From an uncultured beta proteobacterium (GTDB lineage: Bacteria; Pseudomonadota; Gammaproteobacteria; Burkholderiales; Burkholderiaceae_C), in NCBI GenBank assembly GCA_963793855.1, contig CAWCBL010000004.1, positions 1,088,356 through 1,152,355 of the forward strand: 64,000 nt of DNA. The letters run 5' to 3'. The notes under the pieces were generated by a model. The model made no database searches. It had not been told where the DNA came from and saw only the letters and a program-made list of their open reading frames with translations. How positions within the stretch are numbered: the stretch's first letter is position 1; each line of letters begins with the position of its first letter. Position numbers and translations under genes: made by a program. Below are positions 1 to 64,000 of this stretch, one piece after another.

Positions 1-2
1 TT

Positions 3-836
3 CACACTGTGCATGTCGGCGATTTGACCGGTGACGCTGATTGGAGTCAAGCACTGGCAGGCATCGGAGTTGTCGTTCACGCAGCGGCACGTGTGCACGT
101 GATGGATGACACGGCGGCTGATCCCTTGGTCGAATTTCGTCGCATTAACGTCTATGGCACGCTGAATCTCGCCCGACAGGCTGCAGTAGCCGGCGTGCGG
201 CGATTTGTCTTCATCAGTTCCATCAAAGTCAATGGGGAGGCCACGAAGCTGGGGTTTCCTTTTTCTGCTGACGACATTCCCGCTCCACTTGATCCTTACG
301 GCGTTTCCAAAATGGAGGCAGAGCAAGGATTACGCGAAATTGCTGCAGAAACGGGCATGGCGGTTGTGATCATTCGTCCCCCTTTGGTGTATGGAGCGGG
401 GGTGAAGGCTAATTTTCAGGCCATGATGCGCTGGTTGGTACGTGGCGTTCCTTTGCCATTGGGCGCCATTAATAACCGCCGTAGCCTGGTAGCGTTGGAC
501 AATTTGATTGATTTGATCGTGACTTGTGTTGACCATCCGGCCGCCGCAAACCAGACGTTTTTGGTTTCGGATGGAGAGGACTTGTCCACAACGCAATTGC
601 TGCAGCGCATGGCGCAGGCTTTGGGCAAGCCGGCTCGCTTGGTTCCTATTCCGCCCACACTGCTCAAGCTGGGGGCTGCGCTTTCGGGAAAAACTGCCGT
701 TGCGCAACGCTTGTGCGGGTCTTTGCAGGTTGACATATCGAAGACGCAGCAGTTGCTGGGGTGGGTTCCGCCCTTGTCTGTCGATGAGGGGCTAAAAAGA
801 GCGGCGGAGGGATATTTGCGTGAAGCGTCTGTTTGA
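3..836 (+). CDS. NAD-dependent epimerase/dehydratase (UDP-sugar 4-epimerase-like), 5'-truncated by window edge
   Basis: Extended SDR motifs VVVHAAARVH, YGVSK (YxxxK), IRPPLVYG; frame is open back to the window start. Confidence 0.9.
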   Translation, partial: HTVHVGDLTGDADWSQALAGIGVVVHAAARVHVMDDTAADPLVEFRRINVYGTLNLARQAAVAGVRRFVFISSIKVNGEATKLGFPFSADDIPAPLDPYGVSKMEAEQGLREIAAETGMAVVIIRPPLVYGAGVKANFQAMMRWLVRGVPLPLGAINNRRSLVALDNLIDLIVTCVDHPAAANQTFLVSDGEDLSTTQLLQRMAQALGKPARLVPIPPTLLKLGAALSGKTAVAQRLCGSLQVDISKTQQLLGWVPPLSVDEGLKRAAEGYLREASV

Positions 837-1380
837 TTTGGTGCTCGCCTTATGCGCGGCGGTGGTTTTGGTTCTTCCTGTCGCGGTGGTCGCCATGGCC
901 GTGCGTCTGACCTCTGCAGGGCCTGCCCTCTATTGGTCTGACCGGGTAGGCCGGGATAACAAGATTTTCAAAATGCCGAAGTTCCGCAGCATGCGCGTTG
1001 GCACACCGGCTGTGGCCACGCACCTGCTGGCGGACCCCAAGGCGCACCTCACGCCAATTGGCAGCTTTTTACGCAAGAGTAGTCTGGATGAGTTGCCCCA
1101 GCTATGGAGCATCCTGGTCGGCGACATGAGCTTTGTGGGCCCACGTCCGGCGCTGTTTAATCAGCATGACTTGATTGCCCTGCGCACGCAGCAGGGTGTG
1201 CATGCGCTGGTGCCGGGTCTGACAGGCTGGGCACAGGTCAATGGGCGCGATGAACTGCCGATCCCTGACAAGGTGAAGCTGGATGTGGAATACCTGCAGC
1301 GGCAATCGCTCTGGTTTGATATTCGAATTCTCTGGATGACCTTTGTGAAGGTACTGCGCAGGGATGGGGTTTCCCACTGA
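820..1380 (+). CDS. Undecaprenyl-phosphate sugar phosphotransferase (PglC/WcaJ C-terminal-like)
   Basis: KRLFD start, KFRSM, SLDELPQL, GDMSFVGPRP, PGLTGWAQVNGR motifs of the Bac_transf family. Confidence 0.92.
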   Translation: MKRLFDLVLALCAAVVLVLPVAVVAMAVRLTSAGPALYWSDRVGRDNKIFKMPKFRSMRVGTPAVATHLLADPKAHLTPIGSFLRKSSLDELPQLWSILVGDMSFVGPRPALFNQHDLIALRTQQGVHALVPGLTGWAQVNGRDELPIPDKVKLDVEYLQRQSLWFDIRILWMTFVKVLRRDGVSH

Positions 1381-1955
1381 TGAAACGGTTGATGATTGTT
1401 GGCGCTGGTGGTCACGGTCGCTCGGTTGCTGAAGCCGTGCTGGCCGCTGGAAAGTACAAATTGGCTGGCTTTGTGGATGATGCCGCCTCAAGCCTGCAGC
1501 ATGTCTGGGATTTGCCGGTATTTGGCGCTACTGCTGATCTGGCCAGCTACCGTGAGTATGCAGATGCGGCCATCGTTGCCCTCGGCAACAACTGCTTGCG
1601 CGAGGACCTGCACCAGAGGCTTTATGCTGCAGGCTTTGAACTGGCGACTGTTGTTCACCCCACGGCGATTGTTTCGCCTCGGGCCGTCGTTGGCGCGGGG
1701 AGCGCCATCATGGCAGGCGCCATCGTGGGCACCGAAGCTCAACTGGGCGCAGGCGTCATCGTCAATTGCGGCGCGGTGGTTGACCACCACTGCCGGGTTG
1801 AAGACTTCGGCCATTTGGGCGTCAATGCCAGCATGGCCGGGGGCACGGTCTTGGGTCGTGGGGCCTGGATGCAGGCGGCATCTGTCTTGGGTTATGGCGT
1901 GAAGGTTGAGGCCGGGGCGGTATTGGTGTCAGGTACGGCGTTAAACGGACAATAA
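1380..1955 (+). CDS. Sugar acetyltransferase, PglD/NeuD family
   Basis: GAGGHG N-terminus, VHPTA, hexapeptide repeats, VDHHC; 1-bp overlap with upstream stop. Confidence 0.88.
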   Translation: MKRLMIVGAGGHGRSVAEAVLAAGKYKLAGFVDDAASSLQHVWDLPVFGATADLASYREYADAAIVALGNNCLREDLHQRLYAAGFELATVVHPTAIVSPRAVVGAGSAIMAGAIVGTEAQLGAGVIVNCGAVVDHHCRVEDFGHLGVNASMAGGTVLGRGAWMQAASVLGYGVKVEAGAVLVSGTALNGQ

Positions 1956-1975
1956 GAAATTTAAAAGAATCACGA

Positions 1976-3934
<1,959 letters not shown>

Positions 3935-4100
3935 CGTATACCGTTCGGTTAAGCAGTTCGCCCTGAGTCTGGCGAATGGTTGTCATTCGAGCGCGAGACC
4001 GCTACCGCTTAGTCACGCGGAGGATTCTCCTTGAATGATTTTGGCGCCCGCGCCAATGCGGCACAATTTGCAGATTCTTATTTCCTGATTGCCAAGCACC

Positions 4101-5012
4101 ATGACCCACTCCTCTCCCTCCGACCCAGACCTCTCCCACATCGGCCCACGCGACAAGGCCGAAATCCTGGCTCAGGCGCTTCCCTATATCCGCAAGTTCC
4201 ATGGCAAGACTCTGGTCATCAAGTACGGCGGCAACGCCATGACGGACCCGGCGCTGCAGGCCGACTTTGCCGAAGACGTGGTGCTGCTCAAGCTGGTCGG
4301 CATGAATCCGGTGGTGGTGCATGGTGGCGGCCCGCAGATTGAAACGGCGCTCAACCGCCTGGGCAAAAAGGGACACTTCATTCAGGGCATGCGCGTGACG
4401 GATGAAGAAACCATGGAAGTGGTGGAGTGGGTGCTGGCCGGCCAGGTACAGCAGGACATCGTGGGCCTGATCAACCAGGCCGGCGGCAAGGCGGTCGGCC
4501 TGACGGGGCGTGACGGCGGCATGATCCGCGCGCAAAAGCTCAAGATGATTGACAAGGATGATTCAGGCAAAGAGCACGACATCGGCTTTGTCGGCGACAT
4601 CGTCAGCATCGACCCCAGCGTGGTGAAGGCGCTGCAGGACGATGCCTTTATTCCTGTCATCAGCCCGATTGGCTTTGGTGAAGACAACGAAAGCTACAAC
4701 ATCAATGCCGACGTGGTGGCGGGCAAGCTGGCCATCGTGCTCAAGGCCGAAAAGCTAATGCTGTTGACCAATACGCCCGGCGTGCTGAATAAGGCGGGTG
4801 AGCTGCTGACCGACCTGACGGCGCGCGAGATTGATGAGCTGTTTGCCGACGGCACAATTTCGGGCGGCATGCTGCCCAAAATCGAAGGTGCATTGGACGC
4901 CGCCAGAAGCGGCGTGAACGCCGTCCACATCATCGACGGCCGGGTGCCGCACGCGATGCTGCTGGAAATTTTGACCGACAAGGCCTACGGCACCATGATC
5001 CGCTCGCATTGA
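4101..5012 (+). CDS. argB: Acetylglutamate kinase
   Basis: [30 protein letters not shown] motifs; ATG at 4101 preferred over TTG at 4089. Confidence 0.96.
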
Positions 5013-5058
5013 GCCGGATCGCCTCCACCTGGCGCTTGCGCGAGGGTCGGGATTCAGG

Positions 5059-5114
5059 CTAAACAGGTGCGAGGCCCCATGTTTTTTGGCGTAGCGCGCT
5101 ATTGAAAACATGGC
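5059..5114. repeat. Copy of a dispersed ~55-60 bp intergenic repeat ending in a GCTA-N9/11-TAGC-like palindrome
   Basis: Degenerate copies also at ~5985-6046, ~15497-15555, ~23655-23720, 33640-33699, 63421-63480 and one split by the IS (16388-16411 + 18031-18072); CTAAACAGGT is shared exactly between 5059 and 33640. Confidence 0.6.
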
Positions 5115-5309
5115 GATTCAGTTAGAAAAGCCTATTCCATAGGACATGGCCTGTTGCGAACATTCCCTGCTCGCAGCCGGGACGCTTTGCCTCGCATCAT
5201 CGGCGAAAACCCCCACAAGACGGATCCTGAGTCAACAGCGGCCTGTGCGAGAATCATTTGCAACCATTCTCGGTTTTTTGAAACATTTCTCTCTTTATCT
5301 ATCCCCCTT

Positions 5310-5960
5310 ATGTCCGACCACGTGTCTGAATCCGAACTGAGCCCGCCGACTGCACTTGCGGTGGCCGAGCCCGCAGCGCGCAAGCGCCCCAAGCCGGGTG
5401 AGCGCCGGGTCCAGATTCTGCAGGCGCTGGCGGCCATGCTGGAGCAGCCGGGTGTAGAGCGCATCACGACGTCGGCGCTGGCGGCCAAGCTGGAGGTGAG
5501 TGAAGCAGCGCTATATCGCCATTTCGCCAGCAAGGCGCAGATGTTCGAAGGGCTGATCGATTTCATCGAGCAGAGCGTTTTCACGCTGATCAATCAGCTC
5601 GCCGAGCGCGAGCCTGACCCGAAGGCACGCAGCCGCAAGCTGATCGCCATGGTCCTGCAATTCGGCGAAAAAAACCCCGGAATGACGCGCGTCATGGCCG
5701 GCGATGCGCTGGTGTTTGAAAATGAGCGGCTGCAGGAGCGCATGAATCAGTTCTTTGACAAGCTCGAATCCAGCTTGAAGCAAAACCTGCGCGATGCCGC
5801 AGCGGCCGCCGGCCTTGCCACGCCCATGGCGGATGCGCAGGTCCGCGCTTCGGTCATCACGGCCTTCATGGTTGGCCGTTTGCAGCGCTTTGCCCGCTCG
5901 GGTTTCCGGCGGCTGCCGTCCGAGCATCTGGACGCGAGCCTGGCGGCTATTCTGGTTTAA
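5310..5960 (+). CDS. slmA: Nucleoid occlusion factor SlmA (TetR family)
   Basis: RKRPKPGERRVQILQALAAMLE, ITTSALAAKLEVSEAALYRHF; lies downstream of argB as in Burkholderiales; ATG 5310 chosen over upstream GTG. Confidence 0.9.
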   Translation: MSDHVSESELSPPTALAVAEPAARKRPKPGERRVQILQALAAMLEQPGVERITTSALAAKLEVSEAALYRHFASKAQMFEGLIDFIEQSVFTLINQLAEREPDPKARSRKLIAMVLQFGEKNPGMTRVMAGDALVFENERLQERMNQFFDKLESSLKQNLRDAAAAAGLATPMADAQVRASVITAFMVGRLQRFARSGFRRLPSEHLDASLAAILV

Positions 5961-6058
5961 ATCGGCCCGCGCCAGGACGGATGATGCTATAAATAGCGTA
6001 GCTGCTTGATCCCGTATTTATGGGGTTGCATGTCTTTTTCTTTAAAAGGTGAAATGCC

Positions 6059-6907
6059 ATGAAACTTGTTCGCTACGGCAAACCGGGAAAAGAAAAGCCA
6101 GGCCTGATTGACGCTGACGGCAAGCTGCGCGATTTGAGCGCGCATATCCTGGACATGGGTCCCGACCAGCTCAGCGATGCGGCGCTGGCCAGGCTGCGCA
6201 AACTCAAGACCGATAAGTTGCCGCTGGTCAAAGGCTCGCCGCGTATGGGATGCCCGCTTACCGGCACGCGCAAGTTCATCGCCATTGGGCTGAATTACGC
6301 CGATCACGCAGCCGAGTCCGGCCTGCCCATTCCTGCGGAGCCCGTGGTGTTCATGAAGGCCACAAGCTGCATCCAGGGTCCGAACGATCCGGTCATGCTG
6401 CCCAAAGGCTCGGTCAAGACCGACTGGGAGGTCGAGCTTGGCGTGGTCATTGGTACGCGGGCACGCTATGTGTCGCAGAAAGAGGCGCTGAATCATGTTG
6501 CCGGTTACTGCACCATCAACGATGTCAGTGAGCGCGAGTTCCAGATCGAGCGCGGCGGCACCTGGGACAAGGGCAAGGGCTGCGATACCTTTGGCCCGAT
6601 CGGCCCCTGGCTGGTGACGCGCGATGAGGTGCCGAATCCGCAGCGGCTGGAGATGTGGCTGGATGTCAATGGCCTGCGCATGCAGACCGGCTCTACTCGG
6701 ACCATGATCTTCAGCGTGGCCAAAATCATCAGCTATGTCAGCCAGTTCATGACGCTGGAGCCCGGCGATGTCATCACCACCGGCACGCCGCCCGGTGTGG
6801 GTATGGGCATGAAGCCGCCGGTGTTCCTGAAAAAAGGCGACCAAATGGCGCTGGGCATTCACGGTCTGGGTGAGCAGCGGCAACTCGTGGTGCCCTTCAA
6901 ACTGTAA
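6059..6907 (+). CDS. Fumarylacetoacetate hydrolase family protein
   Basis: IAIGLNYADH, DWEVELGVVIG, NDVSER, DKGKGCDTFGP, TGTPPGVG. Confidence 0.92.
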   Translation: MKLVRYGKPGKEKPGLIDADGKLRDLSAHILDMGPDQLSDAALARLRKLKTDKLPLVKGSPRMGCPLTGTRKFIAIGLNYADHAAESGLPIPAEPVVFMKATSCIQGPNDPVMLPKGSVKTDWEVELGVVIGTRARYVSQKEALNHVAGYCTINDVSEREFQIERGGTWDKGKGCDTFGPIGPWLVTRDEVPNPQRLEMWLDVNGLRMQTGSTRTMIFSVAKIISYVSQFMTLEPGDVITTGTPPGVGMGMKPPVFLKKGDQMALGIHGLGEQRQLVVPFKL

Positions 6908-7028
6908 AAAGCGGCCAAGCATCCACATTGGGACCGGGTTTACCCTTGGTTTGCCTAGGCCTTGCTCTCTATTAATGGGTGTCCGGGAGCGAAATCAGGA
7001 GCCGCCGCTTATTAAATTGGTGCAAAAT

Positions 7029-7042
7029 AGAACGGTCGTTCT
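7029..7042. promoter_or_regulatory. Palindromic operator AGAACG-GT-CGTTCT, probable binding site of the adjacent TetR (PsrA-like) repressor
   Basis: Perfect 6-bp inverted repeat with 2-bp spacer, 21 bp upstream of the TetR start; autoregulatory position; resemblance to PsrA boxes is from recall. Confidence 0.55.
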
Positions 7043-7063
7043 TTTTATTTTGCCCCAACATCC

Positions 7064-7819
7064 ATGTCCGCCTCTGCACTCCCCGTTAAAACCACTCGCG
7101 CGTCGTCCGCGAGTGCGGCGACGCCCAAAGGCCAGCACAAGGGTCAGCAGACCAAGGCGGCCATTGTGGATGCCGCCTTGGGCTTGGCCACGCAAATTGG
7201 CCTTGAAGGCCTGAGCATAGGCGCGCTGGCCGAGGTCATGCGCATGAGCAAGTCGGGCGTGTTTGCCCACTTCGGCTCGCGCGAAGAGCTTCAGATCTCG
7301 GTGATCCGCGAATACCACGCCAGGTTCGAGGAAGAGGTGTTCTTTCCGGCGCTCAAGCAAGCGCGCGGCCTGCCTCGCCTGCAAGCGCTGTTCCATAACT
7401 GGATGAACCGCACCTCCGTCGAAATCGACTCGGGCTGTCTGTATATCAGCGGCGCGGTTGAATTCGACGACCGGCCCGGGCCGGTGCGTGATGCGCTGGC
7501 CGAATCGTTTCGAACCTGGCTGGCCGCCATGTACCGCGCGGTCGTGCAGGCCAAAGAGGCGGGTCATCTGCAGTCCGATGCTGACGAGCAGCAGGTAGCC
7601 TTCGAGATCCATGGCCTCATCCTGGCGCTGCATTACGAAGCCCGATTTTTGAAGACCCCCGGCTCCACAGTCCGGGCTGAAACAGGTTTTTCCAACATCC
7701 TGGCGCGCTATGGCAATGCGGCCCCGCCTCTCGGTTTTTCCGCCAGATCTCCCTGCAGTTCACCGCCGCCGAGCAAAGTCTCGGCGAAGTCATCCCCTTC
7801 CAAACCGTCTCAAAGCTAA
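7064..7819 (+). CDS. TetR/AcrR family regulator heading the beta-oxidation operon
   Basis: HTH GLEGLSIGALAEVMRMSKSGVFAHFGSREEL; first gene before acyl-CoA dehydrogenase. Confidence 0.9.
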   Translation: MSASALPVKTTRASSASAATPKGQHKGQQTKAAIVDAALGLATQIGLEGLSIGALAEVMRMSKSGVFAHFGSREELQISVIREYHARFEEEVFFPALKQARGLPRLQALFHNWMNRTSVEIDSGCLYISGAVEFDDRPGPVRDALAESFRTWLAAMYRAVVQAKEAGHLQSDADEQQVAFEIHGLILALHYEARFLKTPGSTVRAETGFSNILARYGNAAPPLGFSARSPCSSPPPSKVSAKSSPSKPSQS

Positions 7820-7828
7820 AGGACCTCC

Positions 7829-9625
7829 ATGCCACAGTACACCCCCCCCTGCGCGACATGCAATTCGTCATGCACGAAGTGCTCAAGGTCACTGACGAGT
7901 TGAAGGGCCTGCCACGGCATGCCGACATCGACCCTGAAACCATCAATGCGGTGCTGGAAGAGGGCGGAAAGTTTGCGTCGCAAGTTGCTTTTCCCCTCAA
8001 CATCAGTGGTGACGAAGAAGGTTGCACGCTTGACAAGACCACCCATGAAGTGACGCCGCCCAAAGGCTTCAAGGAAGCCTACGCGCAATATGTCGAAGGC
8101 GGCTGGGCTGCGCTGAGCTGCGACCCCGAATACGGCGGCCAGGGCTTGCCTTTCGTGGTCAACCAGTGTTTTTACGAGATGATGAACTCGGCCAACCAGG
8201 CCTGGACCATGTACCCCGGCCTGTCGCATGGCGCCTATGAGGCGCTGCACGCGCACGGCACCGAAGATCAGAAAAAAATCTACCTGCCCAAGCTCACCAG
8301 CGGCGAGTGGACAGGCACCATGTGCCTGACCGAGCCGCATTGCGGGCACCGACCTGGGCCTGCTACGGACCAAGGCCGAACCGCAGGCTGACGGCACATA
8401 CAAGCTGACCGGCAACAAGATTTTCATCAGTGCCGGCGAGCACGACATGACCAGCAACATCGTGCACCTGGTGCTGGCCCGTTTGCCCGATGCACCGCAG
8501 GGCAGCAAAGGCATCAGCCTGTTTGCCGTGCCGAAATTCAACGTCAACAAAGATGGTTCGGTGGGTTCACGCAATGGCATCCACTGCGGCGGCCTGGAGC
8601 ACAAGATGGGCATCCACGGAAACTCCACATGCCAGATGGTGCTTGAAGAAGCCGTCGGCACCATCGTGGGCGCGCCCAACAAGGGTCTGGCCGCGATGTT
8701 CGTGATGATGAATGCCGCCCGTCTGGGCGTGGGCAACCAGTCGCTGGGCCTGACCGAGGTGGCTTACCAGAATGCGCTGGCCTATGCCAAGGACCGCATC
8801 CAGATGCGCTCGCTTACTGGCGTCAAGGCCAAGGACAAGCCGGCCGACCCGATCATCGTGCATCCGGACGTGCGCAAGATGCTATTGACCGCCAAGGCTT
8901 ACGCGGAAGGCGGCCGTGCTTTGGCCATCTACTGCACACTGTTGCTGGACAAGGAGCTTTACCATCCTGACGAAAAGGTGCGCAAGGATTCGGGTGAAAT
9001 CGTCGCGCTGCTGACGCCCATCGTGAAGGCTTTCCTGACCGACAACGGCCACATTTCGACCAACGCCTGCATGCAGGTCTTTGGCGGCCATGGCTTCATC
9101 AAGGAATGGGGCATGGAGCAGTTTGTGCGCGACAACCGCATCAACATGATTTATGAAGGCACCAACACCATCCAGTCACTTGACCTGCTGGGCCGCAAGG
9201 TGCTGGGCAACAACGGCGCCACGCTGAAGAAATTCGGCAAGATCATTGGCGCGCTGATTGCCGAAGAAGGCGTGAACGAGAAGATGGCCGAGTTCATCAA
9301 CCCGCTGGCCTACCTGGCTGACCAGATGACCAAGTTCACGACCGAACTGGGCTTCAAGGGCTTCCAGAACCCGGACGAAGTGGGCGCGGCTGCGGTGGAT
9401 TACCTGCGCGTCGCGGGTCACCTGGTGTTTGGCTACTTCTGGGCCCGCATGGCGCAAACCGCGCTGCGTGAAATCGCCGCTGGCAACACCGACCCGTTTT
9501 ACCTGGCCAAGGTGCAGACGGCACGCTTTTACTTTGCCAAGCTGTTCCCTGAAACCGCGATGCTCATGCGCACGGCACGCAGCGGCAGCAAGGCGCTGAT
9601 GGACACGGACGCCGCACTGGCCTGA
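7829..9625 (+). pseudogene. Acyl-CoA dehydrogenase with two single-base frameshifts (real or sequencing error)
   Basis: MPQYTPP start at 7829 is out of frame with MQFVMHE (C8 run at 7842-7849, C9 needed); extra G at ~8343-8345 breaks EPHCGTDLG; ORFs 7858-8391 and 8447-9625 carry MCLTEPHC, QVFGGHG, IYEGTN. Confidence 0.85.
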
Positions 9626-9637
9626 GTTTCTGGCAGG

Positions 9638-9673
9638 CGTGGGTCGGATTTGCGCAGCGTAAGCCGACCCACG
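9638..9673. repeat. REP-like palindrome
   Basis: CGTGGGTCGG-N16-CCGACCCACG, perfect 10-bp arms just after the acyl-CoA dehydrogenase stop. Confidence 0.65.
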
Positions 9674-9708
9674 ATCTGATTTGTTAACTTTTTCTTGGTG
9701 GAGCCCTT

Positions 9709-10143
9709 ATGAAACGTGCACTGATAGCTATGTTTTTAGGAGCGATGGCCTTTTCTGCGCTGGCGCAGACCACGCCGGCGGGCCTGTGGCGCAGTTTTGA
9801 CGACAAAACCGGCGAGGCCAAAGCAGAGGTGCGAATCACCGAAGCGGCGGGTGTGATGAGCGGAAAAATTGAAAAGCGCCTGCTCATAACCGCCAAGTCC
9901 GAGGATGTCTGCACCCACTGCAGCGACGAGCGCAAGGACAAGCCCATCGTCGGCCTCGAAATCATTCGTGGCGCGAAAAAGGCCGCAGAGCGCGAGGTCT
10001 GGGAAGGCGGCAAGATTCTGGATCCGGAAAACGGCCGCAGCTACACCTTGAGAATGACGCCCATAGAAGACGGCAAAAAGCTTGAAGTCAGAGGCTCTTT
10101 CGGGCCTTTCGGCCGGACCCAGACCTGGGTCCGCCTTCAGTAA
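9709..10143 (+). CDS. DUF2147-type exported protein
   Basis: Signal-peptide-like N-terminus, GLWRSFDD, WEGGKILDPENG, RTQTWVR. Confidence 0.8.
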   Translation: MKRALIAMFLGAMAFSALAQTTPAGLWRSFDDKTGEAKAEVRITEAAGVMSGKIEKRLLITAKSEDVCTHCSDERKDKPIVGLEIIRGAKKAAEREVWEGGKILDPENGRSYTLRMTPIEDGKKLEVRGSFGPFGRTQTWVRLQ

Positions 10144-10182
10144 TCCAGACCCATCAACCGAGTCAATCGAAGAAAGAAATCC

Positions 10183-12615
10183 ATGTCACGTTTCCAGGTT
10201 AAAAAAGTCGCCGTGCTGGGCGCGGGCGTGATGGGCGCGCAGATCGCCGCCCATCTGGTCAATCTCAAGGTGCCGGTGGTGCTCTTCGATTTGCCAGCCA
10301 AAGAGGGGCCGAAAAACGGCATTGTCAGCCGGGCGATTGAGGCGCTCAAGAAGCTCAAGCCGGCCCCGCTGGGCGTGGCTGAAGACGCCGTGCTGATCCA
10401 GCAGGCCAACTACGAAGAACACATGGACGTGCTCAAAGAGTGCGACCTCATCATCGAGGCCATTGCCGAGCGCATGGACTGGAAGACAGACCTGTACCAC
10501 AAGATTGCGCCCTTCATTGCTGATGGCGCCATTGTGGCCAGCAACACTTCGGGCCTGTCGATCACCATGCTGAGCGAAGCGCTGCCCGAGTCCATCAAGC
10601 CGCGCTTTTGCGGCATCCATTTCTTCAACCCGCCGCGCTACATGGCCCTGGTGGAACTGATTAACACGCCGACCACCGAACCCAAGGTACTGGACGACCT
10701 CGAAGCTTTTGTTACCACCGCGCTGGGCAAGGGCGTGGTGCGTGCGCATGACACGCCCAATTTCATCGCCAACCGCGTCGGCATTGCCGGCATGCTGGCG
10801 ACCATGAAGGAAGCCGAAGCCTTTGGCCTGAGCTACGACGTGGTCGATGACCTGACCGGCAAGAAGCTGGGCCGTGCCAGCTCGGGCACCTTCCGCACTG
10901 CCGACGTGGTGGGCCTGGACACGATGGCGCACGTCATCAGGACGCTGCAGGAAAACCTCGGCCCCGTGGGTAGCGGAAAAGTGGAAGATCCGTTCTCTGA
11001 AAGCTATGGCACGCCGCCCGTGCTTGCCCGGCTGCTCGAAGCCAAGAGCCTGGGCCAGAAAACCGGCGCCGGCTTCTACAAGAAAGTCGGCCGCGACATT
11101 TTGCGGCTGAACCCGGAGAGCATGGAATACGTGCCCGGTGGCGGCAAGGCCGACGAAGTGGTTGGCCGCATGCTGAAAAAGCCCGCTGGCGAGCGGCTGA
11201 AGCTGCTGCGCGACGCTGAAGGCGCCGAGCAGCGTTTCCTGTGGGCCATTTTGCGCGACCAGTTCCACTATGCCGCCGTGCATCTGGAGAGCATTGCCGA
11301 AACAGCCCGCGACATCGACTTTGCCATGCGCTGGGGTTTTGGCTTCAAGCAGGGCCCGTTCGAGTTGTGGCAGGAAGCCGGCTGGCTGCAGGTCGCCACC
11401 TGGATCAAGGAAGACATTGATGCAGGCAAGGCGCTGAGCACCGCGCCGCTGCCAGACTGGGTTTTCAACGGTCCAGTGGCTGTAGCCGGTGGTGTGCACA
11501 CGCCGGAAGGCTCCTGGAGCGCCTCGGTCAAAAAATTCATTCCGCGCCGCGACCTGCCCGTGTATGCGCGCCAGCATTTCCCTGAGAACGTGCTGGGCTC
11601 CAACGCGCCTGCCTTCCAGACAGCCGGCACGACGCTGCACGAGGATGATGCAATTCGCCTGTGGACGCTGGACGGCGCCCATTGGGAAAAGGGCGATGTG
11701 GTGATCGCCAGCATCAAGACCAAGATGCATGCCATCAGCCCCGATGTGGTGGAAGGTCTGGTCATGGGTGTTGACCTGGCGGAGCAGAGCTACAAGGGCA
11801 TGGTGATCTGGTCGAACGATGAGATGTTCTCGGCAGGTGCCGATCTGCAGGCCATGCTGCCGGCCTTCATGATGGCCGGTGTCTCGGCCGTCGAAGGCGC
11901 CGAGGCCGAAATGCAGGCCATGATGCTCAAGCTGCGCTATGCGACGGTTCCTGTGGTGTCTGCCGTTCGCGGTCTGGCGCTGGGCGGTGGCTGCGAAATG
12001 GCGGTGCATTCGGCCAAACGCGTGGCCACGCTGGAGAGCTACATCGGCCTGGTGGAAGTCGGCGTGGGCCTGGTGCCAGGCGCTGGCGGCCTGACCTACA
12101 TCGCACGGCGTGCCGCCGAAAACGCTGCCACCTCGACCAATAAAGACCTCCTGCCTTTCCTGACCGAGGGCTTTACCGCAGCGGCCATGGCCAAAGTTGG
12201 CACCAGCGCCCTGGAAAGCCGCAAGCTGGGCTACCTGCTGGACAGCGACGTGATCGTTCCCAACAAGGACGAGCTGCTGTTCGTGGCCATCAACGAGGCG
12301 CGTGCGCTATTCGATTCGGGCTACCGCGCGCCCCTCAAGCGCCTGTTCCCGGTGGCGGGCCGCAACGGCCTGGCCACCATCAAGGGCCAGCTGGTCAACA
12401 TGCGCGACGGCGGCTTCATCAGCGCCCACGACTATCACATTGCCAGCCTGATCGCCGGCGTGGTCTGCGGCGGCGATGTGGATGCCGGCACGCTGGTGAC
12501 GGAGGAGTATGTGATGACGCTGGAGCGCAAGGCCTTCTGCTCGCTGCTGGAGCATCCCAAGACGCAGGAACGCATCATGGGCATGATGAGTACCGGCAAA
12601 CCCGTGAGGAACTGA
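10183..12615 (+). CDS. 3-hydroxyacyl-CoA dehydrogenase / enoyl-CoA hydratase fusion (FadN-like)
   Basis: GAGVMG Rossmann motif, ASNTSGL, HFFNPP, C-terminal crotonase FSAGADL, GGGCE, EVGVGLVP. Confidence 0.95.
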   Translation: MSRFQVKKVAVLGAGVMGAQIAAHLVNLKVPVVLFDLPAKEGPKNGIVSRAIEALKKLKPAPLGVAEDAVLIQQANYEEHMDVLKECDLIIEAIAERMDWKTDLYHKIAPFIADGAIVASNTSGLSITMLSEALPESIKPRFCGIHFFNPPRYMALVELINTPTTEPKVLDDLEAFVTTALGKGVVRAHDTPNFIANRVGIAGMLATMKEAEAFGLSYDVVDDLTGKKLGRASSGTFRTADVVGLDTMAHVIRTLQENLGPVGSGKVEDPFSESYGTPPVLARLLEAKSLGQKTGAGFYKKVGRDILRLNPESMEYVPGGGKADEVVGRMLKKPAGERLKLLRDAEGAEQRFLWAILRDQFHYAAVHLESIAETARDIDFAMRWGFGFKQGPFELWQEAGWLQVATWIKEDIDAGKALSTAPLPDWVFNGPVAVAGGVHTPEGSWSASVKKFIPRRDLPVYARQHFPENVLGSNAPAFQTAGTTLHEDDAIRLWTLDGAHWEKGDVVIASIKTKMHAISPDVVEGLVMGVDLAEQSYKGMVIWSNDEMFSAGADLQAMLPAFMMAGVSAVEGAEAEMQAMMLKLRYATVPVVSAVRGLALGGGCEMAVHSAKRVATLESYIGLVEVGVGLVPGAGGLTYIARRAAENAATSTNKDLLPFLTEGFTAAAMAKVGTSALESRKLGYLLDSDVIVPNKDELLFVAINEARALFDSGYRAPLKRLFPVAGRNGLATIKGQLVNMRDGGFISAHDYHIASLIAGVVCGGDVDAGTLVTEEYVMTLERKAFCSLLEHPKTQERIMGMMSTGKPVRN

Positions 12616-12654
12616 TGAACACCCCCGTCGGACGCTCACTGCGTGTAGCACCTT

Positions 12655-12710
12655 CCCCCCTTGCAGGGGGCAACACCAGCAGCCCGGCTAAGCCGGTTCT
12701 GCGGTGTTCG
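12655..12710. repeat. Compound hairpin repeat element
   Basis: CCCCC-cttgca-GGGGG followed by AACACC.GCAG.CCGGC-taa-GCCGG..CTGC.GGTGTT. Confidence 0.6.
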
Positions 12711-12727
12711 CTGGTAGGGGAAAGGTG

Positions 12728-13243
12728 ATGACTGATTTGACGACCACATCTCCCAACCGGCTGGAGCGCCAGCTGGAGCGGCTCTCCGAGGTGCCGGCGT
12801 TTGCTCGCCCGTGGTTTCGCAGCGTGGTGATGCGACGCGCCGTGCCTTTTACCGGCACGGCAGGGCTGGACTTCTTGCAGATGAGCACGGAGCGCGTGGA
12901 AATCGGCATCAAGAACGAGAAGAAAGTGCAGAACCACATTGGCGGTGTGCACGCCTCGGCCATGAACCTGCTGGCCGAAACCGCCACCGGCATGGTCGTG
13001 GGCATGAATGTGCGCGACGACTGCATTCCGCTGGCCAAGGAGCTGAAGATGGCGTTCAGAAAACGCGCCACCGGTTCCATGCGTGCGGTGGCCACCCTCA
13101 CGGCAGAGCAGCGGGCTTTGATGCGGGCCAGCGACAAGGGTGAAGTCAAGGTTGCGGTCACGGTGACCGACGAGGCGGGCATCGAGCCTGTCGAATGTGA
13201 ATTTACATGGGCCTGGATTCCGTCCGGCCCCCGAAAAAATTAA
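12728..13243 (+). CDS. Hotdog-fold thioesterase (DUF4442-like)
   Basis: NHIGGVHASAMNLLAETATG motif; inside beta-oxidation operon. Confidence 0.8.
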   Translation: MTDLTTTSPNRLERQLERLSEVPAFARPWFRSVVMRRAVPFTGTAGLDFLQMSTERVEIGIKNEKKVQNHIGGVHASAMNLLAETATGMVVGMNVRDDCIPLAKELKMAFRKRATGSMRAVATLTAEQRALMRASDKGEVKVAVTVTDEAGIEPVECEFTWAWIPSGPRKN

Positions 13244-13262
13244 AGAATCAAAGGAAACCATC

Positions 13263-14462
13263 ATGGCCAAACAAGTCCAGGAAGCCTACATCGTTGCCGC
13301 CACGCGCACGCCCATCGGGCGCTCGCACCGGGGCTTTTTCCGCAATACGCGGCCCGACGACCTGCTGGTCAACGTCCTGCGCTCCGCGCTGGCCCAGGTG
13401 CCGACGCTGGACCCCAAGGCGATTGAAGACATCATCTGCGGCTGCGCCATTCCCGAGGGCCCGCAAGGCCTGAACATCGCCCGCATCGGTGCTGTGCTGG
13501 CCGGCTTGCCCACCAGCGTCGGCGGCATCACCGTGAACCGCTTTTGCGCCTCGGGCCTGTCAGCCGTGCAGATGGCTGCCGACCGCATCCGCGTCGGCGA
13601 GGCCGATGTGATGATTGCAGCCGGCACCGAAAGCATGAGCATGGTGCCGATGACCGGCAACTCCCCTTCGTTCTCGCCCGCCATGTTTGGCAACGACGAG
13701 AACATCGGCATTGCCTACGGCATGGGACTGACGGCCGAGAAGGTCGCGCAGCAGTGGAAAGTCTCGCGCGAGGCGCAAGACCAGTTTGCGCTGGAGTCGC
13801 ATCAAAAGGCCCTCAAGGCGCAGCAGGCGGGCGAGTTCACCAATGAAATGACCCCGGTGGAAGTAACGGACCGCACGGCCAATCTGGAAACCGGTGAAGT
13901 CATCGCCAGGAGTCGCATCGTGAGCCTGGACGAAGGCGCGCGCCCCGACACCACGCTCGAAGGCCTGGCCAAGCTCAAGACGCCGTTTGCGGCGCGCGGC
14001 ACGGTCACGGCCGGCAACAGCTCGCAGACCTCGGATGGCGCAGGCGCCCTGATTCTGGCGAGCGAAAAAGCGGTGAGGGAATTCGGCCTCAAGCCGCTGG
14101 CGCGCTTTGTGAGTTTTGCCGCCAAGGGCGTGCCGCCGGCCATCATGGGCATTGGCCCGATCGAAGCCATTCCTGCCGCGTTGCGCTATGCGGGCCTGAG
14201 CCAGAACGACATCGACTGGTATGAGCTGAACGAAGCCTTTGCCGCGCAGTCCCTGGCGGTCATCAACACGCTGGGGCTGGATCCGGCCAAGGTCAACCCC
14301 ATGGGCGGCGCGATTGCGCTGGGCCATCCGCTGGGCGCCACGGGCGCGATTCGTGCGGCTACCGTGATTCATGCGCTGCAGCGCCATCAGCTGAAATATG
14401 GCATGGTGACGATGTGCGTGGGTATGGGGCAGGGCGCCGCAGGCATCTTCGAGAGGGTTTAA
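13263..14462 (+). CDS. Acetyl-CoA C-acyltransferase (thiolase)
   Basis: VNRFCASG, SDGAGA, ELNEAFA, GGAIALGHPLGATG, CVGMGQG. Confidence 0.96.
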   Translation: MAKQVQEAYIVAATRTPIGRSHRGFFRNTRPDDLLVNVLRSALAQVPTLDPKAIEDIICGCAIPEGPQGLNIARIGAVLAGLPTSVGGITVNRFCASGLSAVQMAADRIRVGEADVMIAAGTESMSMVPMTGNSPSFSPAMFGNDENIGIAYGMGLTAEKVAQQWKVSREAQDQFALESHQKALKAQQAGEFTNEMTPVEVTDRTANLETGEVIARSRIVSLDEGARPDTTLEGLAKLKTPFAARGTVTAGNSSQTSDGAGALILASEKAVREFGLKPLARFVSFAAKGVPPAIMGIGPIEAIPAALRYAGLSQNDIDWYELNEAFAAQSLAVINTLGLDPAKVNPMGGAIALGHPLGATGAIRAATVIHALQRHQLKYGMVTMCVGMGQGAAGIFERV

Positions 14463-14471
14463 CTGGCTGCC

Positions 14472-14572
14472 GAGCGGGCGCATTGCGGCGTTGCAGTCCG
14501 AGGAAAATACTCATGCCCCTGAAGGTCGCTCCGGTTTTCTTCGAGCCCCTGCGCCCCGCAATGCATCCGCTC
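14472..14572. repeat. ~100-bp imperfect inverted-repeat element (MITE/REP-like)
   Basis: GAGCGG..GCATTGCGG...GCAG pairs with CTGC...CCGCAATGC..CCGCTC; inner CGAGGAAAA / TTTTCTTCG. Confidence 0.6.
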
Positions 14573-14662
14573 CCCACGCCCTTGAGTTTCGGGTTTTGAA
14601 TTCGGGAAGGGTGCGTCGCAGAGACGACTGGTTGATTCAATTTTTGCCTTCACACTTAGTCC

Positions 14663-15490
14663 ATGAAACTTCATCCTTTTGACGAAGCTCTCCAGCTGGA
14701 ACCGGCAGGCGGTAAACAGCGAGATACCTGGCTAGGCGCCAGCAGCGCTGCATACTGGAATATGGTCGGCCCTTTTGGCGGCACCACGGCAGCTACGGCT
14801 GTGCGGGCGATCATGCAGCACCCGGACCTGCTGGGCGAGCCGGTGGCGCTGACCGCGAATTACGCCACTGCGATGGCGGATGGGCCTTTCACGGTCACCG
14901 CGAAGCCCGTGAGAACCAATCGCTCCACCCAGCACTGGACGGTGTCCTTGTCGCAAACCGACGCATCGGGCACCGAAGGCGTGGTCATGACCGCGACCGC
15001 CGTCACCGCTGCGCGCCGCGAAACCTGGGGCGTGACTGAAACACCCATGCCATCCGTCAGCTTCTCCGACGCATCGCCGCGCCTGATTTTTGCCACCTCC
15101 GAATGGACTCGGCGCTACGACATGCGCGCCGTTCGCGGCATGATTCCCCAGGTCTGGGATGGCCGGGAGGACGACAGCCTGACCCAGCTCTGGGTGCGCG
15201 ACGATCCGCCGCGTCCGCTGGACTTTGCCTCGCTGGCCGCCATGGCCGATGTTTTTTACCCCCGTGTATGGTTGCGCCGTGCCACGCGCGTGCCTGCCGG
15301 GACGGTTTCCATTACGACTTACTTTCATGCCGACAGCCAGCAACTGACGCAGAGCAGCGACGGCTACCTGCTGGCTCAGGCAAGGGCTCAGGCTTTTCGC
15401 AACGGCTTCTTTGACCAGACTGCGCAGCTGTGGAACGAAGCTGGCACACTGCTGGCCACCAGCAGCCAGATTGTTTACTACAAGGAGTAA
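14663..15490 (+). CDS. Acyl-CoA thioesterase (double hotdog, TesB-like)
   Basis: NMVGPFGG, MADVFYPRVW, GFFDQTAQLWNEAG motifs. Confidence 0.85.
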   Translation: MKLHPFDEALQLEPAGGKQRDTWLGASSAAYWNMVGPFGGTTAATAVRAIMQHPDLLGEPVALTANYATAMADGPFTVTAKPVRTNRSTQHWTVSLSQTDASGTEGVVMTATAVTAARRETWGVTETPMPSVSFSDASPRLIFATSEWTRRYDMRAVRGMIPQVWDGREDDSLTQLWVRDDPPRPLDFASLAAMADVFYPRVWLRRATRVPAGTVSITTYFHADSQQLTQSSDGYLLAQARAQAFRNGFFDQTAQLWNEAGTLLATSSQIVYYKE

Positions 15491-15568
15491 TCCTTTTACG
15501 CAGTTTTAGGAGCTTTCGGAGCTTCTACACTGGCCTGCACCTTGTTTTCCAAATACCGGAATTTCTTC

Positions 15569-16348
15569 ATGAGCACCTCCACCATTCCAGAAATCCTGAC
15601 CCACGTTGACGCTGGCGTGATGACCATTACGCTGAATCGCCTGGACCGGAAAAATTCCATTACGGCCATCATGTATGACGCCATGGCAGACGCGCTTGAG
15701 TCAGCCAATCACGACGGGGCCGTACGCGCAGTCGTGATTCAGGGCCATGAAACGATTTTTTCAGCGGGCAACGACATCGGCGACTTCCTGAACAAGCCGC
15801 CCTCGACGCCTGACTCTCCCGTTTTCCGTTTTCTGCGCGGCATCAGCAGCTTTCCCAAGCCCATCGTGGCGGCGGTATGCGGCCCGGCAGTCGGCATCGG
15901 CACCACCCTGCTGCTGCATTGCGACCTGGTGTACGCGGGCGACAACGCGGCGTTCTCAATGCCTTTTGTCAACCTGGGCCTTTGCCCTGAAGCGGCATCG
16001 AGCTTTCTGATGGCGCAGCTGGTGGGTTACCCGCGCGCGGCGGAAGCCTTGCTGCTGGGCGAGCCCTTCATGGCCGAAACGGCGCTGGAGATGGGCCTCA
16101 TCAACCGTATCGTTCCGCCTGCCGAAGTCAATGCGCTGGCCCAGAGGCAGGCGCTCAAGCTGGCCGCCAAACCGCTGAGTTCGCTGATTGAAACCAAGCG
16201 GCTCATGAAAAAGGGCAATGCCGGCATCGTGGCCGAGCGCATGGCCGAAGAGGGCGCCAGCTTTGGCCGCATGCTGCAGGAGCCTGCCGCGCGTGAGGCC
16301 TTCACGGCCTTCATGGAAAAGCGGCGCCCCGATTTCTCAAAGGTCTGA
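15569..16348 (+). CDS. Enoyl-CoA hydratase/isomerase
   Basis: FSAGNDIGDF, AVGIGTTLLLHCD, LGLCPEAASS, AFMEKRRPDF. Confidence 0.93.
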   Translation: MSTSTIPEILTHVDAGVMTITLNRLDRKNSITAIMYDAMADALESANHDGAVRAVVIQGHETIFSAGNDIGDFLNKPPSTPDSPVFRFLRGISSFPKPIVAAVCGPAVGIGTTLLLHCDLVYAGDNAAFSMPFVNLGLCPEAASSFLMAQLVGYPRAAEALLLGEPFMAETALEMGLINRIVPPAEVNALAQRQALKLAAKPLSSLIETKRLMKKGNAGIVAERMAEEGASFGRMLQEPAAREAFTAFMEKRRPDFSKV

Positions 16349-16411
16349 GGACTATTGCGGGACTAGGCGCTGACCCGCGACGTTTGTCAATAAAAGGTGA
16401 AAAGTGCTGTT

Positions 16412-18030
16412 TGGGGGGTGCGGCGTAAAACTTAGACTGGTTTATGCCGTAAGTCCAAGGCTCTCCCGGTATTCCAGGGGACTGAGTGAGCCAAGAGAGA
16501 TCTTGATGCGCTTTTCGTTATACCAGCGGATGTAGGAGTCAACGATCTGGATGAATTGGTCGATCGTTATGTCCTGCCAGTTCCGAGGATAGAACAACTC
16601 TGTTTTTAATCGCCCGAAGAAACCCTCGCAGGCCGCGTTATCAGGGGAGCATCCTTTGCGCGACATTGATCGAATCAGCTTGGCGTTGTCCATCCTTGAG
16701 CGCCACCCAGGCCAGCGATAGTGGGCACCACGATCTGAATGAACGACAGGCCTTTTTTCGCTGCTGGCAACCGCCTCAATTGCAGCATCCAACATCGTGT
16801 TCACCAAGTCGGAGTCTGGACGTGTGCCGATAGTCCAGCTGACCACCAGGCCATCGAAGCAGTCGACCATGGGCGAGAGATACACCTTGCCAGCAGGGAT
16901 CTGGAACTCCGTGATGTCGGTAAGCCATTTCTCGTTTGGAGACCCGGCGTGGAAGTCCCGGTTGATGATGTTCTCTGGCGCAGGGCTGATTTCGCCAAGA
17001 TAGGATCCGTACCGACGCCTTCTATTGGCGGCAACGACCAAGCATTCCTGCTTCATCAAGCGTTGCACGACTTTCTCAGAGATGTGTAGCTGGCGCCGGC
17101 CAAGTGCTGCACGCATTCGCCTGTAACCGTAGCAACGGTGATTGCTCTGGAAGACATCGGTGATGGCAACACGTGCGTCCGCGTATTTGTCAGGACTCCT
17201 TAGCCGGGCGCAGTGATAGAAGTAAGAGCTACGGGCAAGGTCAAGTTCGGCAAAGAGCTCTGAGAGCGCATAGGTATGCTTCAGGGCGTCAACCAGCAGT
17301 GTCTTCTCTCGATTACTCAGGAGCTGCGGGGCGACGCCCAGGCCTTTTTTTAACAGTTCATTGGCCTTCTTCAATAGGTCATGTTCGAGCTGCAAACGCC
17401 GGATGTCGCGCTGAAGCAAATCGACTTGCTGCTGCAGTTCTGTGAGTTCTTTCGGCCTGGGAGCTGGCGCAGAATCGTTATGTCGCTTCATGGATGCGGG
17501 AGCCTCTCGGCCGAGTAGTTGATTCTTCCAGTTGTACAACGTCGGCCTGCACACTGCTAACTTCTGAGCGATTTCTTGTGCACTTGCTTTCCTGGTGCAC
17601 AGTTCAATCACTGCCGCATTCTTGAGCTCCAGGGGGTGCTGGACGTTCGGAGCTCTCCCCACAATACGTTGACGTACTTCCGGGTGCAGTTCATCAATCC
17701 AGGCCGTGAGTGTTTCCCGGCATGGGTATCCCAGTGCCTTCATGGTTGAAGCAATGCAACGATCGTGGTCAAGGTAATGCTGAACCGCAACCTTCCGCTG
17801 TTCATCGGAGTATTTGAACATTGAGCGGACATAGCCCACTTGCAAGTCGCGACCCTGCTCGTATTCCCGATACCAACCAATAAGGGAGTTCTTTGTCGGG
17901 TAGCCCAACCGTCGAATGGTCGCTGCAAGACGCTTTCCGAGCTTGATGTAGAGCTTGACGGCTCGAATTCGATCTTCGTATGAATACATGAACTACCTCC
18001 AAGTAGTCCAAGTTTTCGTCCGCACCCCCT
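16412..18030 (-). mobile_element. IS3-family insertion sequence, IS1353-like
   Basis: Imperfect terminal IRs GGGGGTGCGG.CG.AAAACTT.GACT at 16413-16438 and 18005-18029; one transposase ORF between them; ends uncertain by 1-2 bp. Confidence 0.88.
16442..17989 (-). CDS. IS3-family transposase, orfA/orfB fused in one frame
   Basis: N-terminal HTH repeats, WLTDITE, HSDRG, DNAACEGFFGRLKTE (DDE). Confidence 0.95.
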   Translation of the reverse strand: MYSYEDRIRAVKLYIKLGKRLAATIRRLGYPTKNSLIGWYREYEQGRDLQVGYVRSMFKYSDEQRKVAVQHYLDHDRCIASTMKALGYPCRETLTAWIDELHPEVRQRIVGRAPNVQHPLELKNAAVIELCTRKASAQEIAQKLAVCRPTLYNWKNQLLGREAPASMKRHNDSAPAPRPKELTELQQQVDLLQRDIRRLQLEHDLLKKANELLKKGLGVAPQLLSNREKTLLVDALKHTYALSELFAELDLARSSYFYHCARLRSPDKYADARVAITDVFQSNHRCYGYRRMRAALGRRQLHISEKVVQRLMKQECLVVAANRRRRYGSYLGEISPAPENIINRDFHAGSPNEKWLTDITEFQIPAGKVYLSPMVDCFDGLVVSWTIGTRPDSDLVNTMLDAAIEAVASSEKRPVVHSDRGAHYRWPGWRSRMDNAKLIRSMSRKGCSPDNAACEGFFGRLKTELFYPRNWQDITIDQFIQIVDSYIRWYNEKRIKISLGSLSPLEYRESLGLTA

Positions 18031-18136
18031 TGCGAAAGCACTGTGGGTGCAGGTAGCTCCTGAAATAATAGCTGAGCCCCTCTGACCTTTATGTGAGTTG
18101 AAGCCTGCGGTTCCAGCCGGCGAGCCGCCGGCAGAC

Positions 18137-18185
18137 AAAAAAAGTGGTGTGCCACACCCAAGCGCGGCACACCACCCGTTTTTTT
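18137..18185. terminator. Rho-independent terminator, probably bidirectional, after lctP
   Basis: A7-GTGGTGTGCC-N12-GGCACACCAC-ccg-T7. Confidence 0.75.
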
Positions 18186-18198
18186 GCCTGGTCTGCGC

Positions 18199-19867
18199 TT
18201 AGTGCACGACCATCAGCGTGAACGGCAAGACATAGGCCTGCATCGTGACAAACAGGCCGACCAGGCAGGCCAGCGCCACGGAGTGGAAGAACACGTAGCG
18301 CAGGATGTCGCCTTCATGGTTGAACCAGCGCGTGGCGGTGGAGGCGACGACGATGGACTGCGCGTCGATCATCTTGCCCATCACGCCGCCCGAGCTGTTG
18401 GCCGCGCCCATCAGGTTGGGCGACAGGCCCAGCTGCTCGGCGGCCACCTTCTGCATGCCGCCGAACAGCACGTTGGACGCGGTGTCGGAGCCCGGTCATG
18501 GCCACGCCCAGCCAGCCCATCAGCGTGCCGAAGAAGGGGTAGAACACGCCGGTGTTGGCAAACGCCAGGCCCAGCGTGGTGTCGGTGCCCGAGTAGCGCG
18601 TCAGGGTGCCCAGCGCCAGCATCAGCACGATGGTCAGCAGCGAATAGCGCACCAGCCAGAGCGTACGGAAAAAGGTCCTGACGATCTCGACCGGCTGGTA
18701 TTTCATCACCAGCGCGCCGACGATCGCCGACAGCAGGATGCCCGTGCCCGTGGCCGAAAGAATGTTGAGCACGTAAACCGCGCCTTCCTTGGTCGGGGCT
18801 GCGCACCACTGGCGGCATCTTCTCCACCAGGTTGTGCAGCCCGCCCATCGGGAACGACGGCGCATACAGCCGTATCGAGCCAGGTCTTGACTGCGGGCAT
18901 GCCCCAGACAAAGACGAACACCGACAGGATCACCCAGGGCGTCCAGGCGCGGATCAGTGCGGCGCGGTCGTGCGACCACCACGGGCGCTGGCGGCTTGGC
19001 TTCGTGCGGCGCTGCTCGTCGTGGCCCTTGAGCGACGGCGAGGTCCAGATCTTCTTGGGCTGCCACACGCGCAGGAACAGCACCAGGCAGACCATGGAAA
19101 CGATCGCGGCAATGATGTCCACCAGCTCAGGACCGATGAAGTTGCTGACCAGGTACTGCGGAATGGCGAAGCGACAGGCCCGTCACCAGGATGGCCGGCC
19201 AGATTTCCATCATGGCCTTGCGTCCGGCAAATGCCCAGATCAGCCAGAACGGCACCAGCAGCGAGAAGAAGGGCAGCTGCCGGCCGATCATGGCGGTCAC
19301 TTCCATCAGGTCGTAGCCGTGCACCTTGGCCAGCGTGATAACCGGCGTGCCCAGCGCGCCGAAGGCCACCGGGGCCGTGTTGGCGATCAGCGACAGGCCC
19401 GAGGCTGCCAGCGGCGAGAAGCCGAGGCCGATCAGGATGCCGGCGGTCACCGCCACCGGGGTGCCGAAGCCCGCCGCGCCCTCGAAGAAGGCGCCGAAGC
19501 AGAACGCGATCAGCAGCAGCTGCAGGCGCCGGTCCTCGGTGATGCCCGAGAGCGAATCCTGCAGGATCTTGAAGCTGCCGTTCTGCTCGGCCAGCTGCTG
19601 CAGGAAGATGATGTTCAGCACAATCCAGCCGATGGGCAGCAGGCCGGTAAAGCCGCCGTACACGGCCGCCCGGCTGGCCATGTCCGCCGGCATGCCGTAG
19701 GCGAATATAGCCACCAGCAGTGCTGCGATCAGCCCCAGGCCCGCTGCAATGTGCGCCTTGATGTGAAGAAAGCCCAGGCACACCAGCATCACGACCACCG
19801 GGACGGCGGCCAGCAAGGTGGAGATGAACATATTGCCAAAGGGGTTGTATACCTGTTGCCAGATCAT
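18199..19867 (-). pseudogene. lctP: L-lactate permease with about six single-base indels
   Basis: [44 protein letters not shown] are spread over three frames; length 1669 is not a multiple of 3. Confidence 0.88.
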
Positions 19868-20082
19868 TATTTGTATCCAGGGTGGTTGATTGTCTGCATG
19901 TTTGATTTCTCTGGTTTGCGCTTGCCTGCGCCTCCCGACTGGCCGTTACACACCCGGTCGTCGCCGAACTATAGGCAATAAAGCGCCGTGTGGGTTGAAT
20001 GTTCTTGGGTAACGACTGGAAAAAATTTTGTGTGTCCCCGTCGCAGCCTGGTTTGCCAGGCGACGAAGACGGGAGGTGCCGA

Positions 20083-21495
20083 TTAAAGCTGGAAGGCCAG
20101 CCAGCGGATCAAACCCTCGGCAACTTCACGCATCACGCTTGGGGCCTGCGCGCGGTAAAGCTTTGCTGCTCCGCGCTGGCGCTCAATCCAGTCCGCGAAG
20201 CGATGCACGTCAGCGGGTTCGAAAAAGGCAATCATCAGCTCATAGTTCAGGAACAGGCTGCGTTCGTCGAGATTGGCCGATCCTGCCAGCGCCAGCTCCT
20301 TGTCGATGACGACGGCCTTGGCGTGGATCATTCCATCGACCAGCCACACCCGGGCGCCGGCGGCCGACATTTCGCGCAGCGCGGCAGGGCGCGCCATATC
20401 GGCCAGCCGATGGTTGGAGCGCCGGGGCAGCACCAAATCGACGGCGATCCCGCGCCTTGCGGCCAGCGTCAGCGCCATCAGCAGCGTTGGGTCCGGCAAA
20501 AAATAAGGTGTTACGGCCAGGATGCGGGTCTGCGCTGTGAAGCAGCTGGAGATTAGCAGCGAGTACACAGTATCGTCGGCCTGATCCGGGCCGCTGGCGA
20601 TCAGTTGCGCGCCCATCTCTTCAGAAGCCGGTGGCGCAAACTCTGCGGGCGGCATAGCGGGTCGGGCGGCTTGCGTGGCGAAGGCCCAATCCTGCGCGAA
20701 GCGCTGCTGGGCTTGGCGGACAAGGTCGCCGCTAAAGTCAAAACTCAAATCGATCCACGGCGTTTGATGGGACCGTGACGCATCGCCGACAAAGTACTCC
20801 GCCGCCAGATTTCGCCCGCCCATCCACAGGCGCTGTCCGTCGGCAATGACCATTTTCCGGTGATTGCGCAGATTGGTCCGGCCGGGCAGGGCAGAGCGAA
20901 AGGGCGAAACGAACAGGGCCACTTCTGCGCCCGCAGCGGACAGTGGTTTCAGATCGGGATGTCCGCCCAGGTACACGCCGATGCCGTCAATCAGCAGGCG
21001 CACCCGCACACCTTCCCGGGCGCGTTGTATCAGCAAGGCCATGACCTCATGGCCCAGCGCGTCCCGCCCCAGAAGAAAGGTGCACAGGTCCAGCGTAGAG
21101 CTCGCGCCCCGTATCACGGTGCGCAGTGCCTGCAGCGCATCGTGTCCATCCTGATGGATGGCGAGCTGTTGGTAGGACGAGGCGCGCGGCAGACCCATGG
21201 CCGCGGCGAGATGCTGAAAGCGTGGCGCCGGGGCATTGGACTGACGGCCGCTGAAGGGCAATGCCGGCGTGGCCCGCGCCGACTGATCGCGAAGTACTTT
21301 ACGACTGCCGAACAGCAGGTAAAGCGGCAGGGCCAGGTAGGGCATCAGTGCGAGCGATACCACCCAGGCGATAGCGGCTGAAGGGTGGCGGCGTTGCCGC
21401 CGGGCGTGCGAACCGATGACGTAAACGCCCAAGCCGAACATCGCCACCAGGCCATGCAGCGTGAGCCCGCGACTGCCCAGAATTTCAGGGAGCAT
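20083..21495 (-). CDS. cls: Cardiolipin synthase-like phospholipase D
   Basis: Two N-terminal TM helices and two HKD motifs (NHRKMVIAD, IHAKAVVID), GSANLDERS. Confidence 0.9.
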   Translation of the reverse strand: MLPEILGSRGLTLHGLVAMFGLGVYVIGSHARRQRRHPSAAIAWVVSLALMPYLALPLYLLFGSRKVLRDQSARATPALPFSGRQSNAPAPRFQHLAAAMGLPRASSYQQLAIHQDGHDALQALRTVIRGASSTLDLCTFLLGRDALGHEVMALLIQRAREGVRVRLLIDGIGVYLGGHPDLKPLSAAGAEVALFVSPFRSALPGRTNLRNHRKMVIADGQRLWMGGRNLAAEYFVGDASRSHQTPWIDLSFDFSGDLVRQAQQRFAQDWAFATQAARPAMPPAEFAPPASEEMGAQLIASGPDQADDTVYSLLISSCFTAQTRILAVTPYFLPDPTLLMALTLAARRGIAVDLVLPRRSNHRLADMARPAALREMSAAGARVWLVDGMIHAKAVVIDKELALAGSANLDERSLFLNYELMIAFFEPADVHRFADWIERQRGAAKLYRAQAPSVMREVAEGLIRWLAFQL

Positions 21496-21518
21496 GGTGC
21501 GACCCGAGTCCTGCAGGC

Positions 21519-22991
21519 TTATTCGACCCGCACGAAGTCGATAAAACCGCGCTCCACGTTCGTCCCCTGCAGCCTGACGCGGACGTTTTCACCGACCTCC
21601 AGCCCCTCCTCGCCCGCGATCAGCTTGCCTTCCGCAGGCGGCGAGAAGATGCGAACCCACACACCGCTTGGGGTGCTGCCGGTCACGAGACCCTCGAAGT
21701 GCTGGCCGATGCGCGACTCCAGCACCAGCGCCGCTTCGGACTTGCGCATCTGCCGTTCAACTTTCTGGGCGGCGTCCTCCTGCCGGGTGCAGTGCAGTGC
21801 CAGCTCCGCCAGCTCGGCGTTCGAATACGGCGCGGGCTTGCCTGCCAGCGCGGCCTTCAGCAGCCGCGAGGTGATCAGGTCGGGAAATCGCCGGTTCGGG
21901 GCGGTGGAGTGGGTGTAGTCGCGCACCGACAGGCCAAAGTGACCGATGGCTTCAGCGCCGGGCGCCTCCACCACATACTCGCCCGAACCCATGAGTTTGA
22001 CGATGACGAGCGACAGGTCGGGAAAGCGCAGCGGGTCTGCCTTGTGGCGCTTGGCGAGAAAGGCCGCCAGTGCCTGCGAGTCGGGCTCGGCGGGCAGCGC
22101 TTCGCCATACTCCTTGGCCACCTCCACGATACGCAGCCAGCGCTCGGGTGAGCGGACCACGCGCCGCAGTGATGCACCGCCGTGCGCTGCCAGAAATCGC
22201 GCGGTGCAGCCGTTGGTGGCAATCATCACTTCCTCGATCAGCTGGCGCGCCCGGTTGTGCGCCTGCTGCTGGAGGCCGACGACCTTTTCCCCCTCAAACA
22301 CGGCGCGCGGCTGCAGGGTTTCGAACTCCAGCGAGCCCTGTTCATGCCGTCGCCCGCGCAGCTGCTGGGCCAGAGCGTCCTGGGTGCGAAGCTGCGCCTC
22401 CATGCCGGGCACGGCCGATGCCGCGGCGGGCAGCGTGCCTTCGCCTTCGATCCAGGCGGCGACGGCGTCATAGGCCAGCTTGGCCTTGTTGCGTACCATG
22501 GCCCGGTAGACGTTGGAGTTCGCCAGCGCGCCCTCGGCGTTGAAAACCATCTCGGTCACCAGCGCCAGCCTGTCCTCGCCAGCGTTGAGCGAAGTCAGGT
22601 CCGTGGACAGACGCTCCGGCAGCATGGGGAAGATGCGCGCCGAGGTATAGACCGATGTGGTGTTCATGTAGGCGTGGTCGTCAATGGGCGTTGCCTTCCT
22701 GACCAGTGCATCGACATCGGCAATCGCCACCATCAGCTGGACGGTGCCATCAGCCAGCACTTCGCACACTGTCAGTTGGTCCAGGTCCAGTGAATCATCA
22801 TTGTCGATGGAGCACCAGAGCAGGCCGGTGAGGTCCTTGATATCCGGGCCGGACTCGCTGCCAGCGCCCTTGATCGATGCCAGTTGCTGGTGGACGCGGG
22901 GCGAAAATTCGGGCTCTAAACCGCGCTCGCTCATGACACTGGTGGCGATGCGGACGAGGTCGGAGCGATGGTGGGCATGGTTGGCATACAT
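21519..22991 (-). CDS. RNB-domain exoribonuclease (compact RNase II/R family)
   Basis: SIDNDDSLDLDQ acidic motif, AIADV, YTHSTAPNRRFPDL, C-terminal S1-like domain. Confidence 0.9.
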   Translation of the reverse strand: MYANHAHHRSDLVRIATSVMSERGLEPEFSPRVHQQLASIKGAGSESGPDIKDLTGLLWCSIDNDDSLDLDQLTVCEVLADGTVQLMVAIADVDALVRKATPIDDHAYMNTTSVYTSARIFPMLPERLSTDLTSLNAGEDRLALVTEMVFNAEGALANSNVYRAMVRNKAKLAYDAVAAWIEGEGTLPAAASAVPGMEAQLRTQDALAQQLRGRRHEQGSLEFETLQPRAVFEGEKVVGLQQQAHNRARQLIEEVMIATNGCTARFLAAHGGASLRRVVRSPERWLRIVEVAKEYGEALPAEPDSQALAAFLAKRHKADPLRFPDLSLVIVKLMGSGEYVVEAPGAEAIGHFGLSVRDYTHSTAPNRRFPDLITSRLLKAALAGKPAPYSNAELAELALHCTRQEDAAQKVERQMRKSEAALVLESRIGQHFEGLVTGSTPSGVWVRIFSPPAEGKLIAGEEGLEVGENVRVRLQGTNVERGFIDFVRVE

Positions 22992-23062
22992 CCAGTTACT
23001 ATAGCGCCCTCCAGATGGCTAGCTCCCCTTGTCGCAGCGCCGGCCGCGGCGTGGTCTATGCG

Positions 23063-23386
23063 CTAAAACTGGTCCGGCAAATCGGCATCCGTAGCCGTTT
23101 TTTTCTGTTCAAAGAATGGATCGGGACGGTTCTTTTGGCTCACCTGCCATAGCGCCTGATCAGGAGGCTTGGTGCTGCTGTAGGTGGCGGTGCTCATGGT
23201 CACCTGCTCGGGCAATATTTGCAGCCACTCAAACAGGGTCAGCAGCACTGCCACGATGGCCAGAAAGACCACGACGCTCAATGCCACGGTGTGGCTGCTG
23301 AGGCTTGATACCAAGCGGGAGCGTTCAAACCAGTCATGCGTCCGTAAATGAGGATGATGTGCGTTGGCCATGATTTTTCCTTTCAT
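23063..23386 (-). CDS. Small hypothetical single-pass membrane protein
   Basis: One hydrophobic helix (VALSVVVFLAIVAVLLTLF); GGAAAA RBS-like context; start may be the second Met at 23371. Confidence 0.5.
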   Translation of the reverse strand: MKGKIMANAHHPHLRTHDWFERSRLVSSLSSHTVALSVVVFLAIVAVLLTLFEWLQILPEQVTMSTATYSSTKPPDQALWQVSQKNRPDPFFEQKKTATDADLPDQF

Positions 23387-23912
23387 GAAAAATCAGGATT
23401 CAAGCCCCACTGGACTGCATGAGCATCAAAAAGAGAGGCCAGGATCCAGAAGAAAAAGCGTAGTCCGGCTGCGTTAGAAATCACACTGCGGATTGTTGAT
23501 TTTTGATACGGTCTGAAACCGGTTCAGGCCCTGCCAGAGTCCCTTGCCTGTGGGTTCGTCCGGGTGCGGTCAGGGATTGATGCCGATGTACGGTCTTCTG
23601 CGGTCGAATTTTTGGCGAAAAAGAGGGTGCCGACACCGGAGCATGCGGATGAGTACTCTTTATTTGATAGCTGCCGGCGATTGATCCATAAGTGCTAGAG
23701 GCTGATTTTGTATCTTGAAAATGATTTTTCCATGCCGTAAGCGGCATGCTGGTATGCCGGCACCTTTTGCCACGCGACCAGTTACCTCGATTAACCGATG
23801 TTTCTGGAATGTGCCTACGGATGGCAAGGCTGCTCAAGGAGGTAAGCTGCAACCCTATTTTTGCAAAGCAATTGCTTGTTATAAATAGGCGATTTTGTTA
23901 TGGTTGGTCCCC

Positions 23913-24605
23913 ATGGAAATCTTCCCAAAGCGCAAACCCGCTGCCTTTGCCACGCCTGCAAGCGGATTGCCCGTCGCTGAAAAACGGCCGCGCGGCCGGC
24001 CCCGCAAATCCGCTGATGAGCGCGATGATGGCAACCGGCGTGTCGAGTTGCTCAATGCCGCCGCCCAGCTGTTTCGCACAAAGGGTTTTGACGCCACCAG
24101 TACGCGCGATATTGCCGCTGCCGTCGGGATGCACAGCGGTTCGCCTTTTTATCACTTCAAAAGCAAAAACGCCTTGCTGTATGCAGTGATGGAGGAAGGA
24201 ATGCGCTCGGCCCTTGCACGGCAGCGCGCGGCGCTGCAGGCCGCTGCAAGCCCTGCGGCCGACGCTCCGGCGCTGCTACGCGTGCTGGTGCGCAGCCACT
24301 TTGAAGTGCTGCTCGGGCCGGGCAGTGATTTCATTCCGGTGATGCTTTATGAATCGCGCTCGCTCACGCCGGAGCAGCGCGCATTGCTGGCCCAGCTGCA
24401 AAGCGATTACGAGGCGGTCTGGGAGCCGGTGCTGCAGGCCCTGAGCGCCGCTGGCCTGCTGCATGGTCCCGTGAGGCTGGCACGCCTGCTGATCCTGGGG
24501 GCGCTCAACTGGTCCGTGAAATGGTTTGATGCCCGCAAGGACGCTGACCTCGACGACTTGACCAACGCGGCCATGGCGCTTTTTTTACAGGCGCCGTCGC
24601 CCTGA
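23913..24605 (+). CDS. TetR/AcrR family regulator
   Basis: KGFDATSTRDIAAAVGMHSGSPFYHFKSK HTH; LGALNWSVKWF. Confidence 0.9.
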   Translation: MEIFPKRKPAAFATPASGLPVAEKRPRGRPRKSADERDDGNRRVELLNAAAQLFRTKGFDATSTRDIAAAVGMHSGSPFYHFKSKNALLYAVMEEGMRSALARQRAALQAAASPAADAPALLRVLVRSHFEVLLGPGSDFIPVMLYESRSLTPEQRALLAQLQSDYEAVWEPVLQALSAAGLLHGPVRLARLLILGALNWSVKWFDARKDADLDDLTNAAMALFLQAPSP

Positions 24606-24638
24606 GGTCTTAACCCCCGCTGCTTCACAATCAAACCC

Positions 24639-25139
24639 ATGATAAAAAATCTGAGCCACTCTGCATCCCCAGTACCCGCACCAGAATTCGAGGAAGAGTT
24701 CGTCACAGGCCTGAAAACCATCTTCGAAGAAAAAATTGTCTTCAATCAATTGCTCGGTCTGAAGATCACCTCGCTCAGGGCCGAGCGGGTCACGGCGCGC
24801 ATCGACATGCGGCACGAGCTCATAGGCCATCCCGCCTATAACCGGCTCCATGGCGGCGTCATCAGTGCCGGGCTGGACGCCATGGGCGGACTGGCGGTGA
24901 TGGCGGCCATTGGCGCGCGTCACATGAATGAAACCCCCGAGCAGCGGCTGAGCCGCTTTTACAAGCTGGGCACGATTGACCTGCGGGTGGACTATTTGCG
25001 ACCGGGGATCGGCGAGCACTTCGAGCTGCGTGCTGAAGTATTGCGGCTCGGCTCCCGCGTGGCGAGCACGCGCATGGAGTTCCTGGGGGCGGACGGCAAG
25101 CTCTTTTCGACGGCTGCTGCGGCTTACATCGTTTCCTGA
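24639..25139 (+). CDS. PaaI-like hotdog thioesterase
   Basis: LHGGVISAGLDAMGG, TIDLRVDYLRPG. Confidence 0.88.
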   Translation: MIKNLSHSASPVPAPEFEEEFVTGLKTIFEEKIVFNQLLGLKITSLRAERVTARIDMRHELIGHPAYNRLHGGVISAGLDAMGGLAVMAAIGARHMNETPEQRLSRFYKLGTIDLRVDYLRPGIGEHFELRAEVLRLGSRVASTRMEFLGADGKLFSTAAAAYIVS

Positions 25140-25142
25140 TTT

Positions 25143-26429
25143 TCAGGGCTGCACGCCCGGCGCGGCAGCGCAGCCGGTGCACTCGTTCACGGCTATCACG
25201 CGCGCCTGGTGAATCCGCTCGCCAATCTGCTTCCCGCTCTGTCCGGCAGCCTGCGCATCTTCCGCCACCAGGTGGGTCGCTACGGACTGGGCGGCGGCCA
25301 GGGCCTGCAGCAGCCGTGGGCGCTGGGGGTAGGGCGAGTCTTCAAACCCGAGCCGGCCCCGCGCATCGCATTCGCAGGCCAGCAAAATGTCGGCAAAGCG
25401 CTGCGGCTTGCGAAACGCATCGCAGCGCTCCAGCAGGCGCACCACGGCGGCTGCGCCGAGGTCGCTGCTGCGGTGAATGTTGCCGTGCTCACGCGCCACC
25501 ACGTCGGCGATTTCGCGGCACTCAATGGGTACGCGAAAGCGCTCGCACACATCCTTGAGCAGGCGCGCACTGCGCTCCTCGTGGCCGATGTGGCGGGGCA
25601 GCATGTCGGCAGGGGTCGTGCCTTTGCCCAGGTCGTGACACAGGCAGGCAAAGCGAACGGGCAGAGGCGCCTGCAGTTGCGCCGCCATGGCCAGCACCAT
25701 CATCAGGTGGACGCCGGTGTCCACCTCGGGGTGGTATTCGCTGCGCTGGGGCACGCCCCAGAGCCTGGCGACTTCAGGCAGCAGCTTTTGCAGGGCACCG
25801 CATTCGCGCAGCACTTGCAGCATGCGCGAGGGCTGCTCTTCCATCAGGCCGCGCGCCAGTTCCTGCCAGACGCGCTCGGCCACCAGCGCATCGACTTCGC
25901 CATGCGCCACCATGTCCCGCATCATCGCCAGCGTTTCGGGTGCGACCGAAAAATCAGCAAACCGCGCCGCAAACCGGGCCAGTCGCAGGATGCGAACCGG
26001 GTCTTCGCGAAACGCATCCGTGACATGGCGCAGGACCTTGTGCCGCAAGTCCTGCCGGCCGCCGTAAGGATCAATCAAGGCCTCAAAATCGGGCTCAAAT
26101 GTGTCTTTGGCGCTTTCAGGATGAGCGGGGGCTGCTATTGAATTAATAGTAAGGTCGCGCCGCGCCAGATCCTGTTCCAGTGTGACGTCGGGCGTCGCAA
26201 ACACCTCAAAGCCGCGATAGCCGCGTGCGGTGTTTCGTTCGGTGCGCGCCAGCGCATACTCTTCGCGGGTATGCGGATGCAGAAATACCGGAAAGTCCCT
26301 GCCCACCGGCAGGAAGCCCTGGTCCATCATTTCCTTGGGCGTCGCGCCCACCACCACCCAGTCATGGTCCTGCACGGGCAGGCCCAGCAACTTGTCACGC
26401 ACCGCACCACCGACCATGTAAATTTCCAT
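25143..26429 (-). CDS. cca: Multifunctional CCA-adding enzyme
   Basis: VGGAVRDKLL, DHDWVV, DLARRDLTIN, EDPVRILR, HD-domain LCHDLGKG. Confidence 0.96.
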   Translation of the reverse strand: MEIYMVGGAVRDKLLGLPVQDHDWVVVGATPKEMMDQGFLPVGRDFPVFLHPHTREEYALARTERNTARGYRGFEVFATPDVTLEQDLARRDLTINSIAAPAHPESAKDTFEPDFEALIDPYGGRQDLRHKVLRHVTDAFREDPVRILRLARFAARFADFSVAPETLAMMRDMVAHGEVDALVAERVWQELARGLMEEQPSRMLQVLRECGALQKLLPEVARLWGVPQRSEYHPEVDTGVHLMMVLAMAAQLQAPLPVRFACLCHDLGKGTTPADMLPRHIGHEERSARLLKDVCERFRVPIECREIADVVAREHGNIHRSSDLGAAAVVRLLERCDAFRKPQRFADILLACECDARGRLGFEDSPYPQRPRLLQALAAAQSVATHLVAEDAQAAGQSGKQIGERIHQARVIAVNECTGCAAAPGVQP

Positions 26430-26484
26430 GGTGGCAGTTTAGCGGCTCAAGGCAGCGCCGATGCAGCGTCGTCCGGGGCGAAAA

Positions 26485-26790
26485 TCAGGAAAACACGGGG
26501 CGGAAAAAGCTGCGCTCGTAGCTGATGATGCAACGGGTGTCTTCCGCGTATTTGAAGGCGGCCTGGCAGTCCGGGTCTTCGAAGGACCGCTGACGATAGC
26601 CTTCATAGGTCGCGAGGCTGTCAAAGGTAAACAGCGCCAGCGCGATGTTGTTGGCCCCTTCGCTGGGCAGGAAATAGCCGTGGTGCCTGCCGCCGAATTT
26701 TTCGACAAGTGGAATCCACATTTTTCCGTAGTGCTCAAATTCCTTGAGTTTGCTGGCATCGAGCACGTAGCGAAGGTAAATGGTGACCAT
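26485..26790 (-). CDS. NIPSNAP family protein
   Basis: HHGYFLPSEGANNIALALFTFDSLATYEGY, YERSFFRP; ATG 26790 chosen. Confidence 0.8.
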   Translation of the reverse strand: MVTIYLRYVLDASKLKEFEHYGKMWIPLVEKFGGRHHGYFLPSEGANNIALALFTFDSLATYEGYRQRSFEDPDCQAAFKYAEDTRCIISYERSFFRPVFS

Positions 26791-26812
26791 GAGGCGGCTT
26801 GCTTTCTGCGGG

Positions 26813-27499
26813 TTAGCGTTTGATTCGGTAAGGCTCTTCAAACTCGCGGAAATCGTTTTCCGCCAGCGCGCCATCTATCCAGGCCTTGACCCCGGGCAGG
26901 GCGCTCAGGCGCTCCATGTAGGCGCTGATGTCGGATGGCACCGGCAGGGCATAGCTTTTCAGCCGCATGCACACAGGCGCATAAAAGGCGTCGGCAATGC
27001 TGACCTCGCCAAACAGCATTGGCCCCTTGTGTTCTGCCAGCAATTCGCGCCACATGGCAATCAGGCGCGCTACATCAGCGCGCACGGCGGGCCTGTCGCG
27101 CCAGATCAGCTGGCCCGTTTCATGCAGGTCGGCTTCAATGTTCATGGGGCAGGCTGCGCGCAATGCGCCAAAGCCGCTGTGCATTTCTGCGCAGACACTG
27201 CGCGCCCGGGCTCTGGCCTGAACGCTTTGCGGCCAGAGGTTTATTTCAGGGAAACGCTCGGCTGCATACTCTGCAATCGCCAGCGTGTCCCACACCAGCA
27301 GGCCGTCGTCGTCCAGCACCGGCACCTTGCCTGCAGGGTTGACGCGGCTGACTTTCTTCCTGAACTCCGAGGCGACATCGAAAGAGTCAAATCGGATGCT
27401 GACTTCTTCGAAAGGAATGCCCGCCTGCTTGAGCAGCACCCACGGCCGCATGGACCAGGATGAGTAGTTTTTATTGCCGATATATAAGATAAGAGCCAA
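26813..27499 (-). CDS. Glutathione S-transferase with island-supplied N-terminus (TTG start)
   Basis: YIGNKNYSSWSMRPW, GKVPVL, WDTLAIAEY, SIADAFYAP; codons 1-5 (MALIL) lie inside the island end; GGAG 9 nt upstream. Confidence 0.88.
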   Translation of the reverse strand: MALILYIGNKNYSSWSMRPWVLLKQAGIPFEEVSIRFDSFDVASEFRKKVSRVNPAGKVPVLDDDGLLVWDTLAIAEYAAERFPEINLWPQSVQARARARSVCAEMHSGFGALRAACPMNIEADLHETGQLIWRDRPAVRADVARLIAMWRELLAEHKGPMLFGEVSIADAFYAPVCMRLKSYALPVPSDISAYMERLSALPGVKAWIDGALAENDFREFEEPYRIKR

Positions 27500-27550
27500 T
27501 TTATGTCACTCCAAAAAGAGTAGCTTACTGTACTGATTGCTGATAAGGTT

Positions 27551-28918
27551 GTGAAATTACAACCCATGCCACACAACCTTTTTATCCCCAAAGCTTCTAC
27601 GTTAGACGTAGAGGGCTATGGCGCAGTGGGTCATGTTCCCTGCATTTACGGGCCCGGCTGGTTTCTTCAGCATGAAGCATCGGAATACCTGAGAGACAGG
27701 GCCATGCTGGCGTACCGTCCAGGAGTCTCCTCATTGACTTTCTCCGCGTACGGAAGGTATCCAACCACCAAAAGTCTTGAAACATTTGGTCGAGCCCTCG
27801 TGGATTTTTTTGACTGGTGTGAAGTCCGGGCCGTTGATTGGCGGGAAGTTGACTACACCCATCACCTCGTAAATCGATATCAATCAGAAATGTTGAAGGG
27901 GGCTTGGTCCGCATCCGGAAGGCCGCTTGCGCCACGAACAATTAACGCAAGAGTTCAGGAGAGCTGTAACTACCTGACATGGTGCGCCCAGAAGGGTTAC
28001 CGCCGTCCCTTTTCGTTTTTGACCGCTGTTCGCCAAATAACCGTGAACTCCGCGAGTAGAACGCATGGCCAAACTCTCCATATTCAATCCCGAATAGGCC
28101 GAGTCCGGCCCGCACCCACCAACCTTAAGTTGCCGACTGATTGCCAAGTGGTGGATTGGCTCAAAGGCATCGAAATTGAGTGCGGACATACCAAGGCATT
28201 AATGTGTGAACTCATTGTCAAAACGGGTGTCCGCCGTGAGGAGGCTTGTCAGTGGCGCGTCGATACGCTTCCTTTGAGTCGCGCCAACTGGGATGTTGTG
28301 GGTAATTCTGTCACGGTCTCTGTGAAATATGGTGCCAAGGGACAGAAATACCCGGACGCTTACGGCAATTTGTACGGGCCCGAACGACACATCAGAATTT
28401 CGCTGGAGCTAGCTGAACGTATTGCGCACTATCGTGACGAGATTAGGTTTAAGTCTCGCGCCCTGTTTGCTCGTGCTGCATCCAATGCGAGTGAAAGGCT
28501 TGTTCGCTCAAGGAAGGCCGAACAGCGCCTGTTTCTTTCAGAGGCTACAGGAAAGCCCATCTCAGCCCAGGTCCTTTATATAGCATGGGTGGACTCATCA
28601 AGGCTTCCCTACCGCGGATGGTCTCCGCACTTGGGTCGTCATTATTGGGCGTGCAAGACCATGCTGGAGGCCATCGCCCAACGCGTTGAGAATGCGGGAA
28701 ATACCCCGAACCGGCTGGAGCCTACCTGGATCACAGGCATCGCCACTGACGCGCTCATGCTACTGGTGCGGCCTCAGCTGGGGCACGTGAGCCAGGAGAC
28801 GTCCAATATTTACTTGGTATGGTTAGCCAACGCATATATCAAGGCGCAAATTGATGATGACTACGCCATGATGTTGGATGATTTTCCAGGACCAGGCCGC
28901 GAGTCGCGGGACGCATAG
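27551..28918 (+). CDS. ginA: Tyrosine recombinase 1 (GinA-like)
   Basis: TGVRREE (R), PHLGRH (HxxR), QLGHVSQETSNIY (H, Y). Confidence 0.8.
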   Translation: MKLQPMPHNLFIPKASTLDVEGYGAVGHVPCIYGPGWFLQHEASEYLRDRAMLAYRPGVSSLTFSAYGRYPTTKSLETFGRALVDFFDWCEVRAVDWREVDYTHHLVNRYQSEMLKGAWSASGRPLAPRTINARVQESCNYLTWCAQKGYRRPFSFLTAVRQITVNSASRTHGQTLHIQSRIGRVRPAPTNLKLPTDCQVVDWLKGIEIECGHTKALMCELIVKTGVRREEACQWRVDTLPLSRANWDVVGNSVTVSVKYGAKGQKYPDAYGNLYGPERHIRISLELAERIAHYRDEIRFKSRALFARAASNASERLVRSRKAEQRLFLSEATGKPISAQVLYIAWVDSSRLPYRGWSPHLGRHYWACKTMLEAIAQRVENAGNTPNRLEPTWITGIATDALMLLVRPQLGHVSQETSNIYLVWLANAYIKAQIDDDYAMMLDDFPGPGRESRDA

Positions 28919-30759
28919 TGGTCGAACCGTCACGAAAGTCCCGCAAAGGACTGCATGCTCCCGATCTGGCTTTGGTTTCAAATACGTCCGCAGCATCACG
29001 AGATCCGCTTGTTTTTATGGGTAGCCACCTCACTCGCCCCGGATTCTGTGATTTGCGAGAGTTTGCTACGGGCGTCGAAGGATATCCGCTAGATGAGCCT
29101 TCGGCCTTGTGCAGGAAGTCGAACCATCCACAATGGGGCGGAGATTACTCAGGCAGGCCGCAGCTGATCCTGGAAATGGCGCCCTATATTCAAGCGCGCT
29201 ATGAAAGCAAAACGGCCGTAGTAATCAGCAATGTGATAAGCGCGTTAAGATTTTTTTGGCGCTTTCTGGACCGGCTTGATGCTTCTTATCCACTGTCGCC
29301 AGTCTTGAGCGTTGCAGGCTTGAGCCCGGCCCATGCTGCGGCTCTCGTTCGGATGGGTTGGTCTGACCTGCGATCAAGAGTGGTTTTCAGGCTTCTGAAC
29401 TGGACGCGTGCGGGAACGGGTTTGCCGCCGCTCCATATGAAATTCCCGGACCGTGTGGGAAAGCTTCAAAAAACCGTACCTCACGAACACATCAAAGCGA
29501 TAAATACGATCCTTAAGCATCGCGTGTACAGGATCCTCGATTCTTGGGCCAGCAACCCCGCGGAGACCCCCTCCCTGCGGCAAATCCAGCAAGTCGCATA
29601 CCTCTTCCTGCTCAGGAGTGGATGGAATGCATCCACCTTGGTTTCCATGGATCGTGAAGATTGCTTCCGGGCGCATCCCAGTATTGAAGGTCGGCATATT
29701 GTGTATGCACTCAAAACCCGTGCGGGCAAGCGGGAGCAAAACACACAGGGGCTGGACAAGACCCAGATATCGCCTGGCAGCCTGTTCCAATCGGTGATTG
29801 CCCAGACACGGGGCCTGCGCGAGATCGTCAGAAGGGAGCTGGCGCTAGCCCAAGAGGCCCTTGCGCGGTCCCCACATGATGTGAAGATCCTCGCGGAAGC
29901 CGGAAGGCTGCGGGAGGCACTGCGCAGTCCATGGCTTTACAAGCCCACCAAGTTTGGCCCGAAGTCAACGATGCGGACTGTCAGGGCTCTTGACGCTGGA
30001 AGTATGGACCAACGGGTCTATACCCCTGAAGGGATGGTGACGCCGCTGTTTGAGATCATCCAGCTGGCCAATAAAAATCGGTCAGAGGGCAAACGCATTT
30101 CCGAGCAGCTGACGCTCTCCGACATGCGCGATGTATTCATCGCATATGCTTATGAAAACAGTGGTCATAACTGGTTCATTGCCCAGATTGCCGCAGGCCA
30201 CGCGAGTCCGAACTCTACAGTGACTTATCTGCGTAGCCGGGCGTTTAAAAACTACGGCGAGCAACAAGTTCGTCGGCTTACAGACTCCATTTGGACAGAA
30301 ATCGGAGAGCGCCGAACGCTGGATCTGCCGATTTTGTACCGGCTCGTCAATGTCGGTGAAGTCAAGCCCGAAGAACGAGAGCGCTGGGATATCCACAAAA
30401 GGACCATCGTTGGCACCGGATGCGCCGAGCCTACCAAGCCGCCGCCTTTCCTTGCTCCTGACCATATAGATGGGCAGGTCTGCCGCGTCCAGCGCTGCGT
30501 GTTGTGCCCTCATGCCCGCATTTTTTCCGACTCCCTGGATCCGCTGGCCCGGCGGTATGCCGAACTTCAGCATTTAAAGACATTTTTGCCGTTGATGACC
30601 TGGACGCAATCCTTGTTCGCTGACGAATTCGAGACGCTGAAAATCATTCTGGGTAACTTTGCTCCAGAGCAACTGGCAGCGCGCCAGACGTTCTGGTTGA
30701 AAGAGATTTCCGAGAAGCGGCATTTTCCGCTGGATATGACGGGATCCTATGTCAGTTAG
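28918..30759 (+). CDS. ginB: Degenerate tyrosine recombinase 2 (GinB-like)
   Basis: RSGWNAST, SDMRD in place of HxxR, AGHASPNSTVTY; C-terminal Cys cluster; TAGTG overlap with gene 1. Confidence 0.7.
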   Translation: MVEPSRKSRKGLHAPDLALVSNTSAASRDPLVFMGSHLTRPGFCDLREFATGVEGYPLDEPSALCRKSNHPQWGGDYSGRPQLILEMAPYIQARYESKTAVVISNVISALRFFWRFLDRLDASYPLSPVLSVAGLSPAHAAALVRMGWSDLRSRVVFRLLNWTRAGTGLPPLHMKFPDRVGKLQKTVPHEHIKAINTILKHRVYRILDSWASNPAETPSLRQIQQVAYLFLLRSGWNASTLVSMDREDCFRAHPSIEGRHIVYALKTRAGKREQNTQGLDKTQISPGSLFQSVIAQTRGLREIVRRELALAQEALARSPHDVKILAEAGRLREALRSPWLYKPTKFGPKSTMRTVRALDAGSMDQRVYTPEGMVTPLFEIIQLANKNRSEGKRISEQLTLSDMRDVFIAYAYENSGHNWFIAQIAAGHASPNSTVTYLRSRAFKNYGEQQVRRLTDSIWTEIGERRTLDLPILYRLVNVGEVKPEERERWDIHKRTIVGTGCAEPTKPPPFLAPDHIDGQVCRVQRCVLCPHARIFSDSLDPLARRYAELQHLKTFLPLMTWTQSLFADEFETLKIILGNFAPEQLAARQTFWLKEISEKRHFPLDMTGSYVS

Positions 30760-32824
30760 AAAAGTGAATTCCCGGTCCTTAAGTGGATCGCATTGGCAAC
30801 ATTCAACGGCCAATATGGCCACTCGGGCGGGTATGCGTTTGAAGGCGCTTCAAATGATCGATTTGCAGCAGCTTCAATACAGTTCTAAGGAGACGCTCCT
30901 GGCTTGGCAAACTGATGTCGGACTGGGGTCGCAATGGGGCTGCATCGAATTTCCCCCTTCATGGATGACGCCGGCCAATCAAGCTTTTTCGTCACGTAGC
31001 CAAGATGCCGTCAGGCGGTTTGAAGGATCCACGACGAGCAAAGAAGAATTTGAACTGGCGCTGTTGACCTATACCAGATATGCCTTATTGATTTTTTTGG
31101 TCCCTTGCGGTGGAAATGCCCAAATGAGCTGTCTGCTAACGCCCGGCTCCATGATGGTCAACCTGCGTCATTTTTGCACCTTGCTGTGCTTTTGTCTGTG
31201 CAAGCCTGGGTTAGGTAGGGTGGGTCTATTGCAACGCCTGGAAGCCGCTGAGGTTCCGCAAGGCCGCTACACCTTCATTGAACTCAAGCGCATCACATTT
31301 CTCTCGCAGCAAGGCTACTGGACGGATGTGCCCAGATTCGAACCGAAGCGTGGAACGCCTGTCGCCCATTCACCAAAGATGTGGACACACCGAGATCAAT
31401 GCGAACCTTACTTGCCCTTTCCCGATGCCTTTGTGCGGGAAGCTGGTTGGCGAGTGCTCTGGATCGTTCGCGAACTTGGCCCACCTTTGCTTGCACTGAC
31501 AAGGCAACTTGCCGATATCTACCGCCGGTTCCCCCTGAGACAAGGCCGACTTGATACCTCGGTCATGGCAACCCGCATGAGACATTTTATACCGATAGCA
31601 TTGGCTTTTGATTGGAAGGGCAACTCCGGCCCCATCCATGGATTTCCGTTTGAGCACGAATTGCGCTCGAAAGGGGGGGGCGGCGATTTCCAGTGGCCAC
31701 CGCGACGACCGGGAGAAATGATGGCTTTACTGCATTTGCTGCAGGTTGCGCATTTTTTCATATTTGCCCTGTCTATTGGCGGGCGCTTGGGGGAAGTGTT
31801 GTCGTTGCAGCCCGATTGCTTGGTCGAAGGCACTCAACCCGGGGAAGCTACAGTGCAGGGCCGAACCTACAAGCTGGTCTTTGAAAACGAGGGGGAGATG
31901 CGGGACTGGCCGCTGCCCGCAGTCGGTGTGGAGGTCATCCGTCAGCAGATAGTGTTGGGCGAGTTACTGAACACCCTGCAGTCTGATAAATCGATGGTCA
32001 GCAAGCGGAGCAGCGGCTACAAATGCATATGGGTGAGCTCCAACCCCAAAAGCGCCGTACCCAGTTTTTCATGTCAGTTGCAGATGCTTGTCAGGACCCT
32101 GCGCCTTCGCCCCTGGCTTGGCGACGGTTCTCCCCATTCTCATCGTTTTCGCAAAACCATTGCCAGACTGATCGCGTTGACGATCGATGGAGGGGCGCCA
32201 AAAATCCTGATGGATCTGTTTGGGCATAAGGCCATCGAGATGAGCCTGCACTACATGTTGGCGGACAGAAAACTACAGACCGAACTGGTTGAGGTGATAC
32301 GTGCCCAGAAAATCATGCTTGCCGAGGGCATGTTGCAGACGTCAGGACATGGCGGACCTGCGGCACCGCGCATTGCTCAGGCCCTGGAGGCCGAAAAAAT
32401 GCGGATCAAGGCGCTGGGTAAGGTGTTCACCGCAGGCGACCTCACGGAGTTCGCAACGCTGCTGACAGATGGCGGCAAAGCCTGGATGCTGGTTCGACCA
32501 GGCGTGGTTTGTACCAAGTCGCAGGGGGAAGTTGGACCCTGTAATAAACGCCGCGGTACGCCCGAGCCCTCATCGTGTCAGTCGTATTGCGGCCATCGGC
32601 TAGAGGACGCGTTTCTGCGCAATGATGTCGACCTGGTGTTGGCCCGGGCGGTGGACCAGATGGAGTGCGCTGAGAAAAGTGGCCACGAATTTGAACTTGA
32701 GTTATGGCGCGGGCAGGTTCTCGCTCACCTGCCGCGATTTGATGATTTGAAATCCAAGTGGGAGATGCGGCCGTCAGTCAGCCGACTGCTTGAGCAAAAT
32801 GGCAAGGGCGTGCTCCGTGGGTAA
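30749..32824 (+). CDS. ginC: Tyrosine recombinase 3 (GinC-like)
   Basis: GGRLGE (R), HRFRKT, FGHKAIEMSLHY; C-terminal Cys cluster; overlaps gene 2. Confidence 0.75.
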   Translation: MSVRKVNSRSLSGSHWQHSTANMATRAGMRLKALQMIDLQQLQYSSKETLLAWQTDVGLGSQWGCIEFPPSWMTPANQAFSSRSQDAVRRFEGSTTSKEEFELALLTYTRYALLIFLVPCGGNAQMSCLLTPGSMMVNLRHFCTLLCFCLCKPGLGRVGLLQRLEAAEVPQGRYTFIELKRITFLSQQGYWTDVPRFEPKRGTPVAHSPKMWTHRDQCEPYLPFPDAFVREAGWRVLWIVRELGPPLLALTRQLADIYRRFPLRQGRLDTSVMATRMRHFIPIALAFDWKGNSGPIHGFPFEHELRSKGGGGDFQWPPRRPGEMMALLHLLQVAHFFIFALSIGGRLGEVLSLQPDCLVEGTQPGEATVQGRTYKLVFENEGEMRDWPLPAVGVEVIRQQIVLGELLNTLQSDKSMVSKRSSGYKCIWVSSNPKSAVPSFSCQLQMLVRTLRLRPWLGDGSPHSHRFRKTIARLIALTIDGGAPKILMDLFGHKAIEMSLHYMLADRKLQTELVEVIRAQKIMLAEGMLQTSGHGGPAAPRIAQALEAEKMRIKALGKVFTAGDLTEFATLLTDGGKAWMLVRPGVVCTKSQGEVGPCNKRRGTPEPSSCQSYCGHRLEDAFLRNDVDLVLARAVDQMECAEKSGHEFELELWRGQVLAHLPRFDDLKSKWEMRPSVSRLLEQNGKGVLRG

Positions 32825-33332
32825 AAAAGGCCAAGTGACTGCACCCCATGCCTTGCTTCAGAGCGCAAAGGATCGTACCGGAGCCATTTCCGTCCGTGTT
32901 AGGGATGCCTTGAAAAGCATGGAGACGGATATCGAGCGTCATCAGGGTCTTTATCCCTACAACGCCGGTCGCCTTACACAGTCCGAAGTTTGCCGCCGGG
33001 CCGGCATCAGCAAACAAACTTTGCAAAATCAGACGCACAGGAACACAACGCGCCTTTTGATTGATGAATGGCTGGACACAGTCAGGCGCAGGACAATTAC
33101 GGGCAGTCACGTGGTTCGACGTGCCGTGACTGATCGTGTCGAAGCGTGGAAAAAGCTGCATTCGGACATTGCGCATGCCTACCTGATCGATAGTATGCAC
33201 TTGATCAACGCTCGCCGTCGGATTAACGAGCTTGAAATCCTGAATCGGCACCTCCAGGCGCAACTCGACAAGACCAGTGTCAAACGCATCGCGATCTTGC
33301 CCAACAAGAAAAATAGCACAGAACCGAGATAG
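32790..33332 (+). CDS. ginD: Small HTH/coiled-coil accessory protein (GinD-like)
   Basis: TQSEVCRRAGISKQTL HTH-like segment plus C-terminal coiled coil; overlaps gene 3. Confidence 0.65.
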   Translation: MSKMARACSVGKKGQVTAPHALLQSAKDRTGAISVRVRDALKSMETDIERHQGLYPYNAGRLTQSEVCRRAGISKQTLQNQTHRNTTRLLIDEWLDTVRRRTITGSHVVRRAVTDRVEAWKKLHSDIAHAYLIDSMHLINARRRINELEILNRHLQAQLDKTSVKRIAILPNKKNSTEPR

Positions 33333-33801
33333 ATTCCCCCGGTCCAAGCTTTTGTATGTAGGAAATGGAGAAGGTTGTTGCAGATGGCACACTAGAAAAA
33401 TATTGGCTTAGAGGCCGGGTAGGTATCGTATGCTTGCGCCACTAGCCTCGCCTCCCGGACCCGCCCGGTGTAGGCCGCTAACCGACCAACATAGTTGTCG
33501 TCAAGGTGCGGCCCGATCCATGACCACGATCTGCTATGGTGCCGACATGGTTTGTCGGGCAGGGCCGTGTGGCGCTTACGGCCATGTTGGCAGACAGCAC
33601 CAGACTGACTCCGGCTGTGGATCAATCAAAATGCGCACTCTAAACAGGTCACTCAGTGCCGCGGTTTTTGCCATGGATAGTAGCTATGATTTTGATAGCG
33701 GAAGAATTCGCCAATGAGTAAGGTCGGACATTGCGTCATCGATCCTGCAAAAGGCAGAAATTCTCGGAAGGATACTGGAACAAGGTTTTTACTTTATCCT
33801 T

Positions 33802-35013
33802 TTATTCTTCCATTGGAATCGACGCCGCCTCCGGGTAGAGATTCGGAAATAGCTGGTTCAGGGCGTCGCGCGGGAAGCTAATGCCGACATCACCCTTGGG
33901 CCCGTCACTGACCAGCAAGCCGTCCTTGAGGAGCCGTGACAGCACCTTCAGACCGATACTCACTTCCAATCCTGTCATCTGTACGAATTCACTGCGCGAG
34001 ATTGGTCCCTCTGTGAGCACATGGTGCAGCGGCAAGACCGCTTCCTGGCAGCAGCGTGGATGCTCGGTCCCCTCGCTTCGCACGAGAATGAGGTCGGCGA
34101 TGCGCTGCTTGAGCTGGGAAAGGTCAAGCATCTTCGCCATGAACGTGACTTGGTCCTCGCAAAGCTCGATGAAGAAGTGGCACCACGCCCGGAGCATTCG
34201 CTCGCTCAGATTGCCGCGTCCATCCAGGTCACCGTGGCGTGCCATATCGGCGTTGGCCAGCGCCACGTAGTACTTATCCCGGTGATGGGCCAGGCCCCGG
34301 TTGACGGACCACAGCCCGGCACTCAAGGGCAGCAGAGCGCCATGCGTCTGTAGCCGACAGGCCCGGCCGTTCCCATCCAGAAATGGGTGGATCCACAACA
34401 TCCGGTGGTGCTCCGCCGCGATGGCATACAGGACCGAGTCTGAATTCCAAGTGCGGCTGTATACGGCATCGGCTCGTTGGAGGAATCCGGGCAGCGACTG
34501 CCAGGCAGGCGGTTGATGTCGTCCAACCGTCACGTCTTCCTGACGCAAAAGGCCGGGCTCTATCACTTTTCCTTCCGGCGTGCGACGATCTTCAAGGGCC
34601 AGCCGCCCATAGAGGCCGGCATGCGCGCGCAGCAGAAAGACGCTGCTCAAGGGGTGGACTCCCCCCTCTGCCAGCGACTCAAGCTCCTTCTCGGCTTCCA
34701 TATGGGCAAGCGCAATTCGCTGACGCCGTGCAACGTCCGGCTTGTTCGAGAAATCGTTTTTCAGCGCCCGGCCAATGTCTTGAGGATGAGCGCTCTCGCC
34801 TTCGAGGTGGTTCGAGTAGTACGAATTCATCGAACGGACCACCTCGCGCAGGCGCTCTCGCGTATTGGGGTGAGTTGCCCTCTGGAGCCGGAACGACATT
34901 TCGGCCACCCCGCGCGTACGCAGCACGAACTCATTGAGCTCCGCTTGGGGAAGCAATGGATCGAACTGGTGAGGCTGGTCGTAGACCCTAAGGGGAGTAG
35001 ATGGTGCTGACAT
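33802..35013 (-). CDS. Fic family protein with C-terminal winged HTH
   Basis: Canonical HPFLDGNGRACR Fic motif. Confidence 0.9.
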   Translation of the reverse strand: MSAPSTPLRVYDQPHQFDPLLPQAELNEFVLRTRGVAEMSFRLQRATHPNTRERLREVVRSMNSYYSNHLEGESAHPQDIGRALKNDFSNKPDVARRQRIALAHMEAEKELESLAEGGVHPLSSVFLLRAHAGLYGRLALEDRRTPEGKVIEPGLLRQEDVTVGRHQPPAWQSLPGFLQRADAVYSRTWNSDSVLYAIAAEHHRMLWIHPFLDGNGRACRLQTHGALLPLSAGLWSVNRGLAHHRDKYYVALANADMARHGDLDGRGNLSERMLRAWCHFFIELCEDQVTFMAKMLDLSQLKQRIADLILVRSEGTEHPRCCQEAVLPLHHVLTEGPISRSEFVQMTGLEVSIGLKVLSRLLKDGLLVSDGPKGDVGISFPRDALNQLFPNLYPEAASIPMEE

Positions 35014-35015
35014 GA

Positions 35016-35312
35016 ATGTCGGTTTTGTTAGGCATGCGGGTCACATTCAGACTCCTGCAACCCGCATCATTCTCAAAGCTGATTCCCATTGTTAAAGCTG
35101 CACGTAAAGACCTCGATACCGAACTTAGCGCAGACGACATCGACGCCTTGGTAAATCTCTATCTTGACCATGCGCGATATGAAGAAGAGGTGTTCCTCCC
35201 TTTAGCAAAGTCTATTTTGGGGCGCAACGGCGATCACATGGCTGCATTGGGAATGTCACTTCACATGCGACACGCGACAAGTGTTGCCCGAAGACATTAC
35301 GGTGCAATTTAG
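35016..35312 (+). pseudogene. Probable 5'-truncated hemerythrin-like fragment
   Basis: HARYEEEVFLPLA (HxxxEE) in a short ORF starting 2 bp from the divergent Fic start. Confidence 0.45.
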
Positions 35313-35493
35313 CAGGCGAGGGCGGCAAACCATATCGTAGCCGTCGTTAGTAAACTGGTCATAGATATGATATTAAGCATGAGTGTTGTTGAAGTACGTT
35401 CTCTCAGCCTTTCGACGGTGGTGCAATCTTCTTAGAGTTTAGGTACAACTCGATTTCTTACATCGTTAATATTGAATTCGACACCTGCTTTTA

Positions 35494-36408
35494 ATGAATC
35501 AAGCTAATTTTTCTCGCCAGAGGACCGCAGAGATATTTTTGTGGGTCGTACCTTTTATATGGTCGTCTAACTACATCATTGCAAGGGTAGCTGGCGGCGT
35601 CATACCACCCAACTCGCTTGCATTTGGACGGTGGATGACTGCACTTCTGTTAATGCTGCCGTTTGTCTGGAAAGATAGGAAAACGTTGGTAGAAGCTGCC
35701 AAGAACGAATGGCATCAATGGGTTTTTCTCGGCGCTCTAGGTATATGGATCTGCGGTGCATTCGTCTATATTGGTGGGAAAACTACTACAGCTGGGAACA
35801 TTTCGTTGATCTATGCTGTTGCTCCAGTGGGAATCGCCGTGACCAGTAGTTTCGTCTTGAACGTGAAACTATCAAGCCGCCAGCGTCTGGGGTTGCTGAG
35901 CGCTCTGTTCGGGGTGCTATTCATCATTACAAAAGGCGATTTACTTTCTTTGCTTAAAGTCAGGTTTGTAGCTGGCGACCTTTGGATCATGGTGGCCACG
36001 GGCTCTTGGGTCGCCTATTCAATACTGCAACAAAGGTGGACCAGCCAGTTACGGCCTCTGCAAAGGCTTTTTTGCGTAACTGCAGCAGGACTCATGATCC
36101 TATTTCCATTCACTATTGCAGAGATTTGCACACTGTCTTTGTCCTGGATTTCCCCCTCAACGATTTCGCTCGTGTTGGCAGCTGGCATATTTCCAGGGTT
36201 GCTTTCCTATTTGGCTTACTCGTTTATGGTTGGGCAGTTGGGCGCCAGCCGAGCAGGTCTGGTCTTGTACTTGGGACCGGTCTATGCTGCATTTGTGGCA
36301 TGGTGGCTTCTTGGCGAGGTTCCGCAGTGGTTCCATTTTGTCGGCGCGTCACTCGTGCTCCCGAGTATCTACTTGGCGAGTTTAGAATCAAACGGATCTT
36401 CGGTTTAG
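35494..36408 (+). CDS. DMT/EamA family transporter
   Basis: About ten TM helices in two repeats; GDLWIMVATGSWVAYSI, LLGEVPQWFHFVG. Confidence 0.88.
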   Translation: MNQANFSRQRTAEIFLWVVPFIWSSNYIIARVAGGVIPPNSLAFGRWMTALLLMLPFVWKDRKTLVEAAKNEWHQWVFLGALGIWICGAFVYIGGKTTTAGNISLIYAVAPVGIAVTSSFVLNVKLSSRQRLGLLSALFGVLFIITKGDLLSLLKVRFVAGDLWIMVATGSWVAYSILQQRWTSQLRPLQRLFCVTAAGLMILFPFTIAEICTLSLSWISPSTISLVLAAGIFPGLLSYLAYSFMVGQLGASRAGLVLYLGPVYAAFVAWWLLGEVPQWFHFVGASLVLPSIYLASLESNGSSV

Positions 36409-37010
36409 TGGCGCTTGCGATGAAGGCTACGGGATTTAATCAGCATACTTTACCGGCAGCTGTCGAGTGCGCGCGCGCGGCATTTTCATTATCTGCATCA
36501 ACCTACGGGTGTGGACGCTGACCTGCCGTGTGTTCAAACGCGAGCGCAAACGTTCCTTACAAATGGCTGGTTTTGGGTAAGAACATTAATGAGGGGAGTT
36601 GGTCGGATGCGGGTGTAGTGGCCGTTGAATTCAGTGCCACATTGCTGACCTTGAGACGTGAGAGTTGAATTGCCGCTATGGGGCAAACAGTTTGGATGGT
36701 CCAATGACGGCAGTTAGTCGGGCCTGTGTGAAAACGCCGGCCGTAACGGCCTTTCCGAGCTTTTATCAAAAATCGACCTCATAGAACGGCCCATACTCGA
36801 CGGTCGTGTGTCCGGGAATGGTTGCGGAACCCTTGGTTTTTCGTAAGCGCTCAATTAACCTTTCAATTGCCCAAAAATTTCTGATACTGGAACCATGTTT
36901 GTCATCCAGTTGACTGTGCCGCCCGTTGTTGTGCGAACAACGAGATCAGGACGAGTGAGCATCAGGTGCAGGGAGACTTTGCGGCGAGCGGTGATATACA
37001 GAGCGAACAG

Positions 37011-37130
37011 ACATGGATAGACGACGAACTGTTGGGCTGCAAGTTCAAGGATGCCATCGAGAAACTCCAATGGTATGCCATGCGGTGGAAGATCGAGACC
37101 TTCCACAAGATTCTGAAGTACGGCTGCGTA
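37011..37130 (+). pseudogene. IS4-family transposase remnant with internal deletion
   Basis: WIDDELLGCKFKD fused in frame to AIEKLQWYAMRWKIETFHKILK (Y-R-E-K motif). Confidence 0.6.
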
Positions 37131-37276
37131 TTCCGGTCTAGTTGACCATCTGATAAGATTTGTTGTATATTTACTTGGCTCGTATCTTGTTGATTAATAT
37201 GAGTGTTTAATAAGTAAACATATTTTCGAATTTCAGCAAGGCGGTAATTGCGCCATGCATTCTTCAAATTAAGAAC

Positions 37277-37420
37277 TTATTCGTAAATAATTTTCACGTC
37301 CAGTTTGATTTTCCTGAACGCCATGATGGATGCCGCCATGTGGTTTAGCGCCAGGAAGCTGCGGTCAAGTTTCTCGTACCGCACCAGCAGCTTTCGGAAT
37401 CGGCTGAACATATAGTCCAA
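37277..37420 (-). pseudogene. IS5-family transposase C-terminal remnant
   Basis: RFRKLLVRYEKLDRSFLALNHMAASIMAFRK...IIYE matches recalled IS5-family C-termini. Confidence 0.6.
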
Positions 37421-37647
37421 CGGGCGGCTATATGACGATAATTTCGTCAAAGGTATCATTTACCATCGACCGGTTGACTACAAAACCAATATCGGACACT
37501 CACAACAGCTCATCGCAATGGAATGGTGACTGCCCCAGCACAAGCCCACATCAAGCACAGTCGGAGTGCCAAGGCGAACTCAAGCTGCACAGCCACAGGA
37601 GTCTCCAAAGGCCACTAGAAGGGCTAGCTGTTCTACGAATACGCAGC

Positions 37648-38526
37648 CTAGGCGACGCTCCCTTTAGTGCTTCGCACAAGGGCCTTGAAGTCGGTCTCAA
37701 GAATGATGCGAATCGGATTGCCTTCTACCACCAGTTGTTCAGCTTTCCGATGCTTTGTACTCTTTTTGTGTCCGGCCAGCTTTGACACATCTTGGTCACC
37801 GATCACGAGAATTGTGGTCTTCTTGGTCACGTTTTGACCAACTTCACATCCGATGCTAGCTGCCAAGTCTGCTGCCTCGGCTCGTGGCAATTCAAGCGCA
37901 CCAGTGAACACAATGACTTCCCCAAACAGGTCACCTTCGGGATTTCCGTCCCGATGAATAGCAGCCCCTGAGGACGCCCTCTCTGGATTGATGGGTAGAG
38001 TGACCCGCCGGGTCCAATCGTCAAGGTTCTTCTGCGACTCCTGAAACGCAGCGAGTAAGACGTAGCCAGCAGCCTTGGCGTCCTCAAGCGCATCATGGTG
38101 TTTGAATTCGTAGCCGATTCTTTTGCAGACGTTCGATAAGCCGTATCCTGACCATGCGAGTTCTTGCCACGTTCGCCTGACCACTCGGGCCGAATCGAGC
38201 CACGTGGTCGCGACGGGTTCCAGCTTGTACTTGGCGAAGGCACGAGCGATGGCGATTCGGTCAAAGTGGGTGTGGCAAACGGTCACGGTATTCGCCATCA
38301 AGCCTCGAAGCTTATCGGCGACCTCTCGCAGTGTTTGCTTACCCTGCACCATGTGAGGCTCTATGCCGTGAATGGAAACATTTACATTGTCAAAATAATC
38401 TTCGGGGTCAACAAGGGCAGACCACTCGTCAATGAGGAAGCCCCCGGAAAAGACGGCAATGCCAATCTGGCAAATTGAACCCATGTCAGGGTTAGCGGTC
38501 TCTACATCGATTGCAACAAAATTCAT
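37648..38526 (-). CDS. DEDDh (DnaQ-like) 3'-5' exonuclease with C-terminal BRCT domain
   Basis: IDVET (ExoI), HTHFD (ExoII), HHDALEDA (ExoIII); BRCT VIVFTGAL...VTKKTTILVIG. Confidence 0.88.
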   Translation of the reverse strand: MNFVAIDVETANPDMGSICQIGIAVFSGGFLIDEWSALVDPEDYFDNVNVSIHGIEPHMVQGKQTLREVADKLRGLMANTVTVCHTHFDRIAIARAFAKYKLEPVATTWLDSARVVRRTWQELAWSGYGLSNVCKRIGYEFKHHDALEDAKAAGYVLLAAFQESQKNLDDWTRRVTLPINPERASSGAAIHRDGNPEGDLFGEVIVFTGALELPRAEAADLAASIGCEVGQNVTKKTTILVIGDQDVSKLAGHKKSTKHRKAEQLVVEGNPIRIILETDFKALVRSTKGSVA

Positions 38527-38543
38527 ACTCGTGTGTCGCCGGT

Positions 38544-38939
38544 CTAGACTTCAGTGAACTTGGTCAAGTCAGTCGTGAAAACAACAGTCATCTTGGTGGC
38601 CGTGCAGGTCAGTTCAGGTTCATCTTCGATGTCAATGCTCAGGTCTTCACCTCGCAGGCCCTGCCACATTGCTAGATAGTTGAATGCCCCGTACTTCAGC
38701 TTCTTCTGAATTTCCTTCTCGACGCCACCCCTCCAAGGGAGAACGACAAGCTCACCGTTGAGTGCTCGTGAGGCCAGCGCCGGTTCTTCTATGCTTTTCT
38801 CACGGCCTCGTTCCCAACTGGTTATCAATCCTTGGGTGATATCCCCCCATCGTTCTTCCCAGTCTGGGTCCAGCCGCAACGGCTCAACAATCGAACGATG
38901 TATCTTCATCAACCGTGTCCACCCTGATGTTTTGGTCAT
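38544..38939 (-). CDS. Hypothetical protein, Trp-rich, 17 bp upstream of the exonuclease
   Basis: ORF 38544-39062 in track; natural composition from MTKTSG/MKIHRS onward; start uncertain. Confidence 0.6.
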   Translation of the reverse strand: MTKTSGWTRLMKIHRSIVEPLRLDPDWEERWGDITQGLITSWERGREKSIEEPALASRALNGELVVLPWRGGVEKEIQKKLKYGAFNYLAMWQGLRGEDLSIDIEDEPELTCTATKMTVVFTTDLTKFTEV

Positions 38940-39260
38940 CTGAATGTACCCGACCAATAGACGCGACCCCAGAAAAGCCGCCATGGGCACATTGCCGAAC
39001 GCCACGAATGGCTCCTGACCGGCCCCACAAATCATGCAATTGGGCTGACAGAAAGCTGGCACTGGCCACTGACTCTTTACGCTGCATAACGGAAGTCCGC
39101 TTCAGACTGGTTCCTGATATAGAGTTTGCCAAACTACCTTCTCCAGAGCCGACATTGACATCAACAGCCCGAACGTGGGCAATATGGTGGCCGGTGAAGA
39201 CTGTTTGCGTCTATTCGGGCTGGCCAGACGGCAAGGCAACATCTACAGAGATATGAGCGA

Positions 39261-42200
39261 CTATGGGCGAATCCAGTCTTCGAGCACGCCGGGACTGAAG
39301 TAGTACTTCTCCTTGATCCGTTCATGCTCCTTGAGAATATCGTCTCGACACTCTTTTAGTCGATAGACAGTGTCATCGGATTTCCAGCGACCGTTGCCGA
39401 ACCAGCGGATTAGCACATCGCAGGTTTCAAGCAGGCGCAGTGGGGTTTTGTCCAGCAACAGCAAGATTGTGCGGGTCGTAAGGGCTATCAGTTCGGTGGG
39501 AGCTGACTTTTTGAATGCTATTTCGATAGTCTCTATCATCGTGAAAAGAAGCTTGTCGATCTGCACCATCTTCTCCACATCGGCTAGATACGGAGGGGCA
39601 AACCACCTCGGAATTTCATTCAAGTCATCAACTATTTCAGGAATGCATTCATTAATCTGACCACTCCACTCAGCCGGAATTTTTTCTGTATCGAACCTGC
39701 GAAACAGAGTCCCCCACGTATCGCGCATGGGCTCCGAGTTGGCGTGGACAGTCAAGGCAAGCAAAATCCTAAAAACTCTGTCAAGGAGAGTCGCATCGAG
39801 CTTCGCAATCAGAGCGGGCAGGACTTCTTCCTTGCCAAAGCTGAAGAGTTCGGACCAAGCTATGTCGAATGTGGGTTGAAGCCCGTCCAGCGCGACTTGC
39901 TTTATCACATCAGCCCAAACGGGGCTTCTGGAGTGGTGGGTTCCAATCCACCAAAGCGGCTGCGGCTCCCCTGCGTGCACTCGTACTGCAGCACTCAAAA
40001 TTGCTTGTGGCAGGTGCGCCATGATCGAATCAGCCGAACTGAAATCCACATCATCTCCAACCACTCCCTGTGCCACCGCTAACGGAACGGTCCTCCTGGT
40101 GATTGACACGGCGCGCAGCCAAGCCACGTCAGTGCGCTCGCTGCGAATCAAATTGAGTACCGCTTCACGTTCATCGTCTCGGAGAGACGGCCAACCAGTG
40201 ACAAGATCGGCCACTACGCGCAAAGCCCCCGCAGTCCCATGGATGCCGAGCAACTTCTTCACGCGACCTGCCCGCAATTGCGGATCGTTTGAAGTCGCAT
40301 CAAGTAGCAGGGTTGTGAAGCCAGCCTGAAAATCTGAGAGCACATCTCCTTGACTGGCTCTCTCCAAAGCCCAGTCAATCACCGAATCGACGATATCGAG
40401 CGCAGCGCCAACGTGGACGTGTTTGATTGCAGTGTCAACGACGTGATACAGCCTTGCATCGTTAAAAGTGGTCGCACCAGGTAGTGATCTCATAACACCA
40501 GGAAACGCCGCAATGAAAAGATCCCAGGGGGTATGGTCTAAGGGCCCTGTATATTCCACGCGGCCAAATACTGTCAGCTCCGACAGCACCGCCGCCGCAC
40601 CTGCAGGAGTCGCGCAGATTGCCGCATGCTTCGCTGCGAGAAGGTCACGTCGGATCTGATTGAGTTCTTTCCAGCCAAGCAGGCTCCCTTGCAACGCCTG
40701 CTTGGCGACACTCGGGTGGTTATCAGCAAAAATGAGCTCCAGAATCTCAGTGTCATCTTCCCGCCCGACTGATAGCCATGCTTTGCACGCCGCTGCTCGC
40801 AAGACCGCTTCATCACAGCCGAGCAGGAATTTCATGTCGTCCTGCTGCATCAAGCTCGGGTTTCCTTCGAAATATTGAATCAGCTGCGATAGCGCCTGGG
40901 GCGGGGGCCGAATGCGACCTCCGCTGCGCACCGCTGCCAAGGTGTCCACGATCTCGGCTTTGTCGCGCCCGCGATACATCTCCCATAGGTCACTGGATTC
41001 CGTGACTCCATCAAACGCGAGGCACTCACCATCAACCCATATCACAGAACTGACCACGGCGTCGACCCGTGACACCCACGAGGGCAACTCGTTCTGTACC
41101 TTCTTGGGCAGACCGCTGAACCTCCGAATCAAAAATGCTAGGCAAAGGTCACGCGTTGCGATGAATCGGCAGCGTTTGATCGCATCCGATGCTGCCGAGA
41201 TGATGCTCTCTTGCTCCAGGCGACCTTGCAACTGCCGATAAAGCGCGTCTAGATTTCGCGCAGCTGCTTTTGACGCCTGTGGGCGTCCACAAAACAGAGC
41301 GCGGCGAAGCGCATTGATCAAGCGGGCGGCTGAAGCTGCAGTAGTTGGCCGCACGGCCTGCATACCCGCGGCACGATAGAAAGGGTGCGAAAAGGACACC
41401 CCGTCCAGCGCGACAGCGACAATTCGATGCGCCTCCAAGAACTCAAGACAGCGTTCATCTCTGTCGGTCAGGCTGGGAGCTGATTCATAGTTCAGGGCCG
41501 ACGCAAGACTAGCAGCAGCTTCCCGGCGGGTCATAATCGAAATCCTGCTCGACTGTTCTGCTGGTAGCCTTGAGCCACCGCTGCCAAGAATGAATGCAGC
41601 TGATTCAGTGTCAAGAGGTTCTGAGGCGGAGGTCCCGACGACCAGAGCCAGCAGGATATTCTCGTAGCCGTCATCACGCAGTCTTCGCGCAAGTGCCTCG
41701 GCATCTTCTCGGGCTAGACTCTCACAATCAAACAGCGTTGGCTTAGCTGGCAGGCGATGATGTTGCGCCGCCAAATGAGTCAGACACCCAGGTTCAAGAG
41801 TAAGTCTGCCGCTACGCAACGGCTCCGCGACTAAGTCCAGGATGGTTGATGGCACGGCCATCACTTCGCCTTGGCGCCGCCACACGGCTTCCAAGAATTC
41901 GGGCTTGAACTCGCTTAGATCAATCCAGTTTTTTCCGGCGATTGAAAGTCCAACGACTGTCGTTGTCCCAGTAACCTCGAGAAGGGTTTCTTGGCCTTGG
42001 GCAACGATCAGCGCTTGGTTCGGCCGCAGCCGCCGAATCAGTTTTTCAATCAGTGTGAGAGTGGCACCGGAAGCTGACGTATCGAAATTGAGCGGATCGT
42101 CTAGCAGCACAAGCCGAGGTCCTTCCCCCGGCTCTTGTAAAAACCGTTCGGCAGCCTGCGCGTCGAATACTTGCCGGACCTCATAGCCCAACTGCACAAA

Positions 42201-43073
42201 TTCCGCTGCCACATAGCGCGCTGCGTCAGATTTTCCAACACGAGTGCGTCCCGACATCAATAGTGCACGCGATTGCGATAACTCATTAATCCACGCAGCC
42301 TCCAGCCCTCGTGGCACATAGTCAGCTGGGCGAATATCACCTCGCCGATTCACTGCCAGAATCGTGCGTACCTGCGGAAATGCATTGGTAGCGTGAACCT
42401 TGGCGTCTGTAATGTGATCTTTGATCTGATTCAGAGCGTCACGGCGGCGGTCGAGGGGAATGCCGTGCATTGCAGCCTGACAGGCTGCAATCACTTCGCC
42501 TTCACGGCGCAATTCGACTACGATGACTCTTGTCAGCGCCGCCTGTAATTTCGCTGAGTCAGTTGAATCGATGAAAATTCGCGCTTGAGCCTTGCGGGCC
42601 GTGTGCAACTTCCCCCCAGTCTTGCCGTCTGGGTCGGCCGCCAGGTACGCATTCCTCAACTGCTCAACGACGGAAGCGTTGATCCGGCTCTCGGAATGTG
42701 CTTCACCTGCCCACTCCGGATCGGCGACGTATACCGAAGCAGCATCCATACACCTGCCAGAAAAGACTAACAGGGCGTATCGGCTCGGATCATCGTAAAC
42801 ACGTTCAAGTAGCGAAGATTGACTGGCCCGCGGAGGATAGTGAATGAGGCATTGAGCAACTGCGCCGAGGTCAACATCTCCATGAGAGCCCTTAACTTGA
42901 ACCTCAAAATGACTGACTATGCTCGCCTTGGTAAGGCGCAGCAAACCGTCCTCTCCGCCAGGGCTTTCGGGGAATAACTCCACGGCTGGCTCCGCTATAA
43001 ATCGGAACATGAGGTCAATGCAGACCAGATCCTGGAACGTGAATTTCGCAGGTGATGTTATGGCTATGTTCAT
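39261..43073 (-). CDS. PD-(D/E)xK nuclease (Cap4/Mrr-like) - STAND NTPase - helical repeat protein, Avs/NLR-like defence candidate
   Basis: KFTFQD...EDG...EVQVK; Walker A GRTRVGKS; Walker B LVLLDDPL; ~700-aa helical C-terminus. Confidence 0.75.
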   Translation of the reverse strand: MNIAITSPAKFTFQDLVCIDLMFRFIAEPAVELFPESPGGEDGLLRLTKASIVSHFEVQVKGSHGDVDLGAVAQCLIHYPPRASQSSLLERVYDDPSRYALLVFSGRCMDAASVYVADPEWAGEAHSESRINASVVEQLRNAYLAADPDGKTGGKLHTARKAQARIFIDSTDSAKLQAALTRVIVVELRREGEVIAACQAAMHGIPLDRRRDALNQIKDHITDAKVHATNAFPQVRTILAVNRRGDIRPADYVPRGLEAAWINELSQSRALLMSGRTRVGKSDAARYVAAEFVQLGYEVRQVFDAQAAERFLQEPGEGPRLVLLDDPLNFDTSASGATLTLIEKLIRRLRPNQALIVAQGQETLLEVTGTTTVVGLSIAGKNWIDLSEFKPEFLEAVWRRQGEVMAVPSTILDLVAEPLRSGRLTLEPGCLTHLAAQHHRLPAKPTLFDCESLAREDAEALARRLRDDGYENILLALVVGTSASEPLDTESAAFILGSGGSRLPAEQSSRISIMTRREAAASLASALNYESAPSLTDRDERCLEFLEAHRIVAVALDGVSFSHPFYRAAGMQAVRPTTAASAARLINALRRALFCGRPQASKAAARNLDALYRQLQGRLEQESIISAASDAIKRCRFIATRDLCLAFLIRRFSGLPKKVQNELPSWVSRVDAVVSSVIWVDGECLAFDGVTESSDLWEMYRGRDKAEIVDTLAAVRSGGRIRPPPQALSQLIQYFEGNPSLMQQDDMKFLLGCDEAVLRAAACKAWLSVGREDDTEILELIFADNHPSVAKQALQGSLLGWKELNQIRRDLLAAKHAAICATPAGAAAVLSELTVFGRVEYTGPLDHTPWDLFIAAFPGVMRSLPGATTFNDARLYHVVDTAIKHVHVGAALDIVDSVIDWALERASQGDVLSDFQAGFTTLLLDATSNDPQLRAGRVKKLLGIHGTAGALRVVADLVTGWPSLRDDEREAVLNLIRSERTDVAWLRAVSITRRTVPLAVAQGVVGDDVDFSSADSIMAHLPQAILSAAVRVHAGEPQPLWWIGTHHSRSPVWADVIKQVALDGLQPTFDIAWSELFSFGKEEVLPALIAKLDATLLDRVFRILLALTVHANSEPMRDTWGTLFRRFDTEKIPAEWSGQINECIPEIVDDLNEIPRWFAPPYLADVEKMVQIDKLLFTMIETIEIAFKKSAPTELIALTTRTILLLLDKTPLRLLETCDVLIRWFGNGRWKSDDTVYRLKECRDDILKEHERIKEKYYFSPGVLEDWIRP

Positions 43074-43447
43074 GAGAAAATTTAAGGCATACCAAGGCCA
43101 ATAGCTTACTTATGTGATCTGAGCCCCAAGTCGATGCGCCCCGAACGTCGGATCCCTACTGTATGACAGACCTCGCCTCGAAACCGACGAACTTCCGCAA
43201 TGAGTCGTCAAAATCCGGCCATGAACGATCATTAGCCTGAGATCAATTGGGTTCCCTGTAAGCCGACACCGATGATCGACAGCAAACGCTGCAAAGCGGA
43301 AGTCTCTTTCATACTGAAACCGGATACCCGTGCGAACCAAGGCCTAGCTGAGGAATGCCGCCAACGAGCACATTTTCACGCTGGAGCGCTCACCCCAACG
43401 GGTTCGGAGTGTATGCGTCCGGCGAACACAGCTTGACTGTTGAACGA

Positions 43448-45070
43448 CTACAGGGTTAGCGGCGTCCAGCGATGGGGTAGCAGCTCTTCAATCAGATTAT
43501 TTTTGTGCGTTGGCAATCGTGTCAGAACGTCTTTCAAATAGGTGTACGGGTCATGGCCATTGAGCTTGGCGCTTTGGATCAGACTCATCACGGCCGCCGC
43601 CCGCTGGCCCGCGCGCAGTGAGCCCGCGAACAACCAGTTGCTCCGACCAATGGCAATCGACCGGATCTGGTTCTCAATCCAGTTGTTGTCGATGGGCAGG
43701 CGCCCGTCTTGCACAAACCTGGTCAGTGCAACCCAGCGTTTCAAGCTGTAGTCCAGCGCTTTGGCGGTGGCCGTCCCATCGGTAATACGTTGACGCTGCA
43801 ACAGCATCCACTGGTGCAAGGCATCAACCAGCAGCTTTGATTTGTCTTTGCGGATGCGGCCTCGTTCATCGGCGCTGAGATGTTTGACTTCCCGCTCCAC
43901 CTCATACAGCTGCCCGATGTAGATCAACGCCTGTTGGGCAATCTCGCTCTTGTTGCTGACAGAGAGGTCAAAGAACTTACGCCGGGCGTGCGCCATGCAG
44001 CCCACCTCGGTGATGGCCGCGCCGAAGCTGGCTTTGTAGCCACTGAAGTCGTCACAAACCAGACCACCGCTCCAGTCTCCCAGGAATGTTCTTGCATGCT
44101 CACCGGCGCGGGATTCGCAGAAGTCGTAGATTACGGCCTTTAAATCTTCAAAGGCCCCCGGAGCATAGGCCCAGAGGTAGGCCCGGTGGGTCTTCTTGTT
44201 GCCCGGCTTGAGCATGGCCACCGGGGTCTCATCTGCATGCAGCACGGCAGAGCGGAACATGGCCGTCTTCAGCGCATCGACCAGCGGCTGCAACTGCACG
44301 CCACACACGCCCACCCACTGCGCCAGGGTGGAGCGGGCGATGGCGTAGCCGGAACGCCCAAAGATGGTCTCCTGGCGGTACAGCGGCAAATGGTCAGAGT
44401 ACTTGGCCACCAGCACCTGTGCCAGCAAACCCGATGTGGGCAGGCCCTTGTCGATGATCTGGGCGGGTACCGGCGCTTGCCTCAAGGTCTGGCACTCGGA
44501 ACATACCCACTTGCCACGGACATGGCGTTGCACCGTGAGCACGCCCGGTGTGTAGTCCAGCTTCTCGCTGACGTCTTCGCCGATGCGCTTCAACTGGCAG
44601 CCGCAACTGCAGGTGGTGCTGTCGGGTTCGTGGTGCAACTCAACGCGGGGCAGCTCTGGTGGCAAGGCTGCGCGCTTGGGGCTCTGGCGGGGTTCTTTGG
44701 CTGCGTTGGCCGGTGGCGCCAGGTCCTGAAGCTCTTGCTCAATCGCGGCGATGTCGGCGTCGATGGTTTCATCCAGCAAACTGGCTTGGCCAGCGTCGAG
44801 CTGTTCGCGGCTGCGGCCAAACTTCCAGCGCTTGAGCACTGCCATCTCATGCGTGAGCTGGTCGATCTTGGCCTGGCGGTACAGGATCTCGCGGTCTTTG
44901 CTGGAGATGGTTTGGTCCAGGCTGGCGATTTGCTGGTCGAGTGCATTGATATGCAGATTGCGCGCACCGATCTCCTGATCGTTGCGAGCAACTTGTGCGA
45001 TCAAATCAGTGACGAGTTCGCGCAGTTGATCTGCGTTCAAGCCGGACAGTGATTCGGGGGCGACAACCAT
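43448..45070 (-). CDS. tnpC: IS66 transposase TnpC
   Basis: KYSDHLPLYRQ, LHADETP, CMAHARRKF, IDNNWIEN. Confidence 0.95.
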   Translation of the reverse strand: MVVAPESLSGLNADQLRELVTDLIAQVARNDQEIGARNLHINALDQQIASLDQTISSKDREILYRQAKIDQLTHEMAVLKRWKFGRSREQLDAGQASLLDETIDADIAAIEQELQDLAPPANAAKEPRQSPKRAALPPELPRVELHHEPDSTTCSCGCQLKRIGEDVSEKLDYTPGVLTVQRHVRGKWVCSECQTLRQAPVPAQIIDKGLPTSGLLAQVLVAKYSDHLPLYRQETIFGRSGYAIARSTLAQWVGVCGVQLQPLVDALKTAMFRSAVLHADETPVAMLKPGNKKTHRAYLWAYAPGAFEDLKAVIYDFCESRAGEHARTFLGDWSGGLVCDDFSGYKASFGAAITEVGCMAHARRKFFDLSVSNKSEIAQQALIYIGQLYEVEREVKHLSADERGRIRKDKSKLLVDALHQWMLLQRQRITDGTATAKALDYSLKRWVALTRFVQDGRLPIDNNWIENQIRSIAIGRSNWLFAGSLRAGQRAAAVMSLIQSAKLNGHDPYTYLKDVLTRLPTHKNNLIEELLPHRWTPLTL

Positions 45071-45152
45071 GAACGCAAAGTGTGCCCGTGCCTCCGAAAA
45101 TTGCCTATTGGCGCATCCCCCAATAGACGCAAACACACACCGCAATCCAGAA

Positions 45153-45506
45153 TCACACCACGCTGATAATGCCGCCCTCGCCGATGCGCGACCAGGGTAA
45201 GCCCAGTACCAAGGCATCCAATTGGGCGCGGCTCAGACTCACACGATTGACGCCACCGGGCGCACTTGCCGAACTTGTCTGGGGCCAAACGAAGTGGCCC
45301 CGGTGCAGCCGTCTGGCTGCCAGCCAAATGCCAATCCCGTCATGCACCAGCACCTTCATGCGGTTGGCGCGCCGGTTGGCAAAGAGGTAGGCTGTATGCG
45401 GGTGCGCGGCACCGAATACACCCACCACACGGGCTAGCGCCGTGTCCGTGCCAGCGCGCATGTCCAGGGGCACGGTGGACAGCCATACCGCGTCGATGCG
45501 AATCAC
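45153..45506 (-). CDS. tnpB: IS66 accessory protein TnpB
   Basis: DMRAG, FANRR, KVLVHDGIGIWLAARRL; GTG start overlaps tnpA stop. Confidence 0.92.
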   Translation of the reverse strand: MIRIDAVWLSTVPLDMRAGTDTALARVVGVFGAAHPHTAYLFANRRANRMKVLVHDGIGIWLAARRLHRGHFVWPQTSSASAPGGVNRVSLSRAQLDALVLGLPWSRIGEGGIISVV

Positions 45507-45883
45507 TGCAAGCACTCGCGCAGCCACTGGGCGCAGGCGGCGCCGCCGGCAAGTGGCCAGTGCACGACGATGGTGGCGTTGGCGCGTTTGACCTCAACGC
45601 GGATGTCAGCAGTGGGCTGCACGGTTGCCGGCTCTGTAGCCGAATTCAAGGTGACAGGCACAAAGGTCTGTGGCCGATTGACCAGTGTGCCCTGGCTGTG
45701 TTCTCGCAACCAGCGGTGCACGATGTTGGCATTGATGCCGTGCTGCATTGCCACCCCGGCAATGGACGCGCCGGGCTGGGCGCAGGCTCCGACAACTTGC
45801 AGTTTGAGTTCGGGACTGTAGAACCGTCGCTTGGGAACTTGGGGGGTGCGAGTCTCGCTCGCAATGGTGTGCATGATGTTCAT
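45503..45883 (-). CDS. tnpA: IS66 TnpA (HTH)
   Basis: RRFYSPELKLQVV, VAMQHGINANIVHRW, FVPV. Confidence 0.88.
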   Translation of the reverse strand: MNIMHTIASETRTPQVPKRRFYSPELKLQVVGACAQPGASIAGVAMQHGINANIVHRWLREHSQGTLVNRPQTFVPVTLNSATEPATVQPTADIRVEVKRANATIVVHWPLAGGAACAQWLRECLQ

Positions 45884-46162
45884 CGCGCACACTATCTCTG
45901 AATGTCAGCAAGCCTTCAATGTGTGTTCGCCGGACGCATACTTCGGAGTGTCTTCCAGGATCCCAGAGTCAAACTTGCCGAAGGTTAAGACTTCTTGGGG
46001 TCGGATCCATAGTTTTATTCGGCTGGATGCAGACCAGGCAGAAACTCAATTCCCGTTCGCCTGACCAACTCGCTGTAGCTGATTGGCCTTGAGGCCCGGG
46101 TACCGTGTCAGCGACTGGCCGGACGTCTACTGATTTGACTGGCGAACTCAGAATGCGACGGT

Positions 46163-49100
46163 TCAGCCACTCTGCGCAGGCATCAAGTGAGACAATCGGT
46201 CGGGCATGTGCACAAGGCCATCCTCGCCACGCGGAGCAAGCTCGTGTACTTGATACGGGATACCGGAACTCCGGCATTTGCGGCTCAAGAACTCCGCCTC
46301 CGAGCTGTCGTGAGTCGACAGGATGATTTGATAGCCAAGACCGTTCACCAGCTGGCGGAGCAGATCCATAAAGGCACTCGCGTGGATGACATCGTTGTGC
46401 TGCAGGGGGTCGTCCAATAAAAGCCCTTTCCAACGCGACCACCCAAACGTAGTGCTTGCTGCAAGCAGTGCGGCAACACTCAGCGCGGAAAGTTGCCCTT
46501 CACTGAAGTAATGGTTCGGGTTCATTTGCATTTGCGTTGTCGACCCGTCAGCCGCACGCTTGACAATGCCAGGCCGGAGTTCTGAGCGTGTCGCCGAGTG
46601 CTCGGCGTGATAGCTGATGGATTCATCGGACCACGTCATCAACGTGCGAGCAAAGCGCTTGATGGTGTTGTTCAGAGGTACAAGAACTTCATCGGCATAC
46701 GTCCCGGCGCGCTGCTGCATGCCGCTGCCCACAATCTCGACTCTCCCCCTCGCATTCTGAGCAATGTTGATGTCGTCCCGCGCCTCCATCGCTCGCTTCG
46801 CTAGAAGGTCGCCCACTTGCCGTTCAGACTCCACGCACTCCGCGTTTAGCTTGCTCGCGATCTCATCTTCAAGCTTGCGAAGCCGCTCGTCTCCAAGCCA
46901 TTTGCGGTATCCGGTGACCAAGAGCTGGAGCGCCCCTTCGATTGACCCTATGCGGGTGGAATGCTCAACCAAGCGTGCCCGATTCTCAACAAGGAATGAT
47001 CCGCTCGGCTCTCTCGACTGACCTGCCTGTACCCAAAGTCGAATATGTTCCAGCCGAGCTTTCGAACACCACTCCTGCCTTGAGGTGAGGGAGGCAAGTG
47101 CTTCTGCCTCGCGTGCCTCTACTTCCTGTAGGGAATTGCGAGTTGCACGCGCAGCTACGACATTTTCCTGCGCCATTTTTACTTGCTCGCTTGTCTCTTT
47201 GGAGTGCTTCTCTGCGGCCGCGCGTTCGTTCTCAAGGTCAACTAGGACTCCCTGCTCTGGCGTCCAAAGGTCAGGAGACTGGAGCAAATTTGATCGAGCC
47301 ATATGAATCGCCGCGAAAGCATCAGACAGCACCTGCTGCAGTGACGAGTGCTTTGCAGCTTCCGCCTTCAGTTCAGCTTCAGTAGCTTCGATCTGAACCT
47401 TGAGGTCGTCGGGTGCGGCTCCTTCGGTGAGCCTCCCGTCGAGCGTACTAAGCTCCTGTTCAAGCCTAGCAACGCCGGTCTCGTCGTATGTGGAATCAGC
47501 AACACCACCTTCCTCCACCAGCTGTTGGCGCAATTCGCCGCCTCGCGCACGATGCGCTGCAAGGATTGCTTCTAGCTGCTGAATTTCGGCTAGATTAGCG
47601 TCCTCTTGAGTAAGCTGCTGCTGCAAGCCTTCGGCCTTGAGCCGGGCTTCCGCAAGCGCCGTGGCCAACTGAGTGGCTGGTGTTGCGCTCGATACTGCTT
47701 GAGCCCGGGCGAGCTCAGCCAATCGACCAGGAAGAAACGGGGTGGTGCAAACCGGGCAGGAGGTGTCGTCGTGTCCAAGCCGGTGCGCGATCGCGGACAC
47801 TGCCTCTGTGATCGCCTGCACACGATCATCGTGCCGCCGAAGTTCCGACATATAAGCCGAGATTTGTTCGCGGACAGTTGCCGCATCGACCTCCAATTCA
47901 GCGTGCTTCGTGCGAGGGTCGTTAGCCGTTCTCACTCCCAGTAACTTAGTGACTCGATCAATCTCTGCCTTCAGTCTGGCGAGCTCGTCGGAGATTTTAG
48001 CTAATTTTCGTACCTGCACAAGACGGTCAGCGAGTGCGCGACGTTCGGCGCGTTGAGCAATGGCCGCGGCTAGTTGGCCCCGAAGCTGAGAGACCTGGAC
48101 TTCCATCGCTGCTGAAGCTACTGCCGTCGAACTTAGATTGGTTTCCGCTGATCTCTGTCGGGCCTGCGCGTCGGCCAACTGCTTAGAAGCGGCGAAAACT
48201 CGATCGATGGCGACCAAGCGATTTATCGCCTGACCGCCCTTCGCCTCGCTGGTCGCTAGCAAGTACGTTTCCTCGCTTAGTTTGGCATGGGCGACCTTCA
48301 GGTTGTCTAGCGCCCCTGCATGTCTCTGCTTGGTCGACTCGAGTTGGCTGGCAACCGCCATGGCATCGGAATTGCCGGCATCAAATGCTGCAACCAACTG
48401 AGCAAGCGAGTCGACCTGCCTCTGGTCCTTCTCAATTTGATCGTTGACAGCGCGCAGGATGGTCGCAAGCCGGTCAAGAATGGACTCGGGTTGCTCCTGT
48501 ACTTGGACCGGCGACCACATGAAGGCTGGAGATATTGAGAGGATCTGTTCCGCCAGAAGTCCTGCTGATGAGCGAAGCTCCAACGGTTGAACGGCGTTCT
48601 CAGACGAGGCGAGCTGCTTGGCACGGTCCCTTTCCCCGAGGAGGGCGTTCCAGGTCACCAACGCTTCCGAAGCGACCTCAAGCCGTTTCGTCCGTTCCTC
48701 AATCGCACGTGTGAAGGCGCGCCGGACACCCTGACCGCTCATGCGCTCGCGCAACGCGTTTATCCGGTCAACACCGGCTGGTCCTTTGAGCGCTTCCCAC
48801 TGCTCGTTCGGTTTCTTGAGGGAGAATCGCTGTGTCGAGGTCTGTCCAAACAAGTGGGTAAGCGAAAGATAGCCATGCAGATCGGCTATCTCAGCCCAAT
48901 CGCGCTGCTTGAGCAGCCTTGCGATCCCGGCTTCATCCGTCTGGAAGCCGGCGCCGCGGTCTATGGGTAGACCTTCAGAGAACTGAAGGCTCACTCGATG
49001 ACTATCTGTCGGAGCCCCAATTCTTGTGAGCGGGTCTTGCGCCTTGCGACGGCCGTCGACGTGAATGTCGCTGAATCGACCGACCTGTCCCGTCAGGGCC

Positions 49101-49252
49101 CACTCGACTCCGTCAAAAAAACTGGTCTTTCCGAAGCCATTTCCCCCAGTGATGAGCGTTACGCTTGGTTCCGTAGGAAACTCGTAGGCATAGCTGTCGC
49201 CATAAACGCGAAAGTTTGAGAACTCAACGCTGCGAAGGTATATGCCGCTCAT
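46163..49252 (-). CDS. lmuB: SMC/Rad50-like ABC ATPase, long Lamassu LmuB
   Basis: Walker A GGNGFGKTS, long coiled coils with central CPVC hook, signature FSEGQ, Walker B LLLDDP, STHD. Confidence 0.85.
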   Translation of the reverse strand: MSGIYLRSVEFSNFRVYGDSYAYEFPTEPSVTLITGGNGFGKTSFFDGVEWALTGQVGRFSDIHVDGRRKAQDPLTRIGAPTDSHRVSLQFSEGLPIDRGAGFQTDEAGIARLLKQRDWAEIADLHGYLSLTHLFGQTSTQRFSLKKPNEQWEALKGPAGVDRINALRERMSGQGVRRAFTRAIEERTKRLEVASEALVTWNALLGERDRAKQLASSENAVQPLELRSSAGLLAEQILSISPAFMWSPVQVQEQPESILDRLATILRAVNDQIEKDQRQVDSLAQLVAAFDAGNSDAMAVASQLESTKQRHAGALDNLKVAHAKLSEETYLLATSEAKGGQAINRLVAIDRVFAASKQLADAQARQRSAETNLSSTAVASAAMEVQVSQLRGQLAAAIAQRAERRALADRLVQVRKLAKISDELARLKAEIDRVTKLLGVRTANDPRTKHAELEVDAATVREQISAYMSELRRHDDRVQAITEAVSAIAHRLGHDDTSCPVCTTPFLPGRLAELARAQAVSSATPATQLATALAEARLKAEGLQQQLTQEDANLAEIQQLEAILAAHRARGGELRQQLVEEGGVADSTYDETGVARLEQELSTLDGRLTEGAAPDDLKVQIEATEAELKAEAAKHSSLQQVLSDAFAAIHMARSNLLQSPDLWTPEQGVLVDLENERAAAEKHSKETSEQVKMAQENVVAARATRNSLQEVEAREAEALASLTSRQEWCSKARLEHIRLWVQAGQSREPSGSFLVENRARLVEHSTRIGSIEGALQLLVTGYRKWLGDERLRKLEDEIASKLNAECVESERQVGDLLAKRAMEARDDINIAQNARGRVEIVGSGMQQRAGTYADEVLVPLNNTIKRFARTLMTWSDESISYHAEHSATRSELRPGIVKRAADGSTTQMQMNPNHYFSEGQLSALSVAALLAASTTFGWSRWKGLLLDDPLQHNDVIHASAFMDLLRQLVNGLGYQIILSTHDSSEAEFLSRKCRSSGIPYQVHELAPRGEDGLVHMPDRLSHLMPAQSG

Positions 49253-49902
49253 ACGACGTCCCCTTCCTCAAGCGCAATCAGTTGCTCGACGAGTCCGCTG
49301 AAGTCGAGCTCCTGATTTTGAAGAGCTTCTTCCCATCCGTTCGGAAGAGAGAAGTTCGCCATGGTATCCAGCGACTCCGTTCTTTGCTCGGACGGCCAGG
49401 GGCGAGCAACGAATGTCCGCTCCAGAAAATCACGAGCCTCATCTACGGAGGGTTGGGTACCGAAGAGCCAGACCTGCTTGCGACATACCCGGTCATCCGC
49501 CTCGATCTCCGCCGCAAACTGGCGCCAGGTTCCGTCCATAAGAGCTCCGGGCGGCCCCACCAAGAACAGGTGCAGGTTCGGAGCCTCCGAGCCAAGCCAA
49601 GACCGAGCAATCGTCGCCTGGTTCCGATATCGTCGTAGCTGCGAACCGACGATTGGAGCGCTTGGCGGACCGCCGAGAACGCCAATGAGAACAGGAAATC
49701 CATCAAGCGACGTCGCATAGACGTGCTCCGGAAGATCGCTTTCCCGCCGCCTCAGAGAGTCTCCCGAAATCGCATCGCTTAGGACTTCTGAGTTAAATCT
49801 AGTTCCTCGCAGGGACGGAGACACGTCGGCCACTGTTGCGCCGATGGCTCTAGCCGCATCAAGCAGCATGGCTGCCAAATCAGACCCATCTCCAATTATC
49901 AT
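49249..49902 (-). CDS. lmuC: ABC-three-component middle component, Lamassu LmuC
   Basis: 217 aa between effector and ATPase; EIEADDRVCRKQV; ATGA overlap with lmuB. Confidence 0.72.
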   Translation of the reverse strand: MIIGDGSDLAAMLLDAARAIGATVADVSPSLRGTRFNSEVLSDAISGDSLRRRESDLPEHVYATSLDGFPVLIGVLGGPPSAPIVGSQLRRYRNQATIARSWLGSEAPNLHLFLVGPPGALMDGTWRQFAAEIEADDRVCRKQVWLFGTQPSVDEARDFLERTFVARPWPSEQRTESLDTMANFSLPNGWEEALQNQELDFSGLVEQLIALEEGDVV

Positions 49903-49903
49903 C

Positions 49904-52321
49904 TTATGCCTCTTCTAGGAATTGTTGCGACGCAATGGCGCGGCGTTCGAAGATCGCATGGAAGAACCGCTGCATCGCAGTGGCTCCTGACTGAAGTGCA
50001 ACCAGGAAGTCGTCGTCAGCACCGATGACAATGGGCTTGTCCGCAAGAGATGCTAGGCCAACCCTTGCTGGATCCGTCGAGCTCTGATCAAGCCGGAGGT
50101 CACCCTCCAGCAGCTGCACTGCCTCCTGCAGCTGAGAAAGCAGGACAACGTCGGTGGTCCATGATTGCCATGCAGCGGTACGACCTCGAAGCTCGCGCTG
50201 GTTGATCCAGCCGACGCCGCAAGTGTGCCCGGTCACTACTTCAAAAGCCATGTTTCCCGGATGATGGCCGGCCGGCTCCATCGCCCGGCCAGAGCACGCC
50301 GAAAAAGCTAGCCCAAAAAGCGTTGGCTTCGTCAAATACGGTCGCATGACCTTCGGACCGAGTCGAACCAAAGCCCCGTCGCCCGCGTCGACTTGGTCGT
50401 CTACGCTTGCAAGCAGCCGAAGGAAGCGCCGTGTCATGGTCGGATCCGCGGTCAAGGGAGCATGCCACAGGACCCACACTTCCCAGAGCGTTTGTCGCAA
50501 GGTGGCTTCTATTGGCCAGCCGGTAGCTATCTCGGCAGGTCCGAGGATTCCAAAAATGGAGTCGTGCAGTCGCTGCAGAAGATGGGCATCGAGCCGCTCA
50601 TGGACCGTTGCGACGACCTCTTCTATCGGCAGCTCTAGAAGTACGGGAAGCATCGCGGGAGGCGACTGCCAGTCTTTGATATGGCAATGGCAGTTGAGGT
50701 CGGGGCCTGGGAGGAACCGGTCGGCGCACAGGGCGACCATGCCGGCCTGCCACGAGGCAGAATCGCGGGCATACAGCACGAAGTCTTGCGCGTGTGCGCC
50801 AAGACGCGCAATTGCTGGCAAGAGCCTGGAGGCGTTCGCCGCATTGATATCGCAGTAGACCGCAATCGAGGTCCCCCCCGCCCAAAGTTGGACGATATCG
50901 TCCGGGCCAACGTCGCCAGCCCAAACAATGCGGCCAGCAACTGACAGTGAGATTGAAACGGAGAGAGTTGGCTGAGCGTTAGCAGCCGGAAGAGCAGCGG
51001 CGACCACTGCTGCCGCGGGCTGTGCGGCGACTTTGAAGAGCTCAAACCTGGCGCGCGCGGTCGCGGTCAAGATCGGGGACTCGGGACGGCTTGGGACAGC
51101 AGCCGCACCCGGAAACCCCGCCAGCAGGCCTGTGAAGGGGGATAGGTTGGAAGCAGCGTCGGGGCCGAGGCGCAGGAACCTGCGGTATGGAAGGAAGGGC
51201 ACCTCGCCTATCAGGGTGACGTCACCCATCGATGGGGCTGGGCCGGCAAAGTTGACACCAACTTTTAGAGTGATTGCGTTGATGTCGATCTCCCTGTACG
51301 CCTCGATAACAAGGAACGTGGCAACGCGATTGTGAAGAGCAGTTGCCCTGCGGAGCAGCCTTGGTTCATTTGTGTGGAGCCATATCCGGACGTTTGGACG
51401 TAGACGGTCGCTGATCTCCGCCCACGTTGCGGACGGCACGCAATGCCGCACTCTCATTTGATACTCGTGTAGCAGATCCAAATCTGCGCCATCGGCCCAG
51501 GCTTCTTGTTCAATAGTTTCGAGTACCGCGCGGGCGGCACCGAGGTCCAAGCCAGCTAGCAGCTCGCAGATTTGGTTGTGGTCAAGCGCGTTGAAGGCAG
51601 CCATTTGAAAGTCGACCAGGCCACCATCTCCGTTTCCAGAAATGAAAATAATGGGATTCGCAATGGGCGAAAGGATCGGGCCTGCCAATCCAGATGGCGT
51701 CCAATATGGCGGCGTGTCGCCGTCCAGGCATCGTTCAAGGCCAAATCCGATTGCGAGAATCACCGCGTCGTAGATGCGGTTTATTGCTGCGCCGTCTCCA
51801 GCCACCACTCGAATGAGGCCGAGGGAATTGGGCAGAAGTTTTACGACTGGCTGCCCCAGATGCGACTTCAAGACTGAGCTGTGGATCGTGCGTTCAAACT
51901 CGTCACGCAGAGCGTCCGCTACGTCGCCAGCTGGCCCGGCTTGCCAGTTCATGATGGGTAGGCCAGCGTCGACCTCGTCAGAACCTACGGCAGGCCAGTC
52001 GTAGAAGTGTGGGTGGAGATATCGCCTACTGCCGTGTTGAAGTTCCAGCACTCTCGTTCTACTCTCGAATAGATCTAGCAGCGCCAACCCGGGGACTGCC
52101 TTTGCAAGAGCGACAGCTGCTGTCATGCCAGCCACACCGCCCCCCACGATCGCGATCTTGCCTTTGGGGCGAACCAAGCCTTCCGACAGAATTGCATCGA
52201 CGAGATTGAGCGCGCGGACTTGCTGCGAATAGACGGTCACCCTCTTTTCGAAGCTGCCAAGGATGAACACGCTTCGTGTGCTTGGAACAAGCGCTGCACT
52301 TACGATCTCGTGTGGCGTCAT
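49904..52321 (-). CDS. lmuA: Flavin-dependent oxidoreductase (FMO-like) effector with C-terminal adaptor domain, Lamassu LmuA
   Basis: IVGGGVAG FAD motif, LAIGFG, second SGNGDGG motif, HPHFYDWP; 1 bp from lmuC. Confidence 0.78.
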   Translation of the reverse strand: MTPHEIVSAALVPSTRSVFILGSFEKRVTVYSQQVRALNLVDAILSEGLVRPKGKIAIVGGGVAGMTAAVALAKAVPGLALLDLFESRTRVLELQHGSRRYLHPHFYDWPAVGSDEVDAGLPIMNWQAGPAGDVADALRDEFERTIHSSVLKSHLGQPVVKLLPNSLGLIRVVAGDGAAINRIYDAVILAIGFGLERCLDGDTPPYWTPSGLAGPILSPIANPIIFISGNGDGGLVDFQMAAFNALDHNQICELLAGLDLGAARAVLETIEQEAWADGADLDLLHEYQMRVRHCVPSATWAEISDRLRPNVRIWLHTNEPRLLRRATALHNRVATFLVIEAYREIDINAITLKVGVNFAGPAPSMGDVTLIGEVPFLPYRRFLRLGPDAASNLSPFTGLLAGFPGAAAVPSRPESPILTATARARFELFKVAAQPAAAVVAAALPAANAQPTLSVSISLSVAGRIVWAGDVGPDDIVQLWAGGTSIAVYCDINAANASRLLPAIARLGAHAQDFVLYARDSASWQAGMVALCADRFLPGPDLNCHCHIKDWQSPPAMLPVLLELPIEEVVATVHERLDAHLLQRLHDSIFGILGPAEIATGWPIEATLRQTLWEVWVLWHAPLTADPTMTRRFLRLLASVDDQVDAGDGALVRLGPKVMRPYLTKPTLFGLAFSACSGRAMEPAGHHPGNMAFEVVTGHTCGVGWINQRELRGRTAAWQSWTTDVVLLSQLQEAVQLLEGDLRLDQSSTDPARVGLASLADKPIVIGADDDFLVALQSGATAMQRFFHAIFERRAIASQQFLEEA

Positions 52322-52418
52322 AGGCTGTCACCTGTGCAATGCATCGTTTGGATTAGATCTCCAATCTGTATGAGTTCGGCCGGTTCAAAGCCTGAGGATT
52401 TAGGCATGTGTCGATAGT

Positions 52419-53021
52419 TCACTCAGGAAAAAAGTCTCGTATGTCAGCAAATCCTCGCAAACGAGAACTCATCACTATGTCGTCATAGGCTTGCCGTGCC
52501 CCTCCCATCTGGACAAGGCTCATCTCGCCTTTGCATGAGCGCTCAGGGTGACACCAATATGCACTGGTGTCGAATGAGTAGTGAGCGCGGCAAGCGTACG
52601 GACGTGTTTCGTAGACAGAACACACATCATCCACAAGAAAAGGACATGGAACCCCCGAAAACTCTCCTTCTGAATGACGAACTGGGCGTTTGACCACAGC
52701 CATAGGTTTTCGGGTTACCGTTGAGAGGCGTTCAGCCTCAATGATTGAAATGCTGACATTCATCTTGCAGCAGTCTGAGCAGCCCTTACCGCAAGCAATG
52801 TAGGGTTGCACTGCTTGACTGACTTCTGCCATCAAGGAGTATATTTTTCCAAGCTTGGACTTGGCAGATGAATTATCGCGCCGGAGCTGCCCCACAATCA
52901 CGTCATCTCGGGTATCCAGGGTCTTCGGCATAGCTGATAAGAACTCGGTTAACCTTAATCGTGAACGTGCCTTTGCTTCTACAAAGTCTGGCGAATTTTC
53001 GGGAACGGAGAGGTTTTTCAT
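52419..53021 (-). CDS. YkgJ/UPF0153 family Cys-cluster (Fe-S or Zn) protein
   Basis: CGKGCSDCC, CPFL, CSVYETRPYACR. Confidence 0.85.
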   Translation of the reverse strand: MKNLSVPENSPDFVEAKARSRLRLTEFLSAMPKTLDTRDDVIVGQLRRDNSSAKSKLGKIYSLMAEVSQAVQPYIACGKGCSDCCKMNVSISIIEAERLSTVTRKPMAVVKRPVRHSEGEFSGVPCPFLVDDVCSVYETRPYACRAHYSFDTSAYWCHPERSCKGEMSLVQMGGARQAYDDIVMSSRLRGFADIRDFFPE

Positions 53022-53024
53022 GGC

Positions 53025-54905
53025 TTAACGATCGAGGATGCGACTCAGCGGCCCATTGATGTTTGCGAAAGCTCCAATGACTCCGTCCATCACAAAGTCA
53101 ATTGCGCGCCCGTATCCTTGTTGGAGGCTCGCAGTGTCAAAGCCAAGGTCCTGAAGGCGCGGCAGAGCATTTGCGAAGGTGTCGTGGGCGTCGGCAATAC
53201 GTAGGTCGTTAGCCACGAACAAAGAGGCCAATTTTTCGTTACTCACTTTCCAGCCCTCCGGTTCATTTGCATTGATGAATGCATTCATATCCTCATCATG
53301 AGCATCCAGCCGCTCCGCGATGTTGAGAAGGGCCTGGAGCAGTTTCATGGTTCCCCGGTCACCGACCTCTCTCTTAGGGCAACCTGCGGCCTCGAGAATG
53401 CGTTTCAGGAATCCGTTCGGGACTTTCTGCCAGATTTCATGAAGACTCTTACACCGAGCGAGGAAGTCCTGCTCTGACATAGACAAGGGTGCTACCTGAG
53501 CCAGACGGCTCAATTGTGGATAGTGAAGCCACCCGTTTGCCTTGATGTCGCCGGCAGAAAAACCGACAAGATCCTCGGAAGACTTGTTCTGTCCAAACAT
53601 AGCTCCGAGTTGGGAGAGGTTTTCGCCCAACGTCAGAAGCTCATCTAGGAGCCGTTTTGTCTTTGATGCGATGTTTTCTTCGTTTGGATCAAACTGAGCT
53701 GCTACGGCAGGATCTAGTGCAAACGACTGTGCATGGAGTATTTCTTGCTCGGGCTTGGGTTTATAAAGCTCTCGAAGTGAAACGCGAATTAGATTTCGCC
53801 CAACGCGCCTACAGTCCGTGAAGCTCCATTGACCACGATATGACGGGCTGCAATGCCACTGTCCATGGGAAAACATGGGTGTTGTGTCATAGAAACCACT
53901 CTTCTCGTAGCGCTCAAGGAATCGGTCGTCCAGATGAAGGATCTGGACGGACCCAATCGAGTCCGCGCTTGCGTGAGTTACCAAGCCTTGAACACCGGGC
54001 CAGGCGATGTTGTTAGCCGATCGCTCGGGACAGAGCTCACATGAAACGGCGTCAACGGAAGCCCAGACCTGCAGGAGAAGGCCTCCATCATTCTCTCGGA
54101 TATCAATCTCATACCAGCCTGGGTCTGGCTTGATGTCAACATGCTGTGTGCCTTTCATGAGTTGTCGAAGTCCAGGATCATCAGGCAGTTGTGCCTGATA
54201 AAAAAAAGTTCTAACACCTCTTGCGCCGCGCAACCACAAATATTTTCGCAAGTGGGCGTTAGACATCCGCCACGTGACGTTGCGAGAAGAGTCGAAGTGA
54301 TACTCGCGCGACACCTCGCCTTCGGCTATTGCGAACTCTGGAATTCCTAGATCATCGTAAACAAGGCATTGCTTTTCATTGCCAAGGCACCTGGGCGTGA
54401 GACCGAGGGCCATCCACACCTTCTCGGCGAGGTTGTAGGTGTAATGAGAACCATCACCCCACGAGGCAACGATGTAGTCATAGCCGGACATGCTGGGGGA
54501 GAAATCTTCGGATGAACCTTTGTCGCCTAGCACGGGCTCTGAGAACGACACAACCCCGTCCCCGGCTTCATCAAATATCGGCACTGGACTATTAATCGAT
54601 TCGGGCACGACGGCAAGGAGCATGTGAACAAACTCGGCGTTAGGCCCGTGGTGGTCGAACACAAGGTCGCTGGTGACTTCAACTTGCTCCAAGGGATCAA
54701 GCCCTACTGGACTGAGTAGGGCGCGAAGACGCACCGACAGCGCAGTTCCTTGGATTGGAAAAGAGGCAAGATAGTCTATGCTGGGCATAAGGTGTCTCGG
54801 CTGATAAGGCGTGGTTGCAGACGTTTCAACAGAGAGTCCGGCGTCCGCAATGAGTGCCGTTACGGACCGTCGGACTTTTCTCCTCACCGCTTTAAGTTCC
54901 CACAT
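53025..54905 (-). CDS. Hypothetical ~590-630 aa protein with C-terminal HEPN-like RxxxxH motif
   Basis: Long ORF; NDLRIADAH in a helical C-terminal region; start may be 54788 (MPSID); stop 3 bp before the YkgJ start. Confidence 0.7.
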   Translation of the reverse strand: MWELKAVRRKVRRSVTALIADAGLSVETSATTPYQPRHLMPSIDYLASFPIQGTALSVRLRALLSPVGLDPLEQVEVTSDLVFDHHGPNAEFVHMLLAVVPESINSPVPIFDEAGDGVVSFSEPVLGDKGSSEDFSPSMSGYDYIVASWGDGSHYTYNLAEKVWMALGLTPRCLGNEKQCLVYDDLGIPEFAIAEGEVSREYHFDSSRNVTWRMSNAHLRKYLWLRGARGVRTFFYQAQLPDDPGLRQLMKGTQHVDIKPDPGWYEIDIRENDGGLLLQVWASVDAVSCELCPERSANNIAWPGVQGLVTHASADSIGSVQILHLDDRFLERYEKSGFYDTTPMFSHGQWHCSPSYRGQWSFTDCRRVGRNLIRVSLRELYKPKPEQEILHAQSFALDPAVAAQFDPNEENIASKTKRLLDELLTLGENLSQLGAMFGQNKSSEDLVGFSAGDIKANGWLHYPQLSRLAQVAPLSMSEQDFLARCKSLHEIWQKVPNGFLKRILEAAGCPKREVGDRGTMKLLQALLNIAERLDAHDEDMNAFINANEPEGWKVSNEKLASLFVANDLRIADAHDTFANALPRLQDLGFDTASLQQGYGRAIDFVMDGVIGAFANINGPLSRILDR

Positions 54906-54949
54906 ATGTGTGGAGCAGCCGAAGAGGTATGAAGATTTGACGGTGAATC

Positions 54950-56569
54950 CTACTTCTTATCGCGCCAATCTTTATTGTAAAGAAGATCGTTCTGACTCAA
55001 CTTTAAGACAGTGAATTTCTTAAGGAGCTCTTCCGCTTGAGATCCGAATTTTTTTGCCTCGTCAAAAGACAAGAAAATCTGCTTTGATTTGATAGCAGCC
55101 AAAATTCTGAGGATTCTCTTTATGGCGGCAACCTCTATGTTCTTGTAGATAACAGAATCGTGTATAACAAACGGCAATCTGGTTAGAGAGAGCATGGCCA
55201 TATCAAATCCGATCAAACCAGCATATGACTTCCCAGTCCCCGTATCCTCAGGGGAGGTAAAGCTATAGGAATTAGCACTTTTTACTCGTAATTCCGAACT
55301 ATTTCTGCTGGGGCCGTAGACAACCTTGTTGAACGCCTTCAACTTCAAATTGATTTTCGCCTCAATCTCAAGGAAGATCTTTGTATAAATTGAATCCAAT
55401 CGTTGGCCAGATATCTTTATCACCTCTTCTAGCTGCACCTTTTGCTTAAAATATCTGTTTTCTTCAGTCGCTTTATCCGTAATTTCTTTCAAGTCAAATA
55501 CTCGCTTGAATAAATCATCAGGCATACCCTTTGATTTCAACGTTGTTTGAATTTGTTGCTCTAACGATATAATCTCGCTCGTAAGAATGGATTCTTCCAA
55601 TTGAATTGCAGCAAGCTCATTTTTGAGTTCCTTCTTGACGATACTTCCAATTTTTTGATGGAACGCATCTACTTGCTCAAGTCTCTCCACGTCAACAGTT
55701 GGAAAGAATTCAGCCACCAGAGCTATGTTGGCGGCAAGCCGCGGTGTTATGCCAGAAACCTCTCGCTGCAATCTTTTTACTTTGCTCTGAAGTTCACTTC
55801 TTAAGTTTGCAAGCTCGTTCTTCCGCTGCTGCATACGCTGCAAGCTTTCGTCAAACAAAGCCTCGTAAGCATTAAGTGCTCCACTGAATCCGTGCTTGAG
55901 TTGTTCAATCTGCACAGTATTTTCAGTAATAGTCTTAGTGTTCACTTCGTACTGAGTCTTGTTTATATTTGGAATAATTTTCGCGTTCATTGAACCAGTT
56001 ATTAGCTTTTTTCGATCTTTCTGCTCGTCAATCACCTTCTTCTCTGCAGCGATATCTGCACTCCGGCTAAAGAGGTCTATTAAACGGCTAATTGCTGATC
56101 CTGAAGGTTCTTTGAGCGCCGAAATAAAAGGCTGATCCGGCTCCAGACCTCCTTTCCTCCAAATGCGAGCAAAGGGACCAACAATTGAACGAAACGAACC
56201 TTCTAGACTTTCTAGTCCATAAAGCTCCTTCAACCTCCTGCGGTAATACTCCACGGGCAACTCGTTCAGCTTGGTATATTCCTTATCACAGACATACACC
56301 ACATCTGAAGCATCAGTTGAACGAGAGAAGAAATACGGCTGCCCCGCAAATACAAATGAAAAATTATAGCGATGGTGGCCAAGCGCTCTTATGGCTCCAG
56401 CCTCATCTTTAAGGAAGCTGTCACCTCCTTGTGCGAAGTCTATAACCATCAATGCCGTAGACTTACCAATAGAATTCTTGGCATCATCATCGCCCAATAT
56501 GATGTTGAGACCTTGATGAAAGGAAATTCTTGCGTTATTGAACAAAGGGCACTGGATCTCTTTAAGCAT
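54950..56569 (-). CDS. lmuB: Short ABC ATPase (DUF2326-like), short Lamassu LmuB
   Basis: Walker A variant NSIGKST, short coiled coil, DTGTGKS, FVIHDS Walker B; ATG 56569 overlaps upstream stop. Confidence 0.8.
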   Translation of the reverse strand: MLKEIQCPLFNNARISFHQGLNIILGDDDAKNSIGKSTALMVIDFAQGGDSFLKDEAGAIRALGHHRYNFSFVFAGQPYFFSRSTDASDVVYVCDKEYTKLNELPVEYYRRRLKELYGLESLEGSFRSIVGPFARIWRKGGLEPDQPFISALKEPSGSAISRLIDLFSRSADIAAEKKVIDEQKDRKKLITGSMNAKIIPNINKTQYEVNTKTITENTVQIEQLKHGFSGALNAYEALFDESLQRMQQRKNELANLRSELQSKVKRLQREVSGITPRLAANIALVAEFFPTVDVERLEQVDAFHQKIGSIVKKELKNELAAIQLEESILTSEIISLEQQIQTTLKSKGMPDDLFKRVFDLKEITDKATEENRYFKQKVQLEEVIKISGQRLDSIYTKIFLEIEAKINLKLKAFNKVVYGPSRNSSELRVKSANSYSFTSPEDTGTGKSYAGLIGFDMAMLSLTRLPFVIHDSVIYKNIEVAAIKRILRILAAIKSKQIFLSFDEAKKFGSQAEELLKKFTVLKLSQNDLLYNKDWRDKK

Positions 56570-56783
56570 ACTCAATCAACCCCGAATCATCTTTAATATT
56601 TACCAACCCCATAACGTACAAGACATCAATCGCATGGAGAAATTCGCTGGCATCGAAGAAGGAATCTTTAGTTCTATGATATACATCAAGAACACTTTCA
56701 TTTTCTTTTTTATTAGCGAGAATAAATCTCATCTTGAAGATAGTGGATTCCTCAAGCCTTGTAAACTTACTCGGAACCAACAT
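56562..56783 (-). CDS. lmuC: Small middle component, short Lamassu LmuC
   Basis: 73 aa MLVPSKF...AIDVLYVMGLV, overlapping both neighbours. Confidence 0.75.
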   Translation of the reverse strand: MLVPSKFTRLEESTIFKMRFILANKKENESVLDVYHRTKDSFFDASEFLHAIDVLYVMGLVNIKDDSGLIEYA

Positions 56784-57546
56784 CAAATACCTCGCAATTC
56801 TGAACAAAAAATGAAGTCAATACCTTTGCAGCTAAGATTGGCTTATTAGTTTTTGCACTGATCCACTGCGCAACATAATTGAATACCAGATCCTTATTAT
56901 CTGGATTCTGCTTGTTTACAGCAAGATAATACGAGTTAATTTGATTCTGAAGAATTCTGACCGAGACTTGGTCTTGCTGCTCCAGCTTCCGAATATGATC
57001 CCGTATCCGAACATAGAAACTAATAGCATTAACTTTTATTTCTCGCTTCTGAAGTGGACTCATCCCTGTTTTGAGCTTTATATCCACCGTTGAAATATCA
57101 AATTTCGCGGGCGATAGCGGAATGTCATCAAAATCAGACGTAGCGATTGCATCCAATATTTCATAGACTTCCTCTTGAATGGTATGCTGCGACGCAGTGA
57201 GTTTTGCTTGCACCGCACTTAAATATCCTTCCTTAATTTTTCTTATTTTTACAAGTTCATCAAACTTAAAATCTTTATCGTATTTGGTATGACAGGTTGG
57301 GCACAGAGCAACGACGTTCGCAAGAGCATTGATATCAGGAGGAACGGGATATCCGATAAGCGCGTTAACTTGTGCGGGCGTAGGGTTCAAAGGATAGATA
57401 TGGGCTACCTCATAGCCCTTGCTAGGTTTCTTTGAATCTTTCTTTTGAAAAATAATTGGCAGCGTACATAAAGGACAAAATCCTTCAGTTTCCGCATAGA
57501 GAATACTGTGCTCATCGTCACTATATTTTTTCCTCTTCTCTGTCAT
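56767..57546 (-). CDS. lmuA: HNH endonuclease effector with C-terminal adaptor domain, short Lamassu LmuA
   Basis: CPLC...EVAHIYP...NVVALCPTCHTKYD; C-terminus VLTSFFVQNCEVF. Confidence 0.8.
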   Translation of the reverse strand: MTEKRKKYSDDEHSILYAETEGFCPLCTLPIIFQKKDSKKPSKGYEVAHIYPLNPTPAQVNALIGYPVPPDINALANVVALCPTCHTKYDKDFKFDELVKIRKIKEGYLSAVQAKLTASQHTIQEEVYEILDAIATSDFDDIPLSPAKFDISTVDIKLKTGMSPLQKREIKVNAISFYVRIRDHIRKLEQQDQVSVRILQNQINSYYLAVNKQNPDNKDLVFNYVAQWISAKTNKPILAAKVLTSFFVQNCEVFDVGSE

Positions 57547-57907
57547 CTATATGTCCTTGCATCTATACGCCAATCCTCCCCAAATACTACATGTAAAAAA
57601 TGTTGTTTAAATGTGACAAATATGTTTCATCACCCCTGAAAGTTCATCGGAAACCGCATGAAAATGTGGTTTGAGGTACAGCTCAATGTTCAGAGCTTCC
57701 AAAGATTGATTCAGTGAGCGCCCGGTCCTTATGGACATGATTTCGTCGCACTCAGCGAAAACTAAGGGAACATTCGAGAAAACCGAGCAATCTGCGCATG
57801 TTGGCAGATGCGCGGCCATGCGCATCTGCTGGCAACGGAGAACTTTGGAGCCCTGTCAGATTTCCGCCATTGAGTAATGGTGTTGTCGCCGACCGAAAAT
57901 TGACATC

Positions 57908-58872
57908 TGGGGGTGCGGCGTAAATCTTGGACTGGTTTATGCCGTAAGTCCGAGACTCGCCCGGTATTCGATGGGACTGAGTGAGCCAAGGGATAGCGGC
58001 AACGACCAGGCGTTCCTGCTTCATGAGGCGTTGTACGACTTTCTCGGAGATGTGAAGCTGGCGCCGGCCAAGTGCTGCACGCATTCGCCTGTAACCGTAG
58101 CAACGGTGATTGCTCTGGAAGACATCGGTGATGGCAACACGTGCGTCAGCGTATTTGTCAGGACTCTTTAGCCGGGCGCAGTGATAGAAGTATGAGCTAC
58201 GGGCCAGGTCAAGTTCGGCAAAGAGCTCAGAGAGCGTATAGGTGTGCTTCAGGGCGTCAACTAGCAGTGTCTTCTCCTGGTTGCTCAGGAGTGGCAGGTC
58301 GACGCCCAGGCCTTTTTTTAACAGTTCGTTCGCCCTCTTCAAGAGATCGTGTTCCAACTGCAATTTCCGGATGCCGCGTTGCAGCGCTTCGACTTGCTGC
58401 TCCAGGTCCAATCGCTGAGGATCGGGCGGTGAATCGTTGTGGAGTTTCATGGATGCGGGCACCTCAGGACCGAGTAGTTGATTTTTCCATTTGTACAACG
58501 TCGGCCTGCTCACGGCTAGCTGTTGAGCAATGGCTTGCGCACTTGTCTGCCGGGTGCAAAGCGCAATGACTGCCGCTTGCTTGAGCTCTTGAGGGCGCTG
58601 TATGCCGCGAGCTTTGCCAACAACGTTCTTTCTCCTTTCGGGGTGCAGCTCATTGACCCAGGCTGCTAGCGTATCGCGGCACGGATACCCCAGTGCCTTT
58701 CGGGTTCCAGCAAGGCAACGATCATGGTTTAGGTAATGCTCAACGGCCACTTTCTTCTGTTGGTCTGAATACTTCGACCTTGAAAGTGCATAGCCCAGCG
58801 GCAAATCGCGACCCTGTTCGTAGTCTCGATGCCAGCTCTTGAGCGCATTCTTGGTTGGGTAACCCAAACGAC
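57908..58872 (-). mobile_element. Truncated second IS1353-like copy lacking the DDE core and the 5' end
   Basis: Same terminal IR (TGGGGGTGCGGCG at 57908); homologous to 16412-17910 with ~530 bp deleted near 57990; stops at RLGYPTKN. Confidence 0.85.
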
Positions 58873-58885
58873 AACAGGAATCCCC

Positions 58886-59605
58886 ATGATGATGAACACG
58901 ACGATTGAACAACTGCGCGACCTGCGCCTGCCCGGCATGGCCACAGGGCTGCAGGAACAACTCAGCCAGGCCGGCATGACCGCACTGAGCTTTGAGGAGC
59001 GCCTGAGCCTGCTGGTGGACCGTGAAGTGCACTGGCGCAATGACAAGCGCCAAGCCCGCTTGCTCAAGGATGCCAAACTGAAGTACAGCCAAGCCAGCAT
59101 TGAAGACCTGAACACCAGCGCCGGGCGCGGCCTGGAGCGCAAGGCTGTGATGAGCCTGGCGCTGGGCGACTGGATTGCGAGCGGCCACAGCGTGCTGATC
59201 ACCGGCGCCACCGGGGTGGGCAAGTCCTGGCTGGCCTGCGCGCTGGCCCAATACGCCTGCCGCCGGGGGCACTCCGCGTTCTACCAACGGGTGCCCCGCC
59301 TGGGTGAAGAACTGCGAATTCGTCACGGCAACGGCACGTTCGGCAAATGGCTGCTGCAACTGGCCAAGACGGACGTTCTGCTGCTGGACGACTGGGGCAT
59401 GGCGGGCATCGACAGCCAGACCCGTGCAGACCTGTTGGAAATCATTGACGACCGGGCTGCCAACAAGGCCACCATCATCACCAGCCAATTACCCATCGAC
59501 CACTGGCATGCCTGGATCGGCGACGCCACCATCGCCGACGCCATGCTGGACCGCTTGATGCAGCGCCATCACCGTTTCACCCTGACGGGCGACTCTCTGC
59601 GCTGA
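58886..59605 (+). CDS. istB: IS21-family helper ATPase IstB, orphaned (istA absent)
   Basis: GATGVGKS Walker A, LLLLDDWG Walker B, ITSQLP, DAMLDRL, GDSLR. Confidence 0.92.
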   Translation: MMMNTTIEQLRDLRLPGMATGLQEQLSQAGMTALSFEERLSLLVDREVHWRNDKRQARLLKDAKLKYSQASIEDLNTSAGRGLERKAVMSLALGDWIASGHSVLITGATGVGKSWLACALAQYACRRGHSAFYQRVPRLGEELRIRHGNGTFGKWLLQLAKTDVLLLDDWGMAGIDSQTRADLLEIIDDRAANKATIITSQLPIDHWHAWIGDATIADAMLDRLMQRHHRFTLTGDSLR

Positions 59606-59698
59606 GCAGCCCAAATCAGGCAAACCACGAAGCCAAAAACGGACCCATCGTGAACGACCGCCTACAATTTGCATGCGCAATCTCGCACGCTGCGGCAC

Positions 59699-59745
59699 CG
59701 TTCACGATCGACCGGAATCAGCGTTCACGATCTCCGGAATACGCA
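59699..59745. repeat. IS21 right end with tandem transposase-binding repeats
   Basis: CGTTCACGATC(GA/T)CCGGAAT twice, ending in ...ACGCA. Confidence 0.75.
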
Positions 59746-60063
59746 GCTGGCGCTGACGCTTGCTGAGCGAGAGGAAATCTCTCGCGCTCTGGAGATCGGT
59801 CACTCGACCCGTGCGATCGCGGCGCGAATCGGACGAGCCCCCTCTACGGTTAGCCGCGATATCGAGCGCAATGGCGGGCGAACCAGGCCGACAGCGGAGC
59901 TTGGGATTGGGCACATCGTCCCAAGCCCTGCAAACTGGCTGAAAATCTTGCCTTGGCGCGCGTCGTGACCGACAAGCTGCGCACGCTGTGGTCGCCGGAG
60001 CAAATCGCTGGGTGGCTCAAGCATACTTATCCGTGCGACGAGACCTTTCACGTGTCACACGAG
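59746..60063 (+). pseudogene. IS30-family transposase N-terminal remnant
   Basis: LTLAEREEISR..., GRAPSTVSRDIERN, WSPEQIAGWL, HVSHE across frames. Confidence 0.75.
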
Positions 60064-60181
60064 ATTACCCAGATAGCCCTATATCGGCAGTCTATCTGGG
60101 ACACGCTTTGCAACCACCAAAGTAATGCAAGACACGTTGTCAGGCCTGAGTTGTGTTGGTCGTGAAGCGTGTCTGCATAGG

Positions 60182-60637
60182 TTAATCGGTAAAGTTAAAT
60201 TTCATCGATTCAATTTGAAGCTCATCGGCAGATAAGCCAAAAAATGATGCCGAATACCTCTCACCCGAAGTGGTTTCAAAGACATCCATGGGGATGTATT
60301 CTGAATTTGGATCCCTGCCAACCCAGACCACGCCAAGCCGGTCCATTTTCCAGCCTTCGGTTCCATTCACATGCCCCGGAGTGAGTATGTGCACGGACTT
60401 CAAAAGAATGCCATCTTCAGGCCCAATGTTGATCAACTGCTCAACGCTCCTGAAGTCGGTGACCAACACGGTGCGTCCGTACCCAAAGCCATCTTCCTCG
60501 CTTGTATCGAGTTGTTCAAAATACACCAAGAACCACGTCTGCTGCAAAGCCAGTTCTGCAGCGGTCCAGCCGGTATCTCCAGGCGCGCACAAAAAGGCGG
60601 ACATCGGAGATCGAAATGCGTCACGAGTAAGGAACAT
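60182..60637 (-). CDS. Hypothetical protein, divergent from the XRE regulator
   Basis: 151-aa ORF with natural composition and no recognised motif. Confidence 0.55.
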   Translation of the reverse strand: MFLTRDAFRSPMSAFLCAPGDTGWTAAELALQQTWFLVYFEQLDTSEEDGFGYGRTVLVTDFRSVEQLINIGPEDGILLKSVHILTPGHVNGTEGWKMDRLGVVWVGRDPNSEYIPMDVFETTSGERYSASFFGLSADELQIESMKFNFTD

Positions 60638-60702
60638 AGAAAATTAAAATGAACACTATAGATTGTAGCCCTAAAGGTGTCATTGCTAATTAATCGGAGT
60701 GC

Positions 60703-60993
60703 ATGTCCAATGCCGCTGCACCACACAATAACTTCGCCAGAGCGCTCAAATCGATTCGGAAATCAAAGGGTTTGAGTCAGGAGGCGTTCAGCCTTTCGTC
60801 CAGCCGAACCTATGTCAGCACTCTGGAAAGAAGCCTTAAATCACCAACATTAAGCAAGGTGGATGATTTGGCGGAAGTGCTGGGCGTGCATCCTCTGACG
60901 CTGCTTGCCATGTCTTATCTTCGTACAACGGACTCTACGGACGTAGAGCGTGTCCTGGATCTCGTTTCTAACGAAATCTCAGAGCTTAAATAG
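60703..60993 (+). CDS. XRE/Cro-family HTH regulator
   Basis: IRKSKGLSQEAF...RTYVSTLERSLKSPTL. Confidence 0.9.
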   Translation: MSNAAAPHNNFARALKSIRKSKGLSQEAFSLSSSRTYVSTLERSLKSPTLSKVDDLAEVLGVHPLTLLAMSYLRTTDSTDVERVLDLVSNEISELK

Positions 60994-61088
60994 TTCAGCT
61001 CTGGCGAGAATATTGGCCCATTGAGGACGAGGCAGCAGCCCCTGAAGATGCTGTATAGACTTGGAGGGAGCATCTACCCCCATCTGCC

Positions 61089-61574
61089 ATGAATTCCACC
61101 AGCCCAACCAGAGCGACCAGCACCGTTCAGACATCATTTATGGACTTTGATGGCGTACTGCATCCTGAGTTCTGCCATGAGTCCAAGCACTTCATGCACA
61201 GAGATGCCTTCGAAGCTGTCATGCGCGTATTGTCAAATGTCGACTTAGTGATCTCCAGCACCTGGCGCCACCACCGCTCACTGGATGAGCTAAAGGCGCT
61301 CTTCTCGTTAGATATTGCCGAGCGCGTGATTGGCGCTACGCCCCTTTATGCGCGGCTTGAGGGGATTCCAGGGACGCTGGAAGGCTACGAACGAGAGGCC
61401 GAATGCCAAGCTTGGTTGCGTGCCAACGGACGTATTGCTCAGCGGTGGTTGGCTCTGGATGACCGTTCATGGAACTTCAGGCCCTTCAATCGTAATGTCT
61501 TTTTGGTCGATGGGAACCTCGGGTTGGATGCCGGCGCGGCCAAGGCCCTTCTCGTACGCATGACATCCAACTGA
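61089..61574 (+). CDS. HAD-family phosphatase (Swiss-Army-Knife RNA-repair-like)
   Basis: DFDGVLHP (DxD), VISSTWR, WLALDD. Confidence 0.82.
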   Translation: MNSTSPTRATSTVQTSFMDFDGVLHPEFCHESKHFMHRDAFEAVMRVLSNVDLVISSTWRHHRSLDELKALFSLDIAERVIGATPLYARLEGIPGTLEGYEREAECQAWLRANGRIAQRWLALDDRSWNFRPFNRNVFLVDGNLGLDAGAAKALLVRMTSN

Positions 61575-61599
61575 TTAATGCAGCGACCGGTCACGGCTG

Positions 61600-62160
61600 A
61601 TGACGGCTACCGAGAGCTTTCATGAGGCGCACGCCATCTGGAAGGCTTTGCTGGATATCAAATTTGAGGTTGCCGACCATCCTGTCTCACCGCGCATAGC
61701 CTGGAAGCAGGCTTGCCTCCATCTGAAACCATTGCTGCCCGCCGAACACCAAGAGGTGTTCACTGCACGCTCCCGCGTCAAATGGGACACGATGTTGATC
61801 GCCTACGTTGAGTTGCTTGGACGGAGCAACGGGGAAAACATCGATTTGATGAATATGGCGACCGCCGTACGAATCTTGTTTCGCCATACCACCCAGCCGC
61901 CGAGCTGGCAGCCCGAGAACATCATGGACATCGTCCCCCTAGAAGCGCTCGGCAGCAGCAGGGCTGTGTATGACGACGAGTGTGCAGTTGAGCGGGACAC
62001 CTTCGAGCCAGCCTTGGTCCAGCAAATCGCTGGTGAAACCGCATGCTCGAGTGCAGTGCGTTCAGAGTCAGTAAATTGCGCGTTCATCGTCAGCACTGCA
62101 ACCGATTCCCTACTGTTTGGGTCATTCAGAAATGGAGTAGTCATCAATACGTGGCATTGA
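61600..62160 (+). CDS. Hypothetical protein
   Basis: 186-aa ORF 25 bp after the HAD gene; no recognised motif. Confidence 0.5.
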   Translation: MTATESFHEAHAIWKALLDIKFEVADHPVSPRIAWKQACLHLKPLLPAEHQEVFTARSRVKWDTMLIAYVELLGRSNGENIDLMNMATAVRILFRHTTQPPSWQPENIMDIVPLEALGSSRAVYDDECAVERDTFEPALVQQIAGETACSSAVRSESVNCAFIVSTATDSLLFGSFRNGVVINTWH

Positions 62161-62212
62161 GACCGGTCGAATTCGAATCCAAGTGTTCAGTCAGTAGCGT
62201 GAATTTAAATTT

Positions 62213-62254
62213 AACTTAAACTTAAACTTAAACTTACAGTGGAGGTGTAAGTTC
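62213..62254. repeat. (AACTTA)x4 tandem repeat plus inverted copy near the island right end
   Basis: AACTTA at 62213, 62219, 62225, 62231, then AACTTAC-N9-GTAAGTT dyad. Confidence 0.85.
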
Positions 62255-62311
62255 ACTTATTTTCACTCTGAAAACAATGTCAGCTTACAAAGGCATTGAC
62301 GAATATGTCGA

Positions 62312-62332
62312 GAGCTTGAGCATGAGGTCTCC
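62312..62332 (-). other. Stranded native 5' end of gst (RBS + ATG CTC AAG CTC) marking the right junction
   Basis: Minus strand GGAGACCTC ATG CTC AAG CTC, then divergence; completes MLKL|YIGNKNYSSWS. Confidence 0.85.
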
Positions 62333-62413
62333 AGTCTGCTGGGTTGAAAGGTCCAAGTGGGGGAATCGCCATGCTCAGCTGCCAATGCAGTGGCAAGCGT
62401 GGACTTGGCTGTT

Positions 62414-63370
62414 CTAGAAGCGGCCGGCCGTTTTGCGCTTGGCCATCAGTCCGCTGCGAAGGCCGCGTGCACCCAGATAGGTCGGTGCAATGGCTTCCAG
62501 CGCGGCCGGCGTGATGCCCAGTGCCTGCAGGCCGGGCAGCTTGCCGCTGGCCACGTTGTCGGTTTTCATGGCGTCCAGGTTATCCCGGCTGAGCATGGGG
62601 TCGCCGGGCGCCAGCTCCATGAACCAGGCCTGCAGCCGCGCCAGCGCATCGGGAAGGGCTATCACCGGTCTGCCCTTGCCATGATTGATGCCGGCATGGC
62701 TGCCGGCCAGCTGCACCAGCTGCTTGAGCGTAAACACCTCGGGTCCGCAGACTTCATAAACCTGGCCGACGGTAGCGCTGTCCTGCAGGCAGTGCACCAC
62801 CGCGCTGGCCACGTCGCCCACCCACACGGGCTGGAAACGCGCCTGGCTGCCCGCCAGCGGAATCACCGGGAACACCTGCTGCAGCCGTGCAAAGGTGTTG
62901 AGGAACTTGTCGGCAGCGCCAAACATGACGCTGGGGCGCAGCACCGTCACGTCCAGGCCCGAGCCCAGCAAGGCCGCTTCTCCGCGCGCCTTGCTGCGCT
63001 GGTATCTGGACGCAGAGTCCGTCGATGCGCCCAGCGCGCTGATGTGGACGAGGCGCCGCACACCGCCGGCCTTGCAGGCCCGCACCAGGGTCAGCGGCCA
63101 CTGCACATGGACTTTTTGAAACGCCTCTTCCGAGCCGTGCAGAATGGCAATCAGGTTGACCACTGCGTCGTGCCCGGCCACCAGGGCGGCCAGCGCGGCG
63201 CTGTCATGCAGGTCGATTTCGGCCACATCCACCAATGGCAGCAGTTGCAGGTGCCGCGCATGGTCGCTTCGGCGTGTGGCCACAGTGACGCGGCATGACA
63301 ACTGGTTCAGTTTTTCGCAGACCTGGGAGCCTACAAAACCGGTGCCACCGAAGATCAGAACTTTATTCAT
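62414..63370 (-). CDS. Complex I NDUFA9-like atypical SDR / NAD-dependent epimerase
   Basis: FGGTGFVG, VHISALGA, YQRSKARGE, RPSVMFG, FQPVWVGDVA. Confidence 0.9.
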   Translation of the reverse strand: MNKVLIFGGTGFVGSQVCEKLNQLSCRVTVATRRSDHARHLQLLPLVDVAEIDLHDSAALAALVAGHDAVVNLIAILHGSEEAFQKVHVQWPLTLVRACKAGGVRRLVHISALGASTDSASRYQRSKARGEAALLGSGLDVTVLRPSVMFGAADKFLNTFARLQQVFPVIPLAGSQARFQPVWVGDVASAVVHCLQDSATVGQVYEVCGPEVFTLKQLVQLAGSHAGINHGKGRPVIALPDALARLQAWFMELAPGDPMLSRDNLDAMKTDNVASGKLPGLQALGITPAALEAIAPTYLGARGLRSGLMAKRKTAGRF

Positions 63371-63570
63371 AGCGTCTAATTTAGCGCGTTTGGCAAAAAT
63401 TTCAGGGAAAACTTTATTTTTGAAAGATTTCCGGCTGCGGTCCTTATTTTGTGGGTTGATTGTGCTATCAAGTTGATAGCTGTAAATAGGGTGCAGATGC
63501 CGGGAAATACCTCTGCACAATTCGCCATTGACCTACATGTCAGGGACAACCTCGTCCGCATAATGAGCGG

Positions 63571-64000
63571 ATGAACATTTTTGAAGCATTGCGCATCAGC
63601 CACGTCACCCAGCGCGCGCTGGCCGATAACCTGATCCGGACCGAGGGCGACAGTCCCGAAAGGGCTTCGCTGTTCACGGAGCTCAAGCTCGAACTCGCAG
63701 CGCACGCCGCCGCCGAAGAGCGCTTTTTTTATGTGCCGCTGATTGCGCATGACATGACGCAGGAGCCATCGCGCCACGGTATCGCCGAGCATCACCAGAT
63801 GGACAAGCTGGTGGAGCAGCTGGCGAGCACCGAATTGAGCTCACCGGGCTGGCTGGTCGCCGCCAAAGAGCTGCACCACAAGATTTATCACCATCTTGAA
63901 GACGAGGAGCAGGGCGTATTCCAGCTGGCGGGCAAGGTGCTGAGCGAGGCCGAAAAGCTGTCCCTGGCCAGGGATTACGAAGGCGAGTTCGTCTCGCAGC
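63571..64000 (+). CDS. Hemerythrin/HHE cation-binding protein, 3'-truncated by window edge
   Basis: Translated by hand: MNIFEALRISH...HAAAEERFFY...EHHQMD...HHLEDEEQGVF. Confidence 0.85.
   Translation, partial: MNIFEALRISHVTQRALADNLIRTEGDSPERASLFTELKLELAAHAAAEERFFYVPLIAHDMTQEPSRHGIAEHHQMDKLVEQLASTELSSPGWLVAAKELHHKIYHHLEDEEQGVFQLAGKVLSEAEKLSLARDYEGEFVSQ

What the first reader, a model, noticed from the sequence alone, without database searches (positions are those of the whole stretch)
27476..27512. Island integrates into gst codon 4/5 and rebuilds the gene with its own RBS and TTG start
The left junction reads GGAG-N9-TTG GCT CTT ATC TTA|TAT ATC GGC AAT (MALIL|YIGN). The right junction keeps GGAG-N5-ATG CTC AAG CTC|T (MLKL). 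The empty site restores MLKLYIGNKNYSSWS exactly. There is no long direct repeat: about 1 shared base and only loose similarity (ATAT-CGGCAAT vs ATATTCGTCAAT). gst and probably the downstream NIPSNAP-cca genes are now 35 kb from their native promoter, so the island end must supply transcription for a tRNA-maturation gene. gst as a target for this island type is not one I recall.
Basis: partly seen in the sequence, partly recalled or inferred. Interest (0 to 1): 0.72.

Follow-up and report, generated by a model that had tools for sequence, protein, structure and literature searches.

The report
Island rebuilds start of gst gene
A 34.8-kb mobile island carrying anti-phage defence genes sits exactly between codons 4 and 5 of a Polaromonas glutathione-transferase gene and supplies a new ribosome-binding site, start codon and first five codons, so the gene stays whole; this is a clean new example of behaviour already known for this island class, not a new kind of element.

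Summary
Near-identical island-free Polaromonas contigs read GGAGACCTC-ATG CTC AAG CTC TAT ATC GGC. The window matches them up to ...AAGCTCT on the SDR side and from TATATC... on the gst side. One base is shared and no host base is lost or gained. Of the 120 best gst homologues, 111 start MLKL and only the window starts MALIL.

The insert (27485-62310) is a GInt/SE-class island:
- four overlapping recombination genes at the gst-proximal end: a catalytic tyrosine recombinase, a recombinase-fold protein with Asn at the first Arg, a large catalytic recombinase, and a small HTH protein
- defence cargo
- an AT-rich far end

Its terminus carries TAAGAGCC 5 nt from the junction, the same 8-mer at the same inferred spacing as in the published Pseudomonas GInt attL. 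That GInt also inserts at a gene's 5' end.

A second Polaromonas species has no recombinase homologue but keeps a 29-nt homologue of the terminus (GGAG-N8-ATG GGC CTT AGC TTA) fused to an intact gst. This argues that the cassette is used.

One weak outward promoter candidate lies in the 66-bp spacer. This is a new member of a known kind, with gst as a new target.

The parts
26813..27499 (-). Rebuilt gst (228 aa, TTG start). Codons 1-5 come from the island and codons 6-228 from the host.
   Evidence: ORF list. GST_N and GST_C Pfam domains are intact. It is 97-98% identical to island-free MLKL-type orthologues.
27485..27499 (-). Island-supplied start and four codons: TTG GCT CTT ATC TTA (M A L I L), replacing the native ATG CTC AAG CTC (M L K L).
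   Evidence: The homologous ATG GGC CTT AGC TTA is fused to gst in G012.
27509..27512 (-). Island-supplied Shine-Dalgarno GGAG, 9 nt before the TTG. It overlaps the in-frame stop TGA.
   Evidence: It is conserved as GGAG-N8-ATG in G012.
27490..27497 (+). TAAGAGCC, the putative recombinase core of the island's left terminus, 5 nt from the junction. On the gene-sense strand it reads GGCTCTTA and contributes part of the TTG start and codons 2-3.
   Evidence: The same 8-mer, at the same spacing if the type crossover is read as tgt|aga, occurs in the published attL/attI of Pseudomonas GInts (Table S2 of PMC5385486). It occurs once in the 64-kb window.
27527..27555 (-). Candidate outward promoter TTCACA-17-TACAGT pointing at gst, inside the 66-bp spacer between gst and the first recombinase gene.
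   Evidence: a 9/12 match and the only hit in 2 kb, against 1.1 expected, so weak on its own.
27566..28918 (+). Recombinase 1 (IntA/GinA-like, 450 aa from the ATG). Catalytic R228, H360, R363, H412 and Y421 are invariant in the family (numbered from GTG 27551).
   Evidence: It is called as 450 aa in L055.
28918..30759 (+). Recombinase-fold protein 2 (613 aa). It has TGWN, with Asn237 in place of the first Arg, and keeps R404, H428 and Y437. The C-terminus has a Cys cluster.
   Evidence: Alignment A2. No Pfam or PDB sequence hit. The AlphaFold model (pLDDT 79.6) matches XerH, IntI, Tn1549 Int and Cre.
30749..32824 (+). Large catalytic recombinase 3 (691 aa) with R346, K375, H465, R468, H493 and Y502, plus a C-terminal Cys cluster.
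   Evidence: Alignment A3. The profile aligns the catalytic boxes to Tn1549 Int 6EN0.
32790..33332 (+). Small fourth protein (180 aa, weak HTH signal), the GinD/Srap position.
   Evidence: Conserved directly after gene 3 in about 20 loci. Weak MarR/HTH hits.
33333..62204 (.). Cargo: Fic, EamA, DEDDh-BRCT exonuclease, nSTAND3 NTPase, IS66, two ABC-3C/Lamassu-type systems, a DUF2326 protein, an HNH protein, an IS3 fragment and a HAD_SAK_2 protein.
   Evidence: Pfam scans. GC is 0.54 against 0.61-0.62 in the flanks.
62205..62236 (+). AT-rich TTAAAC x5.5 tandem repeat in the island's far end.
62312..62332 (-). Orphaned native gst initiation region: GGAG-ACCTC-ATG CTC AAG CTC. It now opens a 12-codon ORF running into the island.
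   Evidence: The ATG CTC AAG CTC portion is identical in the empty sites L044, L045 and L046. The Shine-Dalgarno matches L044 (GGAGACCTC), while L045 and L046 read GGAAACCTC.
25143..26759 (-). NIPSNAP (26439-26759) and cca (25143-26429), 53 and 9 nt downstream of gst and of each other. They are probably co-transcribed with gst.
   Evidence: No other promoter-like site was found between gst and cca.
62414..63520 (-). SDR/NDUFA9-like epimerase-family gene, the native upstream neighbour of gst. This is the longest ORF; homologues are called at 318 aa.

Best explanation
A 34,826-bp GInt/SE-class integrative island inserted by tyrosine-recombinase site-specific recombination between codons 4 and 5 of the chromosomal gst of a Polaromonas strain. 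Its machinery is three tandem tyrosine-recombinase-fold genes plus a small fourth gene. The site overlaps the gene's start (attB ...TTGAGCATG on the plus strand). Recombination left no target duplication, only one shared base, as is usual in the Tn554/SE/GInt class, where the overlap regions need not be identical. The recombinase-proximal terminus abuts the body of gst in divergent orientation. Its last 29 nt (GGAG-N9-TTG GCT CTT ATC TTA) act as a portable translation-initiation region. The beta-1 strand residues MLKL become MALIL and the rest of the enzyme is untouched. Transcription of gst, and probably of NIPSNAP-cca, is then expected to start in the 66-bp island spacer or inside the first recombinase gene, as shown by RT-PCR for a Pseudomonas GInt. 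Shown here: the insertion, its exact borders, the intact ORF, the island class, and conservation of the cassette in a second species. Inferred: use of the TTG, the outward promoter, and mobility of this particular copy.
For: - Empty sites at 97-98% identity show a precise, scar-free insertion.
- 111 of the 120 closest homologues start MLKL and none but the window starts MALIL.
- The four-gene operon is conserved in about 20 loci across Beta-, Gamma- and Alphaproteobacteria. Genes 1 and 3 have full catalytic sets and gene 2 has a recombinase fold.
- The far end is AT-rich and island GC is lower than the flanks.
- TAAGAGCC lies 5 nt from the junction, as in the published GInt attL if that crossover is read as tgt|aga. 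Both attB sites overlap the target's ATG.
- In G012, a 29-nt homologue of the terminus is all that remains next to an intact gst. It has ATG for TTG, the frame is kept, and the Shine-Dalgarno is kept. Homology stops exactly at TGGAG, and no recombinase homologue is found in that genome.
- The chance of such a start plus Shine-Dalgarno at a random end is 2.4%.
- Other family members also abut a host start codon: dcd in L033, and a membrane protein in L022.
- An outward promoter candidate lies in the right place.
- The outward promoter and 5'-end insertion are published for GInts (PMC5385486).
Against:
- The promoter match is no better than chance for a 2-kb scan.
- TTG with a 9-nt spacer is a weak initiation signal, and one gene caller chose Met17 instead (L055).
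- The 2.4% chance figure is small but not negligible.
- G012 is a fragmented MAG (82% complete, 7% contamination), and its SDR-side junction is not preserved.
- Other family members sit in mid-gene (comM in L032) or face the other way (ybgC in L020 and L023). Rebuilding a start is therefore not universal in this lineage.
- No close relative of this island (all are 50% IntA identity or less) is seen at gst.
Confidence: 0.72

Rival explanations
1. The insertion is real, but gst is effectively knocked out or crippled. Under this reading the in-frame TTG and GGAG are a by-product of the recombinase-binding sequence at the island terminus. NIPSNAP and cca would be expressed from unrecognised internal promoters or by read-through.
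For: The TTG and codons 2-3 lie inside the conserved terminal motif GGCTCTTA, which the Pseudomonas GInts also have but read in another frame. The promoter candidate is weak. A gene caller picked Met17. gst differs from its closest relatives by as many non-synonymous as synonymous codons: 3 vs 3 against L044 and 6 vs 7 against L045. These counts are too few to decide anything.
Against: The ORF is intact over 228 codons. The G012 lineage has kept the same cassette in frame with an intact gst at 74% identity. That is long after its insertion, and after the recombinase genes are no longer detectable there. The start codon there changed TTG to ATG (or the reverse) without loss of frame. A protein starting at Met17 would lack the beta-1 strand and the YSSWS active-site region.
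Confidence: 0.2
2. This strain did not undergo site-specific integration itself. It received the occupied gst locus from another Polaromonas by homologous recombination of the flanks, through transformation, transduction or conjugation. The junction would then be older than the strain, and the island may no longer be mobile.
For: GInts and SEs lack transfer genes, and their transfer has not been reproduced in the laboratory (PMC5385486, PMC10214605). The island carries IS66 and an IS3 fragment. No excision data are available.
Against: All four recombination genes are intact and overlap as in active elements. The flanks are nearly identical to the empty-site relatives right up to the junction. 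This rival concerns the route of arrival only and does not change what the junction is.
Confidence: 0.25
3. MALIL is the ancestral or an allelic gst start, and the MLKL fragment at 62312-62323 is a stray duplicate.
For: None beyond the bare possibility.
Against: Empty sites at 97-98% identity, and nine further species, have SDR-MLKL-gst contiguous. The MALIL codons are contiguous with the recombinase operon and belong to the lower-GC island.
Confidence: 0.01

Closest known systems
[quoted passage not shown] 2017, Sci Rep 7:46254, PMC5385486); also called the Tn6571 family
   Same: A four-gene recombination operon sits at one end, followed by tens of kb of cargo and a short AT-rich far end. Insertion is highly site-specific in the end of a gene. 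[quoted passage not shown] The flanking repeats are imperfect. The core TAAGAGCC lies next to the crossover. Defence systems as cargo are known (PMC10121019). Size (34.8 kb) is close to the reported median of 34.9 kb.
   Different: Here the degenerate recombinase-fold protein is gene 2, not gene 3. The proteins are larger: 450/613/691/180 aa against 401/437/543/132 aa in the E. coli Sakai GInt. Only protein 1 shows profile similarity to that reference (hhalign probability 77%). gst is not among the published targets I read. The papers describe an outward promoter but not an island-encoded Shine-Dalgarno, start codon and N-terminal codons.
SEs, strand-biased circularizing integrative elements (Idola et al. 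2023, Mob DNA 14:7, PMC10214605)
   Same: The gene order is ordinary recombinase, recombinase-fold protein lacking canonical residues, large recombinase, then a small auxiliary protein. Sizes are almost the same (Tfp 585, IntB about 678, Srap 174 aa). There is no target-site duplication. The structural match of protein 2 is best to XerH 5JJV, as reported for Tfp.
   Different: SEs were found only in Gammaproteobacteria, and no Tfp or Srap homologue was detected in Beta- or Alphaproteobacteria. I found no convincing 13-19 bp terminal inverted repeats. Protein 2 here keeps R, H and Y of box II. No SE reference sequence was available for a direct comparison. tblastn of protein 3 against the plasmid collection, in which I expected (but did not check) the SE-bearing Vibrio plasmid pSEA1 to be held, found no Vibrio record.
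SXT/R391 ICEs in prfC (Hochhut & Waldor 1999, cited in PMC2791158 and PMC4344509)
   Same: A tyrosine-recombinase element integrates into the 5' end of a conserved gene. From my memory of the 1999 paper, not re-read here, the element supplies a new promoter and 5' coding sequence, so the target stays functional.
   Different: SXT/R391 has a single integrase plus Xis and near-identical attP and attB. It is a conjugative element of about 100 kb with unrelated proteins.
Tn554 (TnpA, TnpB, TnpC)
   Same: [quoted passage not shown]
   Different: It has no third recombinase-fold protein, it is a Firmicutes element of 6.7 kb, and its target is different.

Membership tests
GInt | An operon of three tyrosine-recombinase(-like) genes plus a small fourth gene delimiting one end of the island | tested here: met
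   Four overlapping genes lie at 27566-33332. Catalytic residues are present in genes 1 and 3. Gene 2 has a recombinase fold. The block is conserved in about 20 loci.
GInt | Genes 1 and 2 are canonical integrases and gene 3 (GinC) is the degenerate one | tested here: not met
   Here gene 2 carries Asn at the first Arg and D-x-R in place of H-x-x-R, while gene 3 is complete. In the Sakai GInt, Pfam detects integrase in genes 1 and 2 only.
GInt | Sequence homology to reference Gin proteins | tested here: inconclusive
   hhalign of the family profiles against E. coli Sakai GinA-D gives protein 1 vs GinA at probability 77% over 264 columns. All other pairs are at 22% or less. The P. stutzeri and P. 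syringae references could not be fetched.
GInt | Tripartite structure with cargo DNA and a short AT-rich far end | tested here: met
   About 29 kb of cargo. A TTAAAC x5.5 repeat and AT-rich sequence lie at 62190-62240.
GInt | Site-specific insertion in a gene end, definable against an empty site | tested here: met
   Exact empty sites L044, L045 and L046.
GInt | Flanking 10-17 nt imperfect direct repeats (attL/attR) | tested here: inconclusive
   The best candidates (ATTGCCG-ATAT / ATTGACGAATAT, and AGATAAGAGCC / AGCTT-GAGCA) do not exceed shuffles. The core TAAGAGCC does match the published attL at the same inferred spacing (roughly p = 0.007 by my count of comparisons).
GInt | Excision as a circle (attI) with or without a restored attB | not testable with these tools
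GInt | Outward promoter expressing the 5'-truncated target gene | tested here: inconclusive
   One 9/12 sigma-70-like site at 27555-27527 on the correct strand, found at the chance rate for the region scanned. No RNA data.
SE | Gene order intA-tfp-intB-srap with one ordinary and one large RHRY recombinase | tested here: met
   Order and sizes of 450/613/691/180 aa compare with Tfp 585, IntB about 678 and Srap 174 aa, derived from Additional file 3 coordinates. Catalytic sets are in genes 1 and 3.
SE | 13-19 bp imperfect terminal inverted repeats (C and C') | tested here: not met
   The best inverted match between the ends is 17 nt and lies about 80 nt inside the left end. At the termini themselves I counted by eye at most 9 of 14 matching positions.
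SE | No target duplication, with a 6-bp footprint carried from the previous site | tested here: inconclusive
   No duplication: one shared base. TGTCGA at 62305-62310 could be such a footprint, but this cannot be told from a single insertion.
SE | Sequence homology to Tfp and Srap | not tested
   No SE reference sequence was reachable. Accessions of Pseudomonas homologues of genes 1 and 2 (WP_149414981.1, WP_199751022.1, WP_198721181.1, WP_198721182.1) are not in the SE or GInt lists held. Additional file 10 is truncated.
SE | Host range within Gammaproteobacteria | tested here: not met
   The host is Polaromonas, in Betaproteobacteria. The family also occurs in Alphaproteobacteria.
SXT/R391 ICE | Int(SXT) integrase, Xis and conjugation genes, with insertion in prfC | tested here: not met
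   None of these were seen in the Pfam scans of the island. The resemblance is an analogy of outcome only.

The most novel reading that the evidence does not exclude
The recombinase-proximal terminus of GInt-class islands may be a dual-purpose sequence. Its roughly 30 nt would be both the att core bound by the recombinases and a portable Shine-Dalgarno/start-codon cassette, tuned to the reading frame of the target. This would let the islands colonise the start codons of housekeeping genes (gst here; dcd, an ABC transporter and others elsewhere) at little cost. The cassette can outlive the island: in a second Polaromonas species only the 29-nt cassette remains, domesticated as the gene's permanent initiation region. 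In addition, the lineage with SE-like gene order in Beta- and Alphaproteobacteria may bridge the SE and GInt families, which were reported as separate.
Probability: 0.35. Interest if true: 0.55.

Novelty: new member of a known kind. Interest (0 to 1): 0.38.

Why it matters
It gives a base-exact, naturally occurring pair of occupied and empty sites for a poorly studied class of recombinase islands that move defence and resistance genes. It shows how such an island can sit inside the start of a chromosomal gene, upstream of a tRNA-maturation gene, without destroying it. The 29-nt remnant in a second species suggests that island termini can be recruited as permanent gene starts. For annotation, it warns that TTG-started genes next to recombinase trios may be miscalled: one caller started this gst at Met17.

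Tried and rejected
- **Direct repeats at the junctions.** A 23-26 nt direct repeat inside both ends (27505-27528 and 62262-62288) is only marginal: 74 of 1000 shuffles and 16 of 2000 random island windows reach its score.
- **Terminal inverted repeats of the SE type.** None were convincing.
- **Assignment to SE or GInt by accession.** Homologue accessions and plasmid records were absent from the supplementary lists held.
- **tblastn of protein 3 against plasmids.** Six records matched, none a known SE or GInt reference.
- **Closer relatives of the island at gst.** None of 23 GTDB loci has gst beside the operon. Only 2 of 120 other Polaromonas genomes have an IntA homologue, at 32-33% identity. 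The closest metagenomic relatives (49-50% identity; L059, L060, L061) have unrelated ends and targets.
- **dN/dS on gst.** There are too few differences to be informative.
- **L055 as independent evidence.** It is 100% identical to the window over 3,633 nt, so it is probably the same strain.

Full report
**1. Observation**

On the minus strand the left junction reads ...CTCTTTTT GGAG TGACATAAA TTG GCT CTT ATC TTA | TAT ATC GGC AAT AAA AAC TAC TCA TCC TGG TCC ATG.... The 228-aa ORF 26813-27499 starts at this TTG. An in-frame TGA lies 9 nt upstream, so no earlier start is possible. The protein has complete GST_N and GST_C domains. The right junction reads GGAG ACCTC ATG CTC AAG CTC | T CG ACA TAT TCG TCA ATG CCT TTG TAA. 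The exact island-specific span is 27485-62310 (34,826 bp), with one shared base (27484 = 62311).

**2. The empty site exists in nature**

A protein search with gst returned 120 close homologues at 80-100% identity, named Polaromonas where a name is given. Of these, 111 start MLKL and the rest start M[LRP][TK]L, apart from one call at Met17 and one with a 4-residue N-terminal extension. Only the window starts MALIL.

The three closest, at 97-98% identity, lie on contigs L044 (GCA_049299755.1), L045 and L046. Their gene order is SDR, a 91-nt spacer, gst, NIPSNAP, cca. Aligned to them, the window's SDR-side flank matches through ...ATGCTCAAGCTCT and the gst-side flank matches from TATATCGGC.... 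The overlap is a single T, and no base is lost or duplicated.

Nine more distant species of the genus show the same adjacency and start.

**3. What the insert is**

Four overlapping plus-strand genes follow the left end.

- **Gene 1** (ATG 27566, 450 aa). Its N-terminus MPHNLFIP fits the family consensus MxxxxFWP. It has invariant R228, H360-x-x-R363, H412 and Y421.
- **Gene 2** (613 aa). It has no Pfam or PDB sequence match. Its family alignment shows TGWN where recombinases have TG-x-R, then D-F-R404, H428 and Y437, plus a Cys cluster. An AlphaFold model (pLDDT 79.6) matches XerH, integron integrase, Tn1549 Int and Cre over both domains.
- **Gene 3** (691 aa). It has R346, K375, H465-x-x-R468, H493 and Y502. 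Its profile aligns these catalytic boxes to Tn1549 Int.
- **Gene 4** (180 aa). It has a weak HTH signal.

The same four-gene block occurs in about 20 loci from Burkholderiales, Gallionella, Methyloglobulus, Pseudomonas, Bosea and Roseovarius.

The cargo is mostly anti-phage defence: two ABC-3C/Lamassu-type sets and an nSTAND3 protein, together with Fic and IS66. The far end is AT-rich with a TTAAAC repeat. Island GC is 0.54 against 0.61-0.62 in the flanks.

**4. Comparison with the literature**

This anatomy is that of GInts (PMC5385486). GInts have a ginABCD operon at one end, cargo, a short AT-rich far end, imperfect flanking repeats and high site specificity. [quoted passage not shown]

The published att strings (Table S2) add a direct link. 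The type attL is tgtagaCGTA-AGAGCCtgt. The window's left end is |TAAGA TAAGAGCC AAT. The 8-mer TAAGAGCC occurs once in the window. It lies 5 nt from the junction here and, if the type crossover is read as tgt|aga, also in the type.

The type attB, tgtatacCGTATTGAGCCatg, reads on the other strand as ATG GCT CAA TAC.... I infer that this is the target's start codon. The window's attB is TTGAGCATG, which reads ATG CTC AA on the other strand. In both cases the target's ATG and first codons are left at the far end, and the gene body is joined to the recombinase-proximal end.

In gene order and sizes the element matches SEs better: IntA-Tfp-IntB-Srap, with Tfp 585, IntB about 678 and Srap 174 aa (PMC10214605). 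A reference GInt from E. coli Sakai has 401/437/543/132 aa, with Pfam integrase hits on genes 1 and 2 only. SEs, however, were reported only from Gammaproteobacteria, and no convincing terminal inverted repeats are present here. Profile comparison with the Sakai GInt is significant only for protein 1. I therefore file the element as GInt/SE-class and not as a proven member of either.

**5. Is the rebuilt start used?**

The indirect evidence is as follows.

- A start codon in frame with no stop, plus a 4-nt Shine-Dalgarno at 4-10 nt, occurs at only 2.4% of random pseudo-ends from this island.
- A second Polaromonas species, G012, has gst starting GGAG-TTACAAAA-ATG GGC CTT AGC TTA | TAT ATC GGC.
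  - This 29-nt block is homologous to the window's island terminus, and the homology stops exactly at TGGAG.
  - Upstream lies hipA rather than SDR, and the genome has no IntA homologue.
  - The gst ORF is intact at 74% identity.
  - The simplest reading is that an old related insertion decayed while the cassette was retained, with TTG and ATG exchanged in frame.
  - The junction pattern occurs in only these two of 201 genus genomes.
- Other family members also place this terminus at a host start codon: dcd in L033, where relatives keep the same ATG behind a native Shine-Dalgarno, and a membrane protein in L022. It is not universal, since others interrupt comM (L032) or face ybgC the other way (L020, L023).
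- The only sigma-70-like match in 26300-28300 lies at 27555-27527 on the minus strand, inside the 66-bp spacer and pointing at gst. One match is what chance gives for that length.
- The native SDR-gst spacer shows no promoter-like site and no terminator after SDR. gst may therefore originally have been co-transcribed with SDR.

**6. Junction chemistry**

There is no repeat beyond chance on either side. Together with the single shared base, this fits the Tn554/SE/GInt class. In that class the overlap regions differ between partners and are resolved by replication or repair. TGTCGA at 62305-62310 could be a footprint from a previous site in the SE sense. This cannot be decided from one insertion.

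**7. Verdict**

The phenomenon is known in kind, from GInt 5'-end insertion with an outward promoter and from SXT/R391 in prfC. That SXT integrates in the 5' end of prfC is stated in PMC2791158 and PMC4344509; that it supplies a new promoter and N-terminus is my recollection of Hochhut & Waldor 1999.

What is new:
- gst as a target, which is absent from the target lists read
- the explicit island-borne Shine-Dalgarno, start and five codons
- the 29-nt remnant in a second species
- a widespread lineage with SE-like gene order outside Gammaproteobacteria

My tests agree with that note.

Noticed in passing
L010 1-412 and L014 588-2085 (genome G012): In a second Polaromonas species the SDR-gst interval holds a PAS-domain gene and hipBA instead of the native spacer. 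It ends in a 29-nt homologue of this island's terminus that supplies the gst start (MGLSL). No recombinase homologue was found in that genome.
   Followed up: partly
L020 and L023 about 7900-8000; L032 6950-7888; L018 4328-5326; L033 7337-7909: Other members of the same four-gene island family sit in ybgC (codon ~25, with the gene reading toward the recombinase), in the middle of comM, in the 5' region of dinB, and immediately at the ATG of dcd. Target choice is diverse within the lineage.
   Followed up: partly
window 27505-27528 and 62262-62288: An imperfect 23-26 nt direct repeat (TCACTC..AAAA..GT.AGCTTAC) lies about 20 nt inside each island end. In a circular junction the two copies would flank the crossover by about 44 bp. 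Its significance is marginal.
   Followed up: partly
L055 (Logan ERR10755943 contig), equivalent to window about 25900-29560: A public assembly 100% identical to the window over 3.6 kb calls gst from Met17 (212 aa) instead of the TTG (228 aa). The gene callers disagree on the rebuilt start.
   Followed up: yes
window 57752-59488: A 578-aa minus-strand ORF whose C-terminal half matches the N-terminal HTH part of an IS3 transposase. It is probably a fused or truncated IS remnant inside the defence cargo.
   Followed up: no
window 62250-62323, minus strand: The orphaned native gst Shine-Dalgarno and ATG now open a 12-codon ORF (MLKLSTYSSMPL) that reads into the island's far end. Any native promoter activity would now transcribe into the island.
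   Followed up: no
window 28918-30759 and 30749-32824: Proteins 2 and 3 both end in conserved four-Cys clusters (C502/C522/C527/C530 and C588/C598/C610/C614). These are possible zinc-binding modules, which I do not recall in classical tyrosine recombinases.
   Followed up: no
L039 (P. aeruginosa plasmid pPUV-7, 2939-10022): A different multi-recombinase cassette (784-aa and 700-aa integrases, a 314-aa protein, then a 435-aa integrase) is distantly similar to protein 3 (21% identity).
   Followed up: no

What the first reader, a model, noticed from the sequence alone, without database searches (positions are those of the whole stretch)
46163..52321. Long Lamassu/ABC-three-component system with a flavin-monooxygenase effector
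A Rad50-like ATPase with zinc hook, a middle component and an 805-aa effector with two dinucleotide-binding motifs are tightly coupled. An FMO variant of Lamassu is a recognised subtype (recalled), but how a flavoenzyme stops phage, and on what substrate, is to my knowledge unresolved.
Basis: partly seen in the sequence, partly recalled or inferred. Interest (0 to 1): 0.62.

Follow-up and report, generated by a model that had tools for sequence, protein, structure and literature searches.

The report
Long Lamassu operon with flavoenzyme-like effector
This is an intact three-gene "long Lamassu" anti-phage system whose killing module looks like a flavin/NAD(P)H enzyme instead of a nuclease; the type is already catalogued, but how such an enzyme stops an infection is still unknown.

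Summary
Three co-directional minus-strand genes lie at 46163-52321. They are lmuA (805 aa), lmuC (217 aa) and lmuB (1029 aa), separated by a 1-nt gap and a 4-nt ATGA overlap. Each matches a PADLOC Lamassu model end to end (E 1e-214, 4e-59, 6e-267).

LmuB has Walker A, SEGQ, the long-type Walker B LLLDD and a single central CPVC hook. LmuA is a 433-aa two-Rossmann domain (GGGVAG, GNGDGG), a disordered linker and the ABC-3C CTD2 docking domain. This is the catalogued "Lamassu-FMO" subtype. This scan has already reported that subtype on other DNA. No paper I could search shows activity for any member.

- **"FMO" is only a label.** 0/52 relatives hit Pfam FMO-like, and 0/150 carry the FMO or BVMO fingerprint. 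Fold neighbours are thioredoxin-reductase-like flavoproteins as much as FMOs (10-16% identity). There is no conserved cysteine.
- **The domain is a large portable N-terminal module.** It forms about 1,900 clusters, and most are outside Lamassu. It is fused to STAND/NLR-like NTPases, including an Avs7 homologue.

Best guess at the mechanism, which is inferred: DNA-end sensing by LmuB/LmuC releases LmuA, which then burns NAD(P)H and makes reactive oxygen species. The system is accessory and sits in a defence island.

The parts
49904..52321 (-). lmuA: 805-aa effector subunit (flavoenzyme-like N-domain, linker, CTD2 docking domain)
   Evidence: PADLOC LmuA PDLC03858 E 1.4e-214, residues 1-803 on profile 2-822/827. 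AF2 model pLDDT 86.1. Identical gene call on an independent contig.
51023..52321 (-). LmuA residues 1-433: two-Rossmann (tDBDF-like) putative FAD/NAD(P)H domain, with a family-specific N-terminal strand-helix (YSQQVRALNL) and a roughly 60-aa helical insert in the second Rossmann domain (residues 248-305)
   Evidence: AF2 pLDDT 91.2, pTM 0.91. Foldseek PDB E 1e-8 to 5e-6 to TrxR-type FNR, YpdA, AhpF, TrxR, FMO, BVMO and NDH-2. Invariant residues across 39 N-domains of all architectures.
52127..52144 (-). First dinucleotide-binding motif, G60-G-G-V-A-G65 (putative FAD site). The acidic E86 at the end of beta2 is conserved in at least 90% of sequences.
   Evidence: Present in 148/150 cluster representatives.
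51992..52015 (-). Family signature H103-P-H-F-Y-D-W-P110 (consensus RxLHPHIYDWP). R100, P104, Y107, W109 and P110 are invariant.
   Evidence: Y.WP present in 140/150 representatives. No PDB sequence match to this segment alone.
51620..51637 (-). Second dinucleotide-binding motif, G229-N-G-D-G-G234 within the invariant S-G-x-G-D (putative NAD(P)H site)
   Evidence: SG.GD present in 146/150 representatives.
50975..51022 (-). Ala/Pro-rich disordered linker (residues 434-449) between the effector and docking domains
   Evidence: pLDDT below 50 for 434-449. Sequence shown.
49907..50974 (-). LmuA C-terminal docking domain (ABC-3C CTD2), including the low-confidence acidic loop 737-747 with invariant R743 and D745
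   Evidence: Pfam PF20278 CTD2 E 4.3e-99, residues 462-787. Invariant columns. pLDDT. The loop fits the 'conserved negatively charged loop predicted to bind LmuB' described for long LmuA CTDs in PMC12663957.
49249..49902 (-). lmuC: 217-aa middle component
   Evidence: PADLOC LmuC PDLC03876 E 4.1e-59. Pfam MComp1 PF20289 E 3.5e-10.
46163..49252 (-). lmuB: 1029-aa Rad50/SMC-like ABC ATPase with long coiled coil
   Evidence: PADLOC LmuB PDLC03868 E 5.9e-267, residues 1-1018 on profile 1-1017/1035. Pfam AAA_23/SMC_N. NCBIfam Rad50 E 9e-10.
49124..49147 (-). LmuB Walker A, GGNGFGKT (residues 36-43)
47747..47758 (-). LmuB zinc hook CPVC (residues 499-502), the only CxxC in the protein, at the coiled-coil midpoint
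   Evidence: A single CxxC is the rule for long LmuB (PMC12663957).
46409..46423 (-). LmuB Walker B, LLLDD (residues 944-948), the long-Lamassu hhhhDD form. The signature SEGQ lies at 46493-46504 and the H-loop STHD at 46307-46318.
   Evidence: The hhhhDD consensus for long Lamassu comes from PMC12663957.

Best explanation
This is a horizontally acquired, intact long Lamassu (ABC-3C) defence operon in the order lmuA-lmuC-lmuB.

Shown by sequence:
- LmuB is a Rad50/SbcC-like ATPase with one zinc hook.
- LmuC is the MComp1 middle component.
- LmuA carries the CTD2 docking domain. A flexible linker tethers it to a 433-aa two-Rossmann domain of the two-dinucleotide-binding flavoprotein superfamily.

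Inferred by analogy with the solved Vibrio cholerae Lamassu: an LmuB dimer with LmuC holds monomeric LmuA inactive. Binding of foreign DNA ends or replication intermediates, together with ATP, frees LmuA. LmuA then self-associates and switches on.

Inferred mechanism of killing, my best guess at about 35%: the activated domain binds FAD and oxidises NAD(P)H without a protective redox cysteine. Electrons pass to O2. The reduced pyridine-nucleotide pool is drained and H2O2 or superoxide is produced. The infected cell stops or dies before phage is released (abortive infection). This would be the redox counterpart of the NAD+-depleting Sir2 effectors found in the same Lamassu family.

My confidence is about 0.95 for the identity of the system, about 0.6 for the activation logic and about 0.35 for the NAD(P)H-oxidase/ROS chemistry.
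For: Identity:
- Full-length PADLOC LmuA/LmuC/LmuB matches, Pfam CTD2 and MComp1, and the ATPase motifs and single hook.
- The A-C-B gene order is kept in 37 of 78 related loci across three identity tiers.
- None of the window's neighbouring genes travels with it in those loci.

Flavoenzyme fold:
- AF2 N-domain pLDDT 91.2.
- Foldseek probability 1.00 to TrxR-type FNRs, YpdA, AhpF, TrxR, FMO, BVMO, PvdA and NDH-2.
- Both GxGxxG motifs, E86 and an R-x-G-P(D) strand-helix motif are conserved.

No disulfide chemistry: there is no conserved Cys in the domain, and CxxC occurs in only 3/150 relatives.

Effector (killing) role:
- The domain occupies the effector position of LmuA, and the operon has no other enzyme.
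- The same domain is N-terminal in 140/150 cluster representatives.
- It is fused to NB-ARC/NACHT/nSTAND1 NTPases with TPR or WD40 sensors and to a full Avs7 homologue (PDB 9N00, E 1.5e-259).

Activation model: cryo-EM and biochemistry of Lamassu Vc-Cap4 (PMC12663957).

Precedent for a flavoenzyme that kills through H2O2: the pepper executor Bs3 (abstract of PMC8375990).

Mobility:
- Not found in 36 congeneric and 24 same-order genomes.
- GC is 57-61% against 52% and 39-46% in the flanks.
- The domain is present on 29 plasmids, 22 of them conjugative.
Against: - No cofactor, activity or phage protection has been measured for any member.
- The structural matches are at superfamily level only (TM 0.3-0.5, 10-16% identity), so the acceptor or substrate cannot be read from them.
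- The long list of invariant aromatic and polar residues (Q33, Q34, R36, R100, Y107, W109, W126, Y206, W207, N331, R384) points to a specific ligand pocket. A mere leaky oxidase would not need so many.
- The canonical GD motif is altered (RxGP), and its Asp is not conserved outside the Lamassu subgroup.
- The activation model comes from a short Lamassu with a nuclease effector. Long-Lamassu complexes are known only as predictions.
- In the Avs7 fusion (L016) the domain sits upstream of Avs7's own nuclease-like domain, so there it could be an accessory part and not the killing part.
Confidence: 0.5

Rival explanations
1. The system is the same Lamassu, but the effector is a true substrate-specific oxygenase or oxidoreductase (the literal 'FMO' reading). 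Once released, it would oxygenate or oxidise one essential small molecule or nucleic-acid component, such as a nucleobase, nucleotide, polyamine, thiol or quinone. This would poison replication or metabolism. It would not simply burn NAD(P)H.
For: - Many invariant aromatic and polar residues lie outside the cofactor motifs (RxLHPHIYDWP, LPxLxW, SYW, YSQQVRALNL, LNR). This is typical of a defined substrate pocket.
- Class B monooxygenases (FMO 8acs, BVMOs 4ap1/4d03, PvdA 3s5w) are among the fold neighbours.
- H103-x-x-x-Y107-D-W-P is faintly reminiscent of the HxxxY / HxxxW[PD] part of the FMO/BVMO fingerprints. This is my own reading of the sequence.
Against: - 0/52 members hit Pfam FMO-like.
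- 0/150 carry FxGxxxHxxx[YF] or the BVMO fingerprint.
- The HxxxY segment lies about 120 residues before the second GxGxxG, not just upstream of it as in class B enzymes.
- FMO/BVMO hits are no better than TrxR-like reductases.
- No candidate substrate can be named from the data.
Confidence: 0.25
2. The system is the same Lamassu, but the effector is an NAD(P)H:acceptor reductase and not an oxidase. Like its closest fold neighbours (TrxR-type ferredoxin/flavodoxin reductases, NDH-2, FSP1/AIF-type enzymes), it would pass electrons to ferredoxin, flavodoxin, quinone, free flavin or iron. Damage would come indirectly, for example through Fenton chemistry or collapse of redox balance.
For: - The top Foldseek hits are cysteine-free TrxR-type FNRs (3ab1, 6gas, 8c16, 3lzw) and ferredoxin reductases (BphA4, putidaredoxin reductase). 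NDH-2 and AIF also appear.
- There is no conserved Cys.
Against: - Identity is only 10-16% and TM no better than 0.5.
- There is no membrane-binding or partner-docking element, and no ferredoxin/flavodoxin-type partner gene in the 37 conserved three-gene loci.
- A housekeeping-type reductase activity is not obviously lethal.
Confidence: 0.12
3. The two-Rossmann domain is not catalytic. It could be a dinucleotide-binding regulatory or sensor module that reads the NAD(H) state. Alternatively, like apoptosis-inducing factor, it could act through protein or DNA binding. Killing would then be done by something else.
For: - In L016 the domain precedes a complete Avs7 that keeps its own nuclease-like N-domain, so it is not always the only effector.
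- AIF (3gd3) is among the fold hits.
- The GD motif is non-canonical.
Against: - In the Lamassu operon there is no other enzymatic domain.
- Both GxGxxG motifs and about 25 further residues are invariant over roughly 30%-identity distances and all architectures. That is the pattern of an enzyme.
- In LmuA and in STAND proteins the N-terminal position is the effector position.
Confidence: 0.08
4. This is not an immune system at all. It is a housekeeping SbcCD/Rad50-like DNA-repair module with an associated redox enzyme.
For: LmuB is related to Rad50/SbcC, and Lamassu is thought to derive from SbcCD (PMC12663957).
Against: - CTD2 and MComp1 are ABC-3C-specific domains.
- The system was not found in 60 related genomes.
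- It lies in a block with a second Lamassu-like HNH system, an nSTAND3 NTPase and IS66.
- Homologues are plasmid-borne.
- There is no Mre11/SbcD nuclease gene.
Confidence: 0.03

Closest known systems
Long Lamassu, 'FMO' effector subtype (DefenseFinder/PADLOC Lamassu family; Haudiquet et al. PNAS 2025, PMC12663957; 'double-Rossmann dehydrogenase' effector of ABC-3C systems as listed in PMC10586767)
   Same: - Same three proteins, same order and same domain models.
- Long LmuB with a single CxxC and hhhhDD Walker B.
- Long LmuC and CTD2-type LmuA.
- Closest relatives are 84% (Paraburkholderia fungorum) and 78% (Massilia psychrophila) identical.
   Different: Nothing essential differs. LmuB (1029 aa) is longer than the roughly 800-aa average quoted for long LmuB. 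No member of the subtype has been tested experimentally, so 'known' here means catalogued, not understood.
Vibrio cholerae Lamassu Vc-Cap4 / DdmABC (short Lamassu, solved by cryo-EM)
   Same: LmuA/LmuB/LmuC logic. An SMC-like sensor sequesters a monomeric effector, which is released and oligomerises on sensing DNA ends.
   Different: The V. cholerae system is of the short type. It has no zinc hook, a different LmuA C-terminal domain and LmuC family, and a Cap4 nuclease effector. Here the system is of the long type with a hook and a redox-enzyme-like effector. Transfer of the activation mechanism is therefore an inference.
Low-molecular-weight thioredoxin-reductase-like flavoproteins: TrxR-type ferredoxin-NADP+ reductases (3ab1, 6gas, 3lzw), YpdA/Bdr (7a76), AhpF, TrxR
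   Same: Best Foldseek matches (E 1e-8 to 1e-6, TM to target up to 0.53). Two Rossmann domains in the same order. The second motif, GxGD(G/S)(G/A), resembles the TrxR GGGDSA type, which I recall from memory.
   Different: - Identity is only 10-16%, and only the first Rossmann motif matches at the sequence level.
- There is no redox-active CxxC or single catalytic Cys.
- It has an extra N-terminal strand-helix with invariant QQxR.
- It has a roughly 60-aa helical insert in the second domain.
- Its signature segment has no PDB match.
Class B flavin-containing and Baeyer-Villiger monooxygenases (Pfam FMO-like PF00743; 8acs, 4ap1, 4d03)
   Same: Two GxGxxG motifs and the same superfamily fold. They appear among the Foldseek hits at E of about 1e-7 to 1e-6.
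   Different: No PF00743 hit in 52 members. The FMO and BVMO fingerprints are absent in 150/150 representatives.
Avs7 and other antiviral STAND (NLR-like) proteins with swappable N-terminal effectors (Nature 2026, PMC13581612)
   Same: The same flavoenzyme-like domain (64% identical to the window's) is fused to a full SeAvs7 homologue in L016. It is also fused to NB-ARC/NACHT/nSTAND1-TPR/WD40 proteins elsewhere.
   Different: These are single-chain sensors of phage proteins, not SMC-like DNA sensors. The paper's main text does not mention a flavin, FAD or FMO effector.
Flavoenzymes that execute cell death in eukaryotes: pepper Bs3 (FMO-like executor of the hypersensitive response) and apoptosis-inducing factor
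   Same: A flavin/NAD(P)H enzyme acts as the terminal death effector of an immune pathway. Bs3 makes H2O2 in vitro and is toxic in yeast (abstract of PMC8375990). AIF is a fold neighbour.
   Different: This is an analogy only. No specific sequence relationship was shown here.

Membership tests
Long Lamassu / ABC-3C system | SMC/Rad50-like ABC ATPase (LmuB) with Walker A, signature, Walker B hhhhDD, long coiled coil and a single CxxC hook | tested here: met
   GGNGFGKT 36-43, SEGQ 917-920, LLLDD 944-948, STHD 979-982 and one CPVC at 499-502 of 1029 aa. PADLOC LmuB E 5.9e-267.
Long Lamassu / ABC-3C system | Middle component LmuC encoded between the effector and ATPase genes | tested here: met
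   Pfam MComp1 E 3.5e-10. PADLOC LmuC E 4.1e-59. Translationally coupled on both sides.
Long Lamassu / ABC-3C system | LmuA made of an N-terminal effector domain plus an ABC-3C C-terminal docking domain | tested here: met
   Pfam CTD2 E 4.3e-99 at residues 462-787. PADLOC LmuA E 1.4e-214. Disordered linker at 434-449.
Long Lamassu / ABC-3C system | Conserved three-gene synteny as a mobile, accessory unit | tested here: met
   A-C-B order in 37 of 78 related loci. Neighbours are not co-conserved. Not found in 60 related genomes. Plasmid-borne relatives exist.
Long Lamassu / ABC-3C system | Protection against phage or plasmids that depends on the ATPase and the effector | not testable with these tools
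   No experiment was possible. According to PMC12663957 no FMO-type system has been validated.
Class B flavin-containing monooxygenases (FMO/BVMO/NMO) | Two dinucleotide-binding GxGxxG/A motifs (FAD and NADPH) | tested here: met
   G60xGxxG65 and G229xGxxG234, both invariant.
Class B flavin-containing monooxygenases (FMO/BVMO/NMO) | FMO-identifying motif FxGxxxHxxx[YF], or the BVMO fingerprint FxGxxxHxxxW[PD] | tested here: not met
   Absent in the window protein and in 150/150 cluster representatives of the domain.
Class B flavin-containing monooxygenases (FMO/BVMO/NMO) | Match to the family profile (Pfam PF00743 FMO-like) | tested here: not met
   0 of 52 full-length relatives at E<=0.01. 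Hits are generic (NAD_binding_8, DAO, Pyr_redox_2, NAD_binding_9; Pyr_redox_3 in 7).
Class B flavin-containing monooxygenases (FMO/BVMO/NMO) | FAD bound, NADPH-dependent formation of C4a-(hydro)peroxyflavin and substrate oxygenation | not testable with these tools
   This needs purified protein.
Two-dinucleotide-binding-domain flavoprotein (tDBDF) superfamily | Two consecutive Rossmann-type domains with the fold of glutathione-reductase/TrxR-like enzymes | tested here: met
   AF2 pLDDT 91.2. 257 PDB chains at E<=1e-3; those listed (the best 50) are all two-dinucleotide flavoproteins.
Thioredoxin/disulfide reductases (TrxR, AhpF, YpdA) | Redox-active cysteine(s) next to the flavin | tested here: not met
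   The three Cys of the N-domain (198, 252, 294) are not conserved. CxxC occurs in 3/150 relatives.

The most novel reading that the evidence does not exclude
The so-called FMO domain of LmuA may be the founding member of a large, uncharacterised family of redox 'death enzymes'. The family has about 1,900 clusters at 50% identity. Its own signature motifs are YSQQVRALNL, RxLHPHIYDWP, SYW and SGxGDG.

Bacteria appear to plug this domain as an interchangeable N-terminal effector into unrelated immune sensors. These include Lamassu SMC-like DNA sensors, Avs7 and other STAND/NLR-like protein sensors, and other scaffolds.

If the domain kills by an NAD(P)H-driven oxidative burst or by oxidising one specific metabolite, it would be the first redox-based effector chemistry in prokaryotic immunity. 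It would also parallel plant Bs3 and animal AIF.
Probability: 0.3. Interest if true: 0.75.

Novelty: new member of a known kind. Interest (0 to 1): 0.4.

Why it matters
Known bacterial abortive-infection effectors cut nucleic acids, break membranes, cleave proteins or destroy NAD+ or nucleotides. A flavin/NAD(P)H enzyme does not fit any of these.

The same domain is reused by at least two unrelated sensor classes, Lamassu and STAND/Avs. This argues that it is a general-purpose killing module whose chemistry is still unknown.

This locus is a complete, uninterrupted example. It is 84% identical to one in a cultured Paraburkholderia. It could be cloned into a laboratory strain to ask three questions: which cofactor it binds, whether killing needs oxygen, and what is oxidised.

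As a genome feature it is ordinary: one more copy of a catalogued defence subtype in a defence island.

Tried and rejected
- **Sequence searches of PDB.** Searches with the full-length profile and the N-domain profile matched only the first Rossmann beta-alpha-beta motif.
- **Signature segment alone.** A profile of residues 87-135 (RxLHPHIYDWP...LPxLxW) found nothing in PDB. From memory I had noted a resemblance to the TrxR 'ENWPG' and FNR 'IYDVxGFP' loops. That could not be confirmed, and I do not rely on it.
- **Foldseek against viral structures (BFVD).** This gave only two Lactococcus-phage TrxR-like proteins at fold level. There was no phage-encoded homologue or obvious mimic.
- **Promoter and terminator scan of 45.2-53.2 kb.** The number of sites was no higher than in shuffled sequence, so it was uninformative. 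An AGGTGA Shine-Dalgarno-like site lies 8 nt upstream of the lmuA ATG.
- **Upstream gene pair.** I asked whether the 626-aa and CxxCxxCC genes, or any other neighbour, belong to the system. None has a homologue in the 78 related loci, so they do not.
- **Origin of Lamassu-linked domains.** On a quick FastTree of 151 N-domains the Lamassu label needs 13 changes, and at least 5 of them for the CTD2 group are forced by supported branches. Repeated swapping is therefore likely. However, truncated metagenome proteins were scored as 'other', which inflates the count. No bootstrap or AU test was run.
- **Unavailable sources.** The original ABC-3C paper (Krishnan et al. 2020) is not held, and neither are the supplements of the Avs7 paper. 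I cannot say whether the STAND or Avs7 fusions are already listed there.
- **Residue geometry.** I could not check which invariant residues line the predicted flavin or nicotinamide site.
Full report
**What is there**

Three minus-strand ORFs fill 46163-52321. They are 49904-52321 (805 aa), 49249-49902 (217 aa) and 46163-49252 (1029 aa). One nucleotide separates the first stop codon from the second start codon. The second and third genes overlap by 4 nt. An AGGTGA Shine-Dalgarno-like site lies 8 nt before the first ATG. An independent metagenome contig encodes the identical 805-aa protein, with the same three gene calls and the same upstream genes.

**Family assignment**

PADLOC models match each protein almost end to end:
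- LmuA, PDLC03858, E 1.4e-214
- LmuC, PDLC03876, E 4.1e-59
- LmuB, PDLC03868, E 5.9e-267

Pfam finds CTD2 of ABC-3C systems in LmuA residues 462-787 (E 4.3e-99). It finds MComp1 in the 217-aa protein, and AAA_23/SMC_N at the LmuB N-terminus. NCBIfam gives weak Rad50, RecF and SMC hits for LmuB.

LmuB carries the following motifs:
- Walker A GGNGFGKT (36-43)
- SEGQ (917-920)
- Walker B LLLDD (944-948)
- STHD (979-982)
- one CxxC only (CPVC, 499-502), at the midpoint of the protein

Haudiquet et al. 2025 describe long Lamassu in just these terms: an hhhhDD Walker B, a single zinc hook, and longer LmuC and LmuA C-terminal domains. They name FMO as an effector type found only in long Lamassu. They also say that every validated system is of the short type, except a Bacillus cereus hydrolase-protease system. 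Three literature searches found no biochemistry of the flavoenzyme effector. An earlier review lists a 'double-Rossmann dehydrogenase domain' among the LmuA effectors. The kind is already catalogued. This scan had already reported the same subtype in other genomes, with the same verdict.

**The effector domain**

An AlphaFold2 model of full-length LmuA has pLDDT 86.1. Two segments are disordered. One is the Ala/Pro-rich linker 434-449. The other is the loop 737-747, which holds the invariant R743 and D745. That loop fits the acidic LmuB-binding loop predicted for long LmuA C-terminal domains.

The N-domain alone (residues 1-433) models at pLDDT 91.2 and pTM 0.91. Its layout is:
- an N-terminal strand and long helix (residues 18-46);
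- a first Rossmann beta-alpha-beta with G60-G-G-V-A-G65, ending in E86;
- a beta-meander;
- a second Rossmann unit with G229-N-G-D-G-G234;
- four inserted helices (248-305) before its second strand (312-317);
- a final strand-helix at 380-396 carrying R384-x-G386-P-D388.

Foldseek against PDB returns only two-dinucleotide-binding flavoproteins:
- thioredoxin-reductase-type ferredoxin-NADP+ reductases (3ab1, E 1.3e-8)
- bacillithiol disulfide reductase YpdA (7a76, TM to target 0.52)
- AhpF, TrxR and DiatB
- an FMO (8acs, E 7e-8) and Baeyer-Villiger monooxygenases
- PvdA, NDH-2 and, with the full-length model, AIF

All of these are 10-16% identical, with TM 0.3-0.5. This places the domain in a superfamily. 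It does not assign it to a family.

**Is it an FMO?**

Tested directly, it is not:
- None of 52 full-length relatives hits Pfam FMO-like. They hit the generic NAD_binding_8, DAO, Pyr_redox_2 and NAD_binding_9 models.
- The FMO fingerprint FxGxxxHxxx[YF] is absent from the window protein. Both it and the BVMO fingerprint are absent from all 150 cluster representatives examined.
- No cysteine is conserved. A disulfide-reductase mechanism is therefore also excluded.

The family has its own invariant signature across all architectures. It is kept in 140-150 of the 150 representatives, apart from the LNR-type motif, which is in 126:
- G22, T29, Q33, Q34, R36, L40 (YSQQVRALNL)
- the two glycine motifs
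- R100, P104, Y107, W109, P110 (RxLHPHIYDWP)
- P122, W126
- G192, G194 (GFG)
- Y206, W207
- S228 and D232
- N331
- R384, G386

The signature segment alone finds nothing in PDB.

**A portable module**

A scan of one genome per species found 78 loci. In 37 of them LmuA is followed by LmuC and LmuB homologues in the same order. These fall into three identity tiers (42-78%, about 30%, about 27%). In about 40 loci only the N-domain is conserved.

The N-domain-only proteins include several architectures:
- flavoenzyme-like domain plus NB-ARC/NACHT plus TPR (L033, L048, L054);
- an NB-ARC-WD40 Apaf-1-like protein with the domain at its C-terminus (L037 / P0203);
- a receiver-domain fusion (L035);
- a protein with a TIR-like region (L068);
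- many proteins whose C-termini match no family.

In L016 (Burkholderiaceae) a domain 64% identical to the window's heads a 1953-aa ORF. The remaining 1,500 residues match apo SeAvs7 (PDB 9N00) at E 1.5e-259, including the Avs7 nuclease-like N-terminus. Avs7 senses phage major capsid protein and is reported to carry at least 20 different N-terminal effectors. The main text of that paper does not mention a flavin-type effector.

An exhaustive profile search found 1,882 clusters (50% identity) at E<=1e-30 and 3,000 at E<=1e-10, with lengths of 385-1959 aa. Further counts:
- The domain is N-terminal in 140 of the top 150.
- Only 25 of the 150 have a Lamassu-type C-terminus.
- 15 of the 150 resemble the STAND-TPR fusions, and 23 more have a P-loop shortly after the domain.
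- In a systematic sample of 48, CTD2 occurs in 5, TPR in 6, and NB-ARC, NACHT or nSTAND1 in up to 8.

On a quick tree of the N-domains, Lamassu-linked and other architectures interleave. This is provisional, because truncated proteins blur the labels. Another agent of this scan reported the same domain beside Druantia-type genes. I did not test that.

**Context**

The operon has 57-61% GC. The upstream DNA has 52% GC. A second ABC-3C system nearby has 39-46% GC and consists of HNH plus CTD11, an MC7 middle component and a DUF2326 ATPase. An IS66 element lies just downstream, and an nSTAND3 NTPase further on. None of these neighbours accompanies LmuA-type loci elsewhere.

The protein was not found in 36 congeneric or 24 same-order genomes. 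Relatives sit on 29 plasmids, 22 of them conjugative, mostly in Rhizobiaceae. This is an accessory, horizontally moving unit in a defence island.

**How it probably works**

Sequence and predicted structure show three things: the parts list, an intact ATPase, an intact docking domain, and a highly constrained two-Rossmann domain at the effector position.

By analogy with the solved V. cholerae complex, I infer the following. LmuB2-LmuC sequesters monomeric LmuA. DNA ends or phage replication intermediates release LmuA, and oligomerisation switches it on.

My preferred chemistry, at about 35%, is an FAD-dependent NAD(P)H oxidase with no protecting cysteine. It would drain reduced pyridine nucleotides and make H2O2 or superoxide. 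This would be the redox analogue of the Sir2 NAD+ depletion used by other Lamassu systems. It also echoes the pepper FMO-like executor Bs3, which makes H2O2 and kills yeast.

The many invariant aromatic and polar residues keep a substrate-specific oxygenase or oxidoreductase open (about 25%). The top fold hits keep an electron-shunting reductase open (about 12%). A non-catalytic role is unlikely (about 8%), and a housekeeping repair role very unlikely (about 3%).

**Verdict**

The system is a new member of a known but untested subtype. The instance itself is ordinary. The open biochemical question is interesting, as is the breadth of the effector family outside Lamassu.

Noticed in passing
window 54950-57546 (-): A second, AT-rich (39-46% GC) ABC-3C / short-Lamassu-like system. 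It has an HNH_2 + CTD11 effector (259 aa), a roughly 73-aa MC7/MC6 middle component and a DUF2326 ATPase (about 540 aa). The two large proteins match PADLOC candidate system PDC-M68A/B, not the named Lamassu models.
   Followed up: partly
window 52419-54905 (-): A gene pair with no PADLOC hit lies between the two Lamassu systems: 626 aa with no Pfam match, and about 170-200 aa with a CxxCxxCC domain. It travels with both systems on an independent metagenome contig (L080). It has no homologue next to LmuA-type genes in 78 other loci.
   Followed up: partly
window 39261-43073 (-): A 1270-aa protein with a borderline nSTAND3 NTPase hit (E 3.9e-6, residues 252-356) and no PADLOC match. It is probably an unclassified NLR-like defence protein in the same island.
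   Followed up: no
window 43448-45900 (-): An IS66-family element directly downstream of lmuB. It has a 589-aa DDE transposase plus two small upstream ORFs typical of IS66. lmuB itself is intact.
   Followed up: no
window 37648-38526 (-): A DEDDh (RNase T-type) exonuclease fused to BRCT matches PADLOC candidate PDC-S48 (E 2e-29). A 172-aa ORF with no family lies just upstream.
   Followed up: no
L016 8001-13862 (Burkholderiaceae bacterium UC74_6, CP170561.1): A single 1953-aa ORF. It joins a flavoenzyme-like domain, 64% identical to the window's LmuA N-domain, to a complete Avs7 homologue (PDB 9N00, E 1.5e-259) that keeps its own nuclease-like N-domain. This may be a two-effector Avs7 variant. 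I did not find it described in the paper's main text.
   Followed up: partly
P0124 (983 aa, metagenome protein): The protein contains two tandem copies of the flavoenzyme-like domain (two matched stretches, the best at 455-886).
   Followed up: no
L037 4428-9359 / P0203 (Blastocatellia MAG): A 1643-aa gene call with NB-ARC, an APAF1 helical domain, a WD40 propeller and the flavoenzyme-like domain at the C-terminus (1191-1639). This is the reverse of its usual N-terminal position.
   Followed up: no

What the first reader, a model, noticed from the sequence alone, without database searches (positions are those of the whole stretch)
52419..54905. Candidate undescribed defence system: HEPN-motif protein plus YkgJ Cys-cluster partner
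Two genes 3 bp apart sit between two Lamassu systems in the same orientation, yet belong to neither. The large protein has a beta-rich, aromatic N-terminal ~350 aa of no family I recognise, followed by a helical domain with NDLRIADAH, the RxxxxH signature of HEPN RNases. The partner has the full CxxxCxxCC / CPFL / CxxYxxRPxxCR metal cluster set. Hypothesis: a phage-triggered RNase gated, modified or neutralised by a metal/Fe-S partner. I know no named system with this pairing.
Basis: partly seen in the sequence, partly recalled or inferred. Interest (0 to 1): 0.8.

Follow-up and report, generated by a model that had tools for sequence, protein, structure and literature searches.

The report
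Defence-island orphan protein plus YkgJ rider
Two adjacent genes wedged between known anti-phage systems are real but are not a fixed pair: the large one belongs to a widespread family with a fold matching nothing in the libraries searched (apparently the family of the published 'BpiB05') and usually travels alone in bacterial immune islands, while the small cysteine-cluster protein is a free-moving add-on also found behind other immune effector genes.

Summary
Two co-oriented genes lie 3 bp apart between a Lamassu LmuA-C-B operon and an ABC-3C HNH/DUF2326 pair, and they belong to neither.

- The large gene most likely starts at 54788 (587 aa). It has no Pfam, NCBIfam, PADLOC or PDB match. Its AlphaFold model is confident (pLDDT 92) but matches no fold in PDB or BFVD.
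- R530 and H535 (Rx4H) are invariant in 102 homologues down to about 20% identity. No HEPN model or HEPN structure matches, so HEPN rests on the motif alone.
- A 76%-identical protein is annotated 'putative BpiB05', a 587-aa metagenomic 'AHL hydrolase', so the family is not wholly unnamed.
Only 1 of 48 species genomes with the large gene has the YkgJ gene beside it, and only 2 of 58 YkgJ loci have the large gene. Relatives at 76-82% identity stand alone, beside Gabija-like genes or as cargo of a conjugative element.
- The YkgJ subfamily also follows TIR and Pycsar effectors.

Best reading: a candidate single-gene defence protein with an R/H active site, plus an optional Fe-S-type accessory gene. 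Nothing has been tested experimentally.

The parts
53025..54788 (-). BpiB05-family gene, 587 aa (P0405). The ORF is open up to 54905, but 54788 is the likely start.
   Evidence: homologues 585-590 aa; DNA identity to L009 starts at 54793. No Pfam, NCBIfam, PADLOC, PHROG or PDB hit.
53694..54788 (-). N-terminal beta-rich domain (about residues 1-365), fold not matched. Invariant W110, G129, L130, P150, D288, L291, W321, R328, R331.
   Evidence: AlphaFold pLDDT 92.4. Foldseek on PDB and BFVD gave no hit at E<=0.001, only weak recurring PCNA/beta-clamp hits. Invariants.
53028..53693 (-). C-terminal all-helical domain (residues 366-587). Invariant R445, L483, R530, H535, D564.
   Evidence: AlphaFold of the domain alone, pLDDT 96.3. 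Foldseek on PDB, best E 1.1. Invariants.
53184..53201 (-). Rx4H motif (R530-I-A-D-A-H535). Family consensus is LFaLxDLRxxxAH.
   Evidence: Invariant in 59-sequence and 102-sequence alignments down to about 20% identity. Aligns in register with the HepT RNxxxH motif, but in a test that has no power.
52419..53021 (-). YkgJ/CxxCxxCC cysteine-cluster gene, 200 aa (P0002). Its subfamily has a conserved N-terminal ENSSAKSKLGKIY motif and a C-terminal FADIRDFFP tail.
   Evidence: Pfam PF03692, E 8e-8; alignment A5.
52767..52793 (-). First Cys cluster, C77-x3-C81-x2-C84-C85.
   Evidence: Invariant in 29 subfamily members.
52551..52646 (-). Second Cys set, C126 (CPFL), C134, C144 (RPxxCR) and C157.
   Evidence: C126, C134 and C144 invariant; C157 conserved in at least 90%.
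54950..57546 (-). Context, not part of the unit: upstream two-gene ABC-3C system (HNH+CTD11 effector at 56767-57546; DUF2326 ATPase at 54950-56575), about 40% GC.
46163..52321 (-). Context, not part of the unit: Lamassu LmuA (FAD-type N-terminus plus CTD2), LmuC and LmuB, about 59% GC.

Best explanation
The large gene is a member of a widespread 587-aa single-architecture family, apparently the BpiB05 family. It behaves as a self-sufficient accessory gene of defence islands and mobile elements. I propose it is a single-protein anti-phage (abortive-infection type) module. In this model the beta-rich N-terminal domain senses or binds a target, and the helical C-terminal domain carries a catalytic Arg/His pair (Rx4H) that most likely cleaves RNA in the metal-independent manner of HEPN nucleases. 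The YkgJ gene is not an obligate partner. It is a mobile accessory gene encoding an eight-cysteine, probably [4Fe-4S]-binding protein. It has been captured at the 3' end of several unrelated effector genes (TIR, PycTM, and here the BpiB05-like gene), and in this clade it is co-transcribed with the large gene. By analogy with the two characterised proteins that carry this kind of cysteine motif (FliB and DpdM), it may be an amine N-methyltransferase-type enzyme that tunes or complements the effector. Shown here: the gene anatomy, the invariance of R and H, the unmatched fold, the sporadic pairing, and the defence-island contexts. Inferred: defence function, RNase chemistry, Fe-S binding, and any modifying role of YkgJ.
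For: The family is large and uniform in length: 676 hits, and representatives down to about 20% identity are all around 587 aa. R530 and H535, plus R328, R331, R445, D288 and D564, are invariant in 102 sequences, an Arg-rich set that suggests a nucleic-acid or phosphate substrate. Distribution is patchy: 1 of 24 same-genus genomes carries a homologue, and that one is only 25% identical. Neighbours are known or candidate defence genes: this window's Lamassu, ABC-3C and nSTAND3 genes; LmuB (L017), a caspase-DEAD HamB-like protein (L019) and Avs3 (L023); GajB x3, AbiEii x2, mad3 x2 and NACHT; a Gabija-like pair beside the 82%-identical copy in an integrase-bounded island; and AbiJ and Shedu (L118). 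One copy sits inside a type I R-M operon, hsdM-hsdM-X-hsdS-helicase-hsdR (L119), the position PrrC occupies in its own R-M operon (my own knowledge). Another is solo cargo between repA and the relaxase/traG genes of a conjugative element. Nine copies lie on IMG/VR prophage-type contigs, mostly near the ends. The partner is dispensable. The YkgJ subfamily directly follows DUF1883-TIR/PDC-S66 (2-bp gap), PDC-S35 TIR, PycC-E1E2-PycTM and PycC-E2-PycTM. FliB has a related Cys motif, eight Cys, and is a [4Fe-4S] lysine methyltransferase (PMC8598068). The YkgJ homologue DpdM was proposed as a preQ1 methyltransferase and tested by expression in E. coli (PMC10516641; only the start of that result was in the passage I read). 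The pair moves as a unit of exactly two ORFs into at least four different contexts.
Against: There are no experimental data on defence. No HEPN fold or profile was detected. Four of six sampled distant family members sit in nondescript or metabolic neighbourhoods. The one published claim for the family name (BpiB05) is AHL hydrolysis, not defence. Enrichment near defence genes was counted only roughly and without a matched background control. The family has no hit in isolate phages and few on plasmids. The methyltransferase analogy for YkgJ rests on distant superfamily members.
Confidence: 0.4

Rival explanations
1. One reading: an obligate two-gene system in which a HEPN RNase is gated, modified or neutralised by its metal/Fe-S partner.
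For: The 3-nt gap suggests co-transcription or translational coupling. The two ORFs move together as a unit in the window, Polaromonas OV174, L058 and L182. R and H are invariant.
Against: The pairing occurs in 1 of 48 species genomes and 2 of 58 reciprocal loci. Large genes at 82%, 79% and 76% identity lack YkgJ, so the partner cannot be an essential antitoxin or activator. L057 keeps an intact YkgJ gene next to only a 64-codon remnant of the large gene. The YkgJ subfamily serves other effectors or stands alone. No HEPN fold was found.
Confidence: 0.12
2. The large protein is what its family name says: a quorum-quenching N-acyl-homoserine-lactone hydrolase (BpiB05-type), and its island location is incidental.
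For: A 76%-identical 587-aa protein is annotated 'putative BpiB05'. BpiB05 is 587 aa and 70 kDa, and is reported to degrade 3-oxo-C8-HSL and to reduce motility, pyocyanin and biofilm in P. aeruginosa. Conserved acidic residues (D145, D288, E295, D564, D568) could bind a metal.
Against: The link is by annotation only; the BpiB05 sequence (ABU51109.1) could not be compared here. There is no HxHxDH-type motif, Ser-hydrolase motif or other known lactonase motif, and only one invariant His. No known hydrolase fold was found. Neighbours are defence, R-M and mobile-element genes; no quorum-sensing or lactone-metabolism family appeared among the neighbours that were annotated. Reduced quorum-sensing read-outs could be a side effect of a growth-impairing effector (inference).
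Confidence: 0.1
3. Both genes are accessory cargo with a non-immune role, such as a stress, mobile-element-maintenance or unknown enzymatic function, and they merely accumulate in variable islands.
For: Four of six distant homologues lie among ordinary genes. Many YkgJ-subfamily genes stand alone with divergent neighbours. Neighbours of the large gene include housekeeping island borders such as GyrB, RecA and CinA. No function has been tested.
Against: Known or candidate defence genes recur within two genes of the family in unrelated genomes. YkgJ repeatedly sits directly behind TIR and Pycsar effectors.
Confidence: 0.25

Closest known systems
BpiB05 (GenBank ABU51109.1; Bijtenhoorn et al. 2011, J Biotechnol 155:86)
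   Same: Same length (587 aa). A 76%-identical Paraburkholderia fungorum protein carries the name 'putative BpiB05'. Reviews describe BpiB05 as unlike any known lactonase.
   Different: BpiB05 is described as a metal-dependent AHL hydrolase. The conserved residues, unmatched fold and defence-island contexts found here do not suggest a lactonase. Direct sequence comparison was not possible, and the original paper is not held.
HEPN-superfamily RNases of conflict systems (HepT/DUF86 toxins, AbiJ/Abi_C, PrrC/RloC inside type I R-M operons)
   Same: Invariant Rx4H with a small residue before H (LRxxxAH), placed at the end of a helix in an all-helical domain. The motif and the preceding helix align in register with HepT's mvgfRNiaVH. 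One family member is embedded in a type I R-M operon as PrrC is (the PrrC comparison is my own knowledge).
   Different: No Pfam HEPN model and no solved HEPN structure matches. The domain has 222 aa and 13 helices, larger than what I recall for a HEPN bundle. The polar residue after R that I recall as common in HEPN motifs is not conserved.
YkgJ / CxxCxxCC (PF03692) proteins; FliB [4Fe-4S] flagellin lysine methyltransferase; phage DpdM preQ1 methyltransferase
   Same: The Pfam match is above the cut-off and eight Cys are conserved. FliB has a related Cys motif, eight conserved Cys and one [4Fe-4S] cluster. DpdM is a YkgJ homologue.
   Different: P0002 belongs to a distinct 200-aa subfamily with its own N-terminal helix region and FADIRDFFP tail, found in defence islands. 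No substrate or cofactor is known for it.
PADLOC single-gene candidates PDC-S35 and PDC-S66 (TIR) and Pycsar (PycC + PycTM)
   Same: In other genomes these effector genes are followed, co-oriented and at short distance, by a member of the same YkgJ subfamily, just as the BpiB05-like gene is here.
   Different: The effector proteins are unrelated to the BpiB05 family. Those systems are defined without any YkgJ component.
Lamassu / ABC-3C systems (the flanking genes)
   Same: Same strand and same island. In L017, L018 and L053 a BpiB05-family gene lies two genes downstream of an LmuB-like gene.
   Different: Neither target protein matches any LmuA, LmuB, LmuC or ABC-3C model. The GC steps mark separate acquisitions.

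Membership tests
HEPN superfamily | Conserved Rx4-6H motif | tested here: met
   R530 and H535 are invariant at fixed spacing in 59-sequence and 102-sequence alignments.
HEPN superfamily | Detectable profile or fold similarity to a known HEPN family or structure | tested here: not met
   Pfam scan of 59 diverse members at E<=5 gave no HEPN model. A profile search against PDB sequences gave nothing. Foldseek on the pLDDT-96 C-domain model gave a best E of 1.1 with no HEPN entry among the 50 hits listed. hhalign against HepT scored 18.3 with the motif in register, but true HEPN pairs scored no better (21.6 and 11.3), so that test has no power.
HEPN superfamily | Metal-independent RNase activity that depends on R and H | not testable with these tools
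   Needs biochemistry.
BpiB05 family | Sequence homology to BpiB05 (ABU51109.1) | tested here: inconclusive
   The only evidence is the depositor's and UniRef's name on a 76%-identical protein, plus the identical length of 587 aa. BpiB05 itself was not found in ten clusters inspected.
BpiB05 family | Hydrolysis of N-acyl-homoserine lactones | not testable with these tools
   Known from literature claims only.
YkgJ / CxxCxxCC (PF03692) | Match to the Pfam model above the gathering score | tested here: met
   33.3 bits against a cut-off of 23, covering residues 77-157.
YkgJ / CxxCxxCC (PF03692) | Conserved cysteine set (CxxxCxxCC plus downstream Cys) | tested here: met
   C77, C81, C84, C85, C126, C134 and C144 are invariant and C157 is conserved in at least 90% of 29 members.
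YkgJ / CxxCxxCC (PF03692) | Binding of an Fe-S cluster or zinc | not testable with these tools
   Analogy to FliB only.
Conserved two-gene defence system (BpiB05-like + YkgJ) | Partners co-occur across the family | tested here: not met
   1 of 48 species genomes and 2 of 58 YkgJ loci. Solo large genes at 82%, 79% and 76% identity.
Toxin-antitoxin pair | The toxin is never found without its adjacent antitoxin | tested here: not met
   Same counts as above. Neither gene has a second copy elsewhere in the own genome.
Lamassu | Match to LmuA, LmuB or LmuC models | tested here: not met
   No PADLOC or Pfam ABC-3C hit for either target protein.

The most novel reading that the evidence does not exclude
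The P0002-type YkgJ proteins are a previously unrecognised, shared accessory factor of innate immunity: an Fe-S, N-methyltransferase-like enzyme that unrelated abortive-infection effectors (TIR NADases, Pycsar membrane effectors, the BpiB05-like protein) have each recruited to their 3' end, for example as a common infection or redox sensor or as an enzyme that licenses or restrains the effector. In the same reading, the BpiB05 family is a new-fold single-protein RNase-type defence system whose published quorum-quenching activity is a side effect.
Probability: 0.15. Interest if true: 0.8.

Novelty: new variant of a known kind. Interest (0 to 1): 0.55.

Why it matters
If the large protein is a defence effector, a family with hundreds of members from Proteobacteria to Chloroflexi would gain a biological role. 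That family currently has no Pfam model and no solved or recognisable fold, and its only label is a 2011 quorum-quenching report that would then need re-examination. If the YkgJ subfamily really acts with several unrelated effectors, it would be a new kind of shared immune accessory. It would also give a first physiological setting for a poorly understood Fe-S protein superfamily. Both ideas can be tested with simple cloning in laboratory strains.

Tried and rejected
- Sequence searches for the large protein (Pfam, NCBIfam, PADLOC, PHROGs, PDB): nothing.
- Foldseek of the whole model against PDB and BFVD: only noise, with weak recurring PCNA/beta-clamp hits at E 0.1-0.3 and probability below 0.1. 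I do not rely on these.
- Foldseek of the C-terminal domain alone: no HEPN entry.
- Home-made hhalign against HepT, DUF4145 and Abi_C alignments built from genome hits: the positive controls failed (true HEPN pairs gave probability of 4.5% or less), so the result is uninformative beyond motif register.
- Tested whether the recurrent 574-aa and ~1072-aa upstream neighbours are paralogues of the family: they are not. Both are absent from this genome.
- Tried to find BpiB05 itself among named cluster members: not found. The original paper is not held.
- Promoter and terminator scan of the pair: nothing above the shuffled expectation.
- Isolate-phage collection: no hits for either protein or for the viral YkgJ-like proteins.
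- PDB sequence look-up of neighbours of viral YkgJ-like genes: nothing.
- Rejected: YkgJ as part of the downstream Lamassu operon. The pair recurs without Lamassu in L009, L058 and L182.
- Rejected: YkgJ as an antitoxin. The large gene is mostly solo.
Full report
**Observation**

The window carries eight co-oriented minus-strand genes between 46163 and 57546.
- The downstream trio is a clear Lamassu system: LmuA (FAD-type N-terminus plus ABC-3C CTD2), LmuC and LmuB, with PADLOC E-values of 1e-214, 4e-59 and 6e-267.
- The upstream pair is an HNH+CTD11 effector with a DUF2326 ATPase. This is an ABC-3C/Lamassu-like two-gene system whose best PADLOC match is candidate PDC-M68.
- Between them lie the two target ORFs, separated by TAA-GCC-ATG.
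- GC content steps from about 40% to about 52% to about 59% across the three modules.
- nSTAND3, IS66 and IS3 genes nearby confirm a mosaic defence island.
- Neither target protein matches any PADLOC model.

The 626-aa ORF is probably read from ATG 54788, giving 587 aa. Homologues are almost all 585-590 aa, and DNA identity to the Polaromonas copy starts at 54793.

**The large protein**

It has no hit in Pfam, NCBIfam, PADLOC, PHROGs or PDB sequences. Even so, it belongs to a large family of one architecture:
- 676 hits in the 90%-identity cluster database.
- 342 representatives at 50% clustering, with full-length members down to about 20% identity and all around 587 aa.

A 102-sequence alignment gives these invariant residues: W110, G129, L130, P150, D288, L291, W321, R328, R331, R445, L483, R530, H535 and D564.

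AlphaFold with this alignment gives a confident model (pLDDT 92.4, pTM 0.83). It has a beta-rich domain to about residue 345, short mixed elements to about residue 365, and an all-helical domain over 373-587. Foldseek finds nothing at E<=0.001 in PDB or BFVD.

The helical domain modelled alone (pLDDT 96.3) also finds nothing: the best E is 1.1 and no HEPN structure appears among the 50 hits listed. Scanning 59 diverse members against Pfam at E<=5 gives no recurring family and no HEPN model.

My own hhalign test placed the motif and its preceding helix in register with HepT's mvgfRNiaVH (score 18.3). True HEPN pairs scored no better in the same set-up (21.6 and 11.3), and controls scored 11-15. 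The test therefore lacks power and the result is only 'compatible'.

Conclusion: an R/H active-site-like dyad is well supported; membership of HEPN is not shown.

**A name exists**

A 76%-identical 587-aa protein on a Paraburkholderia fungorum plasmid is deposited as 'putative bpiB05', and UniRef calls it BpiB05. BpiB05 (ABU51109.1; 587 aa, 70 kDa) came from a soil-metagenome screen. [quoted passage not shown]

I could not compare the sequence itself, so this link is at annotation level only. The family's conserved residues are Arg-rich with a single invariant His and no lactonase motif. Its neighbourhoods do not look like quorum-quenching metabolism.

**Is it a two-gene system?**

No, not as a family property.
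- Among 48 species-representative genomes encoding the large protein, only Polaromonas sp. OV174 (85% identity) has a P0002 homologue next to it.
- Among 58 metagenomic loci with a P0002-subfamily gene, only two have the large gene. One of those holds just a 64-codon remnant of it beside an intact YkgJ gene.
- Close relatives stand alone. The 82%-identical copy lies in an integrase-bounded island beside a Gabija-like ATPase/UvrD pair. The 79% copy (L038) has no partner. The 76% copy is solo cargo between repA and the relaxase/traG genes of a conjugative element.

Within the closest clade, however, the pair does move as a unit. Identity to Polaromonas spans exactly the two ORFs, 54793 to 52419. 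The pair recurs with the same 3-bp spacing after a ribonucleotide reductase gene and before a ParE/Phd module (L182), and again in L058.

So the association is real but recent and optional. An antitoxin or obligate-activator role for YkgJ is excluded.

**Where the large gene lives**

Within two genes of it in other genomes I found:
- LmuB, a caspase-DEAD HamB-like helicase and Avs3.
- GajB x3, AbiEii x2, mad3 x2 and a NACHT NTPase.
- AbiJ and Shedu in an integrase island.

One distant member sits inside a type I R-M operon, hsdM-hsdM-X-hsdS-helicase-hsdR, with gaps of 1-4 bp. This is the position the HEPN anticodon nuclease PrrC occupies in its own R-M operon (my own knowledge).

The family is patchy. 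One of 24 same-genus genomes carries a homologue, and that one is only 25% identical. Nine copies occur on IMG/VR contigs, mostly near the ends. Eight plasmids carry it and no isolate phage does.

Against the defence reading, four of six sampled distant members lie among ordinary genes. I also had no matched background for an enrichment statistic.

Three unknown protein families recur immediately upstream: 574 aa in 8 loci, about 1072 aa in 6 loci and 1040 aa in 3 loci. They are not paralogues of the family, have no Pfam or PADLOC hit, and are absent from this genome.

**The YkgJ gene**

P0002 matches PF03692. It belongs to a rare subfamily (112 clusters) with eight conserved Cys, a conserved N-terminal ENSSAKSKLGKIY segment and a FADIRDFFP tail.

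Outside this clade, the same subfamily follows co-oriented effector genes:
- a DUF1883-TIR protein (PDC-S66/ThsB-like), with a 2-bp gap, behind a type III R-M system;
- a PDC-S35 TIR protein;
- PycC + E1-E2 + PycTM;
- PycC + E2 + PycTM;
- an ABC ATPase;
- a DUF4011 helicase-nuclease.

In other loci it stands alone. It is therefore a promiscuous add-on to effector genes.

Earlier notes of this scan describe other YkgJ-type genes ending unrelated defence operons. I treat those notes as leads, and my subfamily data agree with them.

Two characterised proteins with this kind of cysteine motif are N-methyltransferases:
- FliB is a [4Fe-4S] flagellin lysine methyltransferase with eight conserved Cys (PMC8598068).
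- Phage DpdM, a YkgJ homologue, was proposed as the preQ1 methyltransferase and tested by expression in E. coli (PMC10516641; only the start of that result was in the passage I read).

Relatives at 25-40% identity occur on 71 IMG/VR viral contigs.

**Mechanism proposed (confidence about 0.4)**

The 587-aa protein acts as a stand-alone immune module. The N-terminal beta domain serves as sensor or target binder. The C-terminal helical domain provides an Arg/His catalytic pair, most plausibly for RNA cleavage.

YkgJ is an optional, probably Fe-S-binding enzyme-like accessory, co-transcribed with the large gene in this clade. No promoter or terminator separates the two genes.

The rival explanations and the results that would refute each are given in their own sections.

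**Limits**

- No AlphaFold DB library was available.

**Verdict**

The 'HEPN + YkgJ system' reading is only partly supported. What remains is a credible, untested single-gene defence candidate with a fold that matches nothing in the libraries searched, plus a mobile cysteine-cluster accessory gene. The scan had already noted this same stretch (e1-5276093).

Noticed in passing
L119:3762-15593: A distant BpiB05-family gene (7001-8770) sits inside a type I R-M operon, between two hsdM genes and hsdS, followed by a DEAD/ResIII helicase and hsdR, with gaps of 1-4 bp. This is a PrrC-like position.
   Followed up: partly
L017:8257-9981, L044:5037-9973, L027:260-5367, L019:6773-9895: Three unknown protein families recur directly upstream of BpiB05-family genes: about 574 aa in 8 of 48 genomes, about 1072 aa in 6, and 1040 aa in 3. 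None has a Pfam or PADLOC hit. They are possible further partners or independent orphan defence genes.
   Followed up: partly
L192-L262 (IMG/VR contigs): YkgJ-like proteins 25-40% identical to P0002, including the C-terminal tail, occur on 71 predicted viral contigs, often after a recurrent ~584-aa protein and a ~182-aa protein. They have no match in isolate phages or in PDB.
   Followed up: partly
L057:2237-3068: An intact YkgJ gene (82% identity) is preceded by only the last ~64 codons of a BpiB05-family gene, so the large gene was truncated while YkgJ was kept.
   Followed up: no
window 39261-43073 (-): A 1270-aa protein with an nSTAND3 NTPase domain (Avs/STAND-like) lies next to an IS66 transposase (43448-45217). 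This is a further defence candidate in the same island.
   Followed up: no
window 37648-39062 (-): An RNase_T-type exonuclease fused to a BRCT domain (292 aa), with an adjacent 172-aa protein of no family.
   Followed up: no
window 57752-59488 and 43448-45217: IS3-type transposase remnants (a long composite ORF) and an IS66 element bracket the defence genes. Together with GC steps of 40/52/59% this points to piecewise assembly of the island.
   Followed up: no
window 61089-61574 (+) and 33802-35013 (-): A HAD_SAK_2 domain protein ('Swiss Army Knife' RNA-repair-associated) and a Fic/DOC protein lie at the island's edges.
   Followed up: no
L006:5031-8597, L091:1778-7570: Pycsar-type operons with E2 or E1-E2 genes and a PycTM effector end in a P0002-subfamily YkgJ gene. 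This YkgJ component is not among the PADLOC Pycsar models that matched here.
   Followed up: partly
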